Origin: a virus
Lineage: Duplodnaviria > Caudoviricetes
Strand: one strand, 5' to 3'
Virus record (IMG/VR): IMGVR_UViG_3300031851_000001
Length of the DNA stretch: 64,000 bases
Part shown: positions 1 to 64,000 of the stretch, piece after piece
Layout of the letters: each line of letters opens with the position of its first letter
Position numbering within the stretch: position 1 is the first letter of the stretch
Made by a program: the position numbers and the translations under genes
The notes under the pieces: model-generated
Databases searched by the model: none
The model's input: only the letters and a program-made list of their open reading frames with translations
What the model was told of the DNA's origin: nothing

Positions 1-327
1 AGCGAACGTAAAGAGTTTATGATTACTGAATGCCATTATAGTGAGGATTTGCGTAAGCACGATATTTTAATATCACCTGGGATTACAAACTTTTATGACC
101 AACACACATTAAACGTATTCTTAGCGTTTCCAATTAAAGACGAAGAATATACTGTTACACTTAAATATGGTACGCCTTTAATGTCAATATACCCAATGCA
201 CGAAATGGAACTTGATATTAAAATGCATGAGGTAGAATCAAAAGAGAAATGGCATAGAATACAACACGTATATCCATCAACCTTTATCGGACGTTATCAC
301 TCCCGGAAACACACACGCAGTAAGTGA
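1..327 (+). CDS. Hypothetical phage protein, C-terminal part (frame is open from base 1, so 5'-truncated by the window)
   Basis: The frame runs without a stop from position 1 to 327. The PGI..F..QH..NV....GTPL..I.P pattern resembles a common uncharacterised T4-like phage family. It is the only plausible real plus-strand gene and converges on the rSAM cluster. Confidence 0.55.
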   Translation, partial: SERKEFMITECHYSEDLRKHDILISPGITNFYDQHTLNVFLAFPIKDEEYTVTLKYGTPLMSIYPMHEMELDIKMHEVESKEKWHRIQHVYPSTFIGRYHSRKHTRSK

Positions 328-1305
328 ATGGTGTTCCATATAAGATAGGACACCTTTATCAATACATGTCATTAAATTTTTACAAGAAGCACAATTGTCA
401 GTTTCACTTGAATAAGTCAACTGTGACATAAACTTATTTTCTTTTACTTGAGTCCATGACTCAATATCGTTTTCATCTTTGACCACAAAATTATCTGTAC
501 CAATTAAAGCAATATCATATACGAATGGTGTCCAAAAGAAACGTTCGTTACAATAAGTATAATTTAATTCTAAAGAACCACCTTGTGCTTGGTCAATAAA
601 TGTTTTAGGCATAAGGTCGTCGGCAAAGTCATAGTTTTTCCATTTCTCAATAAGATGCTTTTGCACTTTAGATTTAGGTGCTCGGAAGAATGATGGATTT
701 AAAGTAAGTATAGAATCAAACCGTTCCTCAACAAGTTTTGACATCTCGAGTACTTTATTATTCTCAACATCATCATTACCCATATTATATACCATATAAT
801 AATTTAAATCATCTGTCAACTCATTTAATATTCCTAATTTATATTCAAGTACATTCCAATTAACTGGCGGCTGCAGGGCTATGTTACAATCATACATAAA
901 TCCCTCGGCCTTTGGAATACTATTCAGCATTTCAATAATATTAAAATCAATCTTTTCTAATGTTGTAACGAATTGAATAGTAGTTACTTTACTTAAACAC
1001 TCTCGGAATGTTTCGTCTTTCAACAACTCGGTGATATTATTATTACCAAATAAATCAGTTGGACCAATATTAATGGTTGACACGCGATAGCCATTGGTAT
1101 TAAATAAATCAATGGCGTTGTTTAATCTATCAAATGATCCCATATTTGATCCGAGTTTATTGACAAAACAACCTTTACATTTAAACTCGCAGCCAGATAA
1201 TACTTCGCAATTAAATTGTACTTTGATTTCATGTCCTTCACTAAAGGATAAATCAAAATCTTTATCAGCTTGTGCAGCACGCTTATTGTTAGTAACTATT
1301 CCCAT
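277..1305 (-). CDS. Radical SAM protein (cluster paralog 5) with C-terminal Cys4 auxiliary-cluster motif
   Basis: CEFKCKGC = CX3CX2C near the N-terminus; IGPTDLF motif; C-terminal CASCKNLMTC-X16-C. Start moved from 1332 to the ATG at 1305 because GAGGT lies 5 nt upstream, inside the 3' end of the previous gene. Confidence 0.88.
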   Translation of the reverse strand: MGIVTNNKRAAQADKDFDLSFSEGHEIKVQFNCEVLSGCEFKCKGCFVNKLGSNMGSFDRLNNAIDLFNTNGYRVSTINIGPTDLFGNNNITELLKDETFRECLSKVTTIQFVTTLEKIDFNIIEMLNSIPKAEGFMYDCNIALQPPVNWNVLEYKLGILNELTDDLNYYMVYNMGNDDVENNKVLEMSKLVEERFDSILTLNPSFFRAPKSKVQKHLIEKWKNYDFADDLMPKTFIDQAQGGSLELNYTYCNERFFWTPFVYDIALIGTDNFVVKDENDIESWTQVKENKFMSQLTYSSETDNCASCKNLMTCIDKGVLSYMEHHSLTACVFPGVITSDKG

Positions 1306-2443
1306 GGTATACCTCATCATCATATAAACCAATTACATCTTTATTTAAGATGCATTCTTTTCTTCCATCAAACACAGTATCCATAATCATTGGAACCATT
1401 CTATTCGCACATATATTTAAATACTTACAACTGCCACACTCTTTTTCAGAACTTTTTTCAATTTGGCTATTGACAATCTCGTTCTTTTTGTTTAATATAT
1501 AATCAACAATATCGGCATCAGGTAACCAAAGCCAACTATTATCAACTTTAAAATCATCTGTATGGATTTGAGCATTCTCATATATGAATGGCGACAAATA
1601 CATATCTCCGTGGTATATACTAACTACAGAATAATGAAACGCTTTATGTGATACGTCACCTTGTAAGAAATGGAATTTGTTTTTAAACTTATGTGGATCT
1701 GCAGCCAATCGAGTTAACATATCATTCCATTCAAATAGTTTGTCTCCGTGCTTTGCGCTATGATTAAAAGAACGTACTACTGACGGTAATACTTCGATTA
1801 CTGTTTCATACCTAGCTCTAACAAATTCAATAGCAGGAAATAATATATCTTCTACACCTTGCACGATATTAGTAGCCATACTTATTTCAAAGTTTAAAGA
1901 ACTATTTTTAAATGTTTCAACTCTTTCATCAAGTGCATCTAGGTATACCTGATCATTCATTAATCTATTTAAATCCAAAGCAATTTGTACATCCCATGCT
2001 TCGACTACTTCGCCTAGCATTGAGTTTTCAATAGCTTTTATTTTACCTTCAATATCTTTTTCAGATAATGATCCGAGTATAGAACAGTTATGTTGGATAT
2101 TTCTATTATCTTCAGGCATCATGGATATGGCATCAGCAAGCCTTTGATTATTAATAATCTCTTCTAAATTTTGAGCACCATAAAAGTCGGTTGGGCCAAT
2201 CACAATGTCGTCTAATACAATATCAGTTCTATCTTTTAATTCAAATGCCAAGGAATGAAATGTTGCGATTGAGTTTGGGTTCCAATTACCTTTACGTTTA
2301 ACAAAACAACCCGGACACATATATGAACAACCTTCGAGTATTTCAAGGTTGACCTGTATTTTATATTCTTTCATATTGTCGATTGAAGTAAATTCCTCAC
2401 CTCGCCCACCGTCTACAATATTTTTCCAATCATTATTTAACAT
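1289..2443 (-). CDS. Radical SAM protein (cluster paralog 4)
   Basis: CSYMCPGC (CX3CX2C); IGPTDFY; YLSPFIYE; C-terminal CGSCKYLNIC-X18-C. Confidence 0.9.
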   Translation of the reverse strand: MLNNDWKNIVDGGRGEEFTSIDNMKEYKIQVNLEILEGCSYMCPGCFVKRKGNWNPNSIATFHSLAFELKDRTDIVLDDIVIGPTDFYGAQNLEEIINNQRLADAISMMPEDNRNIQHNCSILGSLSEKDIEGKIKAIENSMLGEVVEAWDVQIALDLNRLMNDQVYLDALDERVETFKNSSLNFEISMATNIVQGVEDILFPAIEFVRARYETVIEVLPSVVRSFNHSAKHGDKLFEWNDMLTRLAADPHKFKNKFHFLQGDVSHKAFHYSVVSIYHGDMYLSPFIYENAQIHTDDFKVDNSWLWLPDADIVDYILNKKNEIVNSQIEKSSEKECGSCKYLNICANRMVPMIMDTVFDGRKECILNKDVIGLYDDEVYHGNSY

Positions 2444-3590
2444 ATGATATATCCTTTAATCGTTTTAGTTCTGGATCGTCATCATCAGTAACTAAAAACT
2501 TTTTACGATAACCGTTCTTATCGTTTTCAACAGAATAACCATCCCATCCATACATTGTCTGAGCAGGACCATTATAATTGTTTATATTATTTAGCATATT
2601 CTCTTTTGGTGCTATGCAGCGGTCTACTCCAAGGTAATCCCTTAACATTATTATTTTTCTGTTATAACAACTAAAGAATAATGGGCAATCCTCGCATTCA
2701 GTACCTTTTGCTCTTTTAATTTGATGTTCAACCATTGGAACAACATCATCAAAAGATTTGACTTTAAACATATCATCATATATCGCCATGTTCTCATACA
2801 TAAATGGACTTAAATACCATTCACCGCGTTTGTAGTTTAATACAGTGTAATTAATACCTGCGTGAGAATGGTCTACCATAATATTGTTTAGCTTGGACTC
2901 TTGGTGCCATGTGCTAAAGTATTCGTTAAACTCATCAAGCGTTTTTAAGATTATGTTTGCTTTATGCGAACGAGATACTGACGGAATAAAATCTAATATA
3001 GTATCAAAACGTTTTACAGCCTGATCATGCAATGCCTCATAATCTAATCCATAATCTTTAATGTTAACAACAAACGTATAAGTAACCTCATGTTGAATGT
3101 GTGTATCTATATAGGCTAACATATCTGATATATGTTTTGTGTATTCGTCAGTAAAAAACTTATGTGGATTTGTAGCGATACCAATTTCTATTTCAGTATC
3201 TAAATTAATATTATCAATAAGGAAATCGCAAAACTTTTTAATATCACCATCAATAAGAGTAGAGACAAAAGCTAGGATAGGTGAGTTTTCATTAATGATA
3301 TCTACGAGTTCTGGCATTACTTGATAGAAATTTTCTGATGCTAAAAAGTCTGTAGGACCAATTAATATTTCATCAACAAGTATCCCTTGGTCAGTAATAG
3401 AACGTATGAACTCTTTTGCCATATATACTTGGCTTTTATCACTAGAGTTACCCCGTCGATGTACAAAGCATCCAGGGCACTTGTGGTGACAACCGTCTAG
3501 TACATCCATTTGAATTTTAACAGCGCTGACGGGCTTAGTTTGGGTCTCTGTCGTCATCTCATAATAGAGATTATTTTTAATCAGAGGCAT
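2433..3590 (-). CDS. Radical SAM protein (cluster paralog 3)
   Basis: CHHKCPGC; IGPTDFL; YLSPFMYE; C-terminal CEDCPLFFSC-X16-C, plus a ~55-aa C-terminal extension. Confidence 0.9.
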   Translation of the reverse strand: MPLIKNNLYYEMTTETQTKPVSAVKIQMDVLDGCHHKCPGCFVHRRGNSSDKSQVYMAKEFIRSITDQGILVDEILIGPTDFLASENFYQVMPELVDIINENSPILAFVSTLIDGDIKKFCDFLIDNINLDTEIEIGIATNPHKFFTDEYTKHISDMLAYIDTHIQHEVTYTFVVNIKDYGLDYEALHDQAVKRFDTILDFIPSVSRSHKANIILKTLDEFNEYFSTWHQESKLNNIMVDHSHAGINYTVLNYKRGEWYLSPFMYENMAIYDDMFKVKSFDDVVPMVEHQIKRAKGTECEDCPLFFSCYNRKIIMLRDYLGVDRCIAPKENMLNNINNYNGPAQTMYGWDGYSVENDKNGYRKKFLVTDDDDPELKRLKDISYVK

Positions 3591-4599
3591 ACATATATTC
3601 CTTTAATGCGACGCAGCTATCTAATCCTCGCGACTCCATATATAAATGTATATTACGTTCAGCACAACTCATCATATACTCGCAGCCATTACAATCATCA
3701 ACCTGTTGAGCATAATCTATATTTTCATATAAAGTATTCGCATCCATTGTTGTTTCAAAATTTGGAGTTCTTTGAATAATAACATCATACAAGAATGGAT
3801 TTAAATATAGTTTATTATTATAGAAGCTATAATTTTGGCAGCCATATCCATTAAACTTTGCATCAAAAAATGTATAAAGGTTAAGCCATTTCTTATCAAT
3901 ATCTTGCTCAATCATTTCACGTCTAAAGTTTGCAAGGTGTTGTTCTACTTTACCACGCGCGTTCCTATCTGTTAAAAACGACGGTGTAATTATAACTGGT
4001 GCATTATAGTCATCATATATCCGTTGACATAAGTCGTTATATGTGATACGCTTAAATACATCTTTATGATAATTAACTCTAAATTGAACTGAACCTAACT
4101 CAAACATTTTAAGTTTACGGTTCCAATCGTCTAGTTCTCCATCAAGGTACTTGTCTATATCTAAAACGATTTTAAAATCAATATCAGGTACTCTATGAAC
4201 ACCTTCATATAAACTCCATATCATATCAAGTTTAGTTCTTATCTCGGCATATGATTGAAGTAATGTTGATGTAAATCCAACTGCTGATATTTCGTAAAGC
4301 TTTTTCATATATGGATGTTTCATAATTTCATGGAAGTTCTCTGCATCAAAAATGTCAGTAGGTCCAATCGTTATCTCGTCAGGATAATATGCGCCGTCCA
4401 TTAATAAATTGTATAATGTTTCTAAGTATTCAGGTTTAGTAAGGTTTTTACGTGGAATAAAACATCCTGGGCACGACTGAGCGCAGCCATGTAATATGTC
4501 TAGGTTTATTTCAGTACGTAAGAAGTCTGTATTAATAGGGCTCTTATCTTTATCATACGTATAATAACCTGCATATGTTTTATTCAGTTTTACTATCAT
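3577..4599 (-). CDS. Radical SAM protein (cluster paralog 2)
   Basis: CAQSCPGC; IGPTDIF; YLNPFLYD; C-terminal CNGCEYMMSC-X16-C. Confidence 0.9.
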   Translation of the reverse strand: MIVKLNKTYAGYYTYDKDKSPINTDFLRTEINLDILHGCAQSCPGCFIPRKNLTKPEYLETLYNLLMDGAYYPDEITIGPTDIFDAENFHEIMKHPYMKKLYEISAVGFTSTLLQSYAEIRTKLDMIWSLYEGVHRVPDIDFKIVLDIDKYLDGELDDWNRKLKMFELGSVQFRVNYHKDVFKRITYNDLCQRIYDDYNAPVIITPSFLTDRNARGKVEQHLANFRREMIEQDIDKKWLNLYTFFDAKFNGYGCQNYSFYNNKLYLNPFLYDVIIQRTPNFETTMDANTLYENIDYAQQVDDCNGCEYMMSCAERNIHLYMESRGLDSCVALKEYMYASD

Positions 4600-5416
4600 C
4601 GGCTACACTAGCGGCATTGGCTTTAGCCTCTGCTTCGATTTCAGCTTGTAAATCTTCATCAGACTTTGGTTTTGGAATTTCAACGCTGTTAATAAACCCA
4701 GGAGGCATCATTGATAAAATGTTACTAGTAATATTACTTTGTGTCAATAAGAAAAACAAATCTTTACCAAAGTATGCAGGTTTATCATTATACATCTGTT
4801 TATTATATTCTTGTTTAAATCCAAGCATAGAACAAACTAATAGGAAACCATCCCAGCCATCTATAAGAAGGCGTGCAACGTTTGGACCACAATTTGCTGG
4901 CTTGTCAGTTACTTCAATTTGCTCAACAGCTTCTTTTACATCAACTTCAATTGCTTTGTTTTCATCTGATAAGTTTTCGTAAAATTTGCAGAGTGTGAAT
5001 GGAATAAGTTCAGCCATTGCATTACAAACATCTTCTATAAGTTCATAGTTTTTGTCTACGAAGTCGTGCAATTGTTCTTTACTAAAGAGGCCAAGTAATT
5101 GTTCTTCTAAGCCATTAAACTCATACATGTATCTTACTTTGATTGCCATTACAACAAACCGTGATAGCAGTGGTGCTTCTACGATAAAGTCTGATTTAAT
5201 ATATTCTATTAATAGTTCTTCGTCAACCTGCGCAAAGGTTGTTTTAAAATTAGTATTGGCCAAATAGATTAGAATATGTTTGGCTGATAACTTTTCTTTT
5301 GATGCTAAATAATCTACCCATAAAACAAAGTTTTCGTTGTCTTCTTTTAATTTATATATTTCAACTAAATTTTGCGGTGCTAATGGCAGCGTATATAAAG
5401 TTTGCTCTTCACTCAT
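4580..5416 (-). CDS. Hypothetical protein embedded in the rSAM cluster (278 aa, acidic, probably helical)
   Basis: Long ORF, co-directional with and overlapping the downstream rSAM gene by 20 nt. No motif recognised. Confidence 0.75.
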   Translation of the reverse strand: MSEEQTLYTLPLAPQNLVEIYKLKEDNENFVLWVDYLASKEKLSAKHILIYLANTNFKTTFAQVDEELLIEYIKSDFIVEAPLLSRFVVMAIKVRYMYEFNGLEEQLLGLFSKEQLHDFVDKNYELIEDVCNAMAELIPFTLCKFYENLSDENKAIEVDVKEAVEQIEVTDKPANCGPNVARLLIDGWDGFLLVCSMLGFKQEYNKQMYNDKPAYFGKDLFFLLTQSNITSNILSMMPPGFINSVEIPKPKSDEDLQAEIEAEAKANAASVADDSKTE

Positions 5417-5431
5417 AATAAAATCACTTTC

Positions 5432-6535
5432 TTATATCAATGGGTATTTATGAATTAAATATGGAATTCTGTTTTGACGTTTTGAAAAGAACTGAACATC
5501 TGTGTTAATTAATGCCAAGTCTTCTCTAATATTATCTGTGTTAAAGTTTCTTTCTAAAACTTTTTTAACAATAGGGAACACGTTATTGATTTCAGTATAT
5601 AAATCCATGTATTCCCAACCGTCAGCAGTCGTATCAGCTTTATTTTGATGAACGGCTATAAAGGCAGCGTCGTCTTTAACTTTATTCCACATTTCTTCTA
5701 ATTTATAAAACGCTAATGTATAGTTAGATTTATTAGCAGCATTTACATATACGTCTTTAAAGAATTGTTGTTTATCTGTAGCCCAGCCATTTTCTTCAGT
5801 TGCATTAGCATTCATATAATCAATAACTGACATAATATATGCCGAGTAGTGACGACGTGAAGTAAAGTGTTCCATAACATCTTTTGCCATAACTGGTGAA
5901 TGAATAGTAAATTTTTCAACAATCAATTCTGAAACGCCTGCACATGAATAGAAATCGTTTAAGAAGAATAGCAAGTCATAACTAAAGTTTTTACCATTCT
6001 GATATGTAATTACCCAAGGTGTTTCGCCTTCAGCATTTAATAAAGTATTTGTATGGTTTCTAACATCGTTATAAACTGTCGAGTTGCTCATTAAAGATAA
6101 TACTAAATCTTGGTTAATAACTGCTTCCATATAATGAGCAACCATCGCATTAATTGTTGTTGCATCTGCGTCAGGATAAAAACCACATGATGTTAACAAA
6201 CCAGCAGTATATTTTGCAAATACTTTAATCATATCCTCTTCGTCTGTAAACATAAGAATACGCTTATCACTATTTTGAATATAAGTAGGATTGGCAATAG
6301 TATCCCATTCTTCAAAATCTAATAGTTCTGATGAGCCTGATCGTGCACCTTCTGCCAGCGCTTCATACTCAGCAGGCTGAAGAAATGAGTCTACAAGGTC
6401 AGGCTGTACAATAGTAATTCGTCTTGGTTCAGCAGTGTGGTAAAAAGAATTTAATTCACCAATTACTGTTTCAACGTTTTGTGTATTCGTAATATACTTT
6501 TTATTATTTAAGTAATATAAACTCTGCCCAATCAT
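5432..6535 (-). CDS. Hypothetical protein embedded in the rSAM cluster (367 aa)
   Basis: Long ORF coupled to the upstream rSAM gene by an ATGA start/stop overlap at 6532-6535. No motif recognised. Confidence 0.75.
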   Translation of the reverse strand: MIGQSLYYLNNKKYITNTQNVETVIGELNSFYHTAEPRRITIVQPDLVDSFLQPAEYEALAEGARSGSSELLDFEEWDTIANPTYIQNSDKRILMFTDEEDMIKVFAKYTAGLLTSCGFYPDADATTINAMVAHYMEAVINQDLVLSLMSNSTVYNDVRNHTNTLLNAEGETPWVITYQNGKNFSYDLLFFLNDFYSCAGVSELIVEKFTIHSPVMAKDVMEHFTSRRHYSAYIMSVIDYMNANATEENGWATDKQQFFKDVYVNAANKSNYTLAFYKLEEMWNKVKDDAAFIAVHQNKADTTADGWEYMDLYTEINNVFPIVKKVLERNFNTDNIREDLALINTDVQFFSKRQNRIPYLIHKYPLI

Positions 6536-7707
6536 GATCTTACTCCTAATTTTTCTATTGCGTCATCGTTCCAAGTAAAATCATACGGGTTATATTCTGC
6601 AAGGACATCTTTGTTCAATACACAACCGTTGACGTTTAATGATTCTTGGGCTTCAAAGATTAATCTGCTTGCACAGGCAACTGCAAATTTACAGTCAGCA
6701 CAATCTTTTACTTTACTAGACCTATTTATACCTTTTGTCACTAGTTCATTTTTACGATCTAATATTTGCTCGAATGTTAAACCAGTAACATCTAAATTTT
6801 TATTACCTAAGAAAAACGCTTGCTCATGCAGCATTACATTTAGGTGTGTAGTTGGACCATTTTCTCCTGGGACAATAGTAAGTCCAACAAAGTTAATTGA
6901 GTTACAATAAAGATTAGCCATTGACATAACGGTTTCTTGCGCATTATCTTTATCAATAACTCTACCAAGGAAATCGTTCCAACCAAATAAATTCTTTCTT
7001 TGTATCAATTGTGAATTGGCTCTAGAGAAAGCAGGGTTCATTTCTACAATTGTTTCATATTCGTTTACAGATTTTTGAATAATTTTATTATAAGTTTCTT
7101 TATCAATTTTTCTACCAACAACGTTAGAAGCCTGTAATGTCCACGACCAATCCATTTGTTTTGGTGTATTATTTTTAAAGAACTCTACCTTTTCCATAAC
7201 GTTATTAAAATATTCGTCATCGTTTAACATCTGATCTACTCTACCGATTGGCATAATAAATTCGATAATCATTTCGCGACGATACTTATCCTCATCATCA
7301 AGTACGGCAAAGATTTCTTTTACTTTATCCATAGTAGCCAAATCAAATTTAGCAGGTGCCGCGATACGAGCGCCAGTATGTTCTCTCATAATTTCTTGGA
7401 CTACTGAATTATTTAATACTGACTCTGTATTTTTAGCAGTGAAAAAGTCTGTTGGTCCAATAACGAACTCTCTTAAGTTAAGTCCAGTTCTTTTTACACC
7501 ATCTGCTAATTCTTTTGCTCTATCAATAATTTGTTGGTTCATAGCAGGGTCTATGTTTTTATCAACGAAACAACCTAAGCAGCCGTGATTACATCCTGCT
7601 AAAACTTCCATTTGAATTAGAACATCAAACTTAGTAGCATCTGACGGTGTTAGGCTTTCTGGACCAGAGTACCGCATTTGCTTACAATATGATTTTTGCA
7701 TTGACAT
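6532..7707 (-). CDS. Radical SAM protein (cluster paralog 1)
   Basis: CNHGCLGC; IGPTDFF; C-terminal CADCKFAVAC-X16-C. Start moved from 7800 to the ATG at 7707 (MSMQKS), 1 nt after the stop of the upstream small gene. The longer track ORF overlaps that gene. Confidence 0.9.
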   Translation of the reverse strand: MSMQKSYCKQMRYSGPESLTPSDATKFDVLIQMEVLAGCNHGCLGCFVDKNIDPAMNQQIIDRAKELADGVKRTGLNLREFVIGPTDFFTAKNTESVLNNSVVQEIMREHTGARIAAPAKFDLATMDKVKEIFAVLDDEDKYRREMIIEFIMPIGRVDQMLNDDEYFNNVMEKVEFFKNNTPKQMDWSWTLQASNVVGRKIDKETYNKIIQKSVNEYETIVEMNPAFSRANSQLIQRKNLFGWNDFLGRVIDKDNAQETVMSMANLYCNSINFVGLTIVPGENGPTTHLNVMLHEQAFFLGNKNLDVTGLTFEQILDRKNELVTKGINRSSKVKDCADCKFAVACASRLIFEAQESLNVNGCVLNKDVLAEYNPYDFTWNDDAIEKLGVRS

Positions 7708-7708
7708 C

Positions 7709-8092
7709 TTATCTTCTTCCTCTCGAACTGTGGCAACTAGTATGACAACTTGCGTGACAATAGTATGCGTTAATAGTTCTGTTTGACATTCTTCCTTCAA
7801 TTAGATCAACTGTTCTTCTAGTTATATCTTCCAATGTATCAACAATATCCTGTCCGTAAATAATATTACCACTATTGATACCACCATCTACATAGTTATC
7901 ATATACATAGTAGTTTGCATTAACATATTCAAATCTATGGTAATGCCACTGTCCTCTAGTATAACTGGTAGCAGCACTACTAGCTCTTACATATGCGTTA
8001 ACATAAATTCCAACCGTTCTATCGAACGTTCTTAATTGTTGACCACTATATGTTCTTACCCACGACCTAACGTCATTTCTATCCATAGTCAT
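7709..8092 (-). CDS. Putative rSAM substrate/precursor B, 127 aa, ending YYCHASCHTSCHSSRGRR
   Basis: Paralog of 8092..8472. C-terminal (C-H-x-S)x3 repeat. TAATG coupling with the upstream paralog. Sits immediately upstream of the first rSAM gene. Confidence 0.8.
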   Translation of the reverse strand: MTMDRNDVRSWVRTYSGQQLRTFDRTVGIYVNAYVRASSAATSYTRGQWHYHRFEYVNANYYVYDNYVDGGINSGNIIYGQDIVDTLEDITRRTVDLIEGRMSNRTINAYYCHASCHTSCHSSRGRR

Positions 8093-8472
8093 TAGCGGCG
8101 CCCTCTCGAACTATGACACGAAGAATGGCAACTTGCGTGGCAATAATATGCATTAATAGTTCTGTTAGATATTCTACCTTCGCATAAATCAACCGTTCTA
8201 CGAACAACGCTACGAATAGAATCAATAACATCACCAGAACGAATAATTCCGCCAGTGTATATACCGCTATCCAGATAATTGTTATATACATAGTAGTTTG
8301 CATTTACGTATTCAAACCGCGTATAATGCCATTGACCTCTGGTATAACTTGTTCCCCAGTTAGAACCTCTAACATAAGCGTTGATATAAAATCCTACGGT
8401 TCTATCAAATGTTCTTAATTGTCGACCACATTGGTTTCTTACATTTGTATTTAACTGTGCATACGTTGGCAT
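8092..8472 (-). CDS. Putative rSAM substrate/precursor A, 126 aa, ending YYCHASCHSSCHSSRGRR
   Basis: About 75% identical to precursor B over the last ~109 aa (hand count). Starts 1 nt after the stop of the long fibre gene. Confidence 0.8.
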   Translation of the reverse strand: MPTYAQLNTNVRNQCGRQLRTFDRTVGFYINAYVRGSNWGTSYTRGQWHYTRFEYVNANYYVYNNYLDSGIYTGGIIRSGDVIDSIRSVVRRTVDLCEGRISNRTINAYYCHASCHSSCHSSRGRR

Positions 8473-8473
8473 A

Positions 8474-11400
8474 CTATACTTTAACCTCTACTTCACCATT
8501 TTCACTATCAGATATCGCAATACCAATAATATCAAAGCTATTTATACCAGCAGTACCATAGTCTACGGCACGGCCTTTACCATCACGATCAGCAATAATC
8601 CATTGACCTTTAGTTGCATCGCCATTAATAAGAACTGGAATACGTCCTTTAAGAGCAACGAATGGGTTCATCTTAGACTCAATAGAGTCATCGTTGTCAT
8701 ATTCAATATGCTCATTCATTCTGTATGCAGGATTTGTAGAAACCGCACCAGCAACTGGCATTCCGGGTTGATACAATGTTACTTCTTTATCGCCGCCGAT
8801 ACCTAGGATATACCCAGGACCATAAATCGCGTCTGCTTCATATCTCTCTGCAAGGTCAGCCCATCTTGCTGACGTAGCCGTACCAACAAACACACCATCG
8901 TTTGCGATATAAGATCTATCAGAACCATTTTGTCTAAACTGACAAATTCTGTTTGAGTTTCCGCCTGCAACGATATAGAAACGGTTTGAGTGATATTCAA
9001 TTTTACCAACGTCGTTTCCTGGGTTACCTGTCCAGCTTTCGTTACCTGATTCTTCAAATCTAATACATGGTGAATAACCATCTTGGTGGCGAGTTCTTAA
9101 CTGCCATTGTCCTGCAGCATTTAAATCACCGGACCATGTTCTGTCACCATACATCCAACGACACATTGTACCGTTATATGTCGCTCTAAGTTGGAAAGAC
9201 ATAGATGAAGAGTTATTGTTACCAGTAGCAGCCCAATACTGACCTTGATAAGAATAAAAGTGTCCACCTGTACCTTGGTTATATAATCCATTGCGTGCTG
9301 AATCATTTCGGAGCCAACTCCTAGCATAAATATCGTTGCCTCTCATACCTGTATTAAAGTTAGAAAACGATGCTGGATCACAATAATAACCGGTGTTGTT
9401 TGAGTCATAGAAGATAGGCGCACGGAAGCTAAATCCTGAGTAAGCATAGTTTGCATCACCATAAACTCTAAACAAGTCAGAGTTACCAATACCACCAGTT
9501 GCCTGACCGTGTCGGCCAATATAGAAGTCTGCGCCAGAAGTATTGTTGTTATTTGAGTCTAAGTTAATATACACAGAACCATATGAGTTGATACGAATAT
9601 CGTCAGAAGTGTTACCATTAAGATCTCTAGCAGAGATTGAGTGGTTTGTGCTGTTATCACCGTATAAGGTAATAAAGTCACCACGATCACGCATATCAAA
9701 CTGGTCAGCTCGTACAACATTCATTTGAGATGTAGATGCAGGGTCTGTATAACGACCCGTGTTATTATTGTCATAGAATATTTGAGCTCTTAATGAACTA
9801 CGTGCTTGTAATGAGTTATTTACATAAACATCATTAGCACCTAATGGATCAGTCGCATTGTTGATTGACATAACCTGATTATTCATGTTGTAGTCATCAT
9901 AGAAACGCATACCATTATAGTTTGCATTAGCACCAAACTTAATACCTGTATGGAAAGCAATTCTTAAATCAGGGTAACGATATGACCAACCACCGCCTTC
10001 ACGGTAAATAGCATAAGCAGCTGATTCATTAGATGAAAAGTATAAACCAAACGTATCGTCTTGTGATACATCATCTTTATGTATAAACCTATTTGCTCGA
10101 ACATCGCCAGCAAAACTGTTGTCACCGGCTGGATTTAAGAAGTATGAAGAGTTGTTACGATCGTAATAAACATCGGCATACATATTACCATATACTTCAG
10201 TTGTACCACCGCGAGTTCTTAATGCCCATCCTGCACTATTATTAAGGAAACCAATATCATTCGAGTTATTTGCATATACATAACCTCGAATAGTACCGGC
10301 GTTTTCATCTCTAAATCGTATACCATTAGCAGATGAACCACCAGCAATGTTCCAATAGTCATCATTATCTGAATAGAAATGCTGACCTGTTGCAGTGTTA
10401 TATAAACCTCTACCATTTGTATCGTTACGGAACCAACCATCGTTATATACTTCAGAACGAATATCAAGTGTGTGCATTACCGATGTACTAGCAAAGTCAC
10501 CATAATAACCTGTGCTATCTCTATCGTAATATCTGCCAGCGTAAGCTCCGCCTGTTACGAATACATTACCGTCACCACGAACGAGAAGATTTGTTGTTCC
10601 GGATAATCCGCCATCTTTAAATGCGATGTCTTCACCACCCGATGTAGCAATAATTAAATGATTATCGTTTGTATCAGTAGCTTGGATATAACCACGAACA
10701 TTACCAGCACCCGTAATAAATTGAGCTTCACCACCATCAGCAAACTGAATAACATCAACTTTTGATGTATTTGATGGATCCATATAGAAAGACGTATTAT
10801 CTGAGTCAACTAATCTACTTGCATAGAAGTATGAACTTGTACCACCACCTGGGTTAGCGTTATAGATAGCAATATCAGAATAAGAAGAATAGGCTGTACC
10901 TGAGTTCCATGACTGTTGCCATAGACGCATACCACGACCAGACTTTTTAAACATCAATAAGTTATCTGAACCACCAGAAGAGTCTGTGTAAGATCTTAAG
11001 TGTAAGTAATCGGCATATGGTGCAGTGTTATCGTTGTTCCAAGATGTGAAACCAAACGTTAGTCGACCCGCAGTATCTTCATTTGGTTCAATAATACGGT
11101 TATCTTTTCGTAACAATGTTTGAGCATAACCATCAACATTACCTTGGATTACGTTATCAACTTGTAGTGTTAATAGTCTTGAAGTACCGTTACCATCAAT
11201 TTTATATGCAGTGTTATCACTATCATACCAAATTGGTGAACGTAACTGATTAGTACCTAAGAAGAAACCATCTTTAGTAGAGGCTTGTTCTGTACCAGCC
11301 CAATGAAGTTCTGTATCACCTGCTTGGCGATAGATCGTAGCCCACTGATTGTTCGTATCGTTATAGATACCAGCAATACCAGCTCCACTTGACATGAATA

Positions 11401-14400
11401 CCCAGTCATCGTTAATAGCATAACCTGCGTAACCACCTTTATTACCAGTTACACTAATGGAACCATAATTACCAGTAGATGTATCTAATTGATAAGTTGA
11501 GCCACCAAATTGAACTGCGTTTGCACGAAGAACATTAGTAAGAGATGTTGAAGCAGGATCTAAATAATAAGCATTATCGTCTGAGTCATAGAACCGACTT
11601 GCATAAGAACCGTTTAGAGCAGTATGCGTACCTGTTACAACAACATTACGAGACATAGCCCAATCACCATTAGCATCAGTCCAGTTATCGTCAGTAACAA
11701 ATCTTAGTCTGTCTGGGTTAGTACCCTCTGCCATTCTAAGCATTTGAGTTCCACCAGCAACCAACTGCATATCGTCAGCGCCAATAAATCTGATATATGT
11801 ATTTGTATCACCATTATGTCTGATATATTCATCAGCACGTATTTCGTTAAATACAGATGTTGAAGCAGGGTCAGCATAATAAGCTGAGTTATTAGAGTCA
11901 TAAAACCTTTGAGCATATGAATAACGTCCAGCCCAAACATCACCGTCAGACTCAACACGTAAACGATATGTACCATTACCGGCGCCAGATGTAAATTGTA
12001 AATTACCACCAGAATTTGTTGCTAAGTCATTTGGTGACTCATAAATTTGCCATAGGTTTCCGCCGTTCCATGCTAGTCCTTCAGACGGTCCCGGATCGTT
12101 GAATGTTAATTTGTTTACGTTATTAATATTACCATTTGTCCAATCCCAGTTACCTGCGACTTTAGATGGACCTTTTGGTTCAATATAATAGTTAGTATCG
12201 TTAAGATCTCTAAACCTACCAGCATCAATAATATTTGCTGATATGTTGTCTGCAGAAACATCACCAGTAACAGTAAGATCCCCACCGATTGAAGCATCAG
12301 TAACGACAGTTAATCCTTCAGCTTTTATACTCGATTGTACATCAACTCTCTTTAGAATTGGTGGACCAAATTCACGAGTTGCACCGTTTGGCGCAAAGTT
12401 CATAAGAGAAACTAATCTAACAAACCGAACACCTGCACCATCTGAACCATTAAATGGCGTATGGGTAGTTGGAAGCGTATGCTCACCTTTATATTCAGTC
12501 CAGCCTGTGGCGGTGTGGTCAACCGCAGATGCCGCGAAGTATACAATACCATCGTTAGCAGCAATTGGATTTTTATCTTTATCGTATTGTCTAACACCTA
12601 AGTAAAATAAACCGCCAGTACCACTGATGCGTCGTACTGCCTGTTCTGCATAAATTGTTTCTCCCGGCTCAACTGGAATAAAGTCAGAGTCAAAATCTCT
12701 GTAACCGTTAGTTCTTAATACATAACTTGATGCGAATGGGCCATCACCATTTAAAACATAATCACTGGTAGATGTAGTTGCGCTATTTTCAATACCTTGC
12801 ATTGGTTGGATAACTCGTTTATCCCAATAATCTGATGCATCAAACATTTTCATATCAGCAAGGCCAGAGCCATACGTTTTTAACAATCCAAGATTTTCAT
12901 TACCACCATTAAGAGCAAGTGATCCAAATATACCAGCGCCATAAGCTTGTATGTCACCATTTTCTGAGAACCAGAAACGCTCACCTATATTATTAAACGA
13001 AATACCCATCGCAGAGCGAGAGTTTCTTGTTTGGTGGAATATAGATGGGAAGTTAGCATCAGCAGTAGTATTTTGTAAAACGATCAAACGTTGTTGTGCA
13101 GACTTAACTTCAAGTGGATATGTAGTATTATTAAAGATTGCGCTATCGCCTGCCTTAACAGATTTAAGTCTAGATTGACCAGACGGTTGCATATAAAATG
13201 CAGCGTTATTTAAATCATAGAATATTGGAGAACGCATACTGTTTGGAGCAGAACCATAACCGTTTTCAGCACCAATTTGGTGAATGTTATTTGAATGTAA
13301 TCTTGTAAAGTTATTTCTGTTTGCAGTCAGTGACCATTCATTATCAGTCTCGTTATACAGACCCATCTCTGTAGCACCGCTGGATATAAAGCCCCAGTCA
13401 TTACTAATCATATAACCTGCATAACCATCTCTTTCGCCTTCAACCATAATAGTCCCTTTAGGACCTGATGGTGAGTCGATAGTTAGAGAACTGCCATCCA
13501 TTTGGATTTGATTTGTTCTAACAACATTAAGTATAGATGTTGAAGCAGGATCTAAATAATAAGCATTGTTTCCTGAGTCATAATAACGTGGAGCGTAAAC
13601 ATCAAGGTTAAAGTCAGCAGAGTTATCATCAATGTTTAATCTCTGTGTATTATTGATAAACAATTTATAGATACCAGCGGCTGAGAAACCGAAGTATGTA
13701 TCTTCATCACCTTTATGTCTAATATAATCGTCTAAGTCAATTCTATTCATTACTGATGTACCAGCAAAGTCACCATAATAAGCGTTGTCATTATAATCGT
13801 AATAAGTAGGGAAATATGCCATGTCATTGGCATCGGCTGCTGATATGCCGCCGTTGAAATTCACTCTCTTATTGAATAGGAATATTGCTCTGTCTGTATC
13901 AAACTGAGCTGACCCTGCAACCTTAGATCCAATATCTAAAGTACCAGTTGGTGTTGTGAACCTATGAGCATTGGCTGTATTTGGCTCAAACTTGTAAGTT
14001 CCACCAGCATCAGAGAATATTGGAGAACGCATATCTGTTGCAGCTTCAGCATATGTTGAATATACATCAAGCTGTGCGGTTCCACCGGCAGTAAATATAA
14101 TTTGGTCAGCGCCAAAACCAATTTTAGTATTAGTATTTCCGTCGTGTATAATTTCACCGACAAGACTTATATTATTCATTCGTGATGTACTAGCAAAGTC
14201 ACCGTAGAATAAAACATCATCTGCATCTAGGTATTGAGCGAATGAAGCATTACCTGTTGATGTGAGTAATTTATTATTTCTAATTCTAAGATTGTTGGCA
14301 TCGTTCATATAGAAACCGCCACCTTGACCAAAGCCAAGTTCATCCATTCTTAGGAATGTAGCAGTTCCATTACCGACAACATATGCATCATCAGTACCAT

Positions 14401-16861
14401 TAAGTTGAAGCGATCCATCTATGTGAAGTTTACTATCTGTTTTTGTTCCGCTATTTAATATCGGTGTATTATCATGTTGAGTATATGCGACTGAGTCATT
14501 ACCGATTGTAATATCCCCTGTGCTAAGCATTGCTAATCTAGTTGATGCACCACTATCGTAGAAGTAAACTCCTTGGTCTGCATCAGATATAAAGTAAGCA
14601 TTCCTTGAGTTATCACCACGAATAGAGAACGCCGCTGCGCCATCTGATAAGAACTCTGCCCAATAAGCATTTTTACTTTGGTATGGATTACCACCAATGT
14701 CAATTCTATTAAGTGATAAGAGCGATAGCCCGCCATTATTACCAGCGATTGAAATTGTAGGGTTAGTAGTTGCACCTAATCCTGCGTATGGCGCGATCAT
14801 AATTCCGCCAGTGCCTGAGTTATTATCTACAAGATTAAAGTCTGTGCCTGCTCCAACATTAATACGACCACCAACTCTAAGTGAGTCAGAAGCACCAGTT
14901 TGACCAAGATCCAAATAATTTGTGGTTCCTGATGTATCATAATATACCGGTGCTTTCATATTGTCAACGGCAGTTACACCAGAATCTCTTACGAATAATC
15001 TATCAGAACCACCAGTTCTTACTTTAAATTCGTTTGCAGCAGAGAATGTAATAAGTGTATCAGCATCTCCTTGATGAATAATATCACCTTGTAAACTAAT
15101 ATTATTCATTACCGATGTACCAGCAAAGTCACCATAATATGAGTTATTATCAGAGTCGACAAATTGTGGTGCAAGAACATTATACGTGAATGTTGCATTT
15201 GAATTATTAAGAGTTAATCGTGCAGCGCCATTTGTTGTAAATGTTTGCGTATCTGCGCCAAAAGAAATCTTATTATTAGTATCACCATTATGGAATAAGT
15301 CATCGTTAATCCCAAGGTTATTAAATACCGATGTACCGGCAGGATCAGCATAAAAGTTATTGTCACTTGAGTCAAGGAACCTTGGTGCGATTAAGTCAAC
15401 TGATGATGTAACCGACGTATCAGTGATTGCTAATCTTGTTGCTCCACCTGTGTTTAAATTGATTGTGTCGGTATCAAATGATAACTTAGTATCGGTATCA
15501 CCATTATGGAAAAGATCGCTGTCAATTCCAATCGTATTCATTACAGATGTACCAGCAAAGTCACCAAGATATGCATTATTACCGCTATCTAAATAGCGAG
15601 GAGCCTTTACATCAACTAATGATGTTACGTCAGTGTCAGTAATTAATAACCTTTGACCTCCACCAGTATAAACTTCAAATTGGTTAGCAGCCGGGAAATT
15701 AATATATGTATCAGCATCGCCATCGTGCGAAATTGTCCCAACAAGACTGATGTTATTTAACCTAGATGTATCAGAAGGCCAAGATAGATATGTATTATCA
15801 GCAGAGTCTAAAAATTTATCAGCAATAAGATTACGACCAACAGTCCAATCTCCATTTAAATCTGAATATGTTTGATAAGCAAATACGCCATCAAGGAAAC
15901 CAATTTTACCATTGTCTGATGCCATAACTCTATTGTTACCCGCACCACGCATAGTAAGTAGTGCTGAGCCAGTTCCATCACCAATAGCAACTGTACCTTC
16001 AAACTCTAAGTTACCTGTAGCAACATCGTTAACATCTGAGCGAATAAACTGAGCAGCTTCTAATCCATCAACCGTGTCAGCATCAAATAAGTTACCTGCA
16101 CCTTCATCATCAGTTGTAATAATACGACCTAAGTCTGTACCTCCTGATATTAGTTTAAACCAATCATTTGTTTCATCCCATTGTAAAGATGAATTTGGTA
16201 AATTACCACGAAGAACTTCCCAACCAGCATTTTCTGTCGGAGCTCCTGTAGTAAAATTACTATTAAGAGTAATTAAGTTATCGGCAATTAAAACTGTTTC
16301 TGATTGAACTTCGGTACGTGTACCTTGTACTGTAAGGTTACCAGTGATAATATAATCACCGTCCAATGTATCATTTTGGTCAGAACGAACAAACGATAAT
16401 GAGTCAATTCCATCAAGAAAATCGGCATCTAAGCCTGATCCTGTACCATCGTTACCACTATACCAAACTGGTACGCCGTTAATGGAAGGAACATTAGTAA
16501 AATCCGCTTCAGTAGTATTAATTGTAAGCTGGACGTTATTACCGGCTTTGAATACCAAACCGCTTGCCGTATTATCATTAAATTTTATTTCGTTTGAGCC
16601 TGAGGTATTGTAAATACTGTAGTCACCACTACCTGTATTTTTAATTCGTAATGCACCTACGCCGCCTGCAAAATCCATTAAAGGAGTATCAATACCTCCT
16701 GTGTTCTCAACAGTAATTGGAACCGATGAGCCTGTGCTTGTAAGTTTGGCTGTGCCTGATACTTGTAATTTATTTACACCATCATCAGAGGATGTGCCGA
16801 CAAGAACGTTATTCTCCGATTGAAGACCGTTCTTTACTATGAATTTCTTATCATTTGCCAT
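8474..16861 (-). CDS. Very long tail fibre/receptor-binding protein (~2795 aa) with C-terminal peptidase G2-like autocleavage chaperone
   Basis: N-terminal KKFIVKNGL motif typical of marine T4-like fibre proteins; ~18 YDS.NNAYY.DPASTS repeats; C-terminal ARWADLAERYEAD...GRIPV pattern typical of G2-type intramolecular chaperones. The ATG at 16861 is spaced correctly from a GGAG Shine-Dalgarno site; the GTG at 16870 is too close. Confidence 0.85.
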   Translation of the reverse strand: MANDKKFIVKNGLQSENNVLVGTSSDDGVNKLQVSGTAKLTSTGSSVPITVENTGGIDTPLMDFAGGVGALRIKNTGSGDYSIYNTSGSNEIKFNDNTASGLVFKAGNNVQLTINTTEADFTNVPSINGVPVWYSGNDGTGSGLDADFLDGIDSLSFVRSDQNDTLDGDYIITGNLTVQGTRTEVQSETVLIADNLITLNSNFTTGAPTENAGWEVLRGNLPNSSLQWDETNDWFKLISGGTDLGRIITTDDEGAGNLFDADTVDGLEAAQFIRSDVNDVATGNLEFEGTVAIGDGTGSALLTMRGAGNNRVMASDNGKIGFLDGVFAYQTYSDLNGDWTVGRNLIADKFLDSADNTYLSWPSDTSRLNNISLVGTISHDGDADTYINFPAANQFEVYTGGGQRLLITDTDVTSLVDVKAPRYLDSGNNAYLGDFAGTSVMNTIGIDSDLFHNGDTDTKLSFDTDTINLNTGGATRLAITDTSVTSSVDLIAPRFLDSSDNNFYADPAGTSVFNNLGINDDLFHNGDTNNKISFGADTQTFTTNGAARLTLNNSNATFTYNVLAPQFVDSDNNSYYGDFAGTSVMNNISLQGDIIHQGDADTLITFSAANEFKVRTGGSDRLFVRDSGVTAVDNMKAPVYYDTSGTTNYLDLGQTGASDSLRVGGRINVGAGTDFNLVDNNSGTGGIMIAPYAGLGATTNPTISIAGNNGGLSLLSLNRIDIGGNPYQSKNAYWAEFLSDGAAAFSIRGDNSRNAYFISDADQGVYFYDSGASTRLAMLSTGDITIGNDSVAYTQHDNTPILNSGTKTDSKLHIDGSLQLNGTDDAYVVGNGTATFLRMDELGFGQGGGFYMNDANNLRIRNNKLLTSTGNASFAQYLDADDVLFYGDFASTSRMNNISLVGEIIHDGNTNTKIGFGADQIIFTAGGTAQLDVYSTYAEAATDMRSPIFSDAGGTYKFEPNTANAHRFTTPTGTLDIGSKVAGSAQFDTDRAIFLFNKRVNFNGGISAADANDMAYFPTYYDYNDNAYYGDFAGTSVMNRIDLDDYIRHKGDEDTYFGFSAAGIYKLFINNTQRLNIDDNSADFNLDVYAPRYYDSGNNAYYLDPASTSILNVVRTNQIQMDGSSLTIDSPSGPKGTIMVEGERDGYAGYMISNDWGFISSGATEMGLYNETDNEWSLTANRNNFTRLHSNNIHQIGAENGYGSAPNSMRSPIFYDLNNAAFYMQPSGQSRLKSVKAGDSAIFNNTTYPLEVKSAQQRLIVLQNTTADANFPSIFHQTRNSRSAMGISFNNIGERFWFSENGDIQAYGAGIFGSLALNGGNENLGLLKTYGSGLADMKMFDASDYWDKRVIQPMQGIENSATTSTSDYVLNGDGPFASSYVLRTNGYRDFDSDFIPVEPGETIYAEQAVRRISGTGGLFYLGVRQYDKDKNPIAANDGIVYFAASAVDHTATGWTEYKGEHTLPTTHTPFNGSDGAGVRFVRLVSLMNFAPNGATREFGPPILKRVDVQSSIKAEGLTVVTDASIGGDLTVTGDVSADNISANIIDAGRFRDLNDTNYYIEPKGPSKVAGNWDWTNGNINNVNKLTFNDPGPSEGLAWNGGNLWQIYESPNDLATNSGGNLQFTSGAGNGTYRLRVESDGDVWAGRYSYAQRFYDSNNSAYYADPASTSVFNEIRADEYIRHNGDTNTYIRFIGADDMQLVAGGTQMLRMAEGTNPDRLRFVTDDNWTDANGDWAMSRNVVVTGTHTALNGSYASRFYDSDDNAYYLDPASTSLTNVLRANAVQFGGSTYQLDTSTGNYGSISVTGNKGGYAGYAINDDWVFMSSGAGIAGIYNDTNNQWATIYRQAGDTELHWAGTEQASTKDGFFLGTNQLRSPIWYDSDNTAYKIDGNGTSRLLTLQVDNVIQGNVDGYAQTLLRKDNRIIEPNEDTAGRLTFGFTSWNNDNTAPYADYLHLRSYTDSSGGSDNLLMFKKSGRGMRLWQQSWNSGTAYSSYSDIAIYNANPGGGTSSYFYASRLVDSDNTSFYMDPSNTSKVDVIQFADGGEAQFITGAGNVRGYIQATDTNDNHLIIATSGGEDIAFKDGGLSGTTNLLVRGDGNVFVTGGAYAGRYYDRDSTGYYGDFASTSVMHTLDIRSEVYNDGWFRNDTNGRGLYNTATGQHFYSDNDDYWNIAGGSSANGIRFRDENAGTIRGYVYANNSNDIGFLNNSAGWALRTRGGTTEVYGNMYADVYYDRNNSSYFLNPAGDNSFAGDVRANRFIHKDDVSQDDTFGLYFSSNESAAYAIYREGGGWSYRYPDLRIAFHTGIKFGANANYNGMRFYDDYNMNNQVMSINNATDPLGANDVYVNNSLQARSSLRAQIFYDNNNTGRYTDPASTSQMNVVRADQFDMRDRGDFITLYGDNSTNHSISARDLNGNTSDDIRINSYGSVYINLDSNNNNTSGADFYIGRHGQATGGIGNSDLFRVYGDANYAYSGFSFRAPIFYDSNNTGYYCDPASFSNFNTGMRGNDIYARSWLRNDSARNGLYNQGTGGHFYSYQGQYWAATGNNNSSSMSFQLRATYNGTMCRWMYGDRTWSGDLNAAGQWQLRTRHQDGYSPCIRFEESGNESWTGNPGNDVGKIEYHSNRFYIVAGGNSNRICQFRQNGSDRSYIANDGVFVGTATSARWADLAERYEADAIYGPGYILGIGGDKEVTLYQPGMPVAGAVSTNPAYRMNEHIEYDNDDSIESKMNPFVALKGRIPVLINGDATKGQWIIADRDGKGRAVDYGTAGINSFDIIGIAISDSENGEVEVKV
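9360..15820 (-). repeat. Dispersed protein repeat (F/Y)xD(S)xNxxYYxD(P/F)A(S/G)TS, ~18-19 copies; several extend to a ~72-aa unit with H.GD.DT...F
   Basis: Read from the translation, e.g. RYLDSGNNAYLGDFAGTSVMN, RYYDSGNNAYYLDPASTSILN, RFYDSDDNAYYLDPASTSLTN, IFYDSNNTGYYCDPASFS. Confidence 0.9.
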
Positions 16862-16898
16862 TCGGTTCACTCTCCCCAGTTAGGCTTATTCTTTATTG

Positions 16899-16906
16899 TA
16901 TTTATA
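16899..16906 (-). promoter_or_regulatory. T4-type late promoter TATAAATA
   Basis: Exact TATTTATA on the + strand, in the short gap upstream of the long fibre gene. Confidence 0.8.
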
Positions 16907-16910
16907 ATGA

Positions 16911-19016
16911 TTACTTAATCAGTGTTCCCGCAATTTTATATACTGTTGAAGATGCTGAACTTGAATTCACATTAAGTTTAACGAGAAACCCATCAATTTC
17001 AACATCAAACGTTGCTAGCTCTGTACTCGTAAACACAACGCCGTATTCAGTAGCAATTGCGGTTGACCCGTCGTGTGTAACCAATAGTTTAGTTATTTGA
17101 CGATCAGTACCTTCAGTTGCGGTTACTGTATATTCAGCACCACTAAAACTACTATACGGAAATGCGTGAATGTTTGTCGAGCTTGTTGTAGTTGTCGTGG
17201 TTGTTGATGATATAAATGTACTTTGGTCTAAACTTAAGTTGCCTTCAACCGTTAAGTTACCTGTAATCGTATCACCAGTAACATTAACAAATCTGTTATC
17301 AGCTTCAGTTTCAGTATAATAGCGATTGTCTAATTGACCCGCATCTAACTCTGTTTCAGTATAATATCTGCTATCAAGTTGACCATTATCTAATTCAGTC
17401 TCTGTGTAATAAAGAGAATTAAGTTGACCATTATCTAGCTCGGTCTCTGTATAATAACGACTGTCAAGTTCACCATTATCTAGCTCGGTCTCTGTATAAT
17501 AACGACTGTCAAGTTCACCGCTTGTTAATTCGGTTTCAGTAAAGTATCTGTTATCGAGTTGACCAGCATCTAATTCTGTTTCGGTATAATAACGATCGTC
17601 AAGTTGTGTATTTGCATGTGTTAGTACGTGACCATTCGTATCAAAGGTTAGACCAGTGAGTACACGACCTGATGCTAATGAAGTATCAACAACTGAAGAT
17701 GTATCGTCGTGGGTTATTGTAATTATTGTATTAATGGAATCATTTAAGTTAAAGTTTCCAGTACCAGTTAGTCCTGATCCACCTTGAACTGTAACATTAC
17801 CATTTCCGATTTGGTTTGCCGCAGTATTTGCAGCCTGTGATAAAATATCTGATGCATGTAATCCATCAAGTTTATCAGCATCTAAGTCAGTTCCTGTACC
17901 ATCAACTGTAATAAGTTCCGCAAGGATTTCGGCAGCAGTTTGGTCAGCGGTTGCGCCATCTTCAATTAAATCGAGTTTAGCACCATCAACCGAAACGTCT
18001 CTACCATCAACATTGCCAGTAACAGTAATATTACCTGTTACATCAATATCCTGTCCAAAGGTATCAACCTCAACGTAATAGCTTGTACCATCACCTGTTT
18101 GTAATGCCAAAGTGTTGTTTGCACTAATCCAAGAAAAGTCATCAACGCCAGATACTGAAGATGTTGTGACAGATGTTAAACGCCCGTCTTCGTCAACAGT
18201 AATTACCGGAACGGCGGTTGCCGAACCATATGAGCCTGCTGTTACACCAGTATTTGCTAACTCAGTAGTAAGAGTCATTACACCAGTATTTGAAGAAGCT
18301 GTACCCGTAACCTTACCAGTTAATGTGAGATCCAATCCATCTTCTAATAAATCTAACTTTGCACCGTCGGCAGCAACATCCCGGCCATCTACCAAGCCTG
18401 TTACTGTAATGTTTCCAATAACACCAAGGCCGGTAAACGTATCAATAAGTGTGTCGTAAAAGTTACCATCAGCGGTACCAATAGTAAATGTATTATTAGC
18501 AATAGTCCATGTAGTGTTTGCCACACCTGCCACGGAAACGGTATTGGCTGTAGTAATTCGACCATCTTCATCAACCGTGAAAACGGGTACAAGAGAAGCC
18601 GAACCATACGAGCCTGCGGTTACACCAGTATTTGATAACTCTGTTGTAAGAGTCATAACACCAGTATTAGAGAATGCATTGCCTGTTACTTTACCGTCTA
18701 ATGTGAGGTCTAAAGTAGCAGGTGGTACATTCGTAAAGTTATTATAATCTAAGTAATAATCGCCAGACTGACCATCTAATAGGTCTGAGTCAAGGCCGGA
18801 TCCTACGCCATCAACTGTTTTAAGGAGGGTAAGAACCGCGCTGGCATCTAAGTCTGCCGATACATCGATAATTGATTCTGTGTTAGCAACGGCATCATAT
18901 TTTTTAAAATATAGTTTACCGTCAGCAGTGTTAATGGCGATTTCACCAAAATCTAACTGTGCAACTGTAGGTACACGCCCCGCAACTGAACTGCGGCGTA
19001 ATTTTATTGTTGACAT
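16911..19016 (-). CDS. Tail fibre/virion structural protein (701 aa) with Mtd-N-like N-terminus
   Basis: N-terminal IKLRRSS..GRVPT...L..GEIAINTADGKLYFK motif shared by many fibre N-termini; internal duplications; C-terminal domain typical of marine T4-like structural proteins. Confidence 0.75.
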   Translation of the reverse strand: MSTIKLRRSSVAGRVPTVAQLDFGEIAINTADGKLYFKKYDAVANTESIIDVSADLDASAVLTLLKTVDGVGSGLDSDLLDGQSGDYYLDYNNFTNVPPATLDLTLDGKVTGNAFSNTGVMTLTTELSNTGVTAGSYGSASLVPVFTVDEDGRITTANTVSVAGVANTTWTIANNTFTIGTADGNFYDTLIDTFTGLGVIGNITVTGLVDGRDVAADGAKLDLLEDGLDLTLTGKVTGTASSNTGVMTLTTELANTGVTAGSYGSATAVPVITVDEDGRLTSVTTSSVSGVDDFSWISANNTLALQTGDGTSYYVEVDTFGQDIDVTGNITVTGNVDGRDVSVDGAKLDLIEDGATADQTAAEILAELITVDGTGTDLDADKLDGLHASDILSQAANTAANQIGNGNVTVQGGSGLTGTGNFNLNDSINTIITITHDDTSSVVDTSLASGRVLTGLTFDTNGHVLTHANTQLDDRYYTETELDAGQLDNRYFTETELTSGELDSRYYTETELDNGELDSRYYTETELDNGQLNSLYYTETELDNGQLDSRYYTETELDAGQLDNRYYTETEADNRFVNVTGDTITGNLTVEGNLSLDQSTFISSTTTTTTTSSTNIHAFPYSSFSGAEYTVTATEGTDRQITKLLVTHDGSTAIATEYGVVFTSTELATFDVEIDGFLVKLNVNSSSASSTVYKIAGTLIK
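17293..17607 (-). repeat. Tandem 45-bp/15-aa repeat (Q/E)LD(S/N)RYYTETELD(N/A)G, 7 copies
   Basis: Visible in both DNA and translation. Copies 3 and 4 are near-identical at nucleotide level. Confidence 0.92.
17960..18715 (-). repeat. Internal ~125-aa duplication (LDLTL.GKVTG...NTGVMTLTTEL.NTGVTAGSYGSA...DGRDV..DGAKLDL.EDG)
   Basis: Two aligned copies in the translation. Confidence 0.85.
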
Positions 19017-19078
19017 ATGTATGCCCCTTTGTTATAATAGATATATATCTTAATAATCAATAATATAGTTTTAATAAA

Positions 19079-22000
19079 TTAAAACGTTCCACCGTCAATT
19101 TCATTAATAGCAATTGCGACATTTCCCGCAGTTACTGTAGTATCGACTCCATCAGTACCAGTAAAGGTTAGATTTGTGCCTAGAGATATATCAGATGTTG
19201 CACCACTTTCATCAATAACTGTAAACGTAGAGTTCTCTAATTTAGCGTTAGTGATATCACCATCGGTTATAGAGAATTCAGTACCAGTTAATGTTAACGC
19301 GCTTCCAGCCGAGTATGTACCCGCACCAGAGAATTGATACCAAATAACGTCGTCAGTACCAAGCGCAAATGTTTCAGCATCTGTTACCGTCGCAACATAA
19401 CCAGTACCATTATTTATAGTACCATCAGTTACGAATTGGAAGGCTCCTGGGATTTCCGAGGTTTCATTAAAGTATTCACCTCGAGTAATTACCCAATCAA
19501 TAGCCGCGCTACCGATTGTAGTAACTTCATAGGAACCATTTTCTAGTGAAGCAGTTTGATCTTTAACAAGAATTCTATCTCCGAGAGACCAATTTGCTAC
19601 ACCGTCGATGTCAAGTATAATATTAGCAGGAATAGTAAGTGTACCATTTCCATGATTATACGTTGCACCTAAATCAGCAGTCGTTGCTGCAAGAGCAGAA
19701 GGAATAACTCTTAACCCTTGTGCTACACCATCAACGTAAGCCTTAGTTGCCGCATCCTGTAAACTAACAGGGTCAGCAAGATCTTTAATTATATTATTAC
19801 TTACACTTATTTCGTTTGTATCAGAGTCAAGAATTAAATCGTGGCCAGTTCCTGCGTCTGTAGAAACTGTTCTGTTATTAATTAAAACTGAACCTGATTT
19901 TAAATTACCATCAACTTCAAGTGCTTTGAATATAGAGTCTGTACCACCCGGATGTAAGAAGTAAGATGTGGCATCTGTATCAACAAATTTTTCTGCTAAT
20001 ACATTATTGTTTACATACCAATTACCGGTTGACCTTTCGGAATAAGCAGAGAAGTTAAACGTATTATCAAGGAAACCAATTTTACCTTGACCGGCGTAAA
20101 GCGTTGACTGAGATCCGGGACCATCAGCAAATCCAATTTGCGAGAATGTTAGACCATAACCAACTCTTAATTGGTTTAGTCTTGTTTCTCCAGCAAAATC
20201 GCCATAGTAGTTATTATTGTCTGAGTCAAAATATCTCGGAGCAAATACGTTACCAGTGAATGTTGAACCATCAAGCGTGGCATAAACCGTATCAAGATGG
20301 CTATAATCTAAACCAATCGCAACGTTTGCGTTAGCTCCTGTACCAATAAACTCTTGGTTAACTGTAACACCAGATGTAATTCCGTCTGGGTAAATAAACC
20401 TTACATACTGTGTAGTAATATCAGCATCAATAGTTGTATCTGTAAGTCTTGTAACTTGTGCCGAACCATCAAGGTCTCCACCCAGTGTAATAGTGAAGTT
20501 ATCTGCAAAGAGATTCATTACATCGTTGACATCATCGTTTACGGCAAATACACCTGCACCATTTGCATTACCGTCTGTAAACATCAAACCAATAATATCA
20601 CGTGATGTTTCAGTAAAGTTTGGAATCGCGTTAGCTTGTAATTCTAATGGAATGTCTGTAGCAAAATCAATTCTACCATCTTCAGTAATACGTATACGAG
20701 GAGTAAATCCATCAGTACCATACATTTCAGCAGAAACGCCAGTAACATCAAGTCCAATTTTTAATTCGTTGTTTGCACTATCAATATCCTGAAGTTCTAA
20801 ACCACGGCCAAGATTTAATGTTGGATTTTGTAGTAAGTCAATATCCGTTAAGTGTGAATTAGCACCATCTTCAATTTGTAATTTAGAAGAGAATGATCCG
20901 CCAAGATAATTAAGAGTAACAACATCACTAAGATTAACTGGGTCAGCAACATTAGTAATTGTATTATTTGCGGCATCAATATTACCAGTAGGATCAAGTA
21001 CTAAGTTAGCATTTGAAACAATTTTAGTATTGACTTCTAAATTACCTGTGTTATAATTAAGTACAATTTGATTAAGATTTTGACCAAAGTTTAAATTACC
21101 AAGCTCATCAATTTGCATTCTTTGAGTATTGGCAGTATAGAAATCTAAATCGTTATTATCAACACCTGCAGCGGTTTCAGCAATGATATATGTATTTCTG
21201 TCGAGATCCATAACTGAGCCAGCAAGACCAGCCCAAGCAGTACCATCGTAACCTTCAAACCGAGCATCTTCAGTATTATAGCGTAATCCACCAACGATAC
21301 CAACTGGCCTTTCAGCGGTCGTACCTTTTGGCATAACCAACGCGCCATTAGTATCAATTCTAATTAACTCATCGTCTGAACCAAGCTTACCTGTAAAGAT
21401 TTTATCAAAGTTATAATTTGGTGCACCGAGTGTTAAAGAACCGGTTACATTTGGTCTTAGGGAAGTTGATATGACAGGAACATTAACATCACCATAGAAA
21501 GTGGTAACATTGTTCGCATTCATCATAGCAACTCTAGAACCGCCAGTAAAGAATTGTAATTGATCGTCGTCAGACCCTGGGCTGTTTTCTGCTATAACCT
21601 TTGTATCTTGGTCAACATCAACAGTACCACCTAAGCCTGCCCATGCAACTCCATCATAACCTTCGAATTGGCTATCCTGAGTATTAAAGCGAATTTGACC
21701 AGTTGCTTCAGTTGGTCTTTCTAGTGTTGTACCTTGTGGTAAACGAACTGCGCTTGTTCCTGAGATTATTAAATCATCACCTACTGGATTAATCTGATTT
21801 AATGGAAGAGTTTCGTTTACACTAAATCGAGTTCCGTTAAGGACTAAACCAGCACCTGCTGTAAATGTACCTTCACCTTGGAACTGAGCCCATTCAACAG
21901 GGTCTGTATTAAGGTTAAAGTTAGCAGCATCAAGAACTGTAGAAACCCAACCTGTACCACCATTAATTGTACCGTCAGTAACAAATTCGTATGAACCCGG

Positions 22001-22963
22001 AAGTTGTTCGCTTGTATTGAAATCAGCTCTTTGGAATATCCATTCAGTATTGGCAGAACCAACTTGGATTACATCATAAGAACCGTTTTGTGTTTTATCA
22101 GTTTGGTCTTTAACGAGAAGGTTTTTGCCAAGTGTCCAAGTAGTAACATCGTCGATATATAAAAAGTTAACTGGCGGAATAGTAAGAGTATCACGTACCG
22201 TCGAGTTTCCTGTTTCAAACGTGGCACCTAAATCTTCTGTCGTTGCGGCAAGAGCCTGTGGTCTAACCACGAAACCCTGTACTAAATTATCAACATATCT
22301 TTTGTTTGTAGCATCAGTTGCGATAATAGGATCGTCAAAAACTTTAATCGTTGTTTCAACACGATCTAATTCAAACTCAAGATACGTTTTGTTAATAGCA
22401 TCAAATCCATCAATAGGATCAAGTATACCAGAAACTCTATGGAAAGACATATCCACAACGTTATTAGAACCTGGGTCAAATGTTATGTTGGCATTCGCAG
22501 TAAATGTACCATCAAATAATTCAACACCGCCTGCTTCAAATGTTGTAAGTCCAACGATATTGTTTGAAGACTCACCAAGAGTTAAGGCTGTTGTACCAAG
22601 TGTAATATCGTTAGTTGAAATTACGTTATTAGAATAAGCAAAGTTGTCTTCGCTAAACGAACGATTATTAAATTGAGTAATGTGACCATATTGGTCTAAA
22701 TCAATATTACCAGCAAATACTAAACCGGCATTATTAGAACTTATTTCCGTTGATGTAGCTGCGTGAGATATAACAAGATTTGCATTCTCTGTATTAAGTT
22801 CTGGTGTAACGATAATACCAGAACCTGCATCAACTTTTGCAACGTATTGACCAACTGTATCAATTCCAAGCGTAATGGAATCTGGCGTAATGAGTGGTTT
22901 TTTCTCAGCGGCTGCGACAATCCTAATCTTATTGGACTGACCTACTTTTACTTTAATGCTCAC
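19079..22963 (-). CDS. Virion structural/fibre protein (1294 aa)
   Basis: Repeated DA(A/T)(T/N)KxYVD motifs; two LVKDQT..xNGSY.V domains; two P.GTT.ERP....G..R(F/Y)NT....FEGYDG.AWAGL.G repeats. All are typical of marine T4-like fibre proteins. Confidence 0.75.
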   Translation of the reverse strand: MSIKVKVGQSNKIRIVAAAEKKPLITPDSITLGIDTVGQYVAKVDAGSGIIVTPELNTENANLVISHAATSTEISSNNAGLVFAGNIDLDQYGHITQFNNRSFSEDNFAYSNNVISTNDITLGTTALTLGESSNNIVGLTTFEAGGVELFDGTFTANANITFDPGSNNVVDMSFHRVSGILDPIDGFDAINKTYLEFELDRVETTIKVFDDPIIATDATNKRYVDNLVQGFVVRPQALAATTEDLGATFETGNSTVRDTLTIPPVNFLYIDDVTTWTLGKNLLVKDQTDKTQNGSYDVIQVGSANTEWIFQRADFNTSEQLPGSYEFVTDGTINGGTGWVSTVLDAANFNLNTDPVEWAQFQGEGTFTAGAGLVLNGTRFSVNETLPLNQINPVGDDLIISGTSAVRLPQGTTLERPTEATGQIRFNTQDSQFEGYDGVAWAGLGGTVDVDQDTKVIAENSPGSDDDQLQFFTGGSRVAMMNANNVTTFYGDVNVPVISTSLRPNVTGSLTLGAPNYNFDKIFTGKLGSDDELIRIDTNGALVMPKGTTAERPVGIVGGLRYNTEDARFEGYDGTAWAGLAGSVMDLDRNTYIIAETAAGVDNNDLDFYTANTQRMQIDELGNLNFGQNLNQIVLNYNTGNLEVNTKIVSNANLVLDPTGNIDAANNTITNVADPVNLSDVVTLNYLGGSFSSKLQIEDGANSHLTDIDLLQNPTLNLGRGLELQDIDSANNELKIGLDVTGVSAEMYGTDGFTPRIRITEDGRIDFATDIPLELQANAIPNFTETSRDIIGLMFTDGNANGAGVFAVNDDVNDVMNLFADNFTITLGGDLDGSAQVTRLTDTTIDADITTQYVRFIYPDGITSGVTVNQEFIGTGANANVAIGLDYSHLDTVYATLDGSTFTGNVFAPRYFDSDNNNYYGDFAGETRLNQLRVGYGLTFSQIGFADGPGSQSTLYAGQGKIGFLDNTFNFSAYSERSTGNWYVNNNVLAEKFVDTDATSYFLHPGGTDSIFKALEVDGNLKSGSVLINNRTVSTDAGTGHDLILDSDTNEISVSNNIIKDLADPVSLQDAATKAYVDGVAQGLRVIPSALAATTADLGATYNHGNGTLTIPANIILDIDGVANWSLGDRILVKDQTASLENGSYEVTTIGSAAIDWVITRGEYFNETSEIPGAFQFVTDGTINNGTGYVATVTDAETFALGTDDVIWYQFSGAGTYSAGSALTLTGTEFSITDGDITNAKLENSTFTVIDESGATSDISLGTNLTFTGTDGVDTTVTAGNVAIAINEIDGGTF

Positions 22964-22965
22964 TG

Positions 22966-23292
22966 CTAAACCTCCGTGATTGTTGGTATAACTATTGCTA
23001 GACCTTCAACAATTTTGGACATTTCACCACTGGATTTTCTCATTAAAACATCATACTCGTATTTTCCCGGCCTTAGATTGGCTGTAACATCAGCCTCTAA
23101 AACTAGTGTAATGTCATTCTCGTTTTTCTCTACAACGAATTCCGCTGCGCGTTTTGATGAATACATTTTTCTTAAGTCTGCGAAAAAACTAAATGTGTTT
23201 ATCACCAAATCATCATCGTCTCCGTCGAACATTTCCAACGTAATACGAAAATCAGTACCTTGATCTATATAGATATTTGCTTTGGATCCCAT
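22966..23292 (-). CDS. Small conserved virion-associated protein (108 aa)
   Basis: ANIYIDQG.DF N-terminus and G.Y.YDV...KI.EG...V.P C-terminus, typical of small beta-sandwich proteins found next to fibre genes in T4-like phages. Confidence 0.65.
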   Translation of the reverse strand: MGSKANIYIDQGTDFRITLEMFDGDDDDLVINTFSFFADLRKMYSSKRAAEFVVEKNENDITLVLEADVTANLRPGKYEYDVLMRKSSGEMSKIVEGLAIVIPTITEV

Positions 23293-23318
23293 TTTTTCAT
23301 CTCTTTATTACTTTTATC

Positions 23319-23326
23319 TATTTATA
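23319..23326 (-). promoter_or_regulatory. T4-type late promoter TATAAATA
   Basis: Exact intergenic match upstream of the 108-aa gene. Confidence 0.8.
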
Positions 23327-23365
23327 AAAAATAAGGAGGCACAATCGCTTGACCCCCTCACTTAT
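23327..23365 (-). terminator. Probable intrinsic terminator after the collagen-like fibre gene
   Basis: Minus strand reads ATAAG-T-GAGG-GGGT-CAA-GCGA-TTG-TG-CCTC-CTTAT-TTTT: an imperfect stem with a GNRA loop, followed by a U-run. Confidence 0.5.
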
Positions 23366-23386
23366 AATGACTGAGATTTGCAAGAA

Positions 23387-26300
23387 TTATTGACCTTTAA
23401 TTTGGTCAACCTCATCTTTTAAATCTTTGATAGCTTCAACTAACAGACCGACTAATGAGGCATATGCGACTGATTTAATCTTATCTTCAGTTTTATCTTC
23501 AATCACAACTTCAGGAATAACTCTTTCAACTTCCTGAGCAATTAAACCAATTTTTCTGGCATCAGGATTTGTTTTCTTGTTAAAATATACACCACGCAAG
23601 TCTGTAACTTTAGAAAGTGCGTTATCAACAGTAATAACATTTTCTTTAAGTCTTTCATCAGAGTTTGTAGTAATATCGCCTGTTGCAGTAAATTCTCCGG
23701 TTGTTGTATCAAAAGTAAATACCGCAGTACCGCCTGCTCTTTCTTCAATCCTAACTGATGTTACTGTAGTTGTATCAGCATCTAATAAGAATGCACCAGT
23801 ACCTGATTCCACACCAAGCTTCATTGCATTAGTAGTACCAAAACCAAAGTACGTATCATCAGGTAAGTTCATATCAGATGTAATACCTGTAAGATTGCCT
23901 GCGGTTAATGTACCACCAACAGTCATGTTACCAGCAGCATCAATGTTTTCAACACTAAGCTCATCATCTCCAGATGTATAGAAGAAGTTTTGTTCACCAC
24001 CTGGGTTAGGTCCTAACGTGGCCATCAACGGTCGTTGGTCTGCTCCAGCTTCAAAGAATGGAATGAATAACGCAGTATCCTGTAATGGAGATGTGTGAAT
24101 GTTTTGTAAGTTACCAACACCACCTTCGTTACCCGGTCCCTGAACACCTTGAGTACCTTGGAAACCGTAATCCCCTTGGAAGCCTGCAGTACCTTGATAA
24201 CCTTGAACACCGCCACCAATAGCACCTTGGAAACCTAAGTCACCTTGCATACCTTGTATACCTTGAACACCCTGTGCACCAAACCCGGTTGCACCTTGTA
24301 CACCTTGCCAACCATCAGCACCTTGAGTACCTTGGAAACCTTGTGTACCAGTTCCACCAACGCCACCTGAAATACCTTGTAAACCTTGCGATCCTTGGAA
24401 GCCTTCATAACCTTGAACACCACCTTCACCAGACTCACCTGAAATACCTTGTGGACCAGATGGACCATTGTCACCTTGTAAACCAGTATCACCGATACCT
24501 GCGGCACCTTGGAAACCTTGAACACCTTGTTGTCCTGAACCGTTTGGTCCTTGGAAACCTAATCCACCTTGGAAACCTTGGAAACCGTTACCACCTTGTG
24601 CACCTTGATTACCTTCACCTGCAGTACCTTGGTTACCGCCAAATCCTTGGAAACCCTCAGCTCCTTGGAAGCCTTGCATACCTTGTACACCTTGAGTACC
24701 AAATCCTATTGGACCTGTAATACCTTGTATACCTTGAGAAGCCTGAGGACCTTGAGTACCTTGGAAACCATCGTTACCTTGGAAACCTGCCGCACCCGGA
24801 GCACCAATACCTTGTGGACCTTGGAAACCCTGCATACCTTGGAAGCCATCGCCACCTTGTAAACCAAAGCTACCTTGTACACCTTGTGGTCCATCGCCAC
24901 CAACTTCACCTTCTTCACCTTGTTCACCATCAGTACCTTGTGGACCAGATGCTCCTTGGAAACCGGTAGCACCTTGAGCACCAACACCGTCTAAACCTTG
25001 AAGTCCTTGTAATCCTTGAGTACCTTGAGCACCAACTGTACCAATTCCACCGTCTAAACCTTGAATACCAGTATCACCTTGGATACCAGTAGTACCTTGT
25101 GAACCAGTGGCACCTAAGTCACCAGTTCTTGCGAAAGTAATTACAACATCAAGTCCATCAGTCATACTTGTAACTGAACCATTTACATATGAACATATTA
25201 TGTTAAAGTAACCTGCGACTTCCTGAACACTAGTGATAGTAAATACCGCAAAGTTTTCCGGAGCACCATTTTCAGATAACTTAAAGTGACCTTTGATAGG
25301 GCTTGTTGAGTCATCAATAGTTCTAAGGAATGGTTGAATGTCTGTAAAGTTATCATCTCTATCGTCCATATACAGGTTACCTGCAGAGTTAAACGATGCA
25401 TTATTGAACTTAAGTGTACCTACACCCGGATCTGATGTAGCAGTATTTGTGCTAAATGTGTAATCAAAAGTAACACCACCAAACGAACCTGTTTGACCTT
25501 GAACACCTGATCCACCTTGTAGACCATCAGTACCTTGAGTACCCTGCGGACCAACAAGTCCCGGCACACCTTGAACGCCTTGGAAACCTAAGTCACCTTG
25601 GAAGCCATCAGTACCTTGAATTGATTGTGGACCTTGCGTACCTTGGAAACCTAGTAATCCTTGAATACCCTGAATGCCTTGTATACCTTGAACACCCTGT
25701 GTACCTTGAGGACCAAGATCTGAAGTAACAATATCGCCACCCATTGCAGCATGTACTGTACACTGATAATAAAGCGATGCAGGAGCATCAAATGGTACTC
25801 GGAATATAATTAAACCGCTTGCTGACGCGTTACCTGTTACACCAGTATTATAAGCAGCTCCACCTTGGGCAACTCTAATTTCAAACGGGTGACCTGCTGC
25901 GCTTACATCAAAGATATAAGTAAATCCACGGATAAGGTGAATTGTTGGATCAGCTACACCATCAATTAAATAATCACTTGTGCCATTATTTGTTACAATA
26001 AATGTACGAGCACCTTCTTGACCTTGAATACCTTGAGCACCTTGGATACCAGTAGTACCTTGGATTGACTGTGGTCCTTGAGTACCTTGCAGCCCTTGTA
26101 GACCCTGTAAACCTTGTAATCCCTGTACGCCTTGTACACCTTGGGTACCAGCTTCGCCGCGTGGAACAAAGTTAATTAATGTTTTAGCAGGGTGTAATGT
26201 ATCAATAACATCTGTTTGCCAATTATTATTAGGCAAGCCATATGAACCAACATAAGTAACATCGAACCAACCAAATGTTTTTCCAGCGCCATCCCATGTA

Positions 26301-28087
26301 AAGTTTGTGAATTCGTATACAACTTGATGGTGACCACCCGGCCCATTACCATCGTCAAATGATTCAACAACAATTAAGCCTTTTGAACCTGACCCTTGTG
26401 GAATAGTTTGTAGCCAATCAAATACTTCATCAACATCGTTAGTGTAGTTATTTAAAGGAATATCGTCAAGTGTTAAAACAGTTGCTAACGAAACATCAGC
26501 GTTGTTTATTTTCCATTTACTAGTTCCTGGGAATGTAGAAGCAGTGTTATTATTAAGGAAATCCCACTCGTAAGTTAAACCACCATAATGTCCAACCGCA
26601 CCTTGAACTCCTTGTGTTCCCTGATCGCCTTGTGTACCTTGGTTACCTTGTAAACCAGCTCCACCTTGGACGCCTTGCACACCTTGAACAGATTGAGTAC
26701 CTTGTATACCTTGAACACCGGTTCCACCTTGTAGACCCTGTAAACCTTGAACACCTTGTACTGATTGAACACCTTGCAGCCCTTGTAGACCCTGTGTTCC
26801 TTGGCTACCTTGAATACCTTTTTGTCCTTGGATACCCTGCATACCAGTAGTACCTTGGATTGACTGTGGTCCTTGAATACCTTGGAAGCCTAAAATACCT
26901 TGAACGCCTTGGACACCTTGAGTTCCCTGTGGTCCTTGAATACCTTGGAAACCTCTGTCACCAGATATATTAAATGCAACCAATACTGGTAAACGCTGTG
27001 TTGTACCCGGAGTTGGTGTATCTAATTGAACAAAATCGCCCTTAACGCCTTCGCCTGCTACATAAGTAACATCTAATTGCCAATAACCTGTTTGGTCAGT
27101 AGCTGCCTGAACTGAGAATATAACATAATCATCAGGATTGTTGCGAAGAGTAATCTTCATATAAGCTTTGTTTGTAGAAGATGATGCGGCGATTGCTGTG
27201 TATAAACCTTCAAGATTTACACTATAGAATGCTTCATCATCAATCCAAATTCTTGTAACACCGGAAAAATCGTCTGCTGGATTAGCAGCGCCATTCATAA
27301 TCATTTCACCAGTAGTTGGATCTGCTTGTACTATTTCATCTTTAATTCTAAATTCTACTACATGACCGGCATCATCACCAGAAAAACCTTGAAAACCAAG
27401 ATCCCCTTGGATACCAGTAGTACCTTGAATAGATTGCGGTCCCTGTGTACCTTGGTTACCTAATAACCCTTGTACTCCTTGAGTTCCCTGAACTCCTTGG
27501 ACACCTTGAATTCCTTGAGTACCTTGTGGTCCTTGAACACCCTGTACGCCTTGGATACCATCAGCACCTTGAATACCTTGTGTACCTTGATAACCACGGA
27601 AACCACGTGAACCTTGAATACCTTCTTCACCAATAGTTCCTTGCACACCTTGTGTACCTTGGTTACCAATGAAACCTTGAACACCTCTAAACGATCCAAC
27701 GTTTACCCATACCGCACCATCATAAACCCATAACTCATCATCTGCGTTATCAATAACACCTTGACCAGTTGTAGCTGATGGGAATGCCGTATTAAGAGTT
27801 GCTTGCTGATCGCCACCTGTATCAACATCAGTAACAGAACCAATAACGTCAAAACCCGGTCCATATGTACCTTGTGTACCTTGTAAACCTGCATCGCCTT
27901 GTAAACCGGATGTACCTTGAACCCCTGCACCAACTGCGTTCCATGCTGTGCCATTAGAAACATAAATTAACCCGTCTGAACCATAAGCAATGGCTCCATT
28001 GTACGGGGCTGGATCTAATTGAATAGGTACTGCTTGCGGAGTACCCTGCCCAATTATTCGTGAACCGCTAATTGATTTGAAAGCCAT
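23387..28087 (-). CDS. Collagen-like tail fibre (1566 aa) with globular inserts and C-terminal peptidase S74 chaperone
   Basis: Long Gly-X-Gln triplet runs; C-terminal SDERLKENV...[13 protein letters not shown]...[16 protein letters not shown] is the S74 intramolecular chaperone signature. Confidence 0.88.
24140..27920 (-). repeat. Interrupted Gly-X-Y collagen-like repeats dominated by G-x-Q
   Basis: e.g. [23 protein letters not shown]. On the + strand this appears as recurrent ccttg/ccctg. Confidence 0.92.
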
Positions 28088-28509
28088 TATACATCATCCT
28101 CCTCGGATTGACCAAGTGTAAAGGATAAGGTAGCATCAACTGCGAGGTTTGTATCGCATTTGATTTCTAATAGATCGCCTGATCTAAAGAATTGACCGTT
28201 GAGTGGTAAAGGAACAGTATCATATGCTGGAATTTGTAAATTTCTAATAATCCAAAACTCTGCATTAATTTCTTCCCTGTGTGTTCTTACATCAACTGCT
28301 ACAGTATTTGCTGTAAAGTTACATAAGATAAGTGGCGAAATAACTTCACCAACACCGGGTTCTGTTGTAGTTGAACCACCGAAAACTAGTTCCGGAACTT
28401 CATAGTTTGGTACCTCAATCATTGTCTGCCAGTTCGTGGTCAATGTAAAGGACTTGGCGACCGGTTTAGCATCTGGCGCCTGGGATGTTGCGATTGTGTA
28501 TATAGCCAT
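28087..28509 (-). CDS. Hypothetical virion-associated protein (140 aa)
   Basis: Coupled at both ends by 1-nt overlaps. Beta-rich composition like small structural proteins. Confidence 0.6.
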
Positions 28510-31500
28510 TATAGAGATGCCCTACTGTTAGATGCACGTCGTGCAAGTTTTCTCACTGATGAAGTAAACGGACGACCTTCAATTCGACCTGTTCTACCGT
28601 TGATTTTGAGACCTCTTGCGAAGTACTGGTTGTTTAATTCGTCTGACCCTGACCATCTGATCCGGCCTCCGCCTTCTGACAATACAGAGGCATTAGCACC
28701 AATTGCGGCACCTACGTTTCTAAAGTTCAGCGGTAAGGCGTTTCTGTTAACACCTGCCGATGCACCGTTAAACTGGTGAGCAATAGATTCAACCAACGAA
28801 CCAAACGTTAAGAAGTTAGGTCTTATGACACTGTCTATGATAAGGTTATCTATCAATTCGGTTACCATGGTTCTATGATCTGCATCAGGAGCGATATTGT
28901 TATTTATATAAGTTTTCATTCTTGACCATGCGCCAGTGAACGAGTCAAGTAAATCTGTATTGTTAGCGCCTTCACTTATAATATTCCAAACGCCTGCACC
29001 GTTGTATACGTAAATGTTACCTACATAACGGTTAGCGCTAGGAGTAGTTGATACAATTCTTGCATCCCATTTCTTTGAAATAGAGTTTAAGGCAGCCAAT
29101 GCTGGAACATTGTCAACCGTACCTTTAAATCTTAACCTACGCCAATCAGCATATGCCTCTGGTGGATTAAATACTGGGAATACATGTTGAGCATCGATGT
29201 TAAACAACGCACCAACAAACGATCTTGAACCTTTATCAGAACCAACTGTACCAACAACTGGATCAATAACTCTACCTTTGAAATCGTTTTGTAGAACTTT
29301 AAGGAAGTTACCACCATCACGATATGTTTTAGGCAAGTCGATAAATTTGTATGTTGAAGTAATGTGACGTTGTACTTCACGCTGTAATTTAGTTCTGTTA
29401 TTAGATAAAATATCTTTAGCAAAGCTAAACTCTTTACTTTCTTCCCATGCAAAGTTAGGTTCAATTTTTGGACCAAGTGATTGAGGTGAGTCATAGAACA
29501 TTACGTTATGTAATATATCACCGAGTTCAATCGCTTGAGCTTCTTGAGTAGTTGTACCTAGCTCAGAACGAACAGCTTGATTTGGATGCTTACCAATAAC
29601 AACTTGACTTACGATTTTACCAAGTTGACGATATGCTTTCGCTGTCGCAACTCTTGTATCTTCTGGGATACGTAATTCGTTATTCCAATAATAGAAATCT
29701 GCATTCCATCTTGTAGCTAAGTTACCGCCATAGTTGAGATCCCAAGACATCGCATCAACGATATATCCAGCATCTCTGCGGCATTTAGCTTTAGAGTAAT
29801 CAATAATAGTGAATGTATCTTTAAGGAACTTAGTAACATCGTCAGCAAGTTCGTCAAGATTATCATCAATAATTTTTGAAGCTTCAATCTTAGTAGCGTT
29901 AACCCAAGAAGTGTCAGGCTCAACGATATCTGGTAGACCGTCAATATTATCTCTTCTGATTGCATCCTCTACGATACGAACTAAGTCAGCAACCTCTTCA
30001 CCTTCAACCGCGGTTGCTGGAGTGATTGATGTAGTATCTTGTGTTGTCCAAGTTCTAACCGCTTTCTTCAGTCCACCTTCAGTTGCACTTACGAATGTAT
30101 GAGCACCAGAATAAGTAGCTGCTGGTCCTACCCACATTGTTATTACGTTACCTTCAACGTAAAGGATTGGACAAGGAACATCGTAATATGGATGATGTGA
30201 CTCAGGTACCGCATGGTTAACTGGACCAGAACCAACATCACATGAGAATGTAAAGCTTTCAGGTTCAAACGATACGTAATCGCCAATTTCTAAACCGTGG
30301 TCAGCATCAATAGTTGCAGTGAAGTAACCTGTATCAGGATCGTATGTTGCACCAGTTGAAGTAAATCCTCTCTGATACGCTGTCTGACCTTGAACAACTG
30401 ACTTAACAACGCCGGCCATCTCTGTAAAGAACTCGGCGGTTTGTTGTCTTTGGTCTGCAGGTAATATTGAATGCGCGCCTTCGAAGTATAGACCTGCAGT
30501 CATTATCATTGCATAGTTTGTGGTATAGTTAACATCGTGTGATACGGCATCAATCATTACGCCAACATCTCTGCGGCATTTCTCTTTCGAGTATGATATA
30601 CCATTGTAAGCGTTACCAATATGTATTTGTAGATCTTTCGCCATTTGAATTGAATTATCGTCAATTACATTTTTAGCAGTCATCAATCCTGTTTCAATCC
30701 AAGAAGTATCTGGATCAATTCTTGATGGAATATTTGCTGGGCTATTATCATCAGCAACTTTTGCCAACATGGTTGCTAAGTTCATCGCTTCATCTGCGAT
30801 TGTGCGACGAGCAGCTCTGTGTTTAAACTCTTGTCTAACCGTGTTACCAGTTAGGTGAGTAATTGCATTCATTGTTGCGCTTACGAATGTATGAGCACCG
30901 CCACCTTTACCATATGGAACTTTACCAACATTCATAGTAATAGTTGTTCCAGTTCTTGCAGTGATTTTCATCGGTGCATTGTAATATGGATGATGTGCTT
31001 CTGGCGCAGGGTGGTTATGAACGTCGCCATCTAGAGCACATGTAAACACAATACTGTTTGGTGCGATCATAACGTAATCGCCAATTTTAAGATTGTGGTT
31101 TGCCATAGTAGCAGTAAATATGCCTGTATCAGGATCGTATGTGGCTGTTGTTGGTGTAAACTTGCGACCTTCTTTACGAGGTACTGTTTCATTGCGTGTT
31201 ACCCAACGAACTACTTTACCAAGATATTCAAATGCTTCTCTAGTTGATTGACGTTGGTCAATTGGTAGAATATTCACTGCATTCTTAAAGTAAAGTTCAG
31301 CAGTACCATGCATTGCAGAGTTACCACCATATTGAATATCGTGTGATATCGCATCAACAATATAACCTGTATCTCTTCGGCAACGATCCTCATCGTACTC
31401 AAGGTAACCAAAGTTATTTCTTAAGTATTGAGTAATAGTATCTTGTAGATTATCTTTACGTCCTGCGATAATTGTTGCAGATGGATCATATAGATAGTTT

Positions 31501-34500
31501 TCAGCACCTACAGTATTCGTAGGAATTTCAACAAGATCAGGCATATTGATTAAGGAGTCATCAGCAATTAAATCGCCAACGATTTTCCATAGTGATGTAA
31601 TGTGCTGTGCAATTGGAACAGTAACCACACCAAACGATGTATTTTGAGTAACGGTATTACCAGCTGATCTTGATACTGTTTGTTTCAGAACGATTTGACT
31701 TGCTACTGAACTTAAGTGAGTATATAATGCAGCGGTCGGTGCCCTTTGAGCAGTACTTAAAGTGGATAGACCATTTTCAAAATATAGTTTAGCAACATCA
31801 AGCATTGCTGTATTTGACTCGTGTTGTGTATCGTATGATACCGCGTCAACCATAATACCTGTGTCGCGTTTACATTTATTTACATCATATGATAATCCGC
31901 CATAGTTTGTATTAACCCAAGCTGTTGCTTCTTCTTTTAAGAATTCTCTGTTAAGTTGAAGCGCTTGACGAGCAAACACGTGGTTATCAGAAATTTGACC
32001 ATCACCGTAGTTATAGTTTGTACCATCTGGTGTGTAATCATTAATCATAGATGTAATAATGTTATTGAAGGAATCCTGAGCTCTAGTAAGTGCTACACCG
32101 GAAAGCTGTGCCTCGATGTCTTTTTGTACATATCTGATTCCTTCAATTGTTTCGGCAAGTTGGTCCTCAATAACCTTATCAGCACCTACAGTACCAATAC
32201 GATATGATTTACCGATATACTTACCATTGTATGTTGAACCTGTTTGAACATCTCTTCTAACCGCATCAATAATAAAGCCTGCATCTCTTGCGCATTTCGC
32301 TTCATCAAATGTGTAGTTATTATCTCGTACGAATTGAATAATCTCTTCTTGGATAAACGTTCTGTTCCATTGTAGAGATTTACGTGCGAATGTTCTAGCA
32401 GGATCCATTTTTGGTTTAGTTAGTAAGTTCTCTGTAGGCAATGCCTTAGGAGTTTTCTGACTAATATCTAATGAACCTCTGTAATCTGGAATTACTAATC
32501 TGTCATCAACAATATTCGCTATAACCATTGCTAGGTCAGATGCGATTGTTCCTGTTGCAGTATCAGCAGCTTGAAGTGATACATCTTGGTATAGGATGTT
32601 ACCATCAATTTCTGAAATCGCGTCAGTTAAAGCAGATACGAATGTATGAGCTCCGGTATATGCTCCAGCATTTCCAACCCACATAGTAATCGTTGTTGCA
32701 TCAGCACCAATAATTGGGCATGCTCTGTTATAGAAGCGATGATGTGCTTCAGGGCTTGCATGGTTAGTTGGTCCTGATCCTGTATCACAAGAGAACGTAA
32801 TTGCACTTGGTTTGAACCAAACGTAATCGTCTGTTGTTAATGAGTGAGTACCAATGGTAGCAACCATAATACCTGTAACAGGATCGTATGTTGCGCCAGT
32901 TGGAGTAAATCTTGCTCCAAAGATTGGTTCTTGAACTTCGTTCTTAACAACTTTTTCCATTACACTCGCTAGGTGAGTAAATGCTAGTCTTGTTGGTTCT
33001 CTCTGATATTGTGGTAATACGTTAATAGCACCTTCAAAGTAGTATCTTGCATTGAATATTGTAGCAGAGTCTCCGCCATATTCTAAGTCTTCTGAGATCG
33101 CGTCAACAATGTAACCTGTATCTCTTGGACATTTCTCTAGGCTGTACGCTAGGCCGTTATATTGTTCTGAAATATACTCGTTGATTTCAGTTTGGTATTT
33201 AACAGCTTGACCTTTGATTGCTTCAAACTCTGCACCTAATGTATAGTTTGCAGTGAAAGTATCAAACGCTGGTTCTACGATAGCAGGAATTGTGCCATCA
33301 TTTTCTCTGATAACACCACCAACATCTGCGAATAATTTTTCAGCATGTTGAGCAACTGCAGGTTTAATAGATCTTCTAACACCGTCAGCTAATGCGCTTA
33401 CGAATGAATGTACCTTATCAACTCTAGCTTCACCAACTTGTAATGTAATAGTTGTTGGAGTAACTGAGTCAATTCTAACTGGTTTGTTGTAGATTGGATC
33501 AGTTGGTCTAGGATGCGATATGTTAATTGGTGTGGCATCAGTTGGTGATGTTGGGCAAGATAGTGTAATCGCGTTCTCTGCAAAGATTACATAATCCTTT
33601 TCAGTAAACGAGTGAGTACCCAATGTCATTGTCATAACGCCAGTATTATGATCGTATGCAACGTCTGTTGGTGTATAAGCCTCTGCCATATTTGCTACAT
33701 TCACTGCATCAGCAGTAACCGATACAAATGTATGTACAGTTTGTGGCTCATGTTTGATTGCATTAGCGGTTGCACTTACGAATGTATGTACTGAACCACT
33801 TGCGCTTCCTGCATCACCTACGTTAAATGTCATTGTACCAGTTTGGCGTCTGATTGAATTAGCAGTTGCTGATACGAATATATGAGCACCATTATATGGA
33901 GATGGTCCAACATTTAATTTGAATGTATCAGTTGTAACATCTGAAATTTCTAACCAACGATTAGATGCAAAATCAGTTGCCCTTGGATAACCTTTTTCAA
34001 CCGTGTTACCATCAAGTACGCATGTATATGTTAACCCGTAATCAGCAATCATTACATAATCGCCATTACTAAATCCGTGATTAGCAACTGTGATTGTTGT
34101 ATCTCCACTTGCTGGGCTATGAACCGCGTTTGTTGGCGTATGTTGTGTTTCACCTACTGCAGTAATTGATAATGATTTGCCAGTTAATGGATCTCCAACT
34201 CTTGGATATGTATGCTGAGTTGCGTTACCATCTTGATCGCATGTGAATGTAAACGAGTTATTTTCTAGAACAACACCGTTTCCAACTCTTAATCCATGTT
34301 GACCAACATTAACTATCATTACACCAGTTGCCGCATCATAGTTAGCAGATGTTGGTGTAAAGTATTTGTTAGGGCCAGAGGCTGCAGCGTCTAGTGTAAC
34401 TGTGTTTGCACTTACATCTTTAACCAAATATGTTTTTAATGCGTATGGATCAAGTCCTGCACGAGGATATGTTTTAGCAGCATCATCACCGTCCATTGCA

Positions 34501-37500
34501 CAAGTGAATGTGAATGAATTTGGTTCCAATGTAACTCTATCATTAAGTGCAATGCTGTGTCCCGGCATAGTCATTACGAAATCGCCATTAGCAGGATCGT
34601 AAGATGCAGTTGTTGGTGTGTATGTTGTTGTTTCAACAATAGTTTGAGTTACCGCAACTTGTAGTGGAGTAACAACTTCGTTTCTAACAATTTGACCAAC
34701 TAAATCTGATGCGAAGAAGAATGCTTCCGATGTTGGAACAATTTCTTCATCATCTAATACTGGAATTGCATTTTCAAAATATAGTTTAGAGTTTGTTGCG
34801 CTTAACGCGTTTGAACCGTTTTGTACATCCCAAGCGATGAGGTCAACAAAGATACCCATATCTCTTTCGCATGCAACAGTGTTATATACAAAGTTTGGAT
34901 AGTTGGCTGTAATCCACGCAATGATTTCTTTTTGGATAAACGCTTTGTTAGTAAATATTGCTTTACCTGCTTGACGATGTTCTGGTGATATTGTTAAGTC
35001 ACCGTATATTGGTGCATCAGCGCCAGCAATACCGTTTGACATAATATCAATAACAGTATCAAAGGCAGCATTGGATCTTGTGATCGCTGTTGCATCAGTT
35101 AATACGTCAGTTGCGATTTTACCTTTGAGCCAAGTGATAGCACCAACAGTTTGAGTTAACTGTTCGTTAATTACCGCATTAGCACCTACAGTACCAATTG
35201 TGTAACCTTTACCTACATAGTAAGCGTTAACAGTTGAGTCAGTTAGAATATCTCTAGCAACCGCATCTAAAATTAAACCTGTATCTCTAGAACATTTAGC
35301 GTTGTCATAGACGAAGTAGTTATTTTCCATCCATAGTTTAACTTCGTTCTGAAGATATGATTTGTTTTTCTGTAGAATACGAGAAGCGTATGTACCTTGT
35401 TCTTTTGCACCAACCTGTACAACCGCACCTTCATCAGCACTTACGAATGTATGTGGATCAGTGTTAGTTCCTGCATTTCCGCAGTTTACTGTGATTGTGT
35501 TTGTTGTCACTGCACTAATTTCTAATGGTAATTGATAAGCCTTATCACCAATACGTGGTGAGTAATCAGTACCACCGCCATTATGAGCACAGCTGAATGC
35601 AAAGCTTAATGGTTGTAATTCAATATGATCGCCGAGACCCATACCGTGGTCAGTAATAGTAATAACCATCTCGCCACTTACTGGGTCGTATGTAGCTGTT
35701 TCTGGTGTAAAGGCTTTAATAACTCTAGCAGAGTCTGAGAAGAATAATGCGTTTGAGTCGATTGAGTCTGGGGTTGCCGATACGAATGTATGGTTGTTTG
35801 CATGCCCACCAGCATTACCAACATTAACAGTAATTGTGTCTGATGTTGTTCCAGTAACTCTTACCGGTTCTTTATATGCAGGGTGGTCATTTAGTGGTGA
35901 AAGGTCTGTACCTGTTATACCACCAACATCACAACTAAATACCATTGACTCAGGTGCGATTTGGATCCATTTACCAACCGGTAAATCGTGTTTCCCAATA
36001 GTAATTTCTAACTCACCAGTTACTGGGCTATATGTAGCTGTCTGAGGAGTAAATTTACCAGTCCACATTCCTGCTTCACGTATTGCATTAGTAGTTGCTG
36101 ATACGAAAGTATGTGCCGATGTATCACTTGACTCACCAACATTAACAGTAATTGTTGTTGAAGTTCTTGCAGAGATTGTAACTGGCTTTTTATATGCAGG
36201 GTGCATTTTTTCAGCTTGGATACAATTATCAGATGCACTTACGAATGTATGAGCACCGCCGCCATCAACAATTCCACCTACATTCATATAGATTTTTGTT
36301 GCGTCAACTTTTTCAATAGTGATTTGTTTCTTATAGAAAGGGTGATGTGATTCTGGCGCAGGGTGGTTTGTTACATCACCATCAAGTGCGCAAGTAAAGA
36401 TAATTGAACTTGGTTTAAATTCAACCTTATCACCAACCTTCAGCGTATGTGCACCAATAGTTGCGCTAAACTCACCAGTTGCCACATCGTATGAAGCGTC
36501 TGTTGGAGTAAAGTTTAAGAATTGAGTAGCAGGATAAGCATGCTTTGTTGCATTGCCATCAAGTGCACATGTAAATACTAAACTATGTGGTTCAATATAA
36601 ATTTCATCGCCAATGTTAAAGTCATTAGAACCAATCGTCATAACAACTGAACCTGTTGCAGGGTCATATACAGCGTTAGTTGGTGTATATTTTTTACCGT
36701 TGTTATTTAGTAATCTTGACATTTCATCAAAAGAAGCATTTGATCTATCAATAGCAATTGAGTTATCACCAATAAATGTGGCAGCCCTTGCTTTTAAATA
36801 ATCAATAGAACCAACAGTTTGTTCTAACTGTTCAGTAACACTTACCTCACCAGATTTAGTACGGTAAGCAGCGCCAGTTTGAATTGCATTATAGTTTGTA
36901 CCAAGGATTAAGTCACGTTGTACTGCAGGTAAAATATATTCTTCAGTATCTCTGTGGCATTTTTTGCTATCGTAGAAATACCATTCGTTATCTGCCCATT
37001 CCATCATGTAGTCTTGGATATATTCTTTATTTGCTTGTAGCATTTTACGTGCGTTACGTTTATCTACAGATATACCAGAGTTATCAGAATATGTCAATAG
37101 TTGTCCGATAACTGATACTGCATTATCTTTAGCTTCAACAAATCTATGTTCGAAGTTAGCAGCCGTCAGTCCTGGGTTAACCGTGATAGTCTTAGCTGAC
37201 ACAGCAACGATTGGAAGCGCAGCCAAGTAAGCTTTTTCTGATTTGCGTGGATGGCTAATTTTTGTTTTAAAGTTATCACTTGAACATGTGAATGTAAATG
37301 ATTCTTCAGCAAGGTTAACATATCGGCCAACAGTTAAATCGTGTGTACCGATAGTGATAACCATCATACCAGTTGTTGGGTCGTACGTAGCCTTAGTTGG
37401 TGTATATTTGTCGCCTGAGTTTGCAATCGTATCAATAACGTTATTAAATGCAGAGTAAGCCGATGTAGCTGCTGGTGCAGAGTTGGCTTGAATTAATTCG

Positions 37501-40500
37501 TCAGTTGTTTTGCGTAATCTCTTAAACGAAGCGATTGTTTCGTTGCGTTGGTTTTCAAGGCTTGTTCTTGCAGTGTTAACATAATATGCTAATCCAGCGT
37601 TTTCAGAATTATAATTTGTATCTAACAACATGTCGTATTTAACGGCAGGTAAGATATATTCCTGAACATCGCGCTCACACTTAACACTATCGTAAGCATA
37701 GAACTCGTCGTTATTGTCGATCCAATCAACAAAATCATTAATGATTAAATCTCTGTTAGATTGAACAAGTTCTCTAGCAGCCGTTTGGTCAGACTTACCA
37801 GTATCTGAGAAGATAATTGGTTCAGCCGCAGCCTCGCCATTTTGTAAAATGTTAAGAGTTTCATCAAGTGATGTGTTAATTCTGTTCGTTAACTCAGAAG
37901 ATGCGTTTGCAAAAATACCACCTGCTGAGCTGGCGATAGAGTCTTTAAGATGGTTAATAGAACCAACAGTTTCAGTTAATTGCTCATCAACTACAAGATA
38001 TGAAATTGGTGAACGGTATGAAATACCATTTAACCGACCCCAGTAGTTACCTTTTGTAGCAATATCGTAACCAGTGTTATCAACGATAATTCCTGTATCA
38101 CGGAAACATTTATCAGCATTATAACCTTGATAACCCAAACCACCAGACGCAGTGTTTGATGTCAAGTAGTAAACCATATCATCAACAATTTCGTCTGCCT
38201 TTTCTGTCAATACGTCTGCGAATGCAGAGTTAGCAATCAAGTTACTTTGATTTGCCTCGGCTGGTCGAATAATAACAGTTGAACCACGAGCACGCATTGA
38301 AATGTCACCGAACTGAGAACCTGAGTTGTTCAAAGTCATTTGACCACCATCTAAGGCGAAGAACGCTTGGCGTGTAAAGATTGATAATGAACCAATACCG
38401 TTAACACCAGCACCGTTTTTAGCAACGTATCCTGTACCATTTTGAGTACGAGGTGTAAAACCAAAACATAATACGTATGTATATAGTGAGTCGGTATCAA
38501 GTTGTGCTCTGTCTGCTAATAGACAACCGCCGCCTCGACCAACTAATCTGTTAGGGAAATCATCAATACCAATTGACTCGATAGTACCTGAACCACCACG
38601 TTGTGCGTATAGAACATCTCCAACTTCAACGTTGCCTTTTAGGTTACGAACATAAATTTGTCTGTTTGCATCAATATCATCGATGTATGATACATAACCT
38701 GTTGCACCGCTTGAGAATGTTACCTCATCGTCAACTTCGAATTGAGATTGCGCAGAGTGACCTGCTACTAAATAGAATTCTTGACCTAAATCAAGGATGG
38801 TACCTTTAGAGTTAAATGGATTTAACGGAGGTTCAACATCAAGTCTATTAAAGTTTGAAAGCTGAGTAGAGTCACGAAGATATGGTGAACGTCTTAGTAG
38901 AGCACCCGGTCTGTAAGCGATAGCAAAACCACCTTCAGGTTGGTCAAAGTTATCAACTTCAAAGTTCATATATGAGAAACCTTGTACATAACAACCAGAT
39001 CCAACAAGAACACCATTTGTTCTTTCGTATCCTTTTTTCTTTTGAATAACAGTAGCATACTGACCAGCGGTTGATGTCATGGAACAATCATCAGGTAGCA
39101 TAATTGGTTCATCAACATAGTAAGTACCGGGACCTACTGAAATGTGAACAGCATCATTAATTGCGTTACGGTTATATGATCCACCAGCTTTTTCTAAAGC
39201 GATTTGTTCAGCACGCTTTAGCGTACGAACTGGCTGTAAAATAGTTCCTGGGTATTTGTCGTCACCATCTGAAGCAACATGTACTTTAAGTGATTTTTCT
39301 GTTTTCTTAGAAAATTCTTGATACAACTGACGATAAGTCATTTTCTCTGTATCGCCAGTCTTGACGTTTTTCAGAGCAAAGTAACTATCTTCATCAAGCA
39401 TTGGCTCAAATTGTTTAGTAATGTTCATATCAAAGTCGACAAAAGTACTTTCTTCGATTGTCGAATTAGATACCACACCGTCTTTAAATTCTGAGTTTTC
39501 AATAACAGATTTTTGTTGGCCAAGTCCTTCAGTAGATGAACTTGTGATAGTCATATTCTGAGCAGTTACATTATCCAAAGTACCTTGGAATGACGAGTCA
39601 GTAATAACGTTATTAGCAAGTGTACCATCTTGGATTGTAGTATTAGTAAATACGTTATTATTACCAGTACCATCAGAGAAATCTGAGTTTGTAATGCTAG
39701 TATTATTAGCAGTGCTATCGTTAAGTTGTGAATTCGTAATAACGATATTGTTCGCTGTTGAGTCAATGATAGATGAGTTACTTGTTACAGTATCCCAAAT
39801 CAGACCATTAGCAAATCTTGAGTTTGTAATTGTTACGTTATCTAAATCAGTATCACGGATATCGGAATTAGAAATATCTGTATCAACGATAGTAACATTT
39901 GATACTGCAGTGTCTCTAATTGTACCATTGCTAAAGTCAGTAGTAATAATTACTGAGTTTGACATTAATGCATCTTCGAGAACAATTTCGTCAATCGTAA
40001 TATTAGTAAGGATTAAGCCATTCGCTGTACCTTGTTCAATAGCAACGTTCGCAAAGGATGAGTTATCAACTTGCGAATTAGTAAAGATATTATTATTGCC
40101 GGTTCCATTAGAAAAATCGGATTGGTCAATCGCCATGTTATTGGCAGAACTATTAAGGATTGTTGAGTCGTCAATAGTTGAATTAGTTAAAACAACATTG
40201 TTACCAGTACCATCATTAAACTCAGAATCAGTAATTACTGAATTCGTAATAACAAAGTTATTAGCATCAGAGTCTCTTAGATCTAATTCAGTACCAAAGC
40301 TTCCAAGTAAGGAACCGCCAGAGAATACAGAGTCGTTTATTTCAACATCATTGAGAGTTGAAACCGACATAATGACGTTTGAAATAGTTCCGCCAGTAAT
40401 TTTAATATTGTTGAAAATCTCGAATTGTAACGCTTGAACCAGTTCTTTACGTGTGATGTTCTTTGTACCATCATCACCTTGGATCAAGTTAACAATAACG

Positions 40501-40562
40501 AAAAGATCCTCAGATCTTGTATTGGCGCCTGTTATCGGACCGAGTTCTGAAATCAATGACAT
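28509..40562 (-). CDS. Giant virion structural protein (4017 aa): N-terminal beta-helix-like repeats, pectate-lyase-like region, CxRD helical repeats and TPT.A.YDP beta repeats
   Basis: Uninterrupted 12-kb ORF downstream of a late promoter. N-terminal 5-residue N/S..I..S periodicity; HVASDGDD...PVRTLKRA followed by V..GPGTY; two repeat families. Confidence 0.85.
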   Translation of the reverse strand: MSLISELGPITGANTRSEDLFVIVNLIQGDDGTKNITRKELVQALQFEIFNNIKITGGTISNVIMSVSTLNDVEINDSVFSGGSLLGSFGTELDLRDSDANNFVITNSVITDSEFNDGTGNNVVLTNSTIDDSTILNSSANNMAIDQSDFSNGTGNNNIFTNSQVDNSSFANVAIEQGTANGLILTNITIDEIVLEDALMSNSVIITTDFSNGTIRDTAVSNVTIVDTDISNSDIRDTDLDNVTITNSRFANGLIWDTVTSNSSIIDSTANNIVITNSQLNDSTANNTSITNSDFSDGTGNNNVFTNTTIQDGTLANNVITDSSFQGTLDNVTAQNMTITSSSTEGLGQQKSVIENSEFKDGVVSNSTIEESTFVDFDMNITKQFEPMLDEDSYFALKNVKTGDTEKMTYRQLYQEFSKKTEKSLKVHVASDGDDKYPGTILQPVRTLKRAEQIALEKAGGSYNRNAINDAVHISVGPGTYYVDEPIMLPDDCSMTSTAGQYATVIQKKKGYERTNGVLVGSGCYVQGFSYMNFEVDNFDQPEGGFAIAYRPGALLRRSPYLRDSTQLSNFNRLDVEPPLNPFNSKGTILDLGQEFYLVAGHSAQSQFEVDDEVTFSSGATGYVSYIDDIDANRQIYVRNLKGNVEVGDVLYAQRGGSGTIESIGIDDFPNRLVGRGGGCLLADRAQLDTDSLYTYVLCFGFTPRTQNGTGYVAKNGAGVNGIGSLSIFTRQAFFALDGGQMTLNNSGSQFGDISMRARGSTVIIRPAEANQSNLIANSAFADVLTEKADEIVDDMVYYLTSNTASGGLGYQGYNADKCFRDTGIIVDNTGYDIATKGNYWGRLNGISYRSPISYLVVDEQLTETVGSINHLKDSIASSAGGIFANASSELTNRINTSLDETLNILQNGEAAAEPIIFSDTGKSDQTAARELVQSNRDLIINDFVDWIDNNDEFYAYDSVKCERDVQEYILPAVKYDMLLDTNYNSENAGLAYYVNTARTSLENQRNETIASFKRLRKTTDELIQANSAPAATSAYSAFNNVIDTIANSGDKYTPTKATYDPTTGMMVITIGTHDLTVGRYVNLAEESFTFTCSSDNFKTKISHPRKSEKAYLAALPIVAVSAKTITVNPGLTAANFEHRFVEAKDNAVSVIGQLLTYSDNSGISVDKRNARKMLQANKEYIQDYMMEWADNEWYFYDSKKCHRDTEEYILPAVQRDLILGTNYNAIQTGAAYRTKSGEVSVTEQLEQTVGSIDYLKARAATFIGDNSIAIDRSNASFDEMSRLLNNNGKKYTPTNAVYDPATGSVVMTIGSNDFNIGDEIYIEPHSLVFTCALDGNATKHAYPATQFLNFTPTDASYDVATGEFSATIGAHTLKVGDKVEFKPSSIIFTCALDGDVTNHPAPESHHPFYKKQITIEKVDATKIYMNVGGIVDGGGAHTFVSASDNCIQAEKMHPAYKKPVTISARTSTTITVNVGESSDTSAHTFVSATTNAIREAGMWTGKFTPQTATYSPVTGELEITIGKHDLPVGKWIQIAPESMVFSCDVGGITGTDLSPLNDHPAYKEPVRVTGTTSDTITVNVGNAGGHANNHTFVSATPDSIDSNALFFSDSARVIKAFTPETATYDPVSGEMVITITDHGMGLGDHIELQPLSFAFSCAHNGGGTDYSPRIGDKAYQLPLEISAVTTNTITVNCGNAGTNTDPHTFVSADEGAVVQVGAKEQGTYASRILQKNKSYLQNEVKLWMENNYFVYDNAKCSRDTGLILDAVARDILTDSTVNAYYVGKGYTIGTVGANAVINEQLTQTVGAITWLKGKIATDVLTDATAITRSNAAFDTVIDIMSNGIAGADAPIYGDLTISPEHRQAGKAIFTNKAFIQKEIIAWITANYPNFVYNTVACERDMGIFVDLIAWDVQNGSNALSATNSKLYFENAIPVLDDEEIVPTSEAFFFASDLVGQIVRNEVVTPLQVAVTQTIVETTTYTPTTASYDPANGDFVMTMPGHSIALNDRVTLEPNSFTFTCAMDGDDAAKTYPRAGLDPYALKTYLVKDVSANTVTLDAAASGPNKYFTPTSANYDAATGVMIVNVGQHGLRVGNGVVLENNSFTFTCDQDGNATQHTYPRVGDPLTGKSLSITAVGETQHTPTNAVHSPASGDTTITVANHGFSNGDYVMIADYGLTYTCVLDGNTVEKGYPRATDFASNRWLEISDVTTDTFKLNVGPSPYNGAHIFVSATANSIRRQTGTMTFNVGDAGSASGSVHTFVSATANAIKHEPQTVHTFVSVTADAVNVANMAEAYTPTDVAYDHNTGVMTMTLGTHSFTEKDYVIFAENAITLSCPTSPTDATPINISHPRPTDPIYNKPVRIDSVTPTTITLQVGEARVDKVHSFVSALADGVRRSIKPAVAQHAEKLFADVGGVIRENDGTIPAIVEPAFDTFTANYTLGAEFEAIKGQAVKYQTEINEYISEQYNGLAYSLEKCPRDTGYIVDAISEDLEYGGDSATIFNARYYFEGAINVLPQYQREPTRLAFTHLASVMEKVVKNEVQEPIFGARFTPTGATYDPVTGIMVATIGTHSLTTDDYVWFKPSAITFSCDTGSGPTNHASPEAHHRFYNRACPIIGADATTITMWVGNAGAYTGAHTFVSALTDAISEIDGNILYQDVSLQAADTATGTIASDLAMVIANIVDDRLVIPDYRGSLDISQKTPKALPTENLLTKPKMDPARTFARKSLQWNRTFIQEEIIQFVRDNNYTFDEAKCARDAGFIIDAVRRDVQTGSTYNGKYIGKSYRIGTVGADKVIEDQLAETIEGIRYVQKDIEAQLSGVALTRAQDSFNNIITSMINDYTPDGTNYNYGDGQISDNHVFARQALQLNREFLKEEATAWVNTNYGGLSYDVNKCKRDTGIMVDAVSYDTQHESNTAMLDVAKLYFENGLSTLSTAQRAPTAALYTHLSSVASQIVLKQTVSRSAGNTVTQNTSFGVVTVPIAQHITSLWKIVGDLIADDSLINMPDLVEIPTNTVGAENYLYDPSATIIAGRKDNLQDTITQYLRNNFGYLEYDEDRCRRDTGYIVDAISHDIQYGGNSAMHGTAELYFKNAVNILPIDQRQSTREAFEYLGKVVRWVTRNETVPRKEGRKFTPTTATYDPDTGIFTATMANHNLKIGDYVMIAPNSIVFTCALDGDVHNHPAPEAHHPYYNAPMKITARTGTTITMNVGKVPYGKGGGAHTFVSATMNAITHLTGNTVRQEFKHRAARRTIADEAMNLATMLAKVADDNSPANIPSRIDPDTSWIETGLMTAKNVIDDNSIQMAKDLQIHIGNAYNGISYSKEKCRRDVGVMIDAVSHDVNYTTNYAMIMTAGLYFEGAHSILPADQRQQTAEFFTEMAGVVKSVVQGQTAYQRGFTSTGATYDPDTGYFTATIDADHGLEIGDYVSFEPESFTFSCDVGSGPVNHAVPESHHPYYDVPCPILYVEGNVITMWVGPAATYSGAHTFVSATEGGLKKAVRTWTTQDTTSITPATAVEGEEVADLVRIVEDAIRRDNIDGLPDIVEPDTSWVNATKIEASKIIDDNLDELADDVTKFLKDTFTIIDYSKAKCRRDAGYIVDAMSWDLNYGGNLATRWNADFYYWNNELRIPEDTRVATAKAYRQLGKIVSQVVIGKHPNQAVRSELGTTTQEAQAIELGDILHNVMFYDSPQSLGPKIEPNFAWEESKEFSFAKDILSNNRTKLQREVQRHITSTYKFIDLPKTYRDGGNFLKVLQNDFKGRVIDPVVGTVGSDKGSRSFVGALFNIDAQHVFPVFNPPEAYADWRRLRFKGTVDNVPALAALNSISKKWDARIVSTTPSANRYVGNIYVYNGAGVWNIISEGANNTDLLDSFTGAWSRMKTYINNNIAPDADHRTMVTELIDNLIIDSVIRPNFLTFGSLVESIAHQFNGASAGVNRNALPLNFRNVGAAIGANASVLSEGGGRIRWSGSDELNNQYFARGLKINGRTGRIEGRPFTSSVRKLARRASNSRASL
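29740..38115 (-). repeat. 11 copies of Y...KCxRDxG(Y/I/L)(I/L/M)(V/I)DA...D...G motif
   Basis: KCFRD, KCERD, KCHRD, KCSRD, ACERD, KCPRD, KCARD, KCKRD, RCRRD, KCRRD and KCRRD, counted in the translation. Confidence 0.9.
30080..37410 (-). repeat. ~12 copies of a ~100-aa beta module (TPT.A.YDP.TG...TIG.H....GD....F(T/S)C..D....H..P...TIT.NVG....HTFVSA)
   Basis: Counted in the translation. Some copies are truncated or nested. Confidence 0.88.
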
Positions 40563-40597
40563 TATTGAGTACCTTCTTAGTATCTACTATTTCTTTT

Positions 40598-40605
40598 TAT
40601 TTATA
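40598..40605 (-). promoter_or_regulatory. T4-type late promoter TATAAATA
   Basis: Exact intergenic match upstream of the 4017-aa gene. Confidence 0.8.
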
Positions 40606-40644
40606 AAAAAATTAGCAGGATTATACGTGTCTAAATCTATTTAT

Positions 40645-41163
40645 TTACTCTGTTTTCCAGAGCACAAAATTATCTATAGCATCCCTATCAACATATTTTC
40701 TTTCGCGTAAAATATTAGACTGATAATCGTTTACTTCTTGTTCGTTATTTAATACGGTACCGTCAGCACCTTTGGCGAACCACCATTTATTACCATCATA
40801 CTGAACAGTTTGAAATACTTCAAGTTCAGCCTTTGTTCCTTCAACTAATGAATTACCATTTTTAGTTAATCTATATACATCTGTTGGGTCAAAGTCAGCA
40901 TTTCTTTCTAGGATATCTGGGTTCCTATAAACCATATGAAGAGTTTTAAGAGTATTCCTGCGGTTCATTCCAGCATCATACGGGTCTCCAAACTCAGTAC
41001 ATAATTCTTTTATTCTGTTATCAAATTCTTCATCATTTCTAACATACGAACATCCGGCTTCGTATCCTTCGATATTATTTGCAACTACATATCTTTCGTA
41101 ATATGCTCGACCAACATCACACCATCCCATATCGGCATCGTTCATCATTCTTTTAATATCCAT
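40645..41163 (-). CDS. Hypothetical protein (172 aa)
   Basis: Coupled to the upstream Gly-rich gene by a 1-nt overlap. No motif recognised. Confidence 0.65.
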   Translation of the reverse strand: MDIKRMMNDADMGWCDVGRAYYERYVVANNIEGYEAGCSYVRNDEEFDNRIKELCTEFGDPYDAGMNRRNTLKTLHMVYRNPDILERNADFDPTDVYRLTKNGNSLVEGTKAELEVFQTVQYDGNKWWFAKGADGTVLNNEQEVNDYQSNILRERKYVDRDAIDNFVLWKTE

Positions 41164-42242
41164 TAGTCTCTACCCCACACAGTACCGTTGTTTGTTACGC
41201 TAACTTGCCCGTTATCAGTAGTAATTTCAAATGCAAGACCACCTGCGCCACCGTCACCGCCACAATTACCGCCAGAAGCACCCCAGCCGCCACCACCTGC
41301 ACCATGTCCAGTTCCGCCACCGCCACCTGCATTGTTTGCGGCACCACCAACTCTACCTGTTGTGTCTCTACTTCCACCACCGCCTGCGCCGCCATCACCC
41401 GGAAGTACACGACCGCCACCGCCACCAGAACCAGAGTCAACTTTGTTTCCTTTACCAGAACCATTGTCCCAGCCGCCTCCGCCGGCACCTGCGCCGCCAC
41501 CTTTACCACCACCAGCATCGCTATCGTCTGGAGCATCAGCACCTTTTGTATTTAATGCGCCACCAGCACCTGGGTTTCCGGCTGCACGATATCCTGTACC
41601 ACCTGCGCCACCGCCAGCTCCACCGCCACCACCAGCACCAAGTTCACCTCCACCGGAACTACCACCGCCACCACCTGCAGCGACATAAGCGTCTGCTTCA
41701 TTAATAAAAGTAATTGGTGATACGTTACCAATTTTTATAGCAGGTCCACCTGCTCCACCGTTGGTTACTTGACCTGCGTTAATTGTTCCGCCACCGCCTC
41801 GACCACCTTTACCTATAATGATACCTTTGTTACGAAAGATTATATTACCTGTCATAGTGTCAGGAATAATTAATCCACCTTTGCTAGTATCATCTGACCA
41901 AAGCCAATAGTCTGCAGGTAATGTAATATCATAAAAACCACCTTCGTCTCTATAACCCATAGCAAATAGTGCATCCCATAGGTTGCATTCTTTGATATTA
42001 TATTTGCTATTAATTTGAGTTTCAGATATTGGAATCCATTGATCTTCAGTAACAAATCTAATACCAGATTTGCCATAAAAATCGCTAAATTTAATTGTGC
42101 CTGATTGTGGTAAACCTATGCCGGGAGGTAAGGTTCTGTACTCACTAAGTTGATAGGGAGTTTGGTTTAATGTACCACCAAGTGGTTTAAACTCGTCGTG
42201 TATTTCTGTAAACGTAAGCGGTCCGCTGCTCTTAATAGTCAT
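41163..42242 (-). CDS. Glycine-rich adhesin, gp38-like (polyglycine sandwich)
   Basis: N-terminal domain ends IKFSDFYGKS, like the T-even gp38 attachment domain. IIGKGGRGG...GGAGGPAI...AAGGGGG glycine-rich motifs. Directly follows an S74-chaperoned fibre. Confidence 0.7.
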   Translation of the reverse strand: MTIKSSGPLTFTEIHDEFKPLGGTLNQTPYQLSEYRTLPPGIGLPQSGTIKFSDFYGKSGIRFVTEDQWIPISETQINSKYNIKECNLWDALFAMGYRDEGGFYDITLPADYWLWSDDTSKGGLIIPDTMTGNIIFRNKGIIIGKGGRGGGGTINAGQVTNGGAGGPAIKIGNVSPITFINEADAYVAAGGGGGSSGGGELGAGGGGGAGGGAGGTGYRAAGNPGAGGALNTKGADAPDDSDAGGGKGGGAGAGGGGWDNGSGKGNKVDSGSGGGGGRVLPGDGGAGGGGSRDTTGRVGGAANNAGGGGGTGHGAGGGGWGASGGNCGGDGGAGGLAFEITTDNGQVSVTNNGTVWGRD

Positions 42243-42245
42243 GGC

Positions 42246-43418
42246 TTACTTTCCTACTTTTTCGTTCAATTCCTTGATAGCTTCAATTAACAAACCAATT
42301 ACATTACCGTGTCTGACCGCAAAGATTGCCTCGCCAGTGTCTGGGTCCGTTGTTTCATAAACAGCTTCAGGTAAAACTTCCATAAGTTCTTGTGCCATAA
42401 CGCCGGTCATTGGTTCGTCAGGTTTTGATATATAGTTAAATGTATAACCACCAAGTTGTGAAACTTTATCTAAGGCATTATTAATTGGTTCAATATTTTC
42501 TTTTTGTCTTTTGTCTGAAACAGTACCAAAACCGGTAACTTCACCTGTTGAGAAAACTGATGCAAAAGTAACATTAGAGTTTGTAGCAACAGTTTGACCA
42601 ATTTCAATAAGGCCGGATGTTGTGTTATATGTTACGCCAGTACCACCAGACAATGCAGCCCGTACTCTTGCTGTAGTATAATAAAGATTGTCATCGCCTT
42701 CGGTTAAACTATCTGTATCGTGGTTTGTTAATGAACTAACTGTACCAATAACGTTACCTGTAAATGTAGCAGGAATTCCAGCCTGACCACTTTCAAGCAC
42801 CTTATTTGATACCCCACTATCGTCTACTTTATATACGTCACCTACTAAGTTACCTGTTAAAGTTCCACTAAAGTCATCTGCAGTAACACTATTTGCTGAC
42901 ATATCAACGGCTGTGATATCGTTAACAGTTAAATCGCCGGTAACTGTCATATCCTCAGTTACATTAAAATTAATTACGCTTAACGTACCAGCTGGCGTTA
43001 AAGATAGCTTTGGCGTACCTGTTCCTGTATCAATATTAAAATTAGCATCATCTGAATTATCAATACCAACATCCCAAGATATTGTACCATCAGTATATCT
43101 TGTTTGACCACCGCCTGCGCCATATGAAAATGTAGCTACTACCTGATCGCTTGCGCCGATAATATTTAAAGGTGAATTAAATGTTACTGGAGCACTTGCA
43201 GTGAAAGATGTAATTGTGTCTGCTTCAAATAACGTATCAGCAATTAATGTATTAGCTTGAAGATCTCCAGCTAAATTTACATCGCCTGTAGTTAAATCAC
43301 CGGAAACGGTTGCTGTGACAACTTGCTCACGCATAAGATCAACCATTTCATTGGTCTTATCAAACCAATTTTGAAACGTCTGAGTAGTCGTAATGTTTTG
43401 AATATTTGTTTTTGCCAT
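42246..43418 (-). CDS. Short tail fibre (390 aa) with C-terminal peptidase S74 chaperone
   Basis: N-terminal TF..W..KTN motif; C-terminal SDKRQKENI...GVMAQEL..VLPEAV...LLIEAIKEL. Confidence 0.82.
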   Translation of the reverse strand: MAKTNIQNITTTQTFQNWFDKTNEMVDLMREQVVTATVSGDLTTGDVNLAGDLQANTLIADTLFEADTITSFTASAPVTFNSPLNIIGASDQVVATFSYGAGGGQTRYTDGTISWDVGIDNSDDANFNIDTGTGTPKLSLTPAGTLSVINFNVTEDMTVTGDLTVNDITAVDMSANSVTADDFSGTLTGNLVGDVYKVDDSGVSNKVLESGQAGIPATFTGNVIGTVSSLTNHDTDSLTEGDDNLYYTTARVRAALSGGTGVTYNTTSGLIEIGQTVATNSNVTFASVFSTGEVTGFGTVSDKRQKENIEPINNALDKVSQLGGYTFNYISKPDEPMTGVMAQELMEVLPEAVYETTDPDTGEAIFAVRHGNVIGLLIEAIKELNEKVGK

Positions 43419-43424
43419 TTAACT

Positions 43425-43607
43425 CTACTTCTCTATTCGATCTAATCTATCGCAAACAACTGCCAATAGTTCTTTAATTTCCTGAACTTCATTACCTAAT
43501 TTAGTTACCTTACGGTGTAAAGCTCTTTCTTGTTTATATTTATTCAAACTTGCTGCGTCTGTACTTAAAACAGCTTTTGAAAATGTATGACGAACAACGT
43601 TTGACAT
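43425..43607 (-). CDS. Small coiled-coil protein (60 aa)
   Basis: Coupled to the DUF4815-like gene. The STD...L..YK..R...EIKELL pattern is like the small ORFs that follow VrlC-like genes in T4-like marine phages. Confidence 0.55.
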   Translation of the reverse strand: MSNVVRHTFSKAVLSTDAASLNKYKQERALHRKVTKLGNEVQEIKELLAVVCDRLDRIEK

Positions 43608-46600
43608 TATGTTAAAGCTAACGCTCGCATATCTCGTACTAACGATGATTTTGATATATCGTTAGAAATCATTTCAATTTTAATAGCAAACTTTCTATAA
43701 CCAACATGTGTTCCGCCAGTGCTTGTATAGTTAAGCACACCGTTTACATCTTTATTGGCATCAGGTAATTGCCATTCGTATTCTCTAAAATCATTTTGAT
43801 TAGACGCAGTAAACATATTTACGCCTTTATATAATTCCAACTCAATCCAAGGAATTGTATCAAACGCCGCGGCATCATATACATTTTGTGGTCTAATATA
43901 AACTTTAATATCAGTACCGCTTGGGCGGTGAGCAGTTAAAATAACATTAATATCTTCAGCATCTAAATCTTCAGAAAGTTCAACTGTCTGAGAAATGTAC
44001 TTCGATGTAGTATCAGAACTACTTGTTACTAACCATTGGTATGACATTAGTGTAGCGGTTTCCAAATCAACTATTGGAGATGTTGTATCGCTAGAACCGT
44101 TTGTCATATTCACTTTAATTTCAAAAGGTTTTAAGTCAGATGGATCATTTGATTTAGAATAAACAACAACACCTTTTTCTGTAAAGTAGTTTGAAGCACC
44201 AAATTTCATAGGTTTGTTATATGTAGTTAACGTATCAGCAGGTGGTACGAATGTACCTGATACTGAAGTTGTAGTTTTACTATCATTTGATTTGTTAATA
44301 AGTGGTTGTACATAACTTAAGTTAATATTATCAACTGTACCAATTGTTCCTTCGACGCCACTTGAAGAACCAGTAATAGTACCAGCCGCGCTGAATTGTT
44401 TGGTTGACGTAGCCGAACTATTTTGTAAGTGCATTACTGATCTATTAAGAGTATTGTAGAATGAAATGGTTCCTGAAACAATCGGTGTACCAGTACCGTT
44501 GCCAACATCAAATGATACTGGTTTAGTTGTAGTCATTTCAGTTGCACTATCAACACTCGCAATTTTAAATATTTCTTTTATTGAACCGCCTGCATTAATA
44601 ATCAGAATTTTGTCACCGGCGGCGTATGTGTCACCTAGTGCCGTACCGTTAATTGTTGATGTACCATTAACCATCGTTACACCAGCTGCTGTTCCACCAG
44701 TGAGTGATAATGTTTGATATACTTCTTCACCTTGAGTAAATCGACCATCCCAATCTGAAAGCGTAAGGAATTCATGATCGTTATTTGTTAGCGTTACAGT
44801 ACCATCTGATGCGCTAAACTGGTGGCGGTATAAAGTGAATTTTAAATCTTCATCTTGTACTGATTTCCAAGCTCGGTTGTTTGTTGATGTAAAGAGAACA
44901 CCGTCACCCCAGTCTTGAACAACTGCTTGACCGTTTGTTGCTCCCGGAGTTAAATCAACACCACCAACTTTAGATGTAAATACTAAGTAATTAGGATCGT
45001 TCGCATCCGGTTGAACAACAATTGCATATTCTTTTTCAATATCCAATCTGATTGGAACATTAAATGTAATCGTTGTTACCTCTGATGCATCGTCTGAAAC
45101 ATTAACATCAGCTGGATTTAAATGAACTTTAGAGAATGGCATAATAACTGACGAAGGATAACCGTTGACAACTTCACGTAACATAATAGTTACGCCGTTA
45201 ATTTCACTTTTACGTTTAAAGAATACATCAACTTTAGAAGCAAATACTGATGTTGCCCCTTTACCCATGCCTTCTTTAATAAAGAATGTTTGTGCTAGCG
45301 GATCAATTGCGAAAGGTCTTCCTGCAACTGTTCTCGTTGTCGTTGATGTTATGACTGAAGTTTCAGGCATTCTTACTGATGAAGTTAAGCTAACTTTGTC
45401 AACATTAATGTTATATGCGTTATACGATAAATCACCGCGTGATGTTTTTGCAGAGTCAATGCTTGAGTATTGGCTAACGTCAACAACTGTTAATTGTCTT
45501 TCGCCAACAAAGAATGTACCTGATGGTAATTCAAACACGGCTCTTAATACACCATTAGCATCGGTAGTAACCGCGGCATTTAATGCTCCAAATTTTTCAA
45601 CATCTCTTGCTCTTGTTGCTGAGGTGGTCCCAGGTCTTACTCTGTTATTTACGTCAACTTTATCAAAGAAAAAGTAATGTCGAGTATTAGGACGTAAGCC
45701 TGACATATAAACTTTAATATCTCTTGCTCTCATATATGGTTCAAATTGGAAGTCAGAAACAAAATCTCCAACACTTGAAGTTTGTTGATTTGATCCAACA
45801 TTAAGAGCTGTAGTTTGAGTAGTAGTTGATGTTACATCTTGCCAAATATTATTTCTAACTCTGTTTCGTACTCTACTTGCAGCCGTAACGACGTCTCGCG
45901 TCATTGGAATAAACGATTGTAAATCTTCAATAAAGTTATTAAATGGCGCAACAATATCAAAATCTAATCTCATAGGATTAGTTGTTACATCTTGTGCCAT
46001 ATCGTGGTCTGGAGATAAAGCACCAACACCGTCATATGACCAGTAATTTGATACACAATTTCTAAAGTTTGTAGCATATGTCTGCGATAATACTTTAACG
46101 TTTGCATTTCTTGTCAAGGATGCTATGTCTGCGTCGTCTGTTGTTGGGAAGATAGACGCTGATGAAGTTGATTTATATTTTAAATCTAGTGGAAACGTTC
46201 TTAATGCAGGAGTAAGTGTTTTTGTATCACCGCGAATAGCTGCCGAGAAATTAGGGTTTTCTAAATTAGCAATAGTAGTATCATTAAATGGATCTACTAG
46301 GAAACCGTTTTTAAATCTTGTTAAACCATTTTCATCAATAACATTTAAGTTTTGAGTGTCTGCCTCGAGTTGGCTTAGGCTAACATAATATTCTAAATTA
46401 TCTACTCGTTTTTCTACGCTAGCAATATCTTCCATAGTATATGTTTTCGTACCAGCAGACTTAGCAGTAACCGCATAGTATGACTTATTTTGACTTGACG
46501 CTTCTACCGGAGATAGTGCTGGATAACCTGGGATTGTAATATGAGAGATAAGGAATTGGTCTGCGCCAATTTTTGGAGGCGAAGGAATTTGTTCTTCTTT

Positions 46601-48967
46601 ACCTTTAACTGTAGCAACTACGCCATATGAGTCAATAATAACTGCATCAGTACGAGCGTTATAAGTTTCAATTTCAGCGTTGACATTACCATTAATTTGT
46701 GGTATAATATAATCATTAGTACTAAATGTTGGCTGTGATGCTCCAACCGCGGCAGTAACAACCGACGCAGCTCCTTCAGTCAATGCAGTGTAGCTTGCCC
46801 CAGCGCTAAGATCAGCATATGGTCTAAAATCAATACATTCTCTTAGTCTATATGTTGTGCCAGTCGTTGATTTGTATACACCCATGTCTGATGTGCGAAT
46901 TTTTTCACTAGGTAATATTGCAGTTGTATCATCAATTGGATAACTGTCAATAGTAAAAAAGTTTGAACCAGTTGAGTTATTAATTTTAAATACTTTAAGT
47001 TGTACTGTATATGTACCTGATGTTGGAACCGGCCGACCTGGGATAAGTTCCATAAAAGAGATATCATAAAAATTGTCTTTTTGGTTTTTATTTAATCTAA
47101 AGCTTTCAGTAAAATCATTACCAAGACTATCTTCAACGCTTATAATGCTGTGTACATCAGGAAATCCAAGACTATATTGAGATACGCCATTATCCCAAAC
47201 AAATTTAATATATGGATTAACTAATACTTTATTATATGCTGTTGCGTCTGTATTGTTGAATATTCTTTTGTTATAATAAACCTCGGCAACAGGATCTGAA
47301 TTATCTGCTGGGTCTAAAGTAATTGTAAGAACTGAATTATTGAGTGATGTTGTATAACTTAGTACATTAATAAGAGTATTAGATGCGTCTACCACAACGA
47401 TATCGCTTTGGTCAACTGCAAAGTCTTCGTTTGCTACGGCGTTAATAACAATTTCATTACTTGAAACATTTACACTTGATGCATGCGCACGAACAGGAAT
47501 AATTAAATCAGTTAAAGTTTTAATACTTCTTGCACCAGTATCAAATATTGTTGGCGCAGTGTTTGTACCTTTGATTTTTGATCCGGAAGGAATTGTGATA
47601 ACGCCTGCAGTGCCAACGATACGTTCAACATTAGCAAATGTATATGATGGGTAGAGTAATTTAACACCAAACAAATACAATCTTGTAGGAGTAATGTTTT
47701 TAGCAAAAGCTTCGCCAATTTTTGTGCCGTTTGCGCGTTGCAGTTCTAGTGTTTCGTATTGTAATCCAATAGTACCAGTAATTGCAGTAACGTCAACGTA
47801 TCCACCATAATTAAGAGATGTTGACTCATTGGCTTGTACGGTGGTAGTAGTAACTTCATCAATTACTGTATCTTGGAAACCTTTGTTTTCAATTCTATAA
47901 CCTTTAATATAAGCTGAGCCTTTTCCGACAAGTGCCGTAAGTTCATCATCTCTGCGTTCTACTAATACTTTAAAATCATCAACAATGTAATCGCCGTTTG
48001 TTTCATATGTACGTTTGGCTAGTTCTTCATTAACAGAGTTAAATTGTGTAACGTCTCTAAGCGTAACGGCCGAGCCATTCTGATACCTAATTAATGTAAA
48101 GAACCCTGCGTCAACATCAGCAACTGCGGTTGTCTTAACGGTTAATGTTGGAACCATTTTAAATCTATCAGCACCCGGAGCGTTTTCATTTTCTGAACCG
48201 TTTGCGTTATCAAATAGGCTGCTATCTTGTAGTGAACTAACAATTGTTTCAGAAACTTCATAGCCAACTGATAAGTCGTCAGGTTGGTTAGTATATGGAG
48301 AAACAACAAGCGTTTGGTCAGCAGCGAATAAGAAGTGACCTTTTTGGAATACGACACCAGCTGCAGCTTGAATACCAAATGATTTTCCTGTTGGAGTTGG
48401 AAGCTGTGTTACCTGAGTTGTTTGAACATTAAGTTGTGTTTCAATAATAGTTGAACCATTATAGCGATACTTATTAATTGTAAGTTCTTCACCAGCAATA
48501 AACGATTTATAACCACTTCCTTCGTTTGTGTTTAAGTAGTTAATAAAAAATGTATTAAGGTTTGGCGGACGAGTTTCAAAACCACGAGCAGCGGATACGA
48601 TTGATGCCTTCAAACCGGAAATTTGTCCTTCAACCTCATACTTAGTTTCGATAGAAGTTGTAGTACCAAGAATTACTTCGTCTGCAACAGAAGGGATAAA
48701 TGTTTCTGGGTCAAAACCAGTTTTGTCTGTTAGCTTAACAAATTCTAAACTATTTAAATTTGTAAAGTTACACCCTTTAACAATGCTACCTTCTTGGTAA
48801 ATATTATCACCAAATTGCTCAACTTGATTTTGAAGAATAGTTTGTAGCTGTGTAAGCTCGCGGGCTTGAATAGCGTAAGCAGGCTTAAACAGAATTTTAT
48901 AGAACTGCTTTTCTATATTGAAATCATCAAAATATGGAGCAATATTTAAATTTTTATTAATAGGCAT
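43607..48967 (-). CDS. DUF4815/VrlC-like large baseplate-associated structural protein (1786 aa)
   Basis: N-terminal PYFDDF....FYKILF.P..AIQARELTQLQTILQNQ signature; RFKNGFLVDPF and DPLAQTF motifs; position next to gp8. Confidence 0.85.
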   Translation of the reverse strand: MPINKNLNIAPYFDDFNIEKQFYKILFKPAYAIQARELTQLQTILQNQVEQFGDNIYQEGSIVKGCNFTNLNSLEFVKLTDKTGFDPETFIPSVADEVILGTTTSIETKYEVEGQISGLKASIVSAARGFETRPPNLNTFFINYLNTNEGSGYKSFIAGEELTINKYRYNGSTIIETQLNVQTTQVTQLPTPTGKSFGIQAAAGVVFQKGHFLFAADQTLVVSPYTNQPDDLSVGYEVSETIVSSLQDSSLFDNANGSENENAPGADRFKMVPTLTVKTTAVADVDAGFFTLIRYQNGSAVTLRDVTQFNSVNEELAKRTYETNGDYIVDDFKVLVERRDDELTALVGKGSAYIKGYRIENKGFQDTVIDEVTTTTVQANESTSLNYGGYVDVTAITGTIGLQYETLELQRANGTKIGEAFAKNITPTRLYLFGVKLLYPSYTFANVERIVGTAGVITIPSGSKIKGTNTAPTIFDTGARSIKTLTDLIIPVRAHASSVNVSSNEIVINAVANEDFAVDQSDIVVVDASNTLINVLSYTTSLNNSVLTITLDPADNSDPVAEVYYNKRIFNNTDATAYNKVLVNPYIKFVWDNGVSQYSLGFPDVHSIISVEDSLGNDFTESFRLNKNQKDNFYDISFMELIPGRPVPTSGTYTVQLKVFKINNSTGSNFFTIDSYPIDDTTAILPSEKIRTSDMGVYKSTTGTTYRLRECIDFRPYADLSAGASYTALTEGAASVVTAAVGASQPTFSTNDYIIPQINGNVNAEIETYNARTDAVIIDSYGVVATVKGKEEQIPSPPKIGADQFLISHITIPGYPALSPVEASSQNKSYYAVTAKSAGTKTYTMEDIASVEKRVDNLEYYVSLSQLEADTQNLNVIDENGLTRFKNGFLVDPFNDTTIANLENPNFSAAIRGDTKTLTPALRTFPLDLKYKSTSSASIFPTTDDADIASLTRNANVKVLSQTYATNFRNCVSNYWSYDGVGALSPDHDMAQDVTTNPMRLDFDIVAPFNNFIEDLQSFIPMTRDVVTAASRVRNRVRNNIWQDVTSTTTQTTALNVGSNQQTSSVGDFVSDFQFEPYMRARDIKVYMSGLRPNTRHYFFFDKVDVNNRVRPGTTSATRARDVEKFGALNAAVTTDANGVLRAVFELPSGTFFVGERQLTVVDVSQYSSIDSAKTSRGDLSYNAYNINVDKVSLTSSVRMPETSVITSTTTRTVAGRPFAIDPLAQTFFIKEGMGKGATSVFASKVDVFFKRKSEINGVTIMLREVVNGYPSSVIMPFSKVHLNPADVNVSDDASEVTTITFNVPIRLDIEKEYAIVVQPDANDPNYLVFTSKVGGVDLTPGATNGQAVVQDWGDGVLFTSTNNRAWKSVQDEDLKFTLYRHQFSASDGTVTLTNNDHEFLTLSDWDGRFTQGEEVYQTLSLTGGTAAGVTMVNGTSTINGTALGDTYAAGDKILIINAGGSIKEIFKIASVDSATEMTTTKPVSFDVGNGTGTPIVSGTISFYNTLNRSVMHLQNSSATSTKQFSAAGTITGSSSGVEGTIGTVDNINLSYVQPLINKSNDSKTTTSVSGTFVPPADTLTTYNKPMKFGASNYFTEKGVVVYSKSNDPSDLKPFEIKVNMTNGSSDTTSPIVDLETATLMSYQWLVTSSSDTTSKYISQTVELSEDLDAEDINVILTAHRPSGTDIKVYIRPQNVYDAAAFDTIPWIELELYKGVNMFTASNQNDFREYEWQLPDANKDVNGVLNYTSTGGTHVGYRKFAIKIEMISNDISKSSLVRDMRALALT

Positions 48968-48980
48968 CTATCATGTTTCC

Positions 48981-50618
48981 TTAAAATTCTAATACTAATT
49001 TGTATTCTTCCCGTGAGGTTCTTGTACGAACGAGAGGAACAAAATCTTCCATGAAGTATACTTGCCCACTTCTTTGGATGTAATCTGATTCTATCGTATT
49101 ATTGGCTTGTGGACTATTTATTACAATTCTTTGACCTGTAGAATTGACAATTGCGGCGGTTGGGTCAAACGATATATCATTGTTTGCTTGATTGACAAAC
49201 GGACCCATGTAGTTTGAAATATACACCGTGTTAGCAGAGTCAACTACTTCATGTACTTTACCAGTGAATGTAACTTTATTTGAAGAATCTAATTGCGTAA
49301 TTATATCTCCTTCAACTGCGTAAGAAATATTATTCGTTGAGATTTCAATTCTATTATCAAATACGTCTGGTGTGTTCGCTGTATTTGCCTGAGCACTTAC
49401 AAATTCTGGATTTTTAACAATACCAATATTTGAATAACTACTTTCCTTACCAATTTGGTTATTATCTGTTTCAGTAATGTATCCATATAAGAGAATGTGA
49501 CTACAATATAATTCGTCAATTAAGTTATATGCATGCCCACCAAACGGTGAAAGTATTGGTCTTAGTTCTGCTCTAACATCAACAGAGTTAGGATCTTCTG
49601 GCGCAAAATCAAACTCAGGATCTTTGACTGATGCTGTTAAATTAGTGTAACCAGATCCTGGGTTAAGAATAATAATATTTGTAATTTGTCCGTTAACTAC
49701 TTCTGACTTAGCAACACACCCTGAACCATCTCCTTGCAATTCAATAGTTGGGATAATTGAAAACGTGGCAATGTTTGAAACACCGTCAGCACGTGGTGTA
49801 CCTTCAACTCTAACTTTACCATATCCGGTATTCGAGTCAAATGTGTATGTATCAATTTTATATATGTTTGAAACACCATCTGGGTTTGTTGTATATATTG
49901 TCATGCCTGAATAATAGTTTTGAATTTGGTTAATATTATTAGCACGTACTGTTATAATACCAGAGTTTGACGGTGAAGCAACTAAAAATCCGTCCAAAGA
50001 AGGATAGCCAGCGTTATCAACTGGGTTTTCAATAAAGATATCACTAAGCTCTGATCCATAAACAATATTGTTAGCATCGGCATTTGGATCAGGATAAATT
50101 TCTAAATCTACAGGTAAGGGGATATAACCAACGGCATTATACGCCTCAAACTCTGCCGCCTCAATCGCATACATAAACTTCCATACGTATTTGTCGGCTG
50201 TTCTATATATTTGGTTTGTTGTAAAAGAATTCCAGTTTGGCGGAGCAGAAGATGCGCCATTATTGTTATTATATAAACATTTAAATACTCGATAGTCTCC
50301 AGTATCATTATCGTTTGGTCCTACTACGGCATAAAACTTTTCGCCATCTAAGTCAATCCTATCATCGTATTGAACATAAGTAGCGTCTTTCTGCCAAGGA
50401 TGATATTTAATCATAAACTTGGTATCAGATCCAAGAACCTTTTTACCAAATATAGTATTTTCTAAAAATTCATTTTTACTATATTGTGAATTAGATGCTC
50501 TTGCACGTGCGTCTGTCGAAACAGAAGAAATGAATACATAAAAGTCATTGTCCTGAATGTCTTCCATAAACATTCTGGTAGTATCATTTTTTAATTTTGT
50601 AGTAAGTACTTCTGCCAT
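48981..50618 (-). CDS. gp8: Baseplate wedge subunit gp8
   Basis: YRVFKCLYNN....S..P....D.YVWKFMY motif; C-terminal SG.VYF...R.....EE.KLVLEF. Confidence 0.85.
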   Translation of the reverse strand: MAEVLTTKLKNDTTRMFMEDIQDNDFYVFISSVSTDARARASNSQYSKNEFLENTIFGKKVLGSDTKFMIKYHPWQKDATYVQYDDRIDLDGEKFYAVVGPNDNDTGDYRVFKCLYNNNNGASSAPPNWNSFTTNQIYRTADKYVWKFMYAIEAAEFEAYNAVGYIPLPVDLEIYPDPNADANNIVYGSELSDIFIENPVDNAGYPSLDGFLVASPSNSGIITVRANNINQIQNYYSGMTIYTTNPDGVSNIYKIDTYTFDSNTGYGKVRVEGTPRADGVSNIATFSIIPTIELQGDGSGCVAKSEVVNGQITNIIILNPGSGYTNLTASVKDPEFDFAPEDPNSVDVRAELRPILSPFGGHAYNLIDELYCSHILLYGYITETDNNQIGKESSYSNIGIVKNPEFVSAQANTANTPDVFDNRIEISTNNISYAVEGDIITQLDSSNKVTFTGKVHEVVDSANTVYISNYMGPFVNQANNDISFDPTAAIVNSTGQRIVINSPQANNTIESDYIQRSGQVYFMEDFVPLVRTRTSREEYKLVLEF

Positions 50619-50642
50619 GTCACCTAGCCTGCCTCTTTGTAA

Positions 50643-50650
50643 TATTTATA
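50643..50650 (-). promoter_or_regulatory. T4-type late promoter TATAAATA
   Basis: Exact intergenic match upstream of gp8. Confidence 0.8.
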
Positions 50651-50659
50651 AACATTTTC

Positions 50660-53227
50660 CTAACCTCTTCTACGTATATTAGGTCGTGGGTAAACTTTCC
50701 CAGATGCAGGTCTTGTTTTAAAATTTTGCTTTGGAAGTGTGTTTCCGTCTATTGGTCGTTGATTATACCATCTTAGATATTTATTTGCCGCGCCTTGTAA
50801 ACTATTTCTATCGTACGCATCGTCTGTACCAGAGTCATACATGGCATTCATAGTTGCGTTATTAAGTAACCAATCCTCTGCCTCTTCCTGAGTTAGGTTA
50901 GGCCAAGACTCTGCAAGCAAAGCAACAACACCTGCCACTTGTGGGCCAGACATACTTGTTCCTTGATACTTACCTAATTGATAACTACTATTTCTAGCAT
51001 CGTTTACACCACCTGAGTGCAAACTACTTTGAATGGCTTCGCCGGCTGCGTAAATATCAACTTGGTTACCGCAATTACTAAACGTTGCTTTAACTTCATT
51101 AACATTATTTGATGTAGCTCCAACGTTAATAACCGGATTAAACCCAGCGCCGGAACCTGTACCGCGGTTAAGATAATATGTTTGGTCAAATCCATAATAT
51201 TGTACTTCGTATGTATTATTCCAATCTTGGTCTGATTCGTTAACAGTTTTCCAACTATCATTACCTGCCGATGCTACAATAATAATTCCGTCATCTATTG
51301 CGTCTTGCATATCAGCTTGGCGTGAAGTAAACCAATTTGGAATATCCATTTGTAAAGATGGAGCATAACAACCACGAGCTCTTAATTCAGTTGTAGTTAA
51401 ATCTCGTCCTGGGCTAAACTCTGTACCCCTATATGTAATACTTGTAATGTTACCAAAATTATCTTCAGCTGAACCAACAGGTATAGAACTACCATAACTA
51501 TTGTTTGTAATAGTAGGATTGCGTCTACCAGTTGTAGGGTTAATGGCTTTTGTATTATGCCATTCTCTAATGTAATCCCACATCCTTGTACTTGATAAAC
51601 TATTTGGGTTTGAACCATATGGACTAATGTTATAAACTGTTGCTGAACGTGCCCAACCTTGAGTATTCCCTGCTACAGTTCCACCACAATGGCAGCCATG
51701 ATTATTATCAGCTTCATCTGCTACGTTTGTATATGAACCTGAACGATTATATGTATATGTACCATTTGATCCAAATCCTAAAGCACTTGTTAACGAAAAC
51801 CAATTAAATTGATTAATTCTTGAAGCGCCGTTTGCTGCTGGTGTATAATATGAAGGACCGTTATCATTATCCCTAAAAATATCTCTTAAAACAACAAAGT
51901 CTGGTTTACTTAACACTGGTTCAAAATATGATTTAAATAGGGCGTACCCTTTCGGATTATTAGTTAACATTCCAGATGGAGTTTTTACTGAGTCAGACCA
52001 TTCCGGTGACAGTGATCCACCATCCCAAAAAGTACTCATATCCCACATTGACCAGTTCATCAAATACATATATTCTTTATAAGCTACCTCAGCTGCCTCA
52101 TCCACTGTTGCCCAATCGGATGCATAACCAGACGGATCAAAAAATCCGCCATCAATAGCTTCTTTCATAGCAAGGTGCAATTCTGTTGTTTGCCAATTAA
52201 CATTATTAGTTGCTAACCAATTCACAGCTGTTTCAGATCCCGGCACCGCACCCATAATACCAAACAAATGTATTGTGTGCATAAGATGTTCTACAAGTTC
52301 TTCAATATCTCTATCACCAACCGACGGGCTTGGCCCGCTAATATTAGCATACCAAACCATATCGTTATGTACGTGGTTATCTAAAAAATCTACGTATCCT
52401 GCATACTGTGCAGCGCCTGCGTCTGTTAAAAAGTTTGGACTATATTCAGAACCACCACCGTATGCAATTCTTTGAACGGCAGGAAGTCCTGCGTGTATAG
52501 TTCCTGTAGCGCCTTGTAATGTTTTAATTAAATTGATTTGATGGTCTACATTAATAAGAGGATATGTTGGATCAATTAACAATGTTACCATTTTGGCAGT
52601 TTTTTCTGCCCACATATCAGGTACTGCGGTTTGACCTCCAACTGCGCCTGCAACAACCATCTTTAAACCACGAGCTGTTATTTGTCTATTAAATACTGCT
52701 CCATTAGATGAGTCACTTATAAGTGCACCATTTGAATAATCTGTCTCAGTTCCAATTGCTGCAAATTCTGGATGTGCTGGGTCAATATGTCCATCAACGA
52801 TAACAACATCAACATTTTTACCTGATGCAGTTACGGTTAAATCAGAGTTTATATTTGCAACTCCATTATCTCCCCAGTTACTTCTATTTGCGGCTTCAGA
52901 ATGTCTAAGTAAACCCCAGTTAAAATCTGTTGCGTCTGTAAACCAATCTTTTGAAAACTTTTGATTAACGACTGACCATCCTTGAGGTTTGGTAGTCAAA
53001 TCAATTAATTCTACTAAGTCACAGCCCCAGACTCTAGGATCGTTTTTTAATTCTTTCGCTTCTTCATTGGTTAACATATAATGAGTATTGCGACTTATGC
53101 TTCTTCTATCAACAACGGGTACTGCTCGACCCGGAATGTACAACGCTCCACCTTCATTTTCCATGTCATCGTAAAAGGAATTTAAATCCTCTTTATTATG
53201 AAGTGTAACAATCCATTCTTTTTGCAT
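50660..53227 (-). CDS. Subtilisin-family (S8) serine protease with a large inserted domain
   Basis: Catalytic triad motifs VDVVIVDG (Asp), HGCHCGGTVAG (His), GTSMSGPQVAG (Ser); oxyanion-hole ASAGND; N-terminal propeptide-like segment. Confidence 0.9.
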   Translation of the reverse strand: MQKEWIVTLHNKEDLNSFYDDMENEGGALYIPGRAVPVVDRRSISRNTHYMLTNEEAKELKNDPRVWGCDLVELIDLTTKPQGWSVVNQKFSKDWFTDATDFNWGLLRHSEAANRSNWGDNGVANINSDLTVTASGKNVDVVIVDGHIDPAHPEFAAIGTETDYSNGALISDSSNGAVFNRQITARGLKMVVAGAVGGQTAVPDMWAEKTAKMVTLLIDPTYPLINVDHQINLIKTLQGATGTIHAGLPAVQRIAYGGGSEYSPNFLTDAGAAQYAGYVDFLDNHVHNDMVWYANISGPSPSVGDRDIEELVEHLMHTIHLFGIMGAVPGSETAVNWLATNNVNWQTTELHLAMKEAIDGGFFDPSGYASDWATVDEAAEVAYKEYMYLMNWSMWDMSTFWDGGSLSPEWSDSVKTPSGMLTNNPKGYALFKSYFEPVLSKPDFVVLRDIFRDNDNGPSYYTPAANGASRINQFNWFSLTSALGFGSNGTYTYNRSGSYTNVADEADNNHGCHCGGTVAGNTQGWARSATVYNISPYGSNPNSLSSTRMWDYIREWHNTKAINPTTGRRNPTITNNSYGSSIPVGSAEDNFGNITSITYRGTEFSPGRDLTTTELRARGCYAPSLQMDIPNWFTSRQADMQDAIDDGIIIVASAGNDSWKTVNESDQDWNNTYEVQYYGFDQTYYLNRGTGSGAGFNPVINVGATSNNVNEVKATFSNCGNQVDIYAAGEAIQSSLHSGGVNDARNSSYQLGKYQGTSMSGPQVAGVVALLAESWPNLTQEEAEDWLLNNATMNAMYDSGTDDAYDRNSLQGAANKYLRWYNQRPIDGNTLPKQNFKTRPASGKVYPRPNIRRRG

Positions 53228-53228
53228 G

Positions 53229-54206
53229 TTATGCCTCTAGTTTTAAAACATTAAGTGTTACTGTATGCGCAACTGATGATCCATGTTTACTTCTTACCTT
53301 GACTGGTATGTTTGTAGATGGAGTACTTTCTAAATTATAACCAATGGTTGCAGGCCCAATAATAACAGTTTCGGCACCTGCAGTAATTACCTCGGCAATG
53401 ATACCAGCATCTGTTGCAGGATCTTCTGTTTCGAGTCTAGAATTATCTGCCGCTCTTGCTGAGTTACTTGTATAAAGTGTTACCCACGCAGCATGGCTTG
53501 TTTGAATAGTCATTAATGCGTATGTCTTATGACCAACAATATCAATATCGGTTGAGACACCGTTTGCGATCGCGGCCGTTGTACCGGATACGGCAGCTCG
53601 TGTTGATAAACCACCACTGCCTCCTCCACCACCAACTTCGGAATAATCTGCTAAACGAACCCAAGCACCTGCATGAGCGTAATATGCTTTACCAGTTCCA
53701 TGTACGTGAGCAAACATGCCATGATAGCTTCCCGCAGCAGGTAAGTCACCTTCTGACTGATATACGTTACCAAATAAAACTCTATTACCACCCATATCTA
53801 AATCTGAGCCAGTAACAACACTTATAACTTCAGTATTTGATAAACCGCCACCGCCGCCTGAACCTGAAGCTTGAGGAACCCATTCATAATCAGTTCCTGA
53901 CCACGCTAATACTTGATCCGCAGCCGCTGAACCTATATTCAAATGAGAGTCGACATCAGTATTTCCATACCCACTTTGAAACGTTATATTTCCTTCGCCA
54001 TCAGTTGTAAGAACTTGATTATTTGCACCATCGTTTACAAAGAATAATAAACTGGTTGGCCTGCCAGTTAATGATGTGTATGCACCGTCAAATGCATCGT
54101 CGTATAATTCGGTAAAGTTTTCATTAACTTTAACCATAGCATTTCTTAGTGGATCGCCGAGGCCATCGTTTCCAACCAATCCAACGCCAATCGTTTGCTT
54201 TGCCAT
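53229..54206 (-). CDS. Baseplate fibre-connector-like protein with gp9/gp10-type N-terminus
   Basis: MAKQTIGVG...NDGLGDPLR....KVNENFTELY matches the T4 gp9/gp10 N-terminal motif. Confidence 0.65.
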   Translation of the reverse strand: MAKQTIGVGLVGNDGLGDPLRNAMVKVNENFTELYDDAFDGAYTSLTGRPTSLLFFVNDGANNQVLTTDGEGNITFQSGYGNTDVDSHLNIGSAAADQVLAWSGTDYEWVPQASGSGGGGGLSNTEVISVVTGSDLDMGGNRVLFGNVYQSEGDLPAAGSYHGMFAHVHGTGKAYYAHAGAWVRLADYSEVGGGGGSGGLSTRAAVSGTTAAIANGVSTDIDIVGHKTYALMTIQTSHAAWVTLYTSNSARAADNSRLETEDPATDAGIIAEVITAGAETVIIGPATIGYNLESTPSTNIPVKVRSKHGSSVAHTVTLNVLKLEA

Positions 54207-54241
54207 TTATTTGCTCCTAAAAGTCGTGTTTTATCTATTTA

Positions 54242-56497
54242 TTAAACTGTGTCAACCTTCAAGTTAACCGTGTCTACTGTAATCGTTGTTCTATCTGAAC
54301 TATACCTTGGAATAGTCGGTGATTGATCTGGTCCGACTATTGGATCCCCACCAATTAATGGATCGTTTTTAATTGTTCTACCAAACTTAGCAGTAACACC
54401 AACTATTTGTTTCTTTTTATATGAGAATGCTCCAAATATTCTAGTACCTGCTAAGTGTATATTTTGTTTAAGCGTTTCTTCATATTCTTTAAAGTCAACC
54501 GTTGATTTAATTTGATATGAATATTCTTGATAGAAGTCAGAGTCGTGTACTCTGTTTTGGCTATCGTAATATGTACCGTCTTGCTTGTAACCGTTTACGT
54601 GTGATGTTTCACTTCCCCAGAACCCTGCAGTGATACCTTGAGAGTCTGCGAACAATTGTCCCTTGGCTAATTTTTGTCCTGCTGCGTTAGTAAGGAATAC
54701 TATTTCTTTGTTTAAATAACCAAAGCCAGAGTTTGTAACTCTTACTTCAGATATTCTACCAGTAGCAAATTGAGTACGTGAAGTCATTTCAGCATTTGCC
54801 CCGTAAACATCGGTGGTGTAATCTCTTTCAGTTGCTATGACAGTGTATACCGTTCCTTCGTGGTTAATAGGTGCGGTTCTAAATCCATAATACGCATAAG
54901 GTCTAACTTGGATAAATCCTCTGTCTACATTAATGCCTGTAATAATACCGGATACACTTGTCGATGGTTGTGTGATTGTGTCACCTACCGAAAATGCAGC
55001 ACTGAATGGACTAACGATTAATCGCTGTTCGTATCTATCAAACGCAATCATTACCTCATCTCTAACTAATGTAAATACGTCGTTTACATAATCTTCACCT
55101 GGGTTAATATTTTCAAATGCATCAATCGTACCAATTTCAAATGGCGTTAAATCAAATGCATCCTCTAATGGAGTACTAAGTGTTACAGGATCTGCGGTAC
55201 CTGACATAGGTTGTGTAGCAGGTGCCACATTGTAATTTGCTGCGTTAATTGTTACACCAAGGAAAGGTGCAATAGGGTCTGTAATTAAAGCAATGGTTTC
55301 GATGTTAGAAAGTGTTTCAACTTTAACATCTGTGTTAGCTGATGTATCTGGGTACAACGGTCCCGGAGATGTTTCGTTTTTATCTGAAATACTAAAGACT
55401 GGTTCTATATCAATGTTTGGAGTTCTATCCAATGTTGAAATAGTTCTTCCTATAGCAAAGCTTTCGCCAACATCCATTTTAACACCGACGGCAGAAGAAT
55501 TCTGTCCAATCACTGTACCCTGATTACCGCCACTATCAACTAATCTTTCGAGTGGAGTAAAAGATAAATCTTCGTTATTTAAAATTACAACTTGGTTTGA
55601 AACTTCAAGTCTAGTGTTGGCTATCGTATAACCAAAGCCGCCGTCAGTTAATGTATAATCAACAATACCTGTAAACTCATCTTCAGTATCAGTAACAAGT
55701 GCTACACCGCCTACGCCATAATCGCTTTTAATATAAACTTCGTCACCAATGTTATTACCTGTAGTTCCACCATAGTCAAGGTCTATAGTAATATCAGAAG
55801 CTGACCCATTTAATACACCAAAAGATACATCTTTACTATCTATTCGAGCAACGATATCGTCGTATCTTTTAAACGTACCTTTTAAGTTAGACAGATATAA
55901 AATTGGTGTAAGAGTATTATTTAAAAGAACAAAGTTAATCTTATCAACTGCAGCCTGCGCCTTTGATACGGATCCAATAACCGTTTTACCTAATAAGTCA
56001 GAGTATTCGTAATATTTTTCGCCAGACCTATCGTAAAATAATCCATTGTTTGGAATCATTTGTAAATAATTACCGGTTTGCCATTTAGAATTTGATGGTT
56101 TTAAAACATATTTAGACGGATTAAAAATTTCTACATCTTCTTGGTAAAACATTCTAAAGAATAAAACAACACTGGCCGATGAACCTTTGCGTCTATATAA
56201 ATCTAATATATTTTTGACAACTAATCGTACGCTTGTATCTTCTAATAAAGGTAAATCCGCTAAAAACTTTTTCTGAAAGAATAAGATCATACTCGATAGT
56301 GTTGTAGTAATATCGCGATACTCAAATAATCTTCGCGTATTATACACGTGCTGATTAGGTGTTGTTTCTAGAAACTTATAATAGTCAGTGACAAGGGAAA
56401 CAAGCTCATCATTATTCTCTCTGTAAATCGCAGGAAATTGTTGCGCGATTTTAAAAGATATTTGCTTTTCTACTTCTTTGGTATTGCTAACGGGCAT
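54242..56497 (-). CDS. Baseplate wedge subunit, gp7-like
   Basis: Directly downstream of gp6. QFP......LV....YYKFLE N-terminus; YRRKGS; C-terminal DSDFYQEYSY.IKS...HLAG..IFG. Confidence 0.65.
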   Translation of the reverse strand: MPVSNTKEVEKQISFKIAQQFPAIYRENNDELVSLVTDYYKFLETTPNQHVYNTRRLFEYRDITTTLSSMILFFQKKFLADLPLLEDTSVRLVVKNILDLYRRKGSSASVVLFFRMFYQEDVEIFNPSKYVLKPSNSKWQTGNYLQMIPNNGLFYDRSGEKYYEYSDLLGKTVIGSVSKAQAAVDKINFVLLNNTLTPILYLSNLKGTFKRYDDIVARIDSKDVSFGVLNGSASDITIDLDYGGTTGNNIGDEVYIKSDYGVGGVALVTDTEDEFTGIVDYTLTDGGFGYTIANTRLEVSNQVVILNNEDLSFTPLERLVDSGGNQGTVIGQNSSAVGVKMDVGESFAIGRTISTLDRTPNIDIEPVFSISDKNETSPGPLYPDTSANTDVKVETLSNIETIALITDPIAPFLGVTINAANYNVAPATQPMSGTADPVTLSTPLEDAFDLTPFEIGTIDAFENINPGEDYVNDVFTLVRDEVMIAFDRYEQRLIVSPFSAAFSVGDTITQPSTSVSGIITGINVDRGFIQVRPYAYYGFRTAPINHEGTVYTVIATERDYTTDVYGANAEMTSRTQFATGRISEVRVTNSGFGYLNKEIVFLTNAAGQKLAKGQLFADSQGITAGFWGSETSHVNGYKQDGTYYDSQNRVHDSDFYQEYSYQIKSTVDFKEYEETLKQNIHLAGTRIFGAFSYKKKQIVGVTAKFGRTIKNDPLIGGDPIVGPDQSPTIPRYSSDRTTITVDTVNLKVDTV

Positions 56498-58289
56498 TTG
56501 TTTGTGAACCTGTAAGTTTAATTGTTACATCAGAATTTTTAATTCCAAATATTCTTCCTGCTGGGGCTTTAATATCGCTTGATACTGTATTGGCCATTAT
56601 CTTAATACCTGCGCCGATATAGTTGTCAGCAATAAATCCAACTAAGTTAACTTCGCCAGTTTGGTAATTGACGCTTCCAACAATTGGTTTGATAACTTTG
56701 GGATTTGCAATATCATTAGCAATGACTTGAATATTTCCTCGGCCGTCGTCTTGTAGATATACATCAGTACCATTAAGAGTATATACACCGCTTTTAATTG
56801 CAGGTTTATAATCATTGAACCCGTCCTCTGTATCAAAAGGATATGGTTTAACGAGTGCAGCTTCAAACTTAAACGATGGGTTAAGAGCAATACCTAATGC
56901 TGGCGAATACTCAATGTAAGGCATAATACTAATCGTTGTACCAATGATTGATGTTTCTAACGCGTCAATCGACGTTGTTAATTTAGAAATCCTTGCAAAA
57001 GTATTAAAGTCATCTAAGTAAGTATCACTATAGAGTTTAATTGCGTCTCTTATTAATATCTCTAAGTCACCTTCAGATTTACTTGTAAGCTTAGGATTAT
57101 AAGTTACTTCAGCTGTCGTACAACCATATAAGAATTTAGATGGAACAAATACTGGCTCAATAGCCAATGGGCTTCTATCTTTTAAGTATTCAATATAAGT
57201 ATTTGATAGCGTTGTAGATAAGCTTGTTTGGTTTTGTCCAAGGTATACTGAAATCGCAACTTTACCAAATTGTGGTGGTTCTAAATCTTCGCCACCATAT
57301 GCAGCAACTGATTGAATTTCAGGGAAGTTTGATTTTAATAAGATTTCGTAATCAGATGTTGTTACTGCACGTTCTTGGATTTGTAATGATTTAGGAGCAA
57401 AGTATCGAATGCTTTCCATTGTTTCACGTTCAGCACCATTACTTGCACTCTGTATTGTTTCAACTACCGCTGAGCCGTATGTAGTTGGGAGTGAAAATGC
57501 AAACGCACCATTACCTTCAACGCCTGATGTAATTCTATAACGTACTCTAATATCTTCAAATTCTTCAGGTTGGAAACCAAATACATTATTACCAAAGTAA
57601 ATAGTATATCTTCCATCAATATATGGCTCAATATAAAATACTTTATCTGTTGGTCCTACACCAAAAATATCATTCTTACGTAGGAATACATTTTCGTTTT
57701 CAGTAGCTTCAGCGTCAACGAATACAGAAATAGACTCAGTGTCTGCGTTTTCGTTTGAAAGTGTTACCCTTAAAATGCCATCGTCGTCAACAAAGAAACC
57801 TTCACGTTCAAAGCTAGCTAGCATCTGGCCTTCAAAAATTTCAACGTTTTCAGCAACGAATGTTTGAGGTGCGGTTTTCTTGGCAACATATGTTTGGTCT
57901 GTAACGAACTCAAAATTTTCGCCATTATAAACAGTTGTGAAAGGCGAGTACTGAGGAATTGTAATCGACTGACCTTCAGCATTCGCATCTGTAATCGTAA
58001 CCTTAACGATAGCCTTTGCCGATCGTCTAGATCTTGGTAGATAGTTTAATTCTTTTGCATGTGAAACAATAGAGTTTCTTAATACGGCAGAGTCAAGGAA
58101 CATTTCATTAACTGCCATATTTGTATAGAAGTTATTTTGGTATGTATTGTATGCCAACACGTCAAGCAATACCGACATGTTTGAACCTTCAAAGTTATAA
58201 TCTTTGAATTGAGTTTGTGATTGTAAGTATTCTTTAAACTGATTTTTAACCGCGTCAAAATCTAGTTCTGAAATATTTAACTTTGCCAT
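56487..58289 (-). CDS. gp6: Baseplate wedge subunit gp6
   Basis: LDFD.VK...K.YL..Q..FKDYNFEGSNMSVLLDVLAYNTY; RAVT..DY; GGE...PPQFGKV.I. Confidence 0.92.
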   Translation of the reverse strand: MAKLNISELDFDAVKNQFKEYLQSQTQFKDYNFEGSNMSVLLDVLAYNTYQNNFYTNMAVNEMFLDSAVLRNSIVSHAKELNYLPRSRRSAKAIVKVTITDANAEGQSITIPQYSPFTTVYNGENFEFVTDQTYVAKKTAPQTFVAENVEIFEGQMLASFEREGFFVDDDGILRVTLSNENADTESISVFVDAEATENENVFLRKNDIFGVGPTDKVFYIEPYIDGRYTIYFGNNVFGFQPEEFEDIRVRYRITSGVEGNGAFAFSLPTTYGSAVVETIQSASNGAERETMESIRYFAPKSLQIQERAVTTSDYEILLKSNFPEIQSVAAYGGEDLEPPQFGKVAISVYLGQNQTSLSTTLSNTYIEYLKDRSPLAIEPVFVPSKFLYGCTTAEVTYNPKLTSKSEGDLEILIRDAIKLYSDTYLDDFNTFARISKLTTSIDALETSIIGTTISIMPYIEYSPALGIALNPSFKFEAALVKPYPFDTEDGFNDYKPAIKSGVYTLNGTDVYLQDDGRGNIQVIANDIANPKVIKPIVGSVNYQTGEVNLVGFIADNYIGAGIKIMANTVSSDIKAPAGRIFGIKNSDVTIKLTGSQTNAR

Positions 58290-58290
58290 T

Positions 58291-58707
58291 TTATCTAGTC
58301 CTCTCTAGAAATACGTCAACAGATATAGGTTGCTGATTATTTGATATGTAAAAATGAACCTGTATCTTTACAACGTTATCATCAATATTTGAAGTTACTA
58401 AAACGTCAATGATCTCTGCTCTTGGTTCGTATAAATCGAGCGTTGTACGTACTTGATCTTCTATCATTACTAACACACCGGGTGTTATATTTTCAAAAAG
58501 CATTGCCCGCAAATTACCACCAATTGCTGGCTGCATTAGTCTTTCGCCACGATCAGTCAATAACAAATTAATTATTGCTTCTTTTACCGCGTCTTCATCT
58601 TTGTTTACAGTAAGATCTAATGACAATGGGCTAACTTCAAGGCTTTTCTTAAAGTCAGAATATATAGAGATCTTCTTTTGTCTCTGTGATAATAAGTTTA
58701 CGACCAT
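58291..58707 (-). CDS. gp25: Baseplate wedge subunit gp25
   Basis: YSD......P...DL....DEDAVK..I.NLLLT..GER...P..G..L...LFE; EPR. Confidence 0.9.
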   Translation of the reverse strand: MVVNLLSQRQKKISIYSDFKKSLEVSPLSLDLTVNKDEDAVKEAIINLLLTDRGERLMQPAIGGNLRAMLFENITPGVLVMIEDQVRTTLDLYEPRAEIIDVLVTSNIDDNVVKIQVHFYISNNQQPISVDVFLERTR

Positions 58708-58732
58708 TTGTCTGTGTCCAATGCTTTACAGT

Positions 58733-58740
58733 TATTTATA
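58733..58740 (-). promoter_or_regulatory. T4-type late promoter TATAAATA
   Basis: Exact intergenic match upstream of gp25. Confidence 0.8.
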
Positions 58741-58755
58741 TGAAAATGTATCATC

Positions 58756-60429
58756 CTATCGTCTCGAATCTGGCCATGTAGCACAGTATGATCTTAAATC
58801 TAAGTGTATAAAACTATTATAATAGCCAACACCATTAAAACCTATTCCATTAGCAATATCTCGTATTGGGCTTTCATTGATTTCAGTTGGTGATAAGCAC
58901 GTTAAATCCCCTCTAGCCTGTCTAACTACTTCTTTAACTTTGGCGCCATCAATGTGATAACTACTCCAAGAAATGTCAACCGCTAATCCTGAAGTGTGCT
59001 GTGAAATTTTTGCAACAGTGCCATCAGATTTTCCACCATTTCTATCTAACATTCTCTGGTATAATACATCTTGAAATTCTTGTGATCTATAACCACTGTG
59101 CAAAATAAATGGTGCACTCATATTTGCAAGTTTGTGAAGTTGTATTAGTTTAGCTCGAGTTTTTAGCTGTAAGCCTTCCCAACCACCGCGTGTATTAGCA
59201 GATGATCCAACTTTAGGTTTAATAATAGGATGCTTTCCATCTTTAATTTGATCCCACGTTGGTATTTCACTATATTCTTTATCTAATTCAAATGCATTTC
59301 CAGCTACCGTAAACAAATCATCAGCTTCTTCAATCGCCTTTTTGCGCGTTTCATCATCAAAACGAATACCGCCAGCCTTTACGACTGCGGCTGTAGTAAC
59401 TCCAGAATTTGCCTTTAACATATCAATACCATTTAAAAATGTATCAGCAGTTTTATCTAATGGATCTTTAAGACCTTGGACTAACGTTTCAATACCTGCA
59501 GCGAAACCACATATGCGAGATATTAAAAACATAATTTCTTCAACTGAAGGATTATCAAACAATCCAACTGCGTAATCAATCATACCTTTAATTTTGTTTT
59601 CAATCTTTTTAATATTTTCTTCGCTAAAGAAACCCATAATACCTTCTTGCAAATTTACAAGTTTGGATTCAATAGTATTCTTTATAAAAGTTTCAGCTCT
59701 TTTAATAACTTCAGCTGGGTTAAAATTTTCAACAGCGCTTTTAATTTTATTTACAACACCCATAACAGCTTTAGTAACTTTTTCTTTGATTGCATCAATA
59801 AGTGCCTTTACTTTAATTGCATCAAATAAAGCTTTTATTGGATCTTTAATATTTCGTATTTTACTAATAAAACTAAGCGCATCTTGAAGAAGTCCATCTA
59901 TCTGTCCAATAATACCAAAGAATGCGCCAATAGCTCCAAACACGTTTGGCATTGTTCCACAAAATCCACCCATTATAGAAGTAGCAAATCCACCTCTTAA
60001 ATAATCATCGAGGCTTTGTAAAAACTTAGGTGGATTTTGATTTGCTATAAAGTTAGAAGTAATAGGAGTCATACTACTATCAGCAAGAAAAAGCGCATAC
60101 TCAACAGGGGTTAAAACAACATTACCACCAGCCGCATCACTTTTAATTTTAAGTATTTCGTATTTAGGTATTTGTTCTTTAGAAAACTCAGATTGTAATA
60201 CTGCATTAATTGAAGCAAGATTTGTATAAAAGTCAGGGAACTGAGCAACGGCACGAGTTAATGGATCACCTACGACACTGTTAGATATACTATCTTGAAA
60301 CTCTTTTTCAAAAACTTCTATTTGCGATAACGTAAATTCGCCATTACCATTTGATGTTGAAGTTGCCGAAGATTGTTCTACGCGTAATTCATCTGGAGTT
60401 AAGCAATCTACTGTTGTTTCTATACTCAT
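58756..60429 (-). CDS. Baseplate-associated protein with C-terminal M15 (LAS-type) Zn peptidase domain
   Basis: SGYRS, HTSGLAVD (H-x6-D) and GVGYY..FIHLD motifs in the last ~150 aa; long helical N-terminal region. Confidence 0.8.
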   Translation of the reverse strand: MSIETTVDCLTPDELRVEQSSATSTSNGNGEFTLSQIEVFEKEFQDSISNSVVGDPLTRAVAQFPDFYTNLASINAVLQSEFSKEQIPKYEILKIKSDAAGGNVVLTPVEYALFLADSSMTPITSNFIANQNPPKFLQSLDDYLRGGFATSIMGGFCGTMPNVFGAIGAFFGIIGQIDGLLQDALSFISKIRNIKDPIKALFDAIKVKALIDAIKEKVTKAVMGVVNKIKSAVENFNPAEVIKRAETFIKNTIESKLVNLQEGIMGFFSEENIKKIENKIKGMIDYAVGLFDNPSVEEIMFLISRICGFAAGIETLVQGLKDPLDKTADTFLNGIDMLKANSGVTTAAVVKAGGIRFDDETRKKAIEEADDLFTVAGNAFELDKEYSEIPTWDQIKDGKHPIIKPKVGSSANTRGGWEGLQLKTRAKLIQLHKLANMSAPFILHSGYRSQEFQDVLYQRMLDRNGGKSDGTVAKISQHTSGLAVDISWSSYHIDGAKVKEVVRQARGDLTCLSPTEINESPIRDIANGIGFNGVGYYNSFIHLDLRSYCATWPDSRR

Positions 60430-61829
60430 TACCTCGGTCCTCCATTATTGTCATCACCGGCAGTTAAACCTCCACCGCCAACTGATACCGGATCTTCAGG
60501 ATTAATTGCGGTTGATTTTGTAACAGGCTCTGGCGCTTCAATAGGTGTAGCATCTTTTGAAGGTTCAGCAGGAAACGCGCTTTCTGGAGCAACTGAACTA
60601 CCATTTGCCATTTCTACATAATCGTCAATATGTACAGTAGTACCACTTACATGTACGAGGCCATCTGAACCCATACTTAATACACCATCACCTTTAATGT
60701 TAAGTGATGCAGTTCCGTTAATACGAGCAGCTTCAGAAAATATATCAAGTTCTGATGTAGCTTCCATAAAAGTAAGATCTGATTTTAAATGTAATTCGCT
60801 CAATGCTTCCATGTATATTTTGTCAGACTTAATATAAGTACCTTGACCAGATTGGAATTGAATTTCTTTACCAGCTTTTATAATAAGAGAACTAACATTC
60901 GCTTCAAGTTTTACATCGGCTGCTCTAATTTGAGCTTGTTCACCAGCAACTAAAGTAGATTGACCACCTACTGAAAGTAAATGATTACCATGAACTAATG
61001 TTTGCAAATCACCATCAATTTCTTCAGTCTTGTTACCTTTGACTTTAACATATGAATTACCATTGATAGTTACTGTACTAAAGCCACCGCCCATTCCACC
61101 AACTACTTTATGTTCGTTTCTATCTAATACGTCATACTGATCTGACACTGCTTTGTTGACAACAACACCGCGTGAGTCTATTGACATATAAGAACCTTCT
61201 TTATGATATATAAGAATTCTTTCATTGTTTGGCGTATCGTCTAGTTCAATAACATGAGCACCTGACTCAAAAACTCTATTAAAAGGATATTCTGATTGAA
61301 CTGACGGTGACGGCTCAGTCCAATTTCTTTCAGGATCGCCACCCATTTCAACATTTTGAACTCTTGCGCCGTTTTGTGATGAAACAGAAGTCTCGTCCAT
61401 ATATTCAACTCGTGAACGTCGCGAGTTTTGCGGTTGCCCAAAGTCTTCTGGCGCAGATCCACGAGCAAGTAGCTTAGCAGCTTTTGCTGGAATACTTCCC
61501 CACCCGTTTGCCTTTGGATTAATTACTTGTGTATATTGTGTTGGAATTAATCCAAGCACCATTGGTTGTTGAGCACCTTCGCCGTCAAGGAACATGCCAA
61601 ATACAAAACTATTTACTGCAGGCATTCCTAAACCGGGTGTACCATTTGGATCGTAATCGCCTTTAACAACAACGGCCCAAGGCAAGTCTTCTGTGCGAAT
61701 ATCTGTATTTAAACCGTGAATACCAAACGCACGAACTTTAACTCGTCCTTCTTTACGTGGATCTACGTTTTCCTCAATAACACCAACAAAGAATAGTGGG
61801 TTTCGTATTCCTTTACCATAATCAAACAT
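60429..61829 (-). CDS. gp5: Baseplate hub/spike gp5 (OB-fold plus beta-helix, no lysozyme domain)
   Basis: FFVGVIE...DP...GRVKVR.FG.H...LPWA...FG.FLDG..AQ.P.VLG; YPFNRV.ESG.H..E.DDTP..ERI...H..G; V.G...E.I.G repeats. Confidence 0.88.
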   Translation of the reverse strand: MFDYGKGIRNPLFFVGVIEENVDPRKEGRVKVRAFGIHGLNTDIRTEDLPWAVVVKGDYDPNGTPGLGMPAVNSFVFGMFLDGEGAQQPMVLGLIPTQYTQVINPKANGWGSIPAKAAKLLARGSAPEDFGQPQNSRRSRVEYMDETSVSSQNGARVQNVEMGGDPERNWTEPSPSVQSEYPFNRVFESGAHVIELDDTPNNERILIYHKEGSYMSIDSRGVVVNKAVSDQYDVLDRNEHKVVGGMGGGFSTVTINGNSYVKVKGNKTEEIDGDLQTLVHGNHLLSVGGQSTLVAGEQAQIRAADVKLEANVSSLIIKAGKEIQFQSGQGTYIKSDKIYMEALSELHLKSDLTFMEATSELDIFSEAARINGTASLNIKGDGVLSMGSDGLVHVSGTTVHIDDYVEMANGSSVAPESAFPAEPSKDATPIEAPEPVTKSTAINPEDPVSVGGGGLTAGDDNNGGPR

Positions 61830-63204
61830 TTATATCACCTTTACTCCAACCAAACTTTTGCAGTCTTAAACCGCAATGTAAAGTTCCTTTATCATCTCTA
61901 TTATGGTTTACAGTTTCAACCAAGTACTTCCCAGACATTGTTGTATTTTTTTCTAATTTGTCAACTCCATCTAAATTTTTAATATCTAAATTAACTATCA
62001 TTCCGGGTCTAATATCTAAACGACCTTTCATTTTGGCTGATAACAATGTTTTATTTAAATGATGTCTATAAGAAAGTCTGTTAGCAATAATTTGTGGTAT
62101 AAACCTGTCAGTATGTAAAGCACTTGGTATATCGCCACTTTGTTGATAATCTTTAAACACTAAAAAGTCTTTGGCATTTTCATCTGTAAATGTATCATCT
62201 CTAAAACTTGATGTATGTGTATCGTCTGTTAAGTCACGTGGTGACCCTGACATATCAATATATTTGGCATTCTTGTCGTATGACCAAATGTTTGTAACTA
62301 ACTTTCTTCTGACTAAATCAATTTCAGTTGTTTTATTTTTATATGCGCCAGAAAGCATATCAGCCGCAGTGTTTAAACCTTTATTAATAATAGTTAACTC
62401 ATCAATTCTATTAATTTGATCTATAGGCTTTCGTGGGTCGTTAGAAGAAGCCGGTGAATAAAACAAATCAATTATTTCTTTTCTTTGTGCGGTTTTAATA
62501 AAGTATTCGTCTGTGCAAAAATAAAAGTTGTCTACTGTTTCAAAAAACTTAAACGAACAAGATGGAGTTTCTGGCTGAAAGCTCATGTTTGATAAAAATT
62601 GCATAGCCTGCGTTGGAAGATAATTGGGTATAGTACAGTTAGTCATATTCGTTGTTGGCTGCAAAATAAAATTTCTATTTTCTTCTTCGGTAATTGGCAT
62701 TACATACGCAGCATATTCTAAAGGACGATTAGTAACAGGATCCAAATATTTCTTTCCGCCGAGCGGTCCAAAATACGTATTAAACAATTCGCGAGCAATT
62801 TGATCCATAGACTTTTGCTTAAACGCTTTAATAATTCTACGTTTGCTAGCTTTATAAGTTAAATTTGAAACGAAATTAATATTAAATAACAGCTTACTGC
62901 TTGATTCATCTACTGATATACTATCAATACTATATGTGTGTGTCTTTAAATTAACTTCTGTATTAAAATCATGACCTACAAATTTTAATTCGAGCGTTTC
63001 TTCACCACGAATTGGAAAGCTTTCAAACAAACCAATACTATCAAGTAAAGTTAGCGAACCGTTGTAGCTAGCACTACTCATCGTTTGACTTAAACTAAAG
63101 GACACAATTTGTGCCGTGATGTTTTCTGATTTGCTACCATCGTGCGATGTCATTATTGCTTCAACAACATCTGCCGTTCCCGGATTAAATTGTGTATCTG
63201 CCAT
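61822..63204 (-). CDS. Baseplate hub protein (gp27/gpD-like)
   Basis: Position between gp53 and gp5. C-terminal G.......PG..V.L.I......SGKYLV..V.H pattern of hub proteins. Confidence 0.65.
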   Translation of the reverse strand: MADTQFNPGTADVVEAIMTSHDGSKSENITAQIVSFSLSQTMSSASYNGSLTLLDSIGLFESFPIRGEETLELKFVGHDFNTEVNLKTHTYSIDSISVDESSSKLLFNINFVSNLTYKASKRRIIKAFKQKSMDQIARELFNTYFGPLGGKKYLDPVTNRPLEYAAYVMPITEEENRNFILQPTTNMTNCTIPNYLPTQAMQFLSNMSFQPETPSCSFKFFETVDNFYFCTDEYFIKTAQRKEIIDLFYSPASSNDPRKPIDQINRIDELTIINKGLNTAADMLSGAYKNKTTEIDLVRRKLVTNIWSYDKNAKYIDMSGSPRDLTDDTHTSSFRDDTFTDENAKDFLVFKDYQQSGDIPSALHTDRFIPQIIANRLSYRHHLNKTLLSAKMKGRLDIRPGMIVNLDIKNLDGVDKLEKNTTMSGKYLVETVNHNRDDKGTLHCGLRLQKFGWSKGDINV

Positions 63205-63461
63205 TATTTGCTACGCATTTTCTTTCTAAACGAATCGGTAACTTGTGGTAAATAAGCGTTATCCACCAAAAAGATTTCTTTTTTATTATTGTTATCGGCT
63301 AATTCCTGATCGTAAACTCTCCAAGGTTTCCATTCATCTGGAATAATACGTTTAATAATAATCTTACGTCCTTGTTCTGTACGTAAAATAATCCGGTCTT
63401 CCTTACGTAAATAAATCGTTCGGAATGACTCGGGAGCAAGTTTAACAATATCAACTGCCAT
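63204..63461 (-). CDS. Probable C-terminal half of gp53, encoded as a separate gene
   Basis: Ends VYDQE...NNNKKEIFLVDNAYL, like the gp53 C-terminal (Y.YE...NE.KR.I.L) motif. Has its own GAGGT Shine-Dalgarno site. Confidence 0.6.
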   Translation of the reverse strand: MAVDIVKLAPESFRTIYLRKEDRIILRTEQGRKIIIKRIIPDEWKPWRVYDQELADNNNKKEIFLVDNAYLPQVTDSFRKKMRSK

Positions 63462-63465
63462 TTAG

Positions 63466-63840
63466 TTATACCTCTTTATAATAGTATAGGATGTTTTCAG
63501 GGTTATCATCCTTCGTCCAATCAACAATATCTTCACCAACTAATCCTGAGGCTTCGCCATACTTTGCAATTAAATAATTATTAAAGTCTTGTTCTGATTT
63601 AGGCCAATCGTGGTATGGGTCCAGCATAGAATTTGCGAAATATACAACCCACGTGTAATCAACACTGCCATAATAAAATTCAGCAATGTCTTCTGGTCTC
63701 TCACCTTCTTTAACAGTATATGGTAAATACATTAAAGGATTGTTAGAGACTTCTTTTGTAAAGTTAGTACGTCTAGTAATATCTCGTACTAATTTGCCTT
63801 CGTATTCTATTAAAGGAAAGTTTTCAAAATATTTTGCCAT
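63466..63840 (-). CDS. gp53: Baseplate wedge subunit gp53 (N-terminal part, LysM-like)
   Basis: YF..FP.I.Y; Y.VKEGERPE.IA..YYG...Y.WVV...N...DP..DWP. Confidence 0.85.
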   Translation of the reverse strand: MAKYFENFPLIEYEGKLVRDITRRTNFTKEVSNNPLMYLPYTVKEGERPEDIAEFYYGSVDYTWVVYFANSMLDPYHDWPKSEQDFNNYLIAKYGEASGLVGEDIVDWTKDDNPENILYYYKEV

Positions 63841-64000
63841 TATCCTGCACTCGCACTAATTATGTTTTGTCTTCTTTGTTCTTCATCTGAAAGCGCAATA
63901 TCCTGGCCACCTGATGTACCATAATCATGCGATGTTTCAATTTCTAATTCAGTCATATTGAGACTAAGAGTAACACCAGCAGGTTTACCACCTTTCATAA
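63840..64000 (-). CDS. C-terminus of probable tail tube cap gp48 (truncated by window edge; not in the ORF track)
   Basis: Hand translation gives ...MKGGKPAGVTLSLNMTELEIETSHDYG...ISASAG*. The G.P..V.L.L...E.EI.T..D pattern is gp48-like. TAATG overlap with gp53. Confidence 0.6.
   Translation of the reverse strand, partial: MKGGKPAGVTLSLNMTELEIETSHDYGTSGGQDIALSDEEQRRQNIISASAG

Follow-up and report, generated by a model that had tools for sequence, protein, structure and literature searches.

Can the fibre of a virus be built from domains of the phycobiliprotein family, and does the virus particle carry a pigment? The question is raised by a giant ORF (28509..40562, minus strand; 4017 codons, 4017 aa) found in a 64-kb stretch of DNA, hereafter the window. 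The phycobiliprotein family is known from antenna proteins and, since 2023, also from bilin-binding globins of the cell. The original prediction described tandem globin/phycobiliprotein-like domains in this protein, with the bilin-attachment motif at the homologous place. No paper describing phycobiliprotein-type globin units in phage fibres was found in the literature search.

Organization of the giant ORF

The giant ORF belongs to an uncultured T4-like myovirus of marine origin and encodes a fibre or baseplate protein. Among PHROGs it matches phrog_5342 best («tail fiber protein», E 2.5e-181), followed by phrog_701 («virion structural protein», E 6.4e-162). Its neighbours, likewise encoded on the minus strand, make up a T4-like block of baseplate and tail-fibre genes, and homologues in cyanophages bear the annotation tail fibre or structural protein. 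On these three grounds the product is a predicted virion protein.

The ORF contains exactly 11 C-x-R-D motifs (Table 1), while 0.089 per giant protein is expected from composition; 2000 shuffles of the protein gave a mean of 0.08 and a maximum of 2. The count of eleven motifs within 29740-38115, as originally predicted, is thus exact: the ends of the motif Cys codons run from window position 38108 to 29783. The three peptides quoted at that time were located in units 9, 11 and 7. Uninterrupted neighbours are separated by 143, 141, 140 and 164 aa, in agreement with the anticipated 140-165 aa, and the remaining spacings are 240-580 aa.

The architecture is that of a pentapeptide-repeat N-terminus followed by eleven intact modules and one decayed module. 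The latter, missing from the original list of eleven, has T-Y-R-D in place of the motif, and a similar Cys-less copy recurs in homologues. A six-frame scan of the window gave no globin unit outside the giant ORF. A beta-rich insert domain is present in at least 10 copies (ten F[TS]C copies were found) and matches no Pfam family at E 1e-3. In type B modules, beta domains would interrupt the chain after helix G, ahead of the last helix. The Pfam scan gave no match for the C-terminal domain.

Table 1. Features of the giant ORF (window positions). E-values of units are those of profile A3 unless stated otherwise; boundaries of the beta-insert blocks were read off the translation.
Feature	Motif and type	Position	Strand	Evidence
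Pentapeptide-repeat region (residues 1-399)		39366..40562	-	PF13599, 54.4 bits scanned alone (cut-off 38), 34.9 bits in whole protein
Globin unit 1, Cys819	C-F-R-D, type A	37830..38225	-	E 4.3e-27; PF00502 E 0.012 scanned alone
Globin unit 2, Cys962	C-E-R-D, type A	37416..37790	-	E 2.5e-33
Globin unit 3, Cys1202	C-H-R-D, type A	36696..37064	-	E 4.4e-32
Globin unit 4, Cys1757	C-S-R-D, type A	35028..35393	-	E 3e-32
Globin unit 5, Cys1898	C-E-R-D, type B	34632..34979	-	E 2e-32
Globin unit 6, Cys2478	C-P-R-D, type B	32928..33221	-	E 9.1e-29
Globin unit 7, Cys2757	K-C-A-R-D, type A	32034..32396	-	E 1.1e-31; AlphaFold model 2 (m9079ba82287c), pLDDT 80.4
Globin unit 8, Cys2897	C-K-R-D, type B, contiguous last helix	31557..31985	-	E 9.3e-41
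Globin unit 9, Cys3061	R-C-R-R-D, type B	31098..31478	-	E 1.5e-33; model 1 (md4067e4f1b81), pLDDT 76.1
Globin unit 10, Cys3329	C-R-R-D, type B	30360..30680	-	E 1.8e-30
Globin unit 11, Cys3594	K-C-R-R-D, type B	29490..29891	-	E 2.9e-33
Degenerate twelfth unit (residues 3710-3760)	T-Y-R-D	29283..29435	-	Profile A1 E 0.0014; partial A3 match 29337-29423
Beta-rich insert domain, one example	FTPTxATYDPxTG ... F[TS]C ... HTFVSA	30828..31136	-	F[TS]C motif
Beta-insert blocks (about)		37095-37376, 35430-36662, 33396-34583, 32571-32879, 30828-31136, 30036-30338	-	
C-terminal domain (residues 3761-4017)		28512..29282	-	Best PDB match weak: 9k3a_A, cyanophage A4 tail protein, E 0.044

The modules and the phycobiliprotein branch of globins

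The modules, of about 140 aa, very probably share ancestry with the phycobiliprotein / bilin-binding-globin branch of globins, because sequence profiles, profile-profile comparison with controls and the predicted fold agree. The original prediction is upheld on this point.

In PDB searches with the three unit profiles, phycobiliproteins account for 15 of the 17 matches of A1, 18 of 20 for A2 and 16 of 17 for A3 (best E 0.003). PF00502 reaches 20.0 bits against the whole giant protein (curated cut-off 22.2; best E 7e-4); over unit 2, residues 928-1044 correspond to profile positions 41-153 of 155. When the units are scanned alone, 1 of the 11 is matched. Among 91 diverse units compared with Pfam at E<=0.1, PF00502 is found in 10 and the next family in 3, PF00502 being the sole recurrent family. 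A related contig has a giant ORF that gives 24.9 bits, above the curated cut-off, and 29 among the 120 homologues listed bear a precomputed PF00502 annotation. By hhalign, A3 compared with 143 cyanobacterial phycobiliprotein ORFs has a score of 38.9 (probability 82%, P 1e-5, 104 columns, Cys on Cys), versus 12.2 for the reversed profile and 8.6-15.1 for 15 column shuffles.

Unit 7 (model 2) has a predicted globin-type fold whose nearest neighbours are phycobiliproteins, as the original prediction supposed. In the VIA-align comparison with 48,161 chains, the first ten ranks are phycobiliproteins, ApcE or photocobilins (Z 15.2-11.6; top match Z 15.2, rmsd 3.4 over 122 residues), to be read knowing that helical models often score Z 8-14 with unrelated folds. 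ApcE, allophycocyanin and phycoerythrin range from 15.2 to 13.0, globin sensors from 11.2 to 8.3 and haemoglobins are at about 6-7.5. With Foldseek, the matches listed for model 2 are all phycobiliproteins (50/50; prob 1.00, TM 0.56-0.66), and no E-value reached 1e-3 with either model. Model 1 (unit 9, last helix absent in cis) has lower values (Z 9.0, TM 0.37-0.41).

The likeness could be convergent or fortuitous, the unit being a generic helical bundle that happens to contain C-x-R-D; the E-values above are all marginal and Z-scores of helical models are permissive. This is nevertheless highly improbable: (i) four independent lines indicate the same family; (ii) phycobiliproteins rank above every other globin; (iii) the hhalign score is far above those of the 16 controls; (iv) a relative exceeds the Pfam cut-off; (v) the motif aligns residue for residue.

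A module comprises the first (A/B) helix and helices E, F, G and H, and in the predicted structure helices B, E, F, G and H adopt the phycobiliprotein arrangement. On helix E, CXRD occupies the place where phycobiliproteins have their bilin-attachment Cys. The gapless alignment to G-G that had been announced was recovered with HMMER against phycocyanin alpha, ungapped from K-C-x-R-D to G-G. The X-Y N-terminal hairpin, which mediates phycobiliprotein pairing (alpha-beta monomer), was not found in the units, whose alignments to phycobiliproteins begin at chain residues 20-37; a centre-to-centre spacing of 140-165 aa leaves no room for it.

Conservation of the motif and the case for a bilin pocket

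Of 3004 units (267 proteins), 2871 contain C.RD and 2927 C..D. The lone motif Cys is kept in 97% of the 3004 units, at a mean identity of about 22%. The invariant columns of A3 are C46, D49 and D60, and those conserved at >=90% are Y41, R48, Y76 and T94. All are polar and therefore unlike a purely structural core. In phycobiliproteins, the Arg and Asp of CxRD contact the chromophore. The Cys of CXRD is described as the covalent bilin site both in phycobiliproteins and in the self-assembling globins BBAG-1/3 (PMC10151467).

That Cys, Asp and one further Asp are the sole invariants at such low identity suggests that the ligand pocket is still functional in every module, most likely with bilin as the ligand. 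It is tentatively proposed, with somewhat less than even confidence, that the fibre contains phycobiliprotein-type modules with bilin attached to the CXRD Cys. The bilin would most likely be thioether-linked to the Cys of each module, either spontaneously as in BBAG-1/3 or by a lyase where the phage has one. Once the modules carry bilin, the fibre would be a chromoprotein; judging from these conserved residues, the virus particle may thus carry a bile pigment.

It is also quite conceivable, if doubtful, that the modules are ligand-free: long fibres would have gained a rigid helical bead by capture and multiplication of a phycobiliprotein-like globin, whose C-x-R-D, D60, Y76 and T94 would persist because they pack and hydrogen-bond with one another inside the module. 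With the profile, 1393 representative proteins were found, and fibre-type proteins have up to 37 units each; such copy numbers, the alternation of units with beta domains and the missing X-Y hairpin all fit an empty module, as do the lack of bilin genes in most unit-bearing contigs (see below) and a literature search that gave no report of pigmented phage particles. Packing, however, hardly explains a lone Cys so widely kept at such identity, the conserved set is polar, and the Cys is exactly what the decayed copy has lost.

Bilin, cpeT and radical-SAM genes

Bilin genes were found neither in the 64-kb window nor in the contigs closest to it. Among 28 unit-bearing IMG/VR contigs (most of them fragments, 14-72% complete), 2 have FDBR and heme oxygenase, and in these the HemO-FDBR cassette does not adjoin the fibre gene. 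CpeT is present in none of the 5 unit-bearing IMG/VR contigs examined.

In S-PM2, S-WAM2, S-RSM4 and Syn1, cpeT lies just upstream of the unit-bearing fibre gene, on the same strand. Among 18 cyanophage genomes, 13 have both units and CpeT, 2 units only, none CpeT only and 3 neither. This co-occurrence is one clade-level event, because the three genomes lacking both group together in the gp6 tree (support 95/94); the four genomes with adjacent cpeT form one clade. FDBR shows no association with the units in the 18 genomes.

Radical-SAM enzymes make Cys-Asp thioethers, and homologues of a radical-SAM family are present in the contigs closest to the window. The Cys could serve another chemistry, i.e., a radical-SAM-made thioether (Cys to Asp at i+3), an inter-unit or inter-chain disulfide, or a metal site, the more so as the invariant pair is Cys and Asp. 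All this is very unlikely. The radical-SAM family is found in only 4 of 30 unit-bearing records and is absent from the complete P-SSM4 and S-WAM2 genomes and from 93%-complete G005. A disulfide is hard to reconcile with a single Cys per unit and with many arrays that have no beta domain as partner. As for a metal, D60 is 11 residues from D49 along the same helix, probably too far for one metal.

Distribution, host and possible role

By tblastn with one helical unit, 42 of 50,697 cultured-phage records were found, all of them Synechococcus or Prochlorococcus phages; the host survey advised in the original prediction thus gives only these two genera for cultured carriers. Units are present in 15 of the 18 cyanophage genomes examined, among them S-PM2, P-HM2 and Syn9, and those of S-WAM2, S-PM2 and P-HM2 show K-C-x-R-D. 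The gp6-like baseplate protein of the window phage resembles its counterparts in alphaproteobacterial phages more than those of cyanophages (40% identity to Sinorhizobium phages vs. 31-34%), and the host of the window phage may not make bilins. The mimicry of antenna proteins first envisaged is not retained: the units have no X-Y pairing hairpin, they are located in a fibre, and the gp6-like protein is nearer to alphaproteobacterial phages.

For a pigment on the virion, light sensing for adsorption would be the most attractive guess. That the fibre is a bilin chromoprotein acting as the phage's own light sensor is, taken as a whole, unlikely. If true, it would explain at the molecular level why adsorption of cyanomyoviruses depends on light, and would provide the missing substrate for phage cpeT and the phage bilin-synthesis genes ho1, pebS, pcyA and pcyX. 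The role of these bilin-synthesis genes is called unresolved in passages of PMC3037559, PMC2984593 and PMC11480375.

It should be noted that P-HM1, P-HM2 and S-PM2, with 4, 4 and 9 units, are reported not to adsorb in the dark, while P-SSM2, with none, does; this match is anecdotal, and the gp6 tree leaves only two or three independent lineages.

If the CXRD site is loaded, phage particles are pigmented, and two puzzles become directly testable in cultured phages: (i) why cpeT and bilin-synthesis genes are carried by phages, including those whose host has no phycobilisome; (ii) the light-dependent adsorption of some cyanophages. If it is empty, the fibre clearly illustrates how a virus reuses a host-type light-harvesting fold to build its fibre.

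Comparison with known systems

The same unit family, with K-C-x-R-D, occurs in giant proteins known as «gp7 / short tail fibre / virion structural» in cultured T4-like cyanophages (S-PM2 p218, S-WAM2 gp224, P-HM2 gp7, Syn9, S-RSM4 and others). They differ from the window protein by an identity of 25-35% and by unit number and order. The records examined are annotated as fibre or structural only, and the globin domain is unmentioned.

BBAG-1 and BBAG-3 are bilin biosynthesis-associated globins of heterotrophic bacteria (Rockwell et al. 2023, PMC10151467). As described there, they are non-antenna phycobiliprotein paralogues with CXRD, like the phage units; they bind bilins without a lyase and their function is given as unknown. 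According to the same description, a BBAG is a cellular protein of one domain, and its gene clusters with those for heme oxygenase and FDBR, whereas the phage window is without such genes. Photocobilins/photoglobins (8j2w, 8j2y) have a globin-type bilin-binding domain that matches the phage unit model (Z 13.1 and 11.6), but they are cellular photoreceptors fused to a B12 domain. The BBAG-2/photoglobin lineage is reported to be without CXRD in that paper (PMC10151467).

Phycobiliproteins (PF00502: phycocyanin, allophycocyanin, phycoerythrin), the only family found by the phage-unit profiles, and the bilin-binding domain of ApcE have the globin-type helix topology in common with the modelled phage units and are their best structural matches. 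K-C-x-R-D of the units is found on helix E, its Cys coinciding with Cys-84, and the alignment has no gap up to G-G. On the contrary, the units (i) have no X-Y hairpin, the alignments starting at about chain residue 21-37; (ii) have a shorter loop between helices B and E; (iii) keep D60, Y76 and T94 invariant or conserved, outside the signal common with phycobiliproteins; (iv) form tandem arrays in one 4017-aa chain, interleaved with beta domains; (v) are located in a virion fibre instead of a thylakoid antenna. Tandem arrays in virion fibres are a new setting for the phycobiliprotein family.

Motif count, gene and genomic setting

The window corresponds to a baseplate and tail-fibre module of T4-like type, in which every gene lies on the minus strand. 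Besides gp6-, gp25-, gp5- and gp9/10-like PHROG matches, it has a collagen-like fibre along with several giant ORFs. The PHROG families that best match the 4017-aa ORF are «tail fiber protein» and «virion structural protein». The original prediction described eleven C-x-R-D motifs in this ORF: exactly this number is recovered, at the same residues and coordinates, the three peptides quoted are all found, and uninterrupted neighbouring motifs are separated by 140-164 aa, as claimed. The count expected by chance from the composition is 0.089, and 2000 shuffles of the protein give a maximum of 2. A twelfth copy (residues 3710-3760) reads T-Y-R-D and matches the unit profile weakly. No unit is found outside the ORF in any other frame of the window. 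A megablast search with the region finds no match among 50,697 phage records.

The window also contains a subtilase domain (PF00082, E 2.7e-24) in an 855-aa protein of the baseplate block. The intramolecular chaperone domain Peptidase_S74 ends two fibre proteins, one of which additionally has a long collagen-repeat region.

Features and their coordinates
Feature	Record	Coordinates	Strand	Remark
Motif-bearing ORF	window	28509..40562	-	4017 aa
Beta-rich repeat, example copy	window	30828-31136		
Beta-rich repeat, further blocks	window	~37095-37376, 35430-36662, 33396-34583, 32571-32879, 30036-30338		
gp6-like baseplate wedge protein	window	56487-58289	-	
Subtilase-domain protein	window	50660-53227	-	855 aa
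Fibre protein ending in Peptidase_S74	window	23387-28087	-	also collagen repeats
Fibre protein ending in Peptidase_S74	window	42246-43418	-	
HemO-FDBR two-gene cassette	L119 (G005)	269196-270384		uncultured phage contig, also encodes unit-bearing fibre protein
HemO-FDBR two-gene cassette	L120 (G025)	729-1857		uncultured phage contig, also encodes unit-bearing fibre protein
cpeT, then giant unit gene	L246 (S-PM2, AJ630128)	878-1405; 2854 onward		same strand
cpeT, then giant unit gene	L244 (S-WAM2)	692-1216; 2503 onward		same strand
ORF above Pfam CpeT cut-off	P-SSM4, NC_006884.2	16642-17064		148 aa
CDS S-PM2p218	L246 (AJ630128.1)	163075-175410		3792-aa open frame

Architecture of the protein

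Pentapeptide repeats occupy residues 1-399 (PF13599, 54.4 bits when the region is scanned alone), and no family matches residues 400-770 and 3761-4017. The middle of the protein is an alternating series of helical units and a beta-rich repeat of about 100 aa (FTPTxATYDPxTG ... F[TS]C..DG...H.P ... HTFVSA), present in at least 10 copies and matched by zero Pfam families; its conserved Cys and His could form a metal site.

Two types of units are told apart from the unit alignments: (i) type A (units 1-4 and 7) has contiguous helices and a terminal helix like ..AFDxVIDIMxNG; (ii) in type B (units 5, 6 and 8-11), Y-G-G-N follows the motif helix. After each unit of type B come one more helix and a P-x-I-x-E-P linker; these adjoin units 8 and 11 directly and lie beyond at least one beta domain in units 5, 6, 9 and 10. 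From this position of the extra helix we infer that the beta domains are probably nested between the two final helices of such units.

Conservation and spread of the unit

The unit profile retrieves 1393 representative proteins at E<=1e-3 among 1.84 billion (558 at E<=1e-30), with up to 37 matched stretches per protein. For the 3004 motif-spanning units of 267 proteins, C.RD is kept in 2871 and C..D in 2927. Across the 150 rows of the unit alignment, whose mean column identity is 22%, C46, D49 and D60 are invariant, and Y41, R48, Y76 and T94 reach at least 90%; all these residues are polar. The invariant Cys and Asp would also suit a thioether made at the motif by neighbouring radical-SAM enzymes, but only 4 of the 30 unit-bearing records carry that family, which is absent from P-SSM4 and S-WAM2, both complete cyanophage genomes searched, so that such cross-linking is rejected as a general explanation.

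A 1002-residue query including beta domains matches 337 cultured-phage records, all named Synechococcus, Cyanophage, Prochlorococcus or «Marine», while the helical unit alone matches 42 (40 Synechococcus and 2 Prochlorococcus phages). The units of S-WAM2, S-PM2 and P-HM2 contain K-C-x-R-D.

It should be noted that the S-PM2 record has 16 tRNA features annotated inside CDS S-PM2p218, through which one open frame with unit matches runs; the positions given for these tRNAs appear outdated or wrongly placed.

Sequence relationship to phycobiliproteins

A single Pfam family recurs, PF00502 (Phycobilisome protein). The whole protein reaches 20.0 bits against it (E 7e-4), short of the 22.2 cut-off, residues 928-1044 covering profile positions 41-153 out of 155. 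It matches one of the eleven units scanned singly and 10 of 91 diverse units at E<=0.1 (next family, 3/91). It is precomputed on 29 of 120 full-length homologues, among the matches listed, and a related 100-kb contig has a giant ORF in which it exceeds the cut-off (24.9 bits).

Unit profiles searched against all PDB sequences retrieve phycobiliproteins almost exclusively: 15 of 17 matches with profile A1 (best E 0.034), 18/20 with A2 (0.0082) and 16/17 with A3 (0.003), these three being successively deeper, so that the best E-value improves with depth. The alignment of the unit K-C-x-R-D on that of phycocyanin alpha was claimed to be ungapped, and it does run gap-free through to G-G. With hhalign, the 150-row unit alignment against 143 distinct phycobiliprotein ORFs from 80 cyanobacterial loci gives a score of 38.9 (probability 82%, P 1e-5, 104 columns) and places the unit Cys on the phycobiliprotein Cys; the reversed template scores 12.2 and fifteen column shuffles 8.6-15.1. 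A single unit from one homologous locus (L116) has 0 phmmer matches in PDB, thus the relationship is remote and visible to profiles only.

Two other resemblances were set aside. A weak match between the G-helix region and a type IV pilin (4bhr_A, E 0.011-0.016), which recurs in the A2 and A3 searches, covers about 50 residues and is judged spurious. The «gp6-like N-terminal helical domain» PF21379 (ESM Atlas, 0.81, under the trust level of the tool) has no backing from Pfam scans or fold searches.

Predicted fold

Model 1 (unit 9, type B, without its last helix in cis; 91 sequences) has a pLDDT of 76.1. Foldseek finds nothing for it at E<=1e-3; phycocyanin alpha chains are highest in probability (0.8) with a TM of only 0.37-0.41. 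VIA-align against 48,161 chains places allophycocyanin first (Z 9.0, rmsd 3.6 over 111 residues), then photocobilin, phycobilisome chains, phycoerythrin, ApcE and globin sensors at lower ranks.

Model 2 (unit 7, type A, complete; 150 sequences) has a pLDDT of 80.4 and six helices, the Cys lying near where the third long helix begins. With VIA-align the top matches are the ApcE bilin domain (Z 15.2, rmsd 3.4 over 122 residues) and allophycocyanin (14.6); the rest of ranks 1-10 comprises phycobilisome and ApcE chains (13.9-13.4), phycoerythrins (13.2, 13.0) and photocobilins (13.1, 11.6), with globin-coupled sensors (11.2-8.3) and haemoglobins (about 6-7.5) below. With Foldseek, phycobiliproteins account for 50/50 among the matches listed, including smURFP, which we take to be derived from allophycocyanin (probability 1.00, TM 0.56-0.66, rmsd 2.1-5.6 Å, identity 14-23%), at E-values of 0.017-0.07 only. 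The gain in scores of model 2 over model 1 is confounded, since the unit and the alignment depth differ as well as the last helix. In the phycobiliprotein chains the alignments begin around residue 20-37, thus the X-Y hairpin of phycobiliproteins is absent from the phage units.

The AlphaFold and Foldseek check proposed originally therefore gives, for model 2, a predicted globin-type fold best matched by phycobiliproteins. Profiles, hhalign and predicted fold bear out the part of the original prediction that concerned tandem phycobiliprotein-like globin domains; tetrapyrrole binding, another part of it, stays tentative. Four lines of evidence agree and, together with the controls, make a resemblance by chance unlikely; we hold the fold of the unit and its homology to phycobiliproteins with high confidence.

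Bilin genes and host affinity

As tests of bilin binding, the genomic comparisons carry little weight. No bilin gene is found in the 64-kb window, nor CpeT in five related contigs. A HemO-FDBR cassette is present in 2 of 28 unit-bearing contigs of at least 50 kb, including the only one at least 90% complete; the others are 14-72% complete, so the absence of bilin genes says little.

Among 18 complete cyanomyovirus genomes, units are found in 15 and CpeT in 13, always with units (Fisher one-sided p = 0.012). S-ShM2 and P-SSM7 have units without CpeT; P-SSM2, S-SM2 and S-SSM7 have neither. In S-PM2, S-WAM2, S-RSM4 and Syn1, cpeT lies directly upstream of a giant CxRD-unit gene, on the same strand; the gap is 1.3-1.5 kb in S-PM2 and S-WAM2, and for S-RSM4 and Syn1 the arrangement is read from the coordinates. 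In the gp6 tree, however, the genomes lacking both form one clade (support 95/94), as do the four with adjacent cpeT (100/100), so each pattern amounts to about one evolutionary event; the association is discounted as support for bilin binding because the three genomes lacking both form one clade. FDBR, present in 7/18 genomes, has no relation to units. As for P-SSM4, a 2010 review states that cpeT is absent (PMC2984593), whereas the record contains an ORF above the Pfam CpeT cut-off.

The gp6-like protein of the window is 40% identical to those of Sinorhizobium phages phiN3 and phiM12, 35% to that of Caulobacter phage Cr30 and 31-34% to those of cyanophages, and the gp6 tree places the window phage on a long branch outside 18 cyanophages. 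By these comparisons it is not obviously a cyanophage, and its nearness to Sinorhizobium and Caulobacter phages suggests that the host may be other than a cyanobacterium. psbA is found in 0/5 related contigs and gives no host clue.

Possible bilin binding and comparison with known systems

The Cys of CXRD is described as the covalent attachment site in phycobiliproteins, and BBAG-1/3 globins of heterotrophs, with the same motif, as loading bilin without lyase, in Rockwell et al. 2023 (PMC10151467). On that account the motif is a good predictor within the clade. Its near-invariance in the phage units argues for a pocket that would still work, and binding of a bilin is a reasonable but tentative reading, a little short of an even chance; an apo unit, serving as a structural bead, comes close to it in likelihood. 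A light-sensing role of the fibre is speculative, with a low probability. Light-dependent adsorption of P-HM1, P-HM2 and S-PM2 is put down to light-sensitive receptors and/or tail fibres in PMC6628666 (citing Jia et al. 2010), and what phage cpeT and bilin genes do is called unresolved in PMC3037559, PMC2984593 and PMC11480375.

A literature search covering few subscription journals found no paper on phycobiliprotein-like domains in phage structural proteins, and the GenBank records of homologues examined name them only as fibre or structural proteins. The unit, which may bind bilin, is filed with the bilin-binding globins of the phycobiliprotein family in a new form, tandem and virion-borne.
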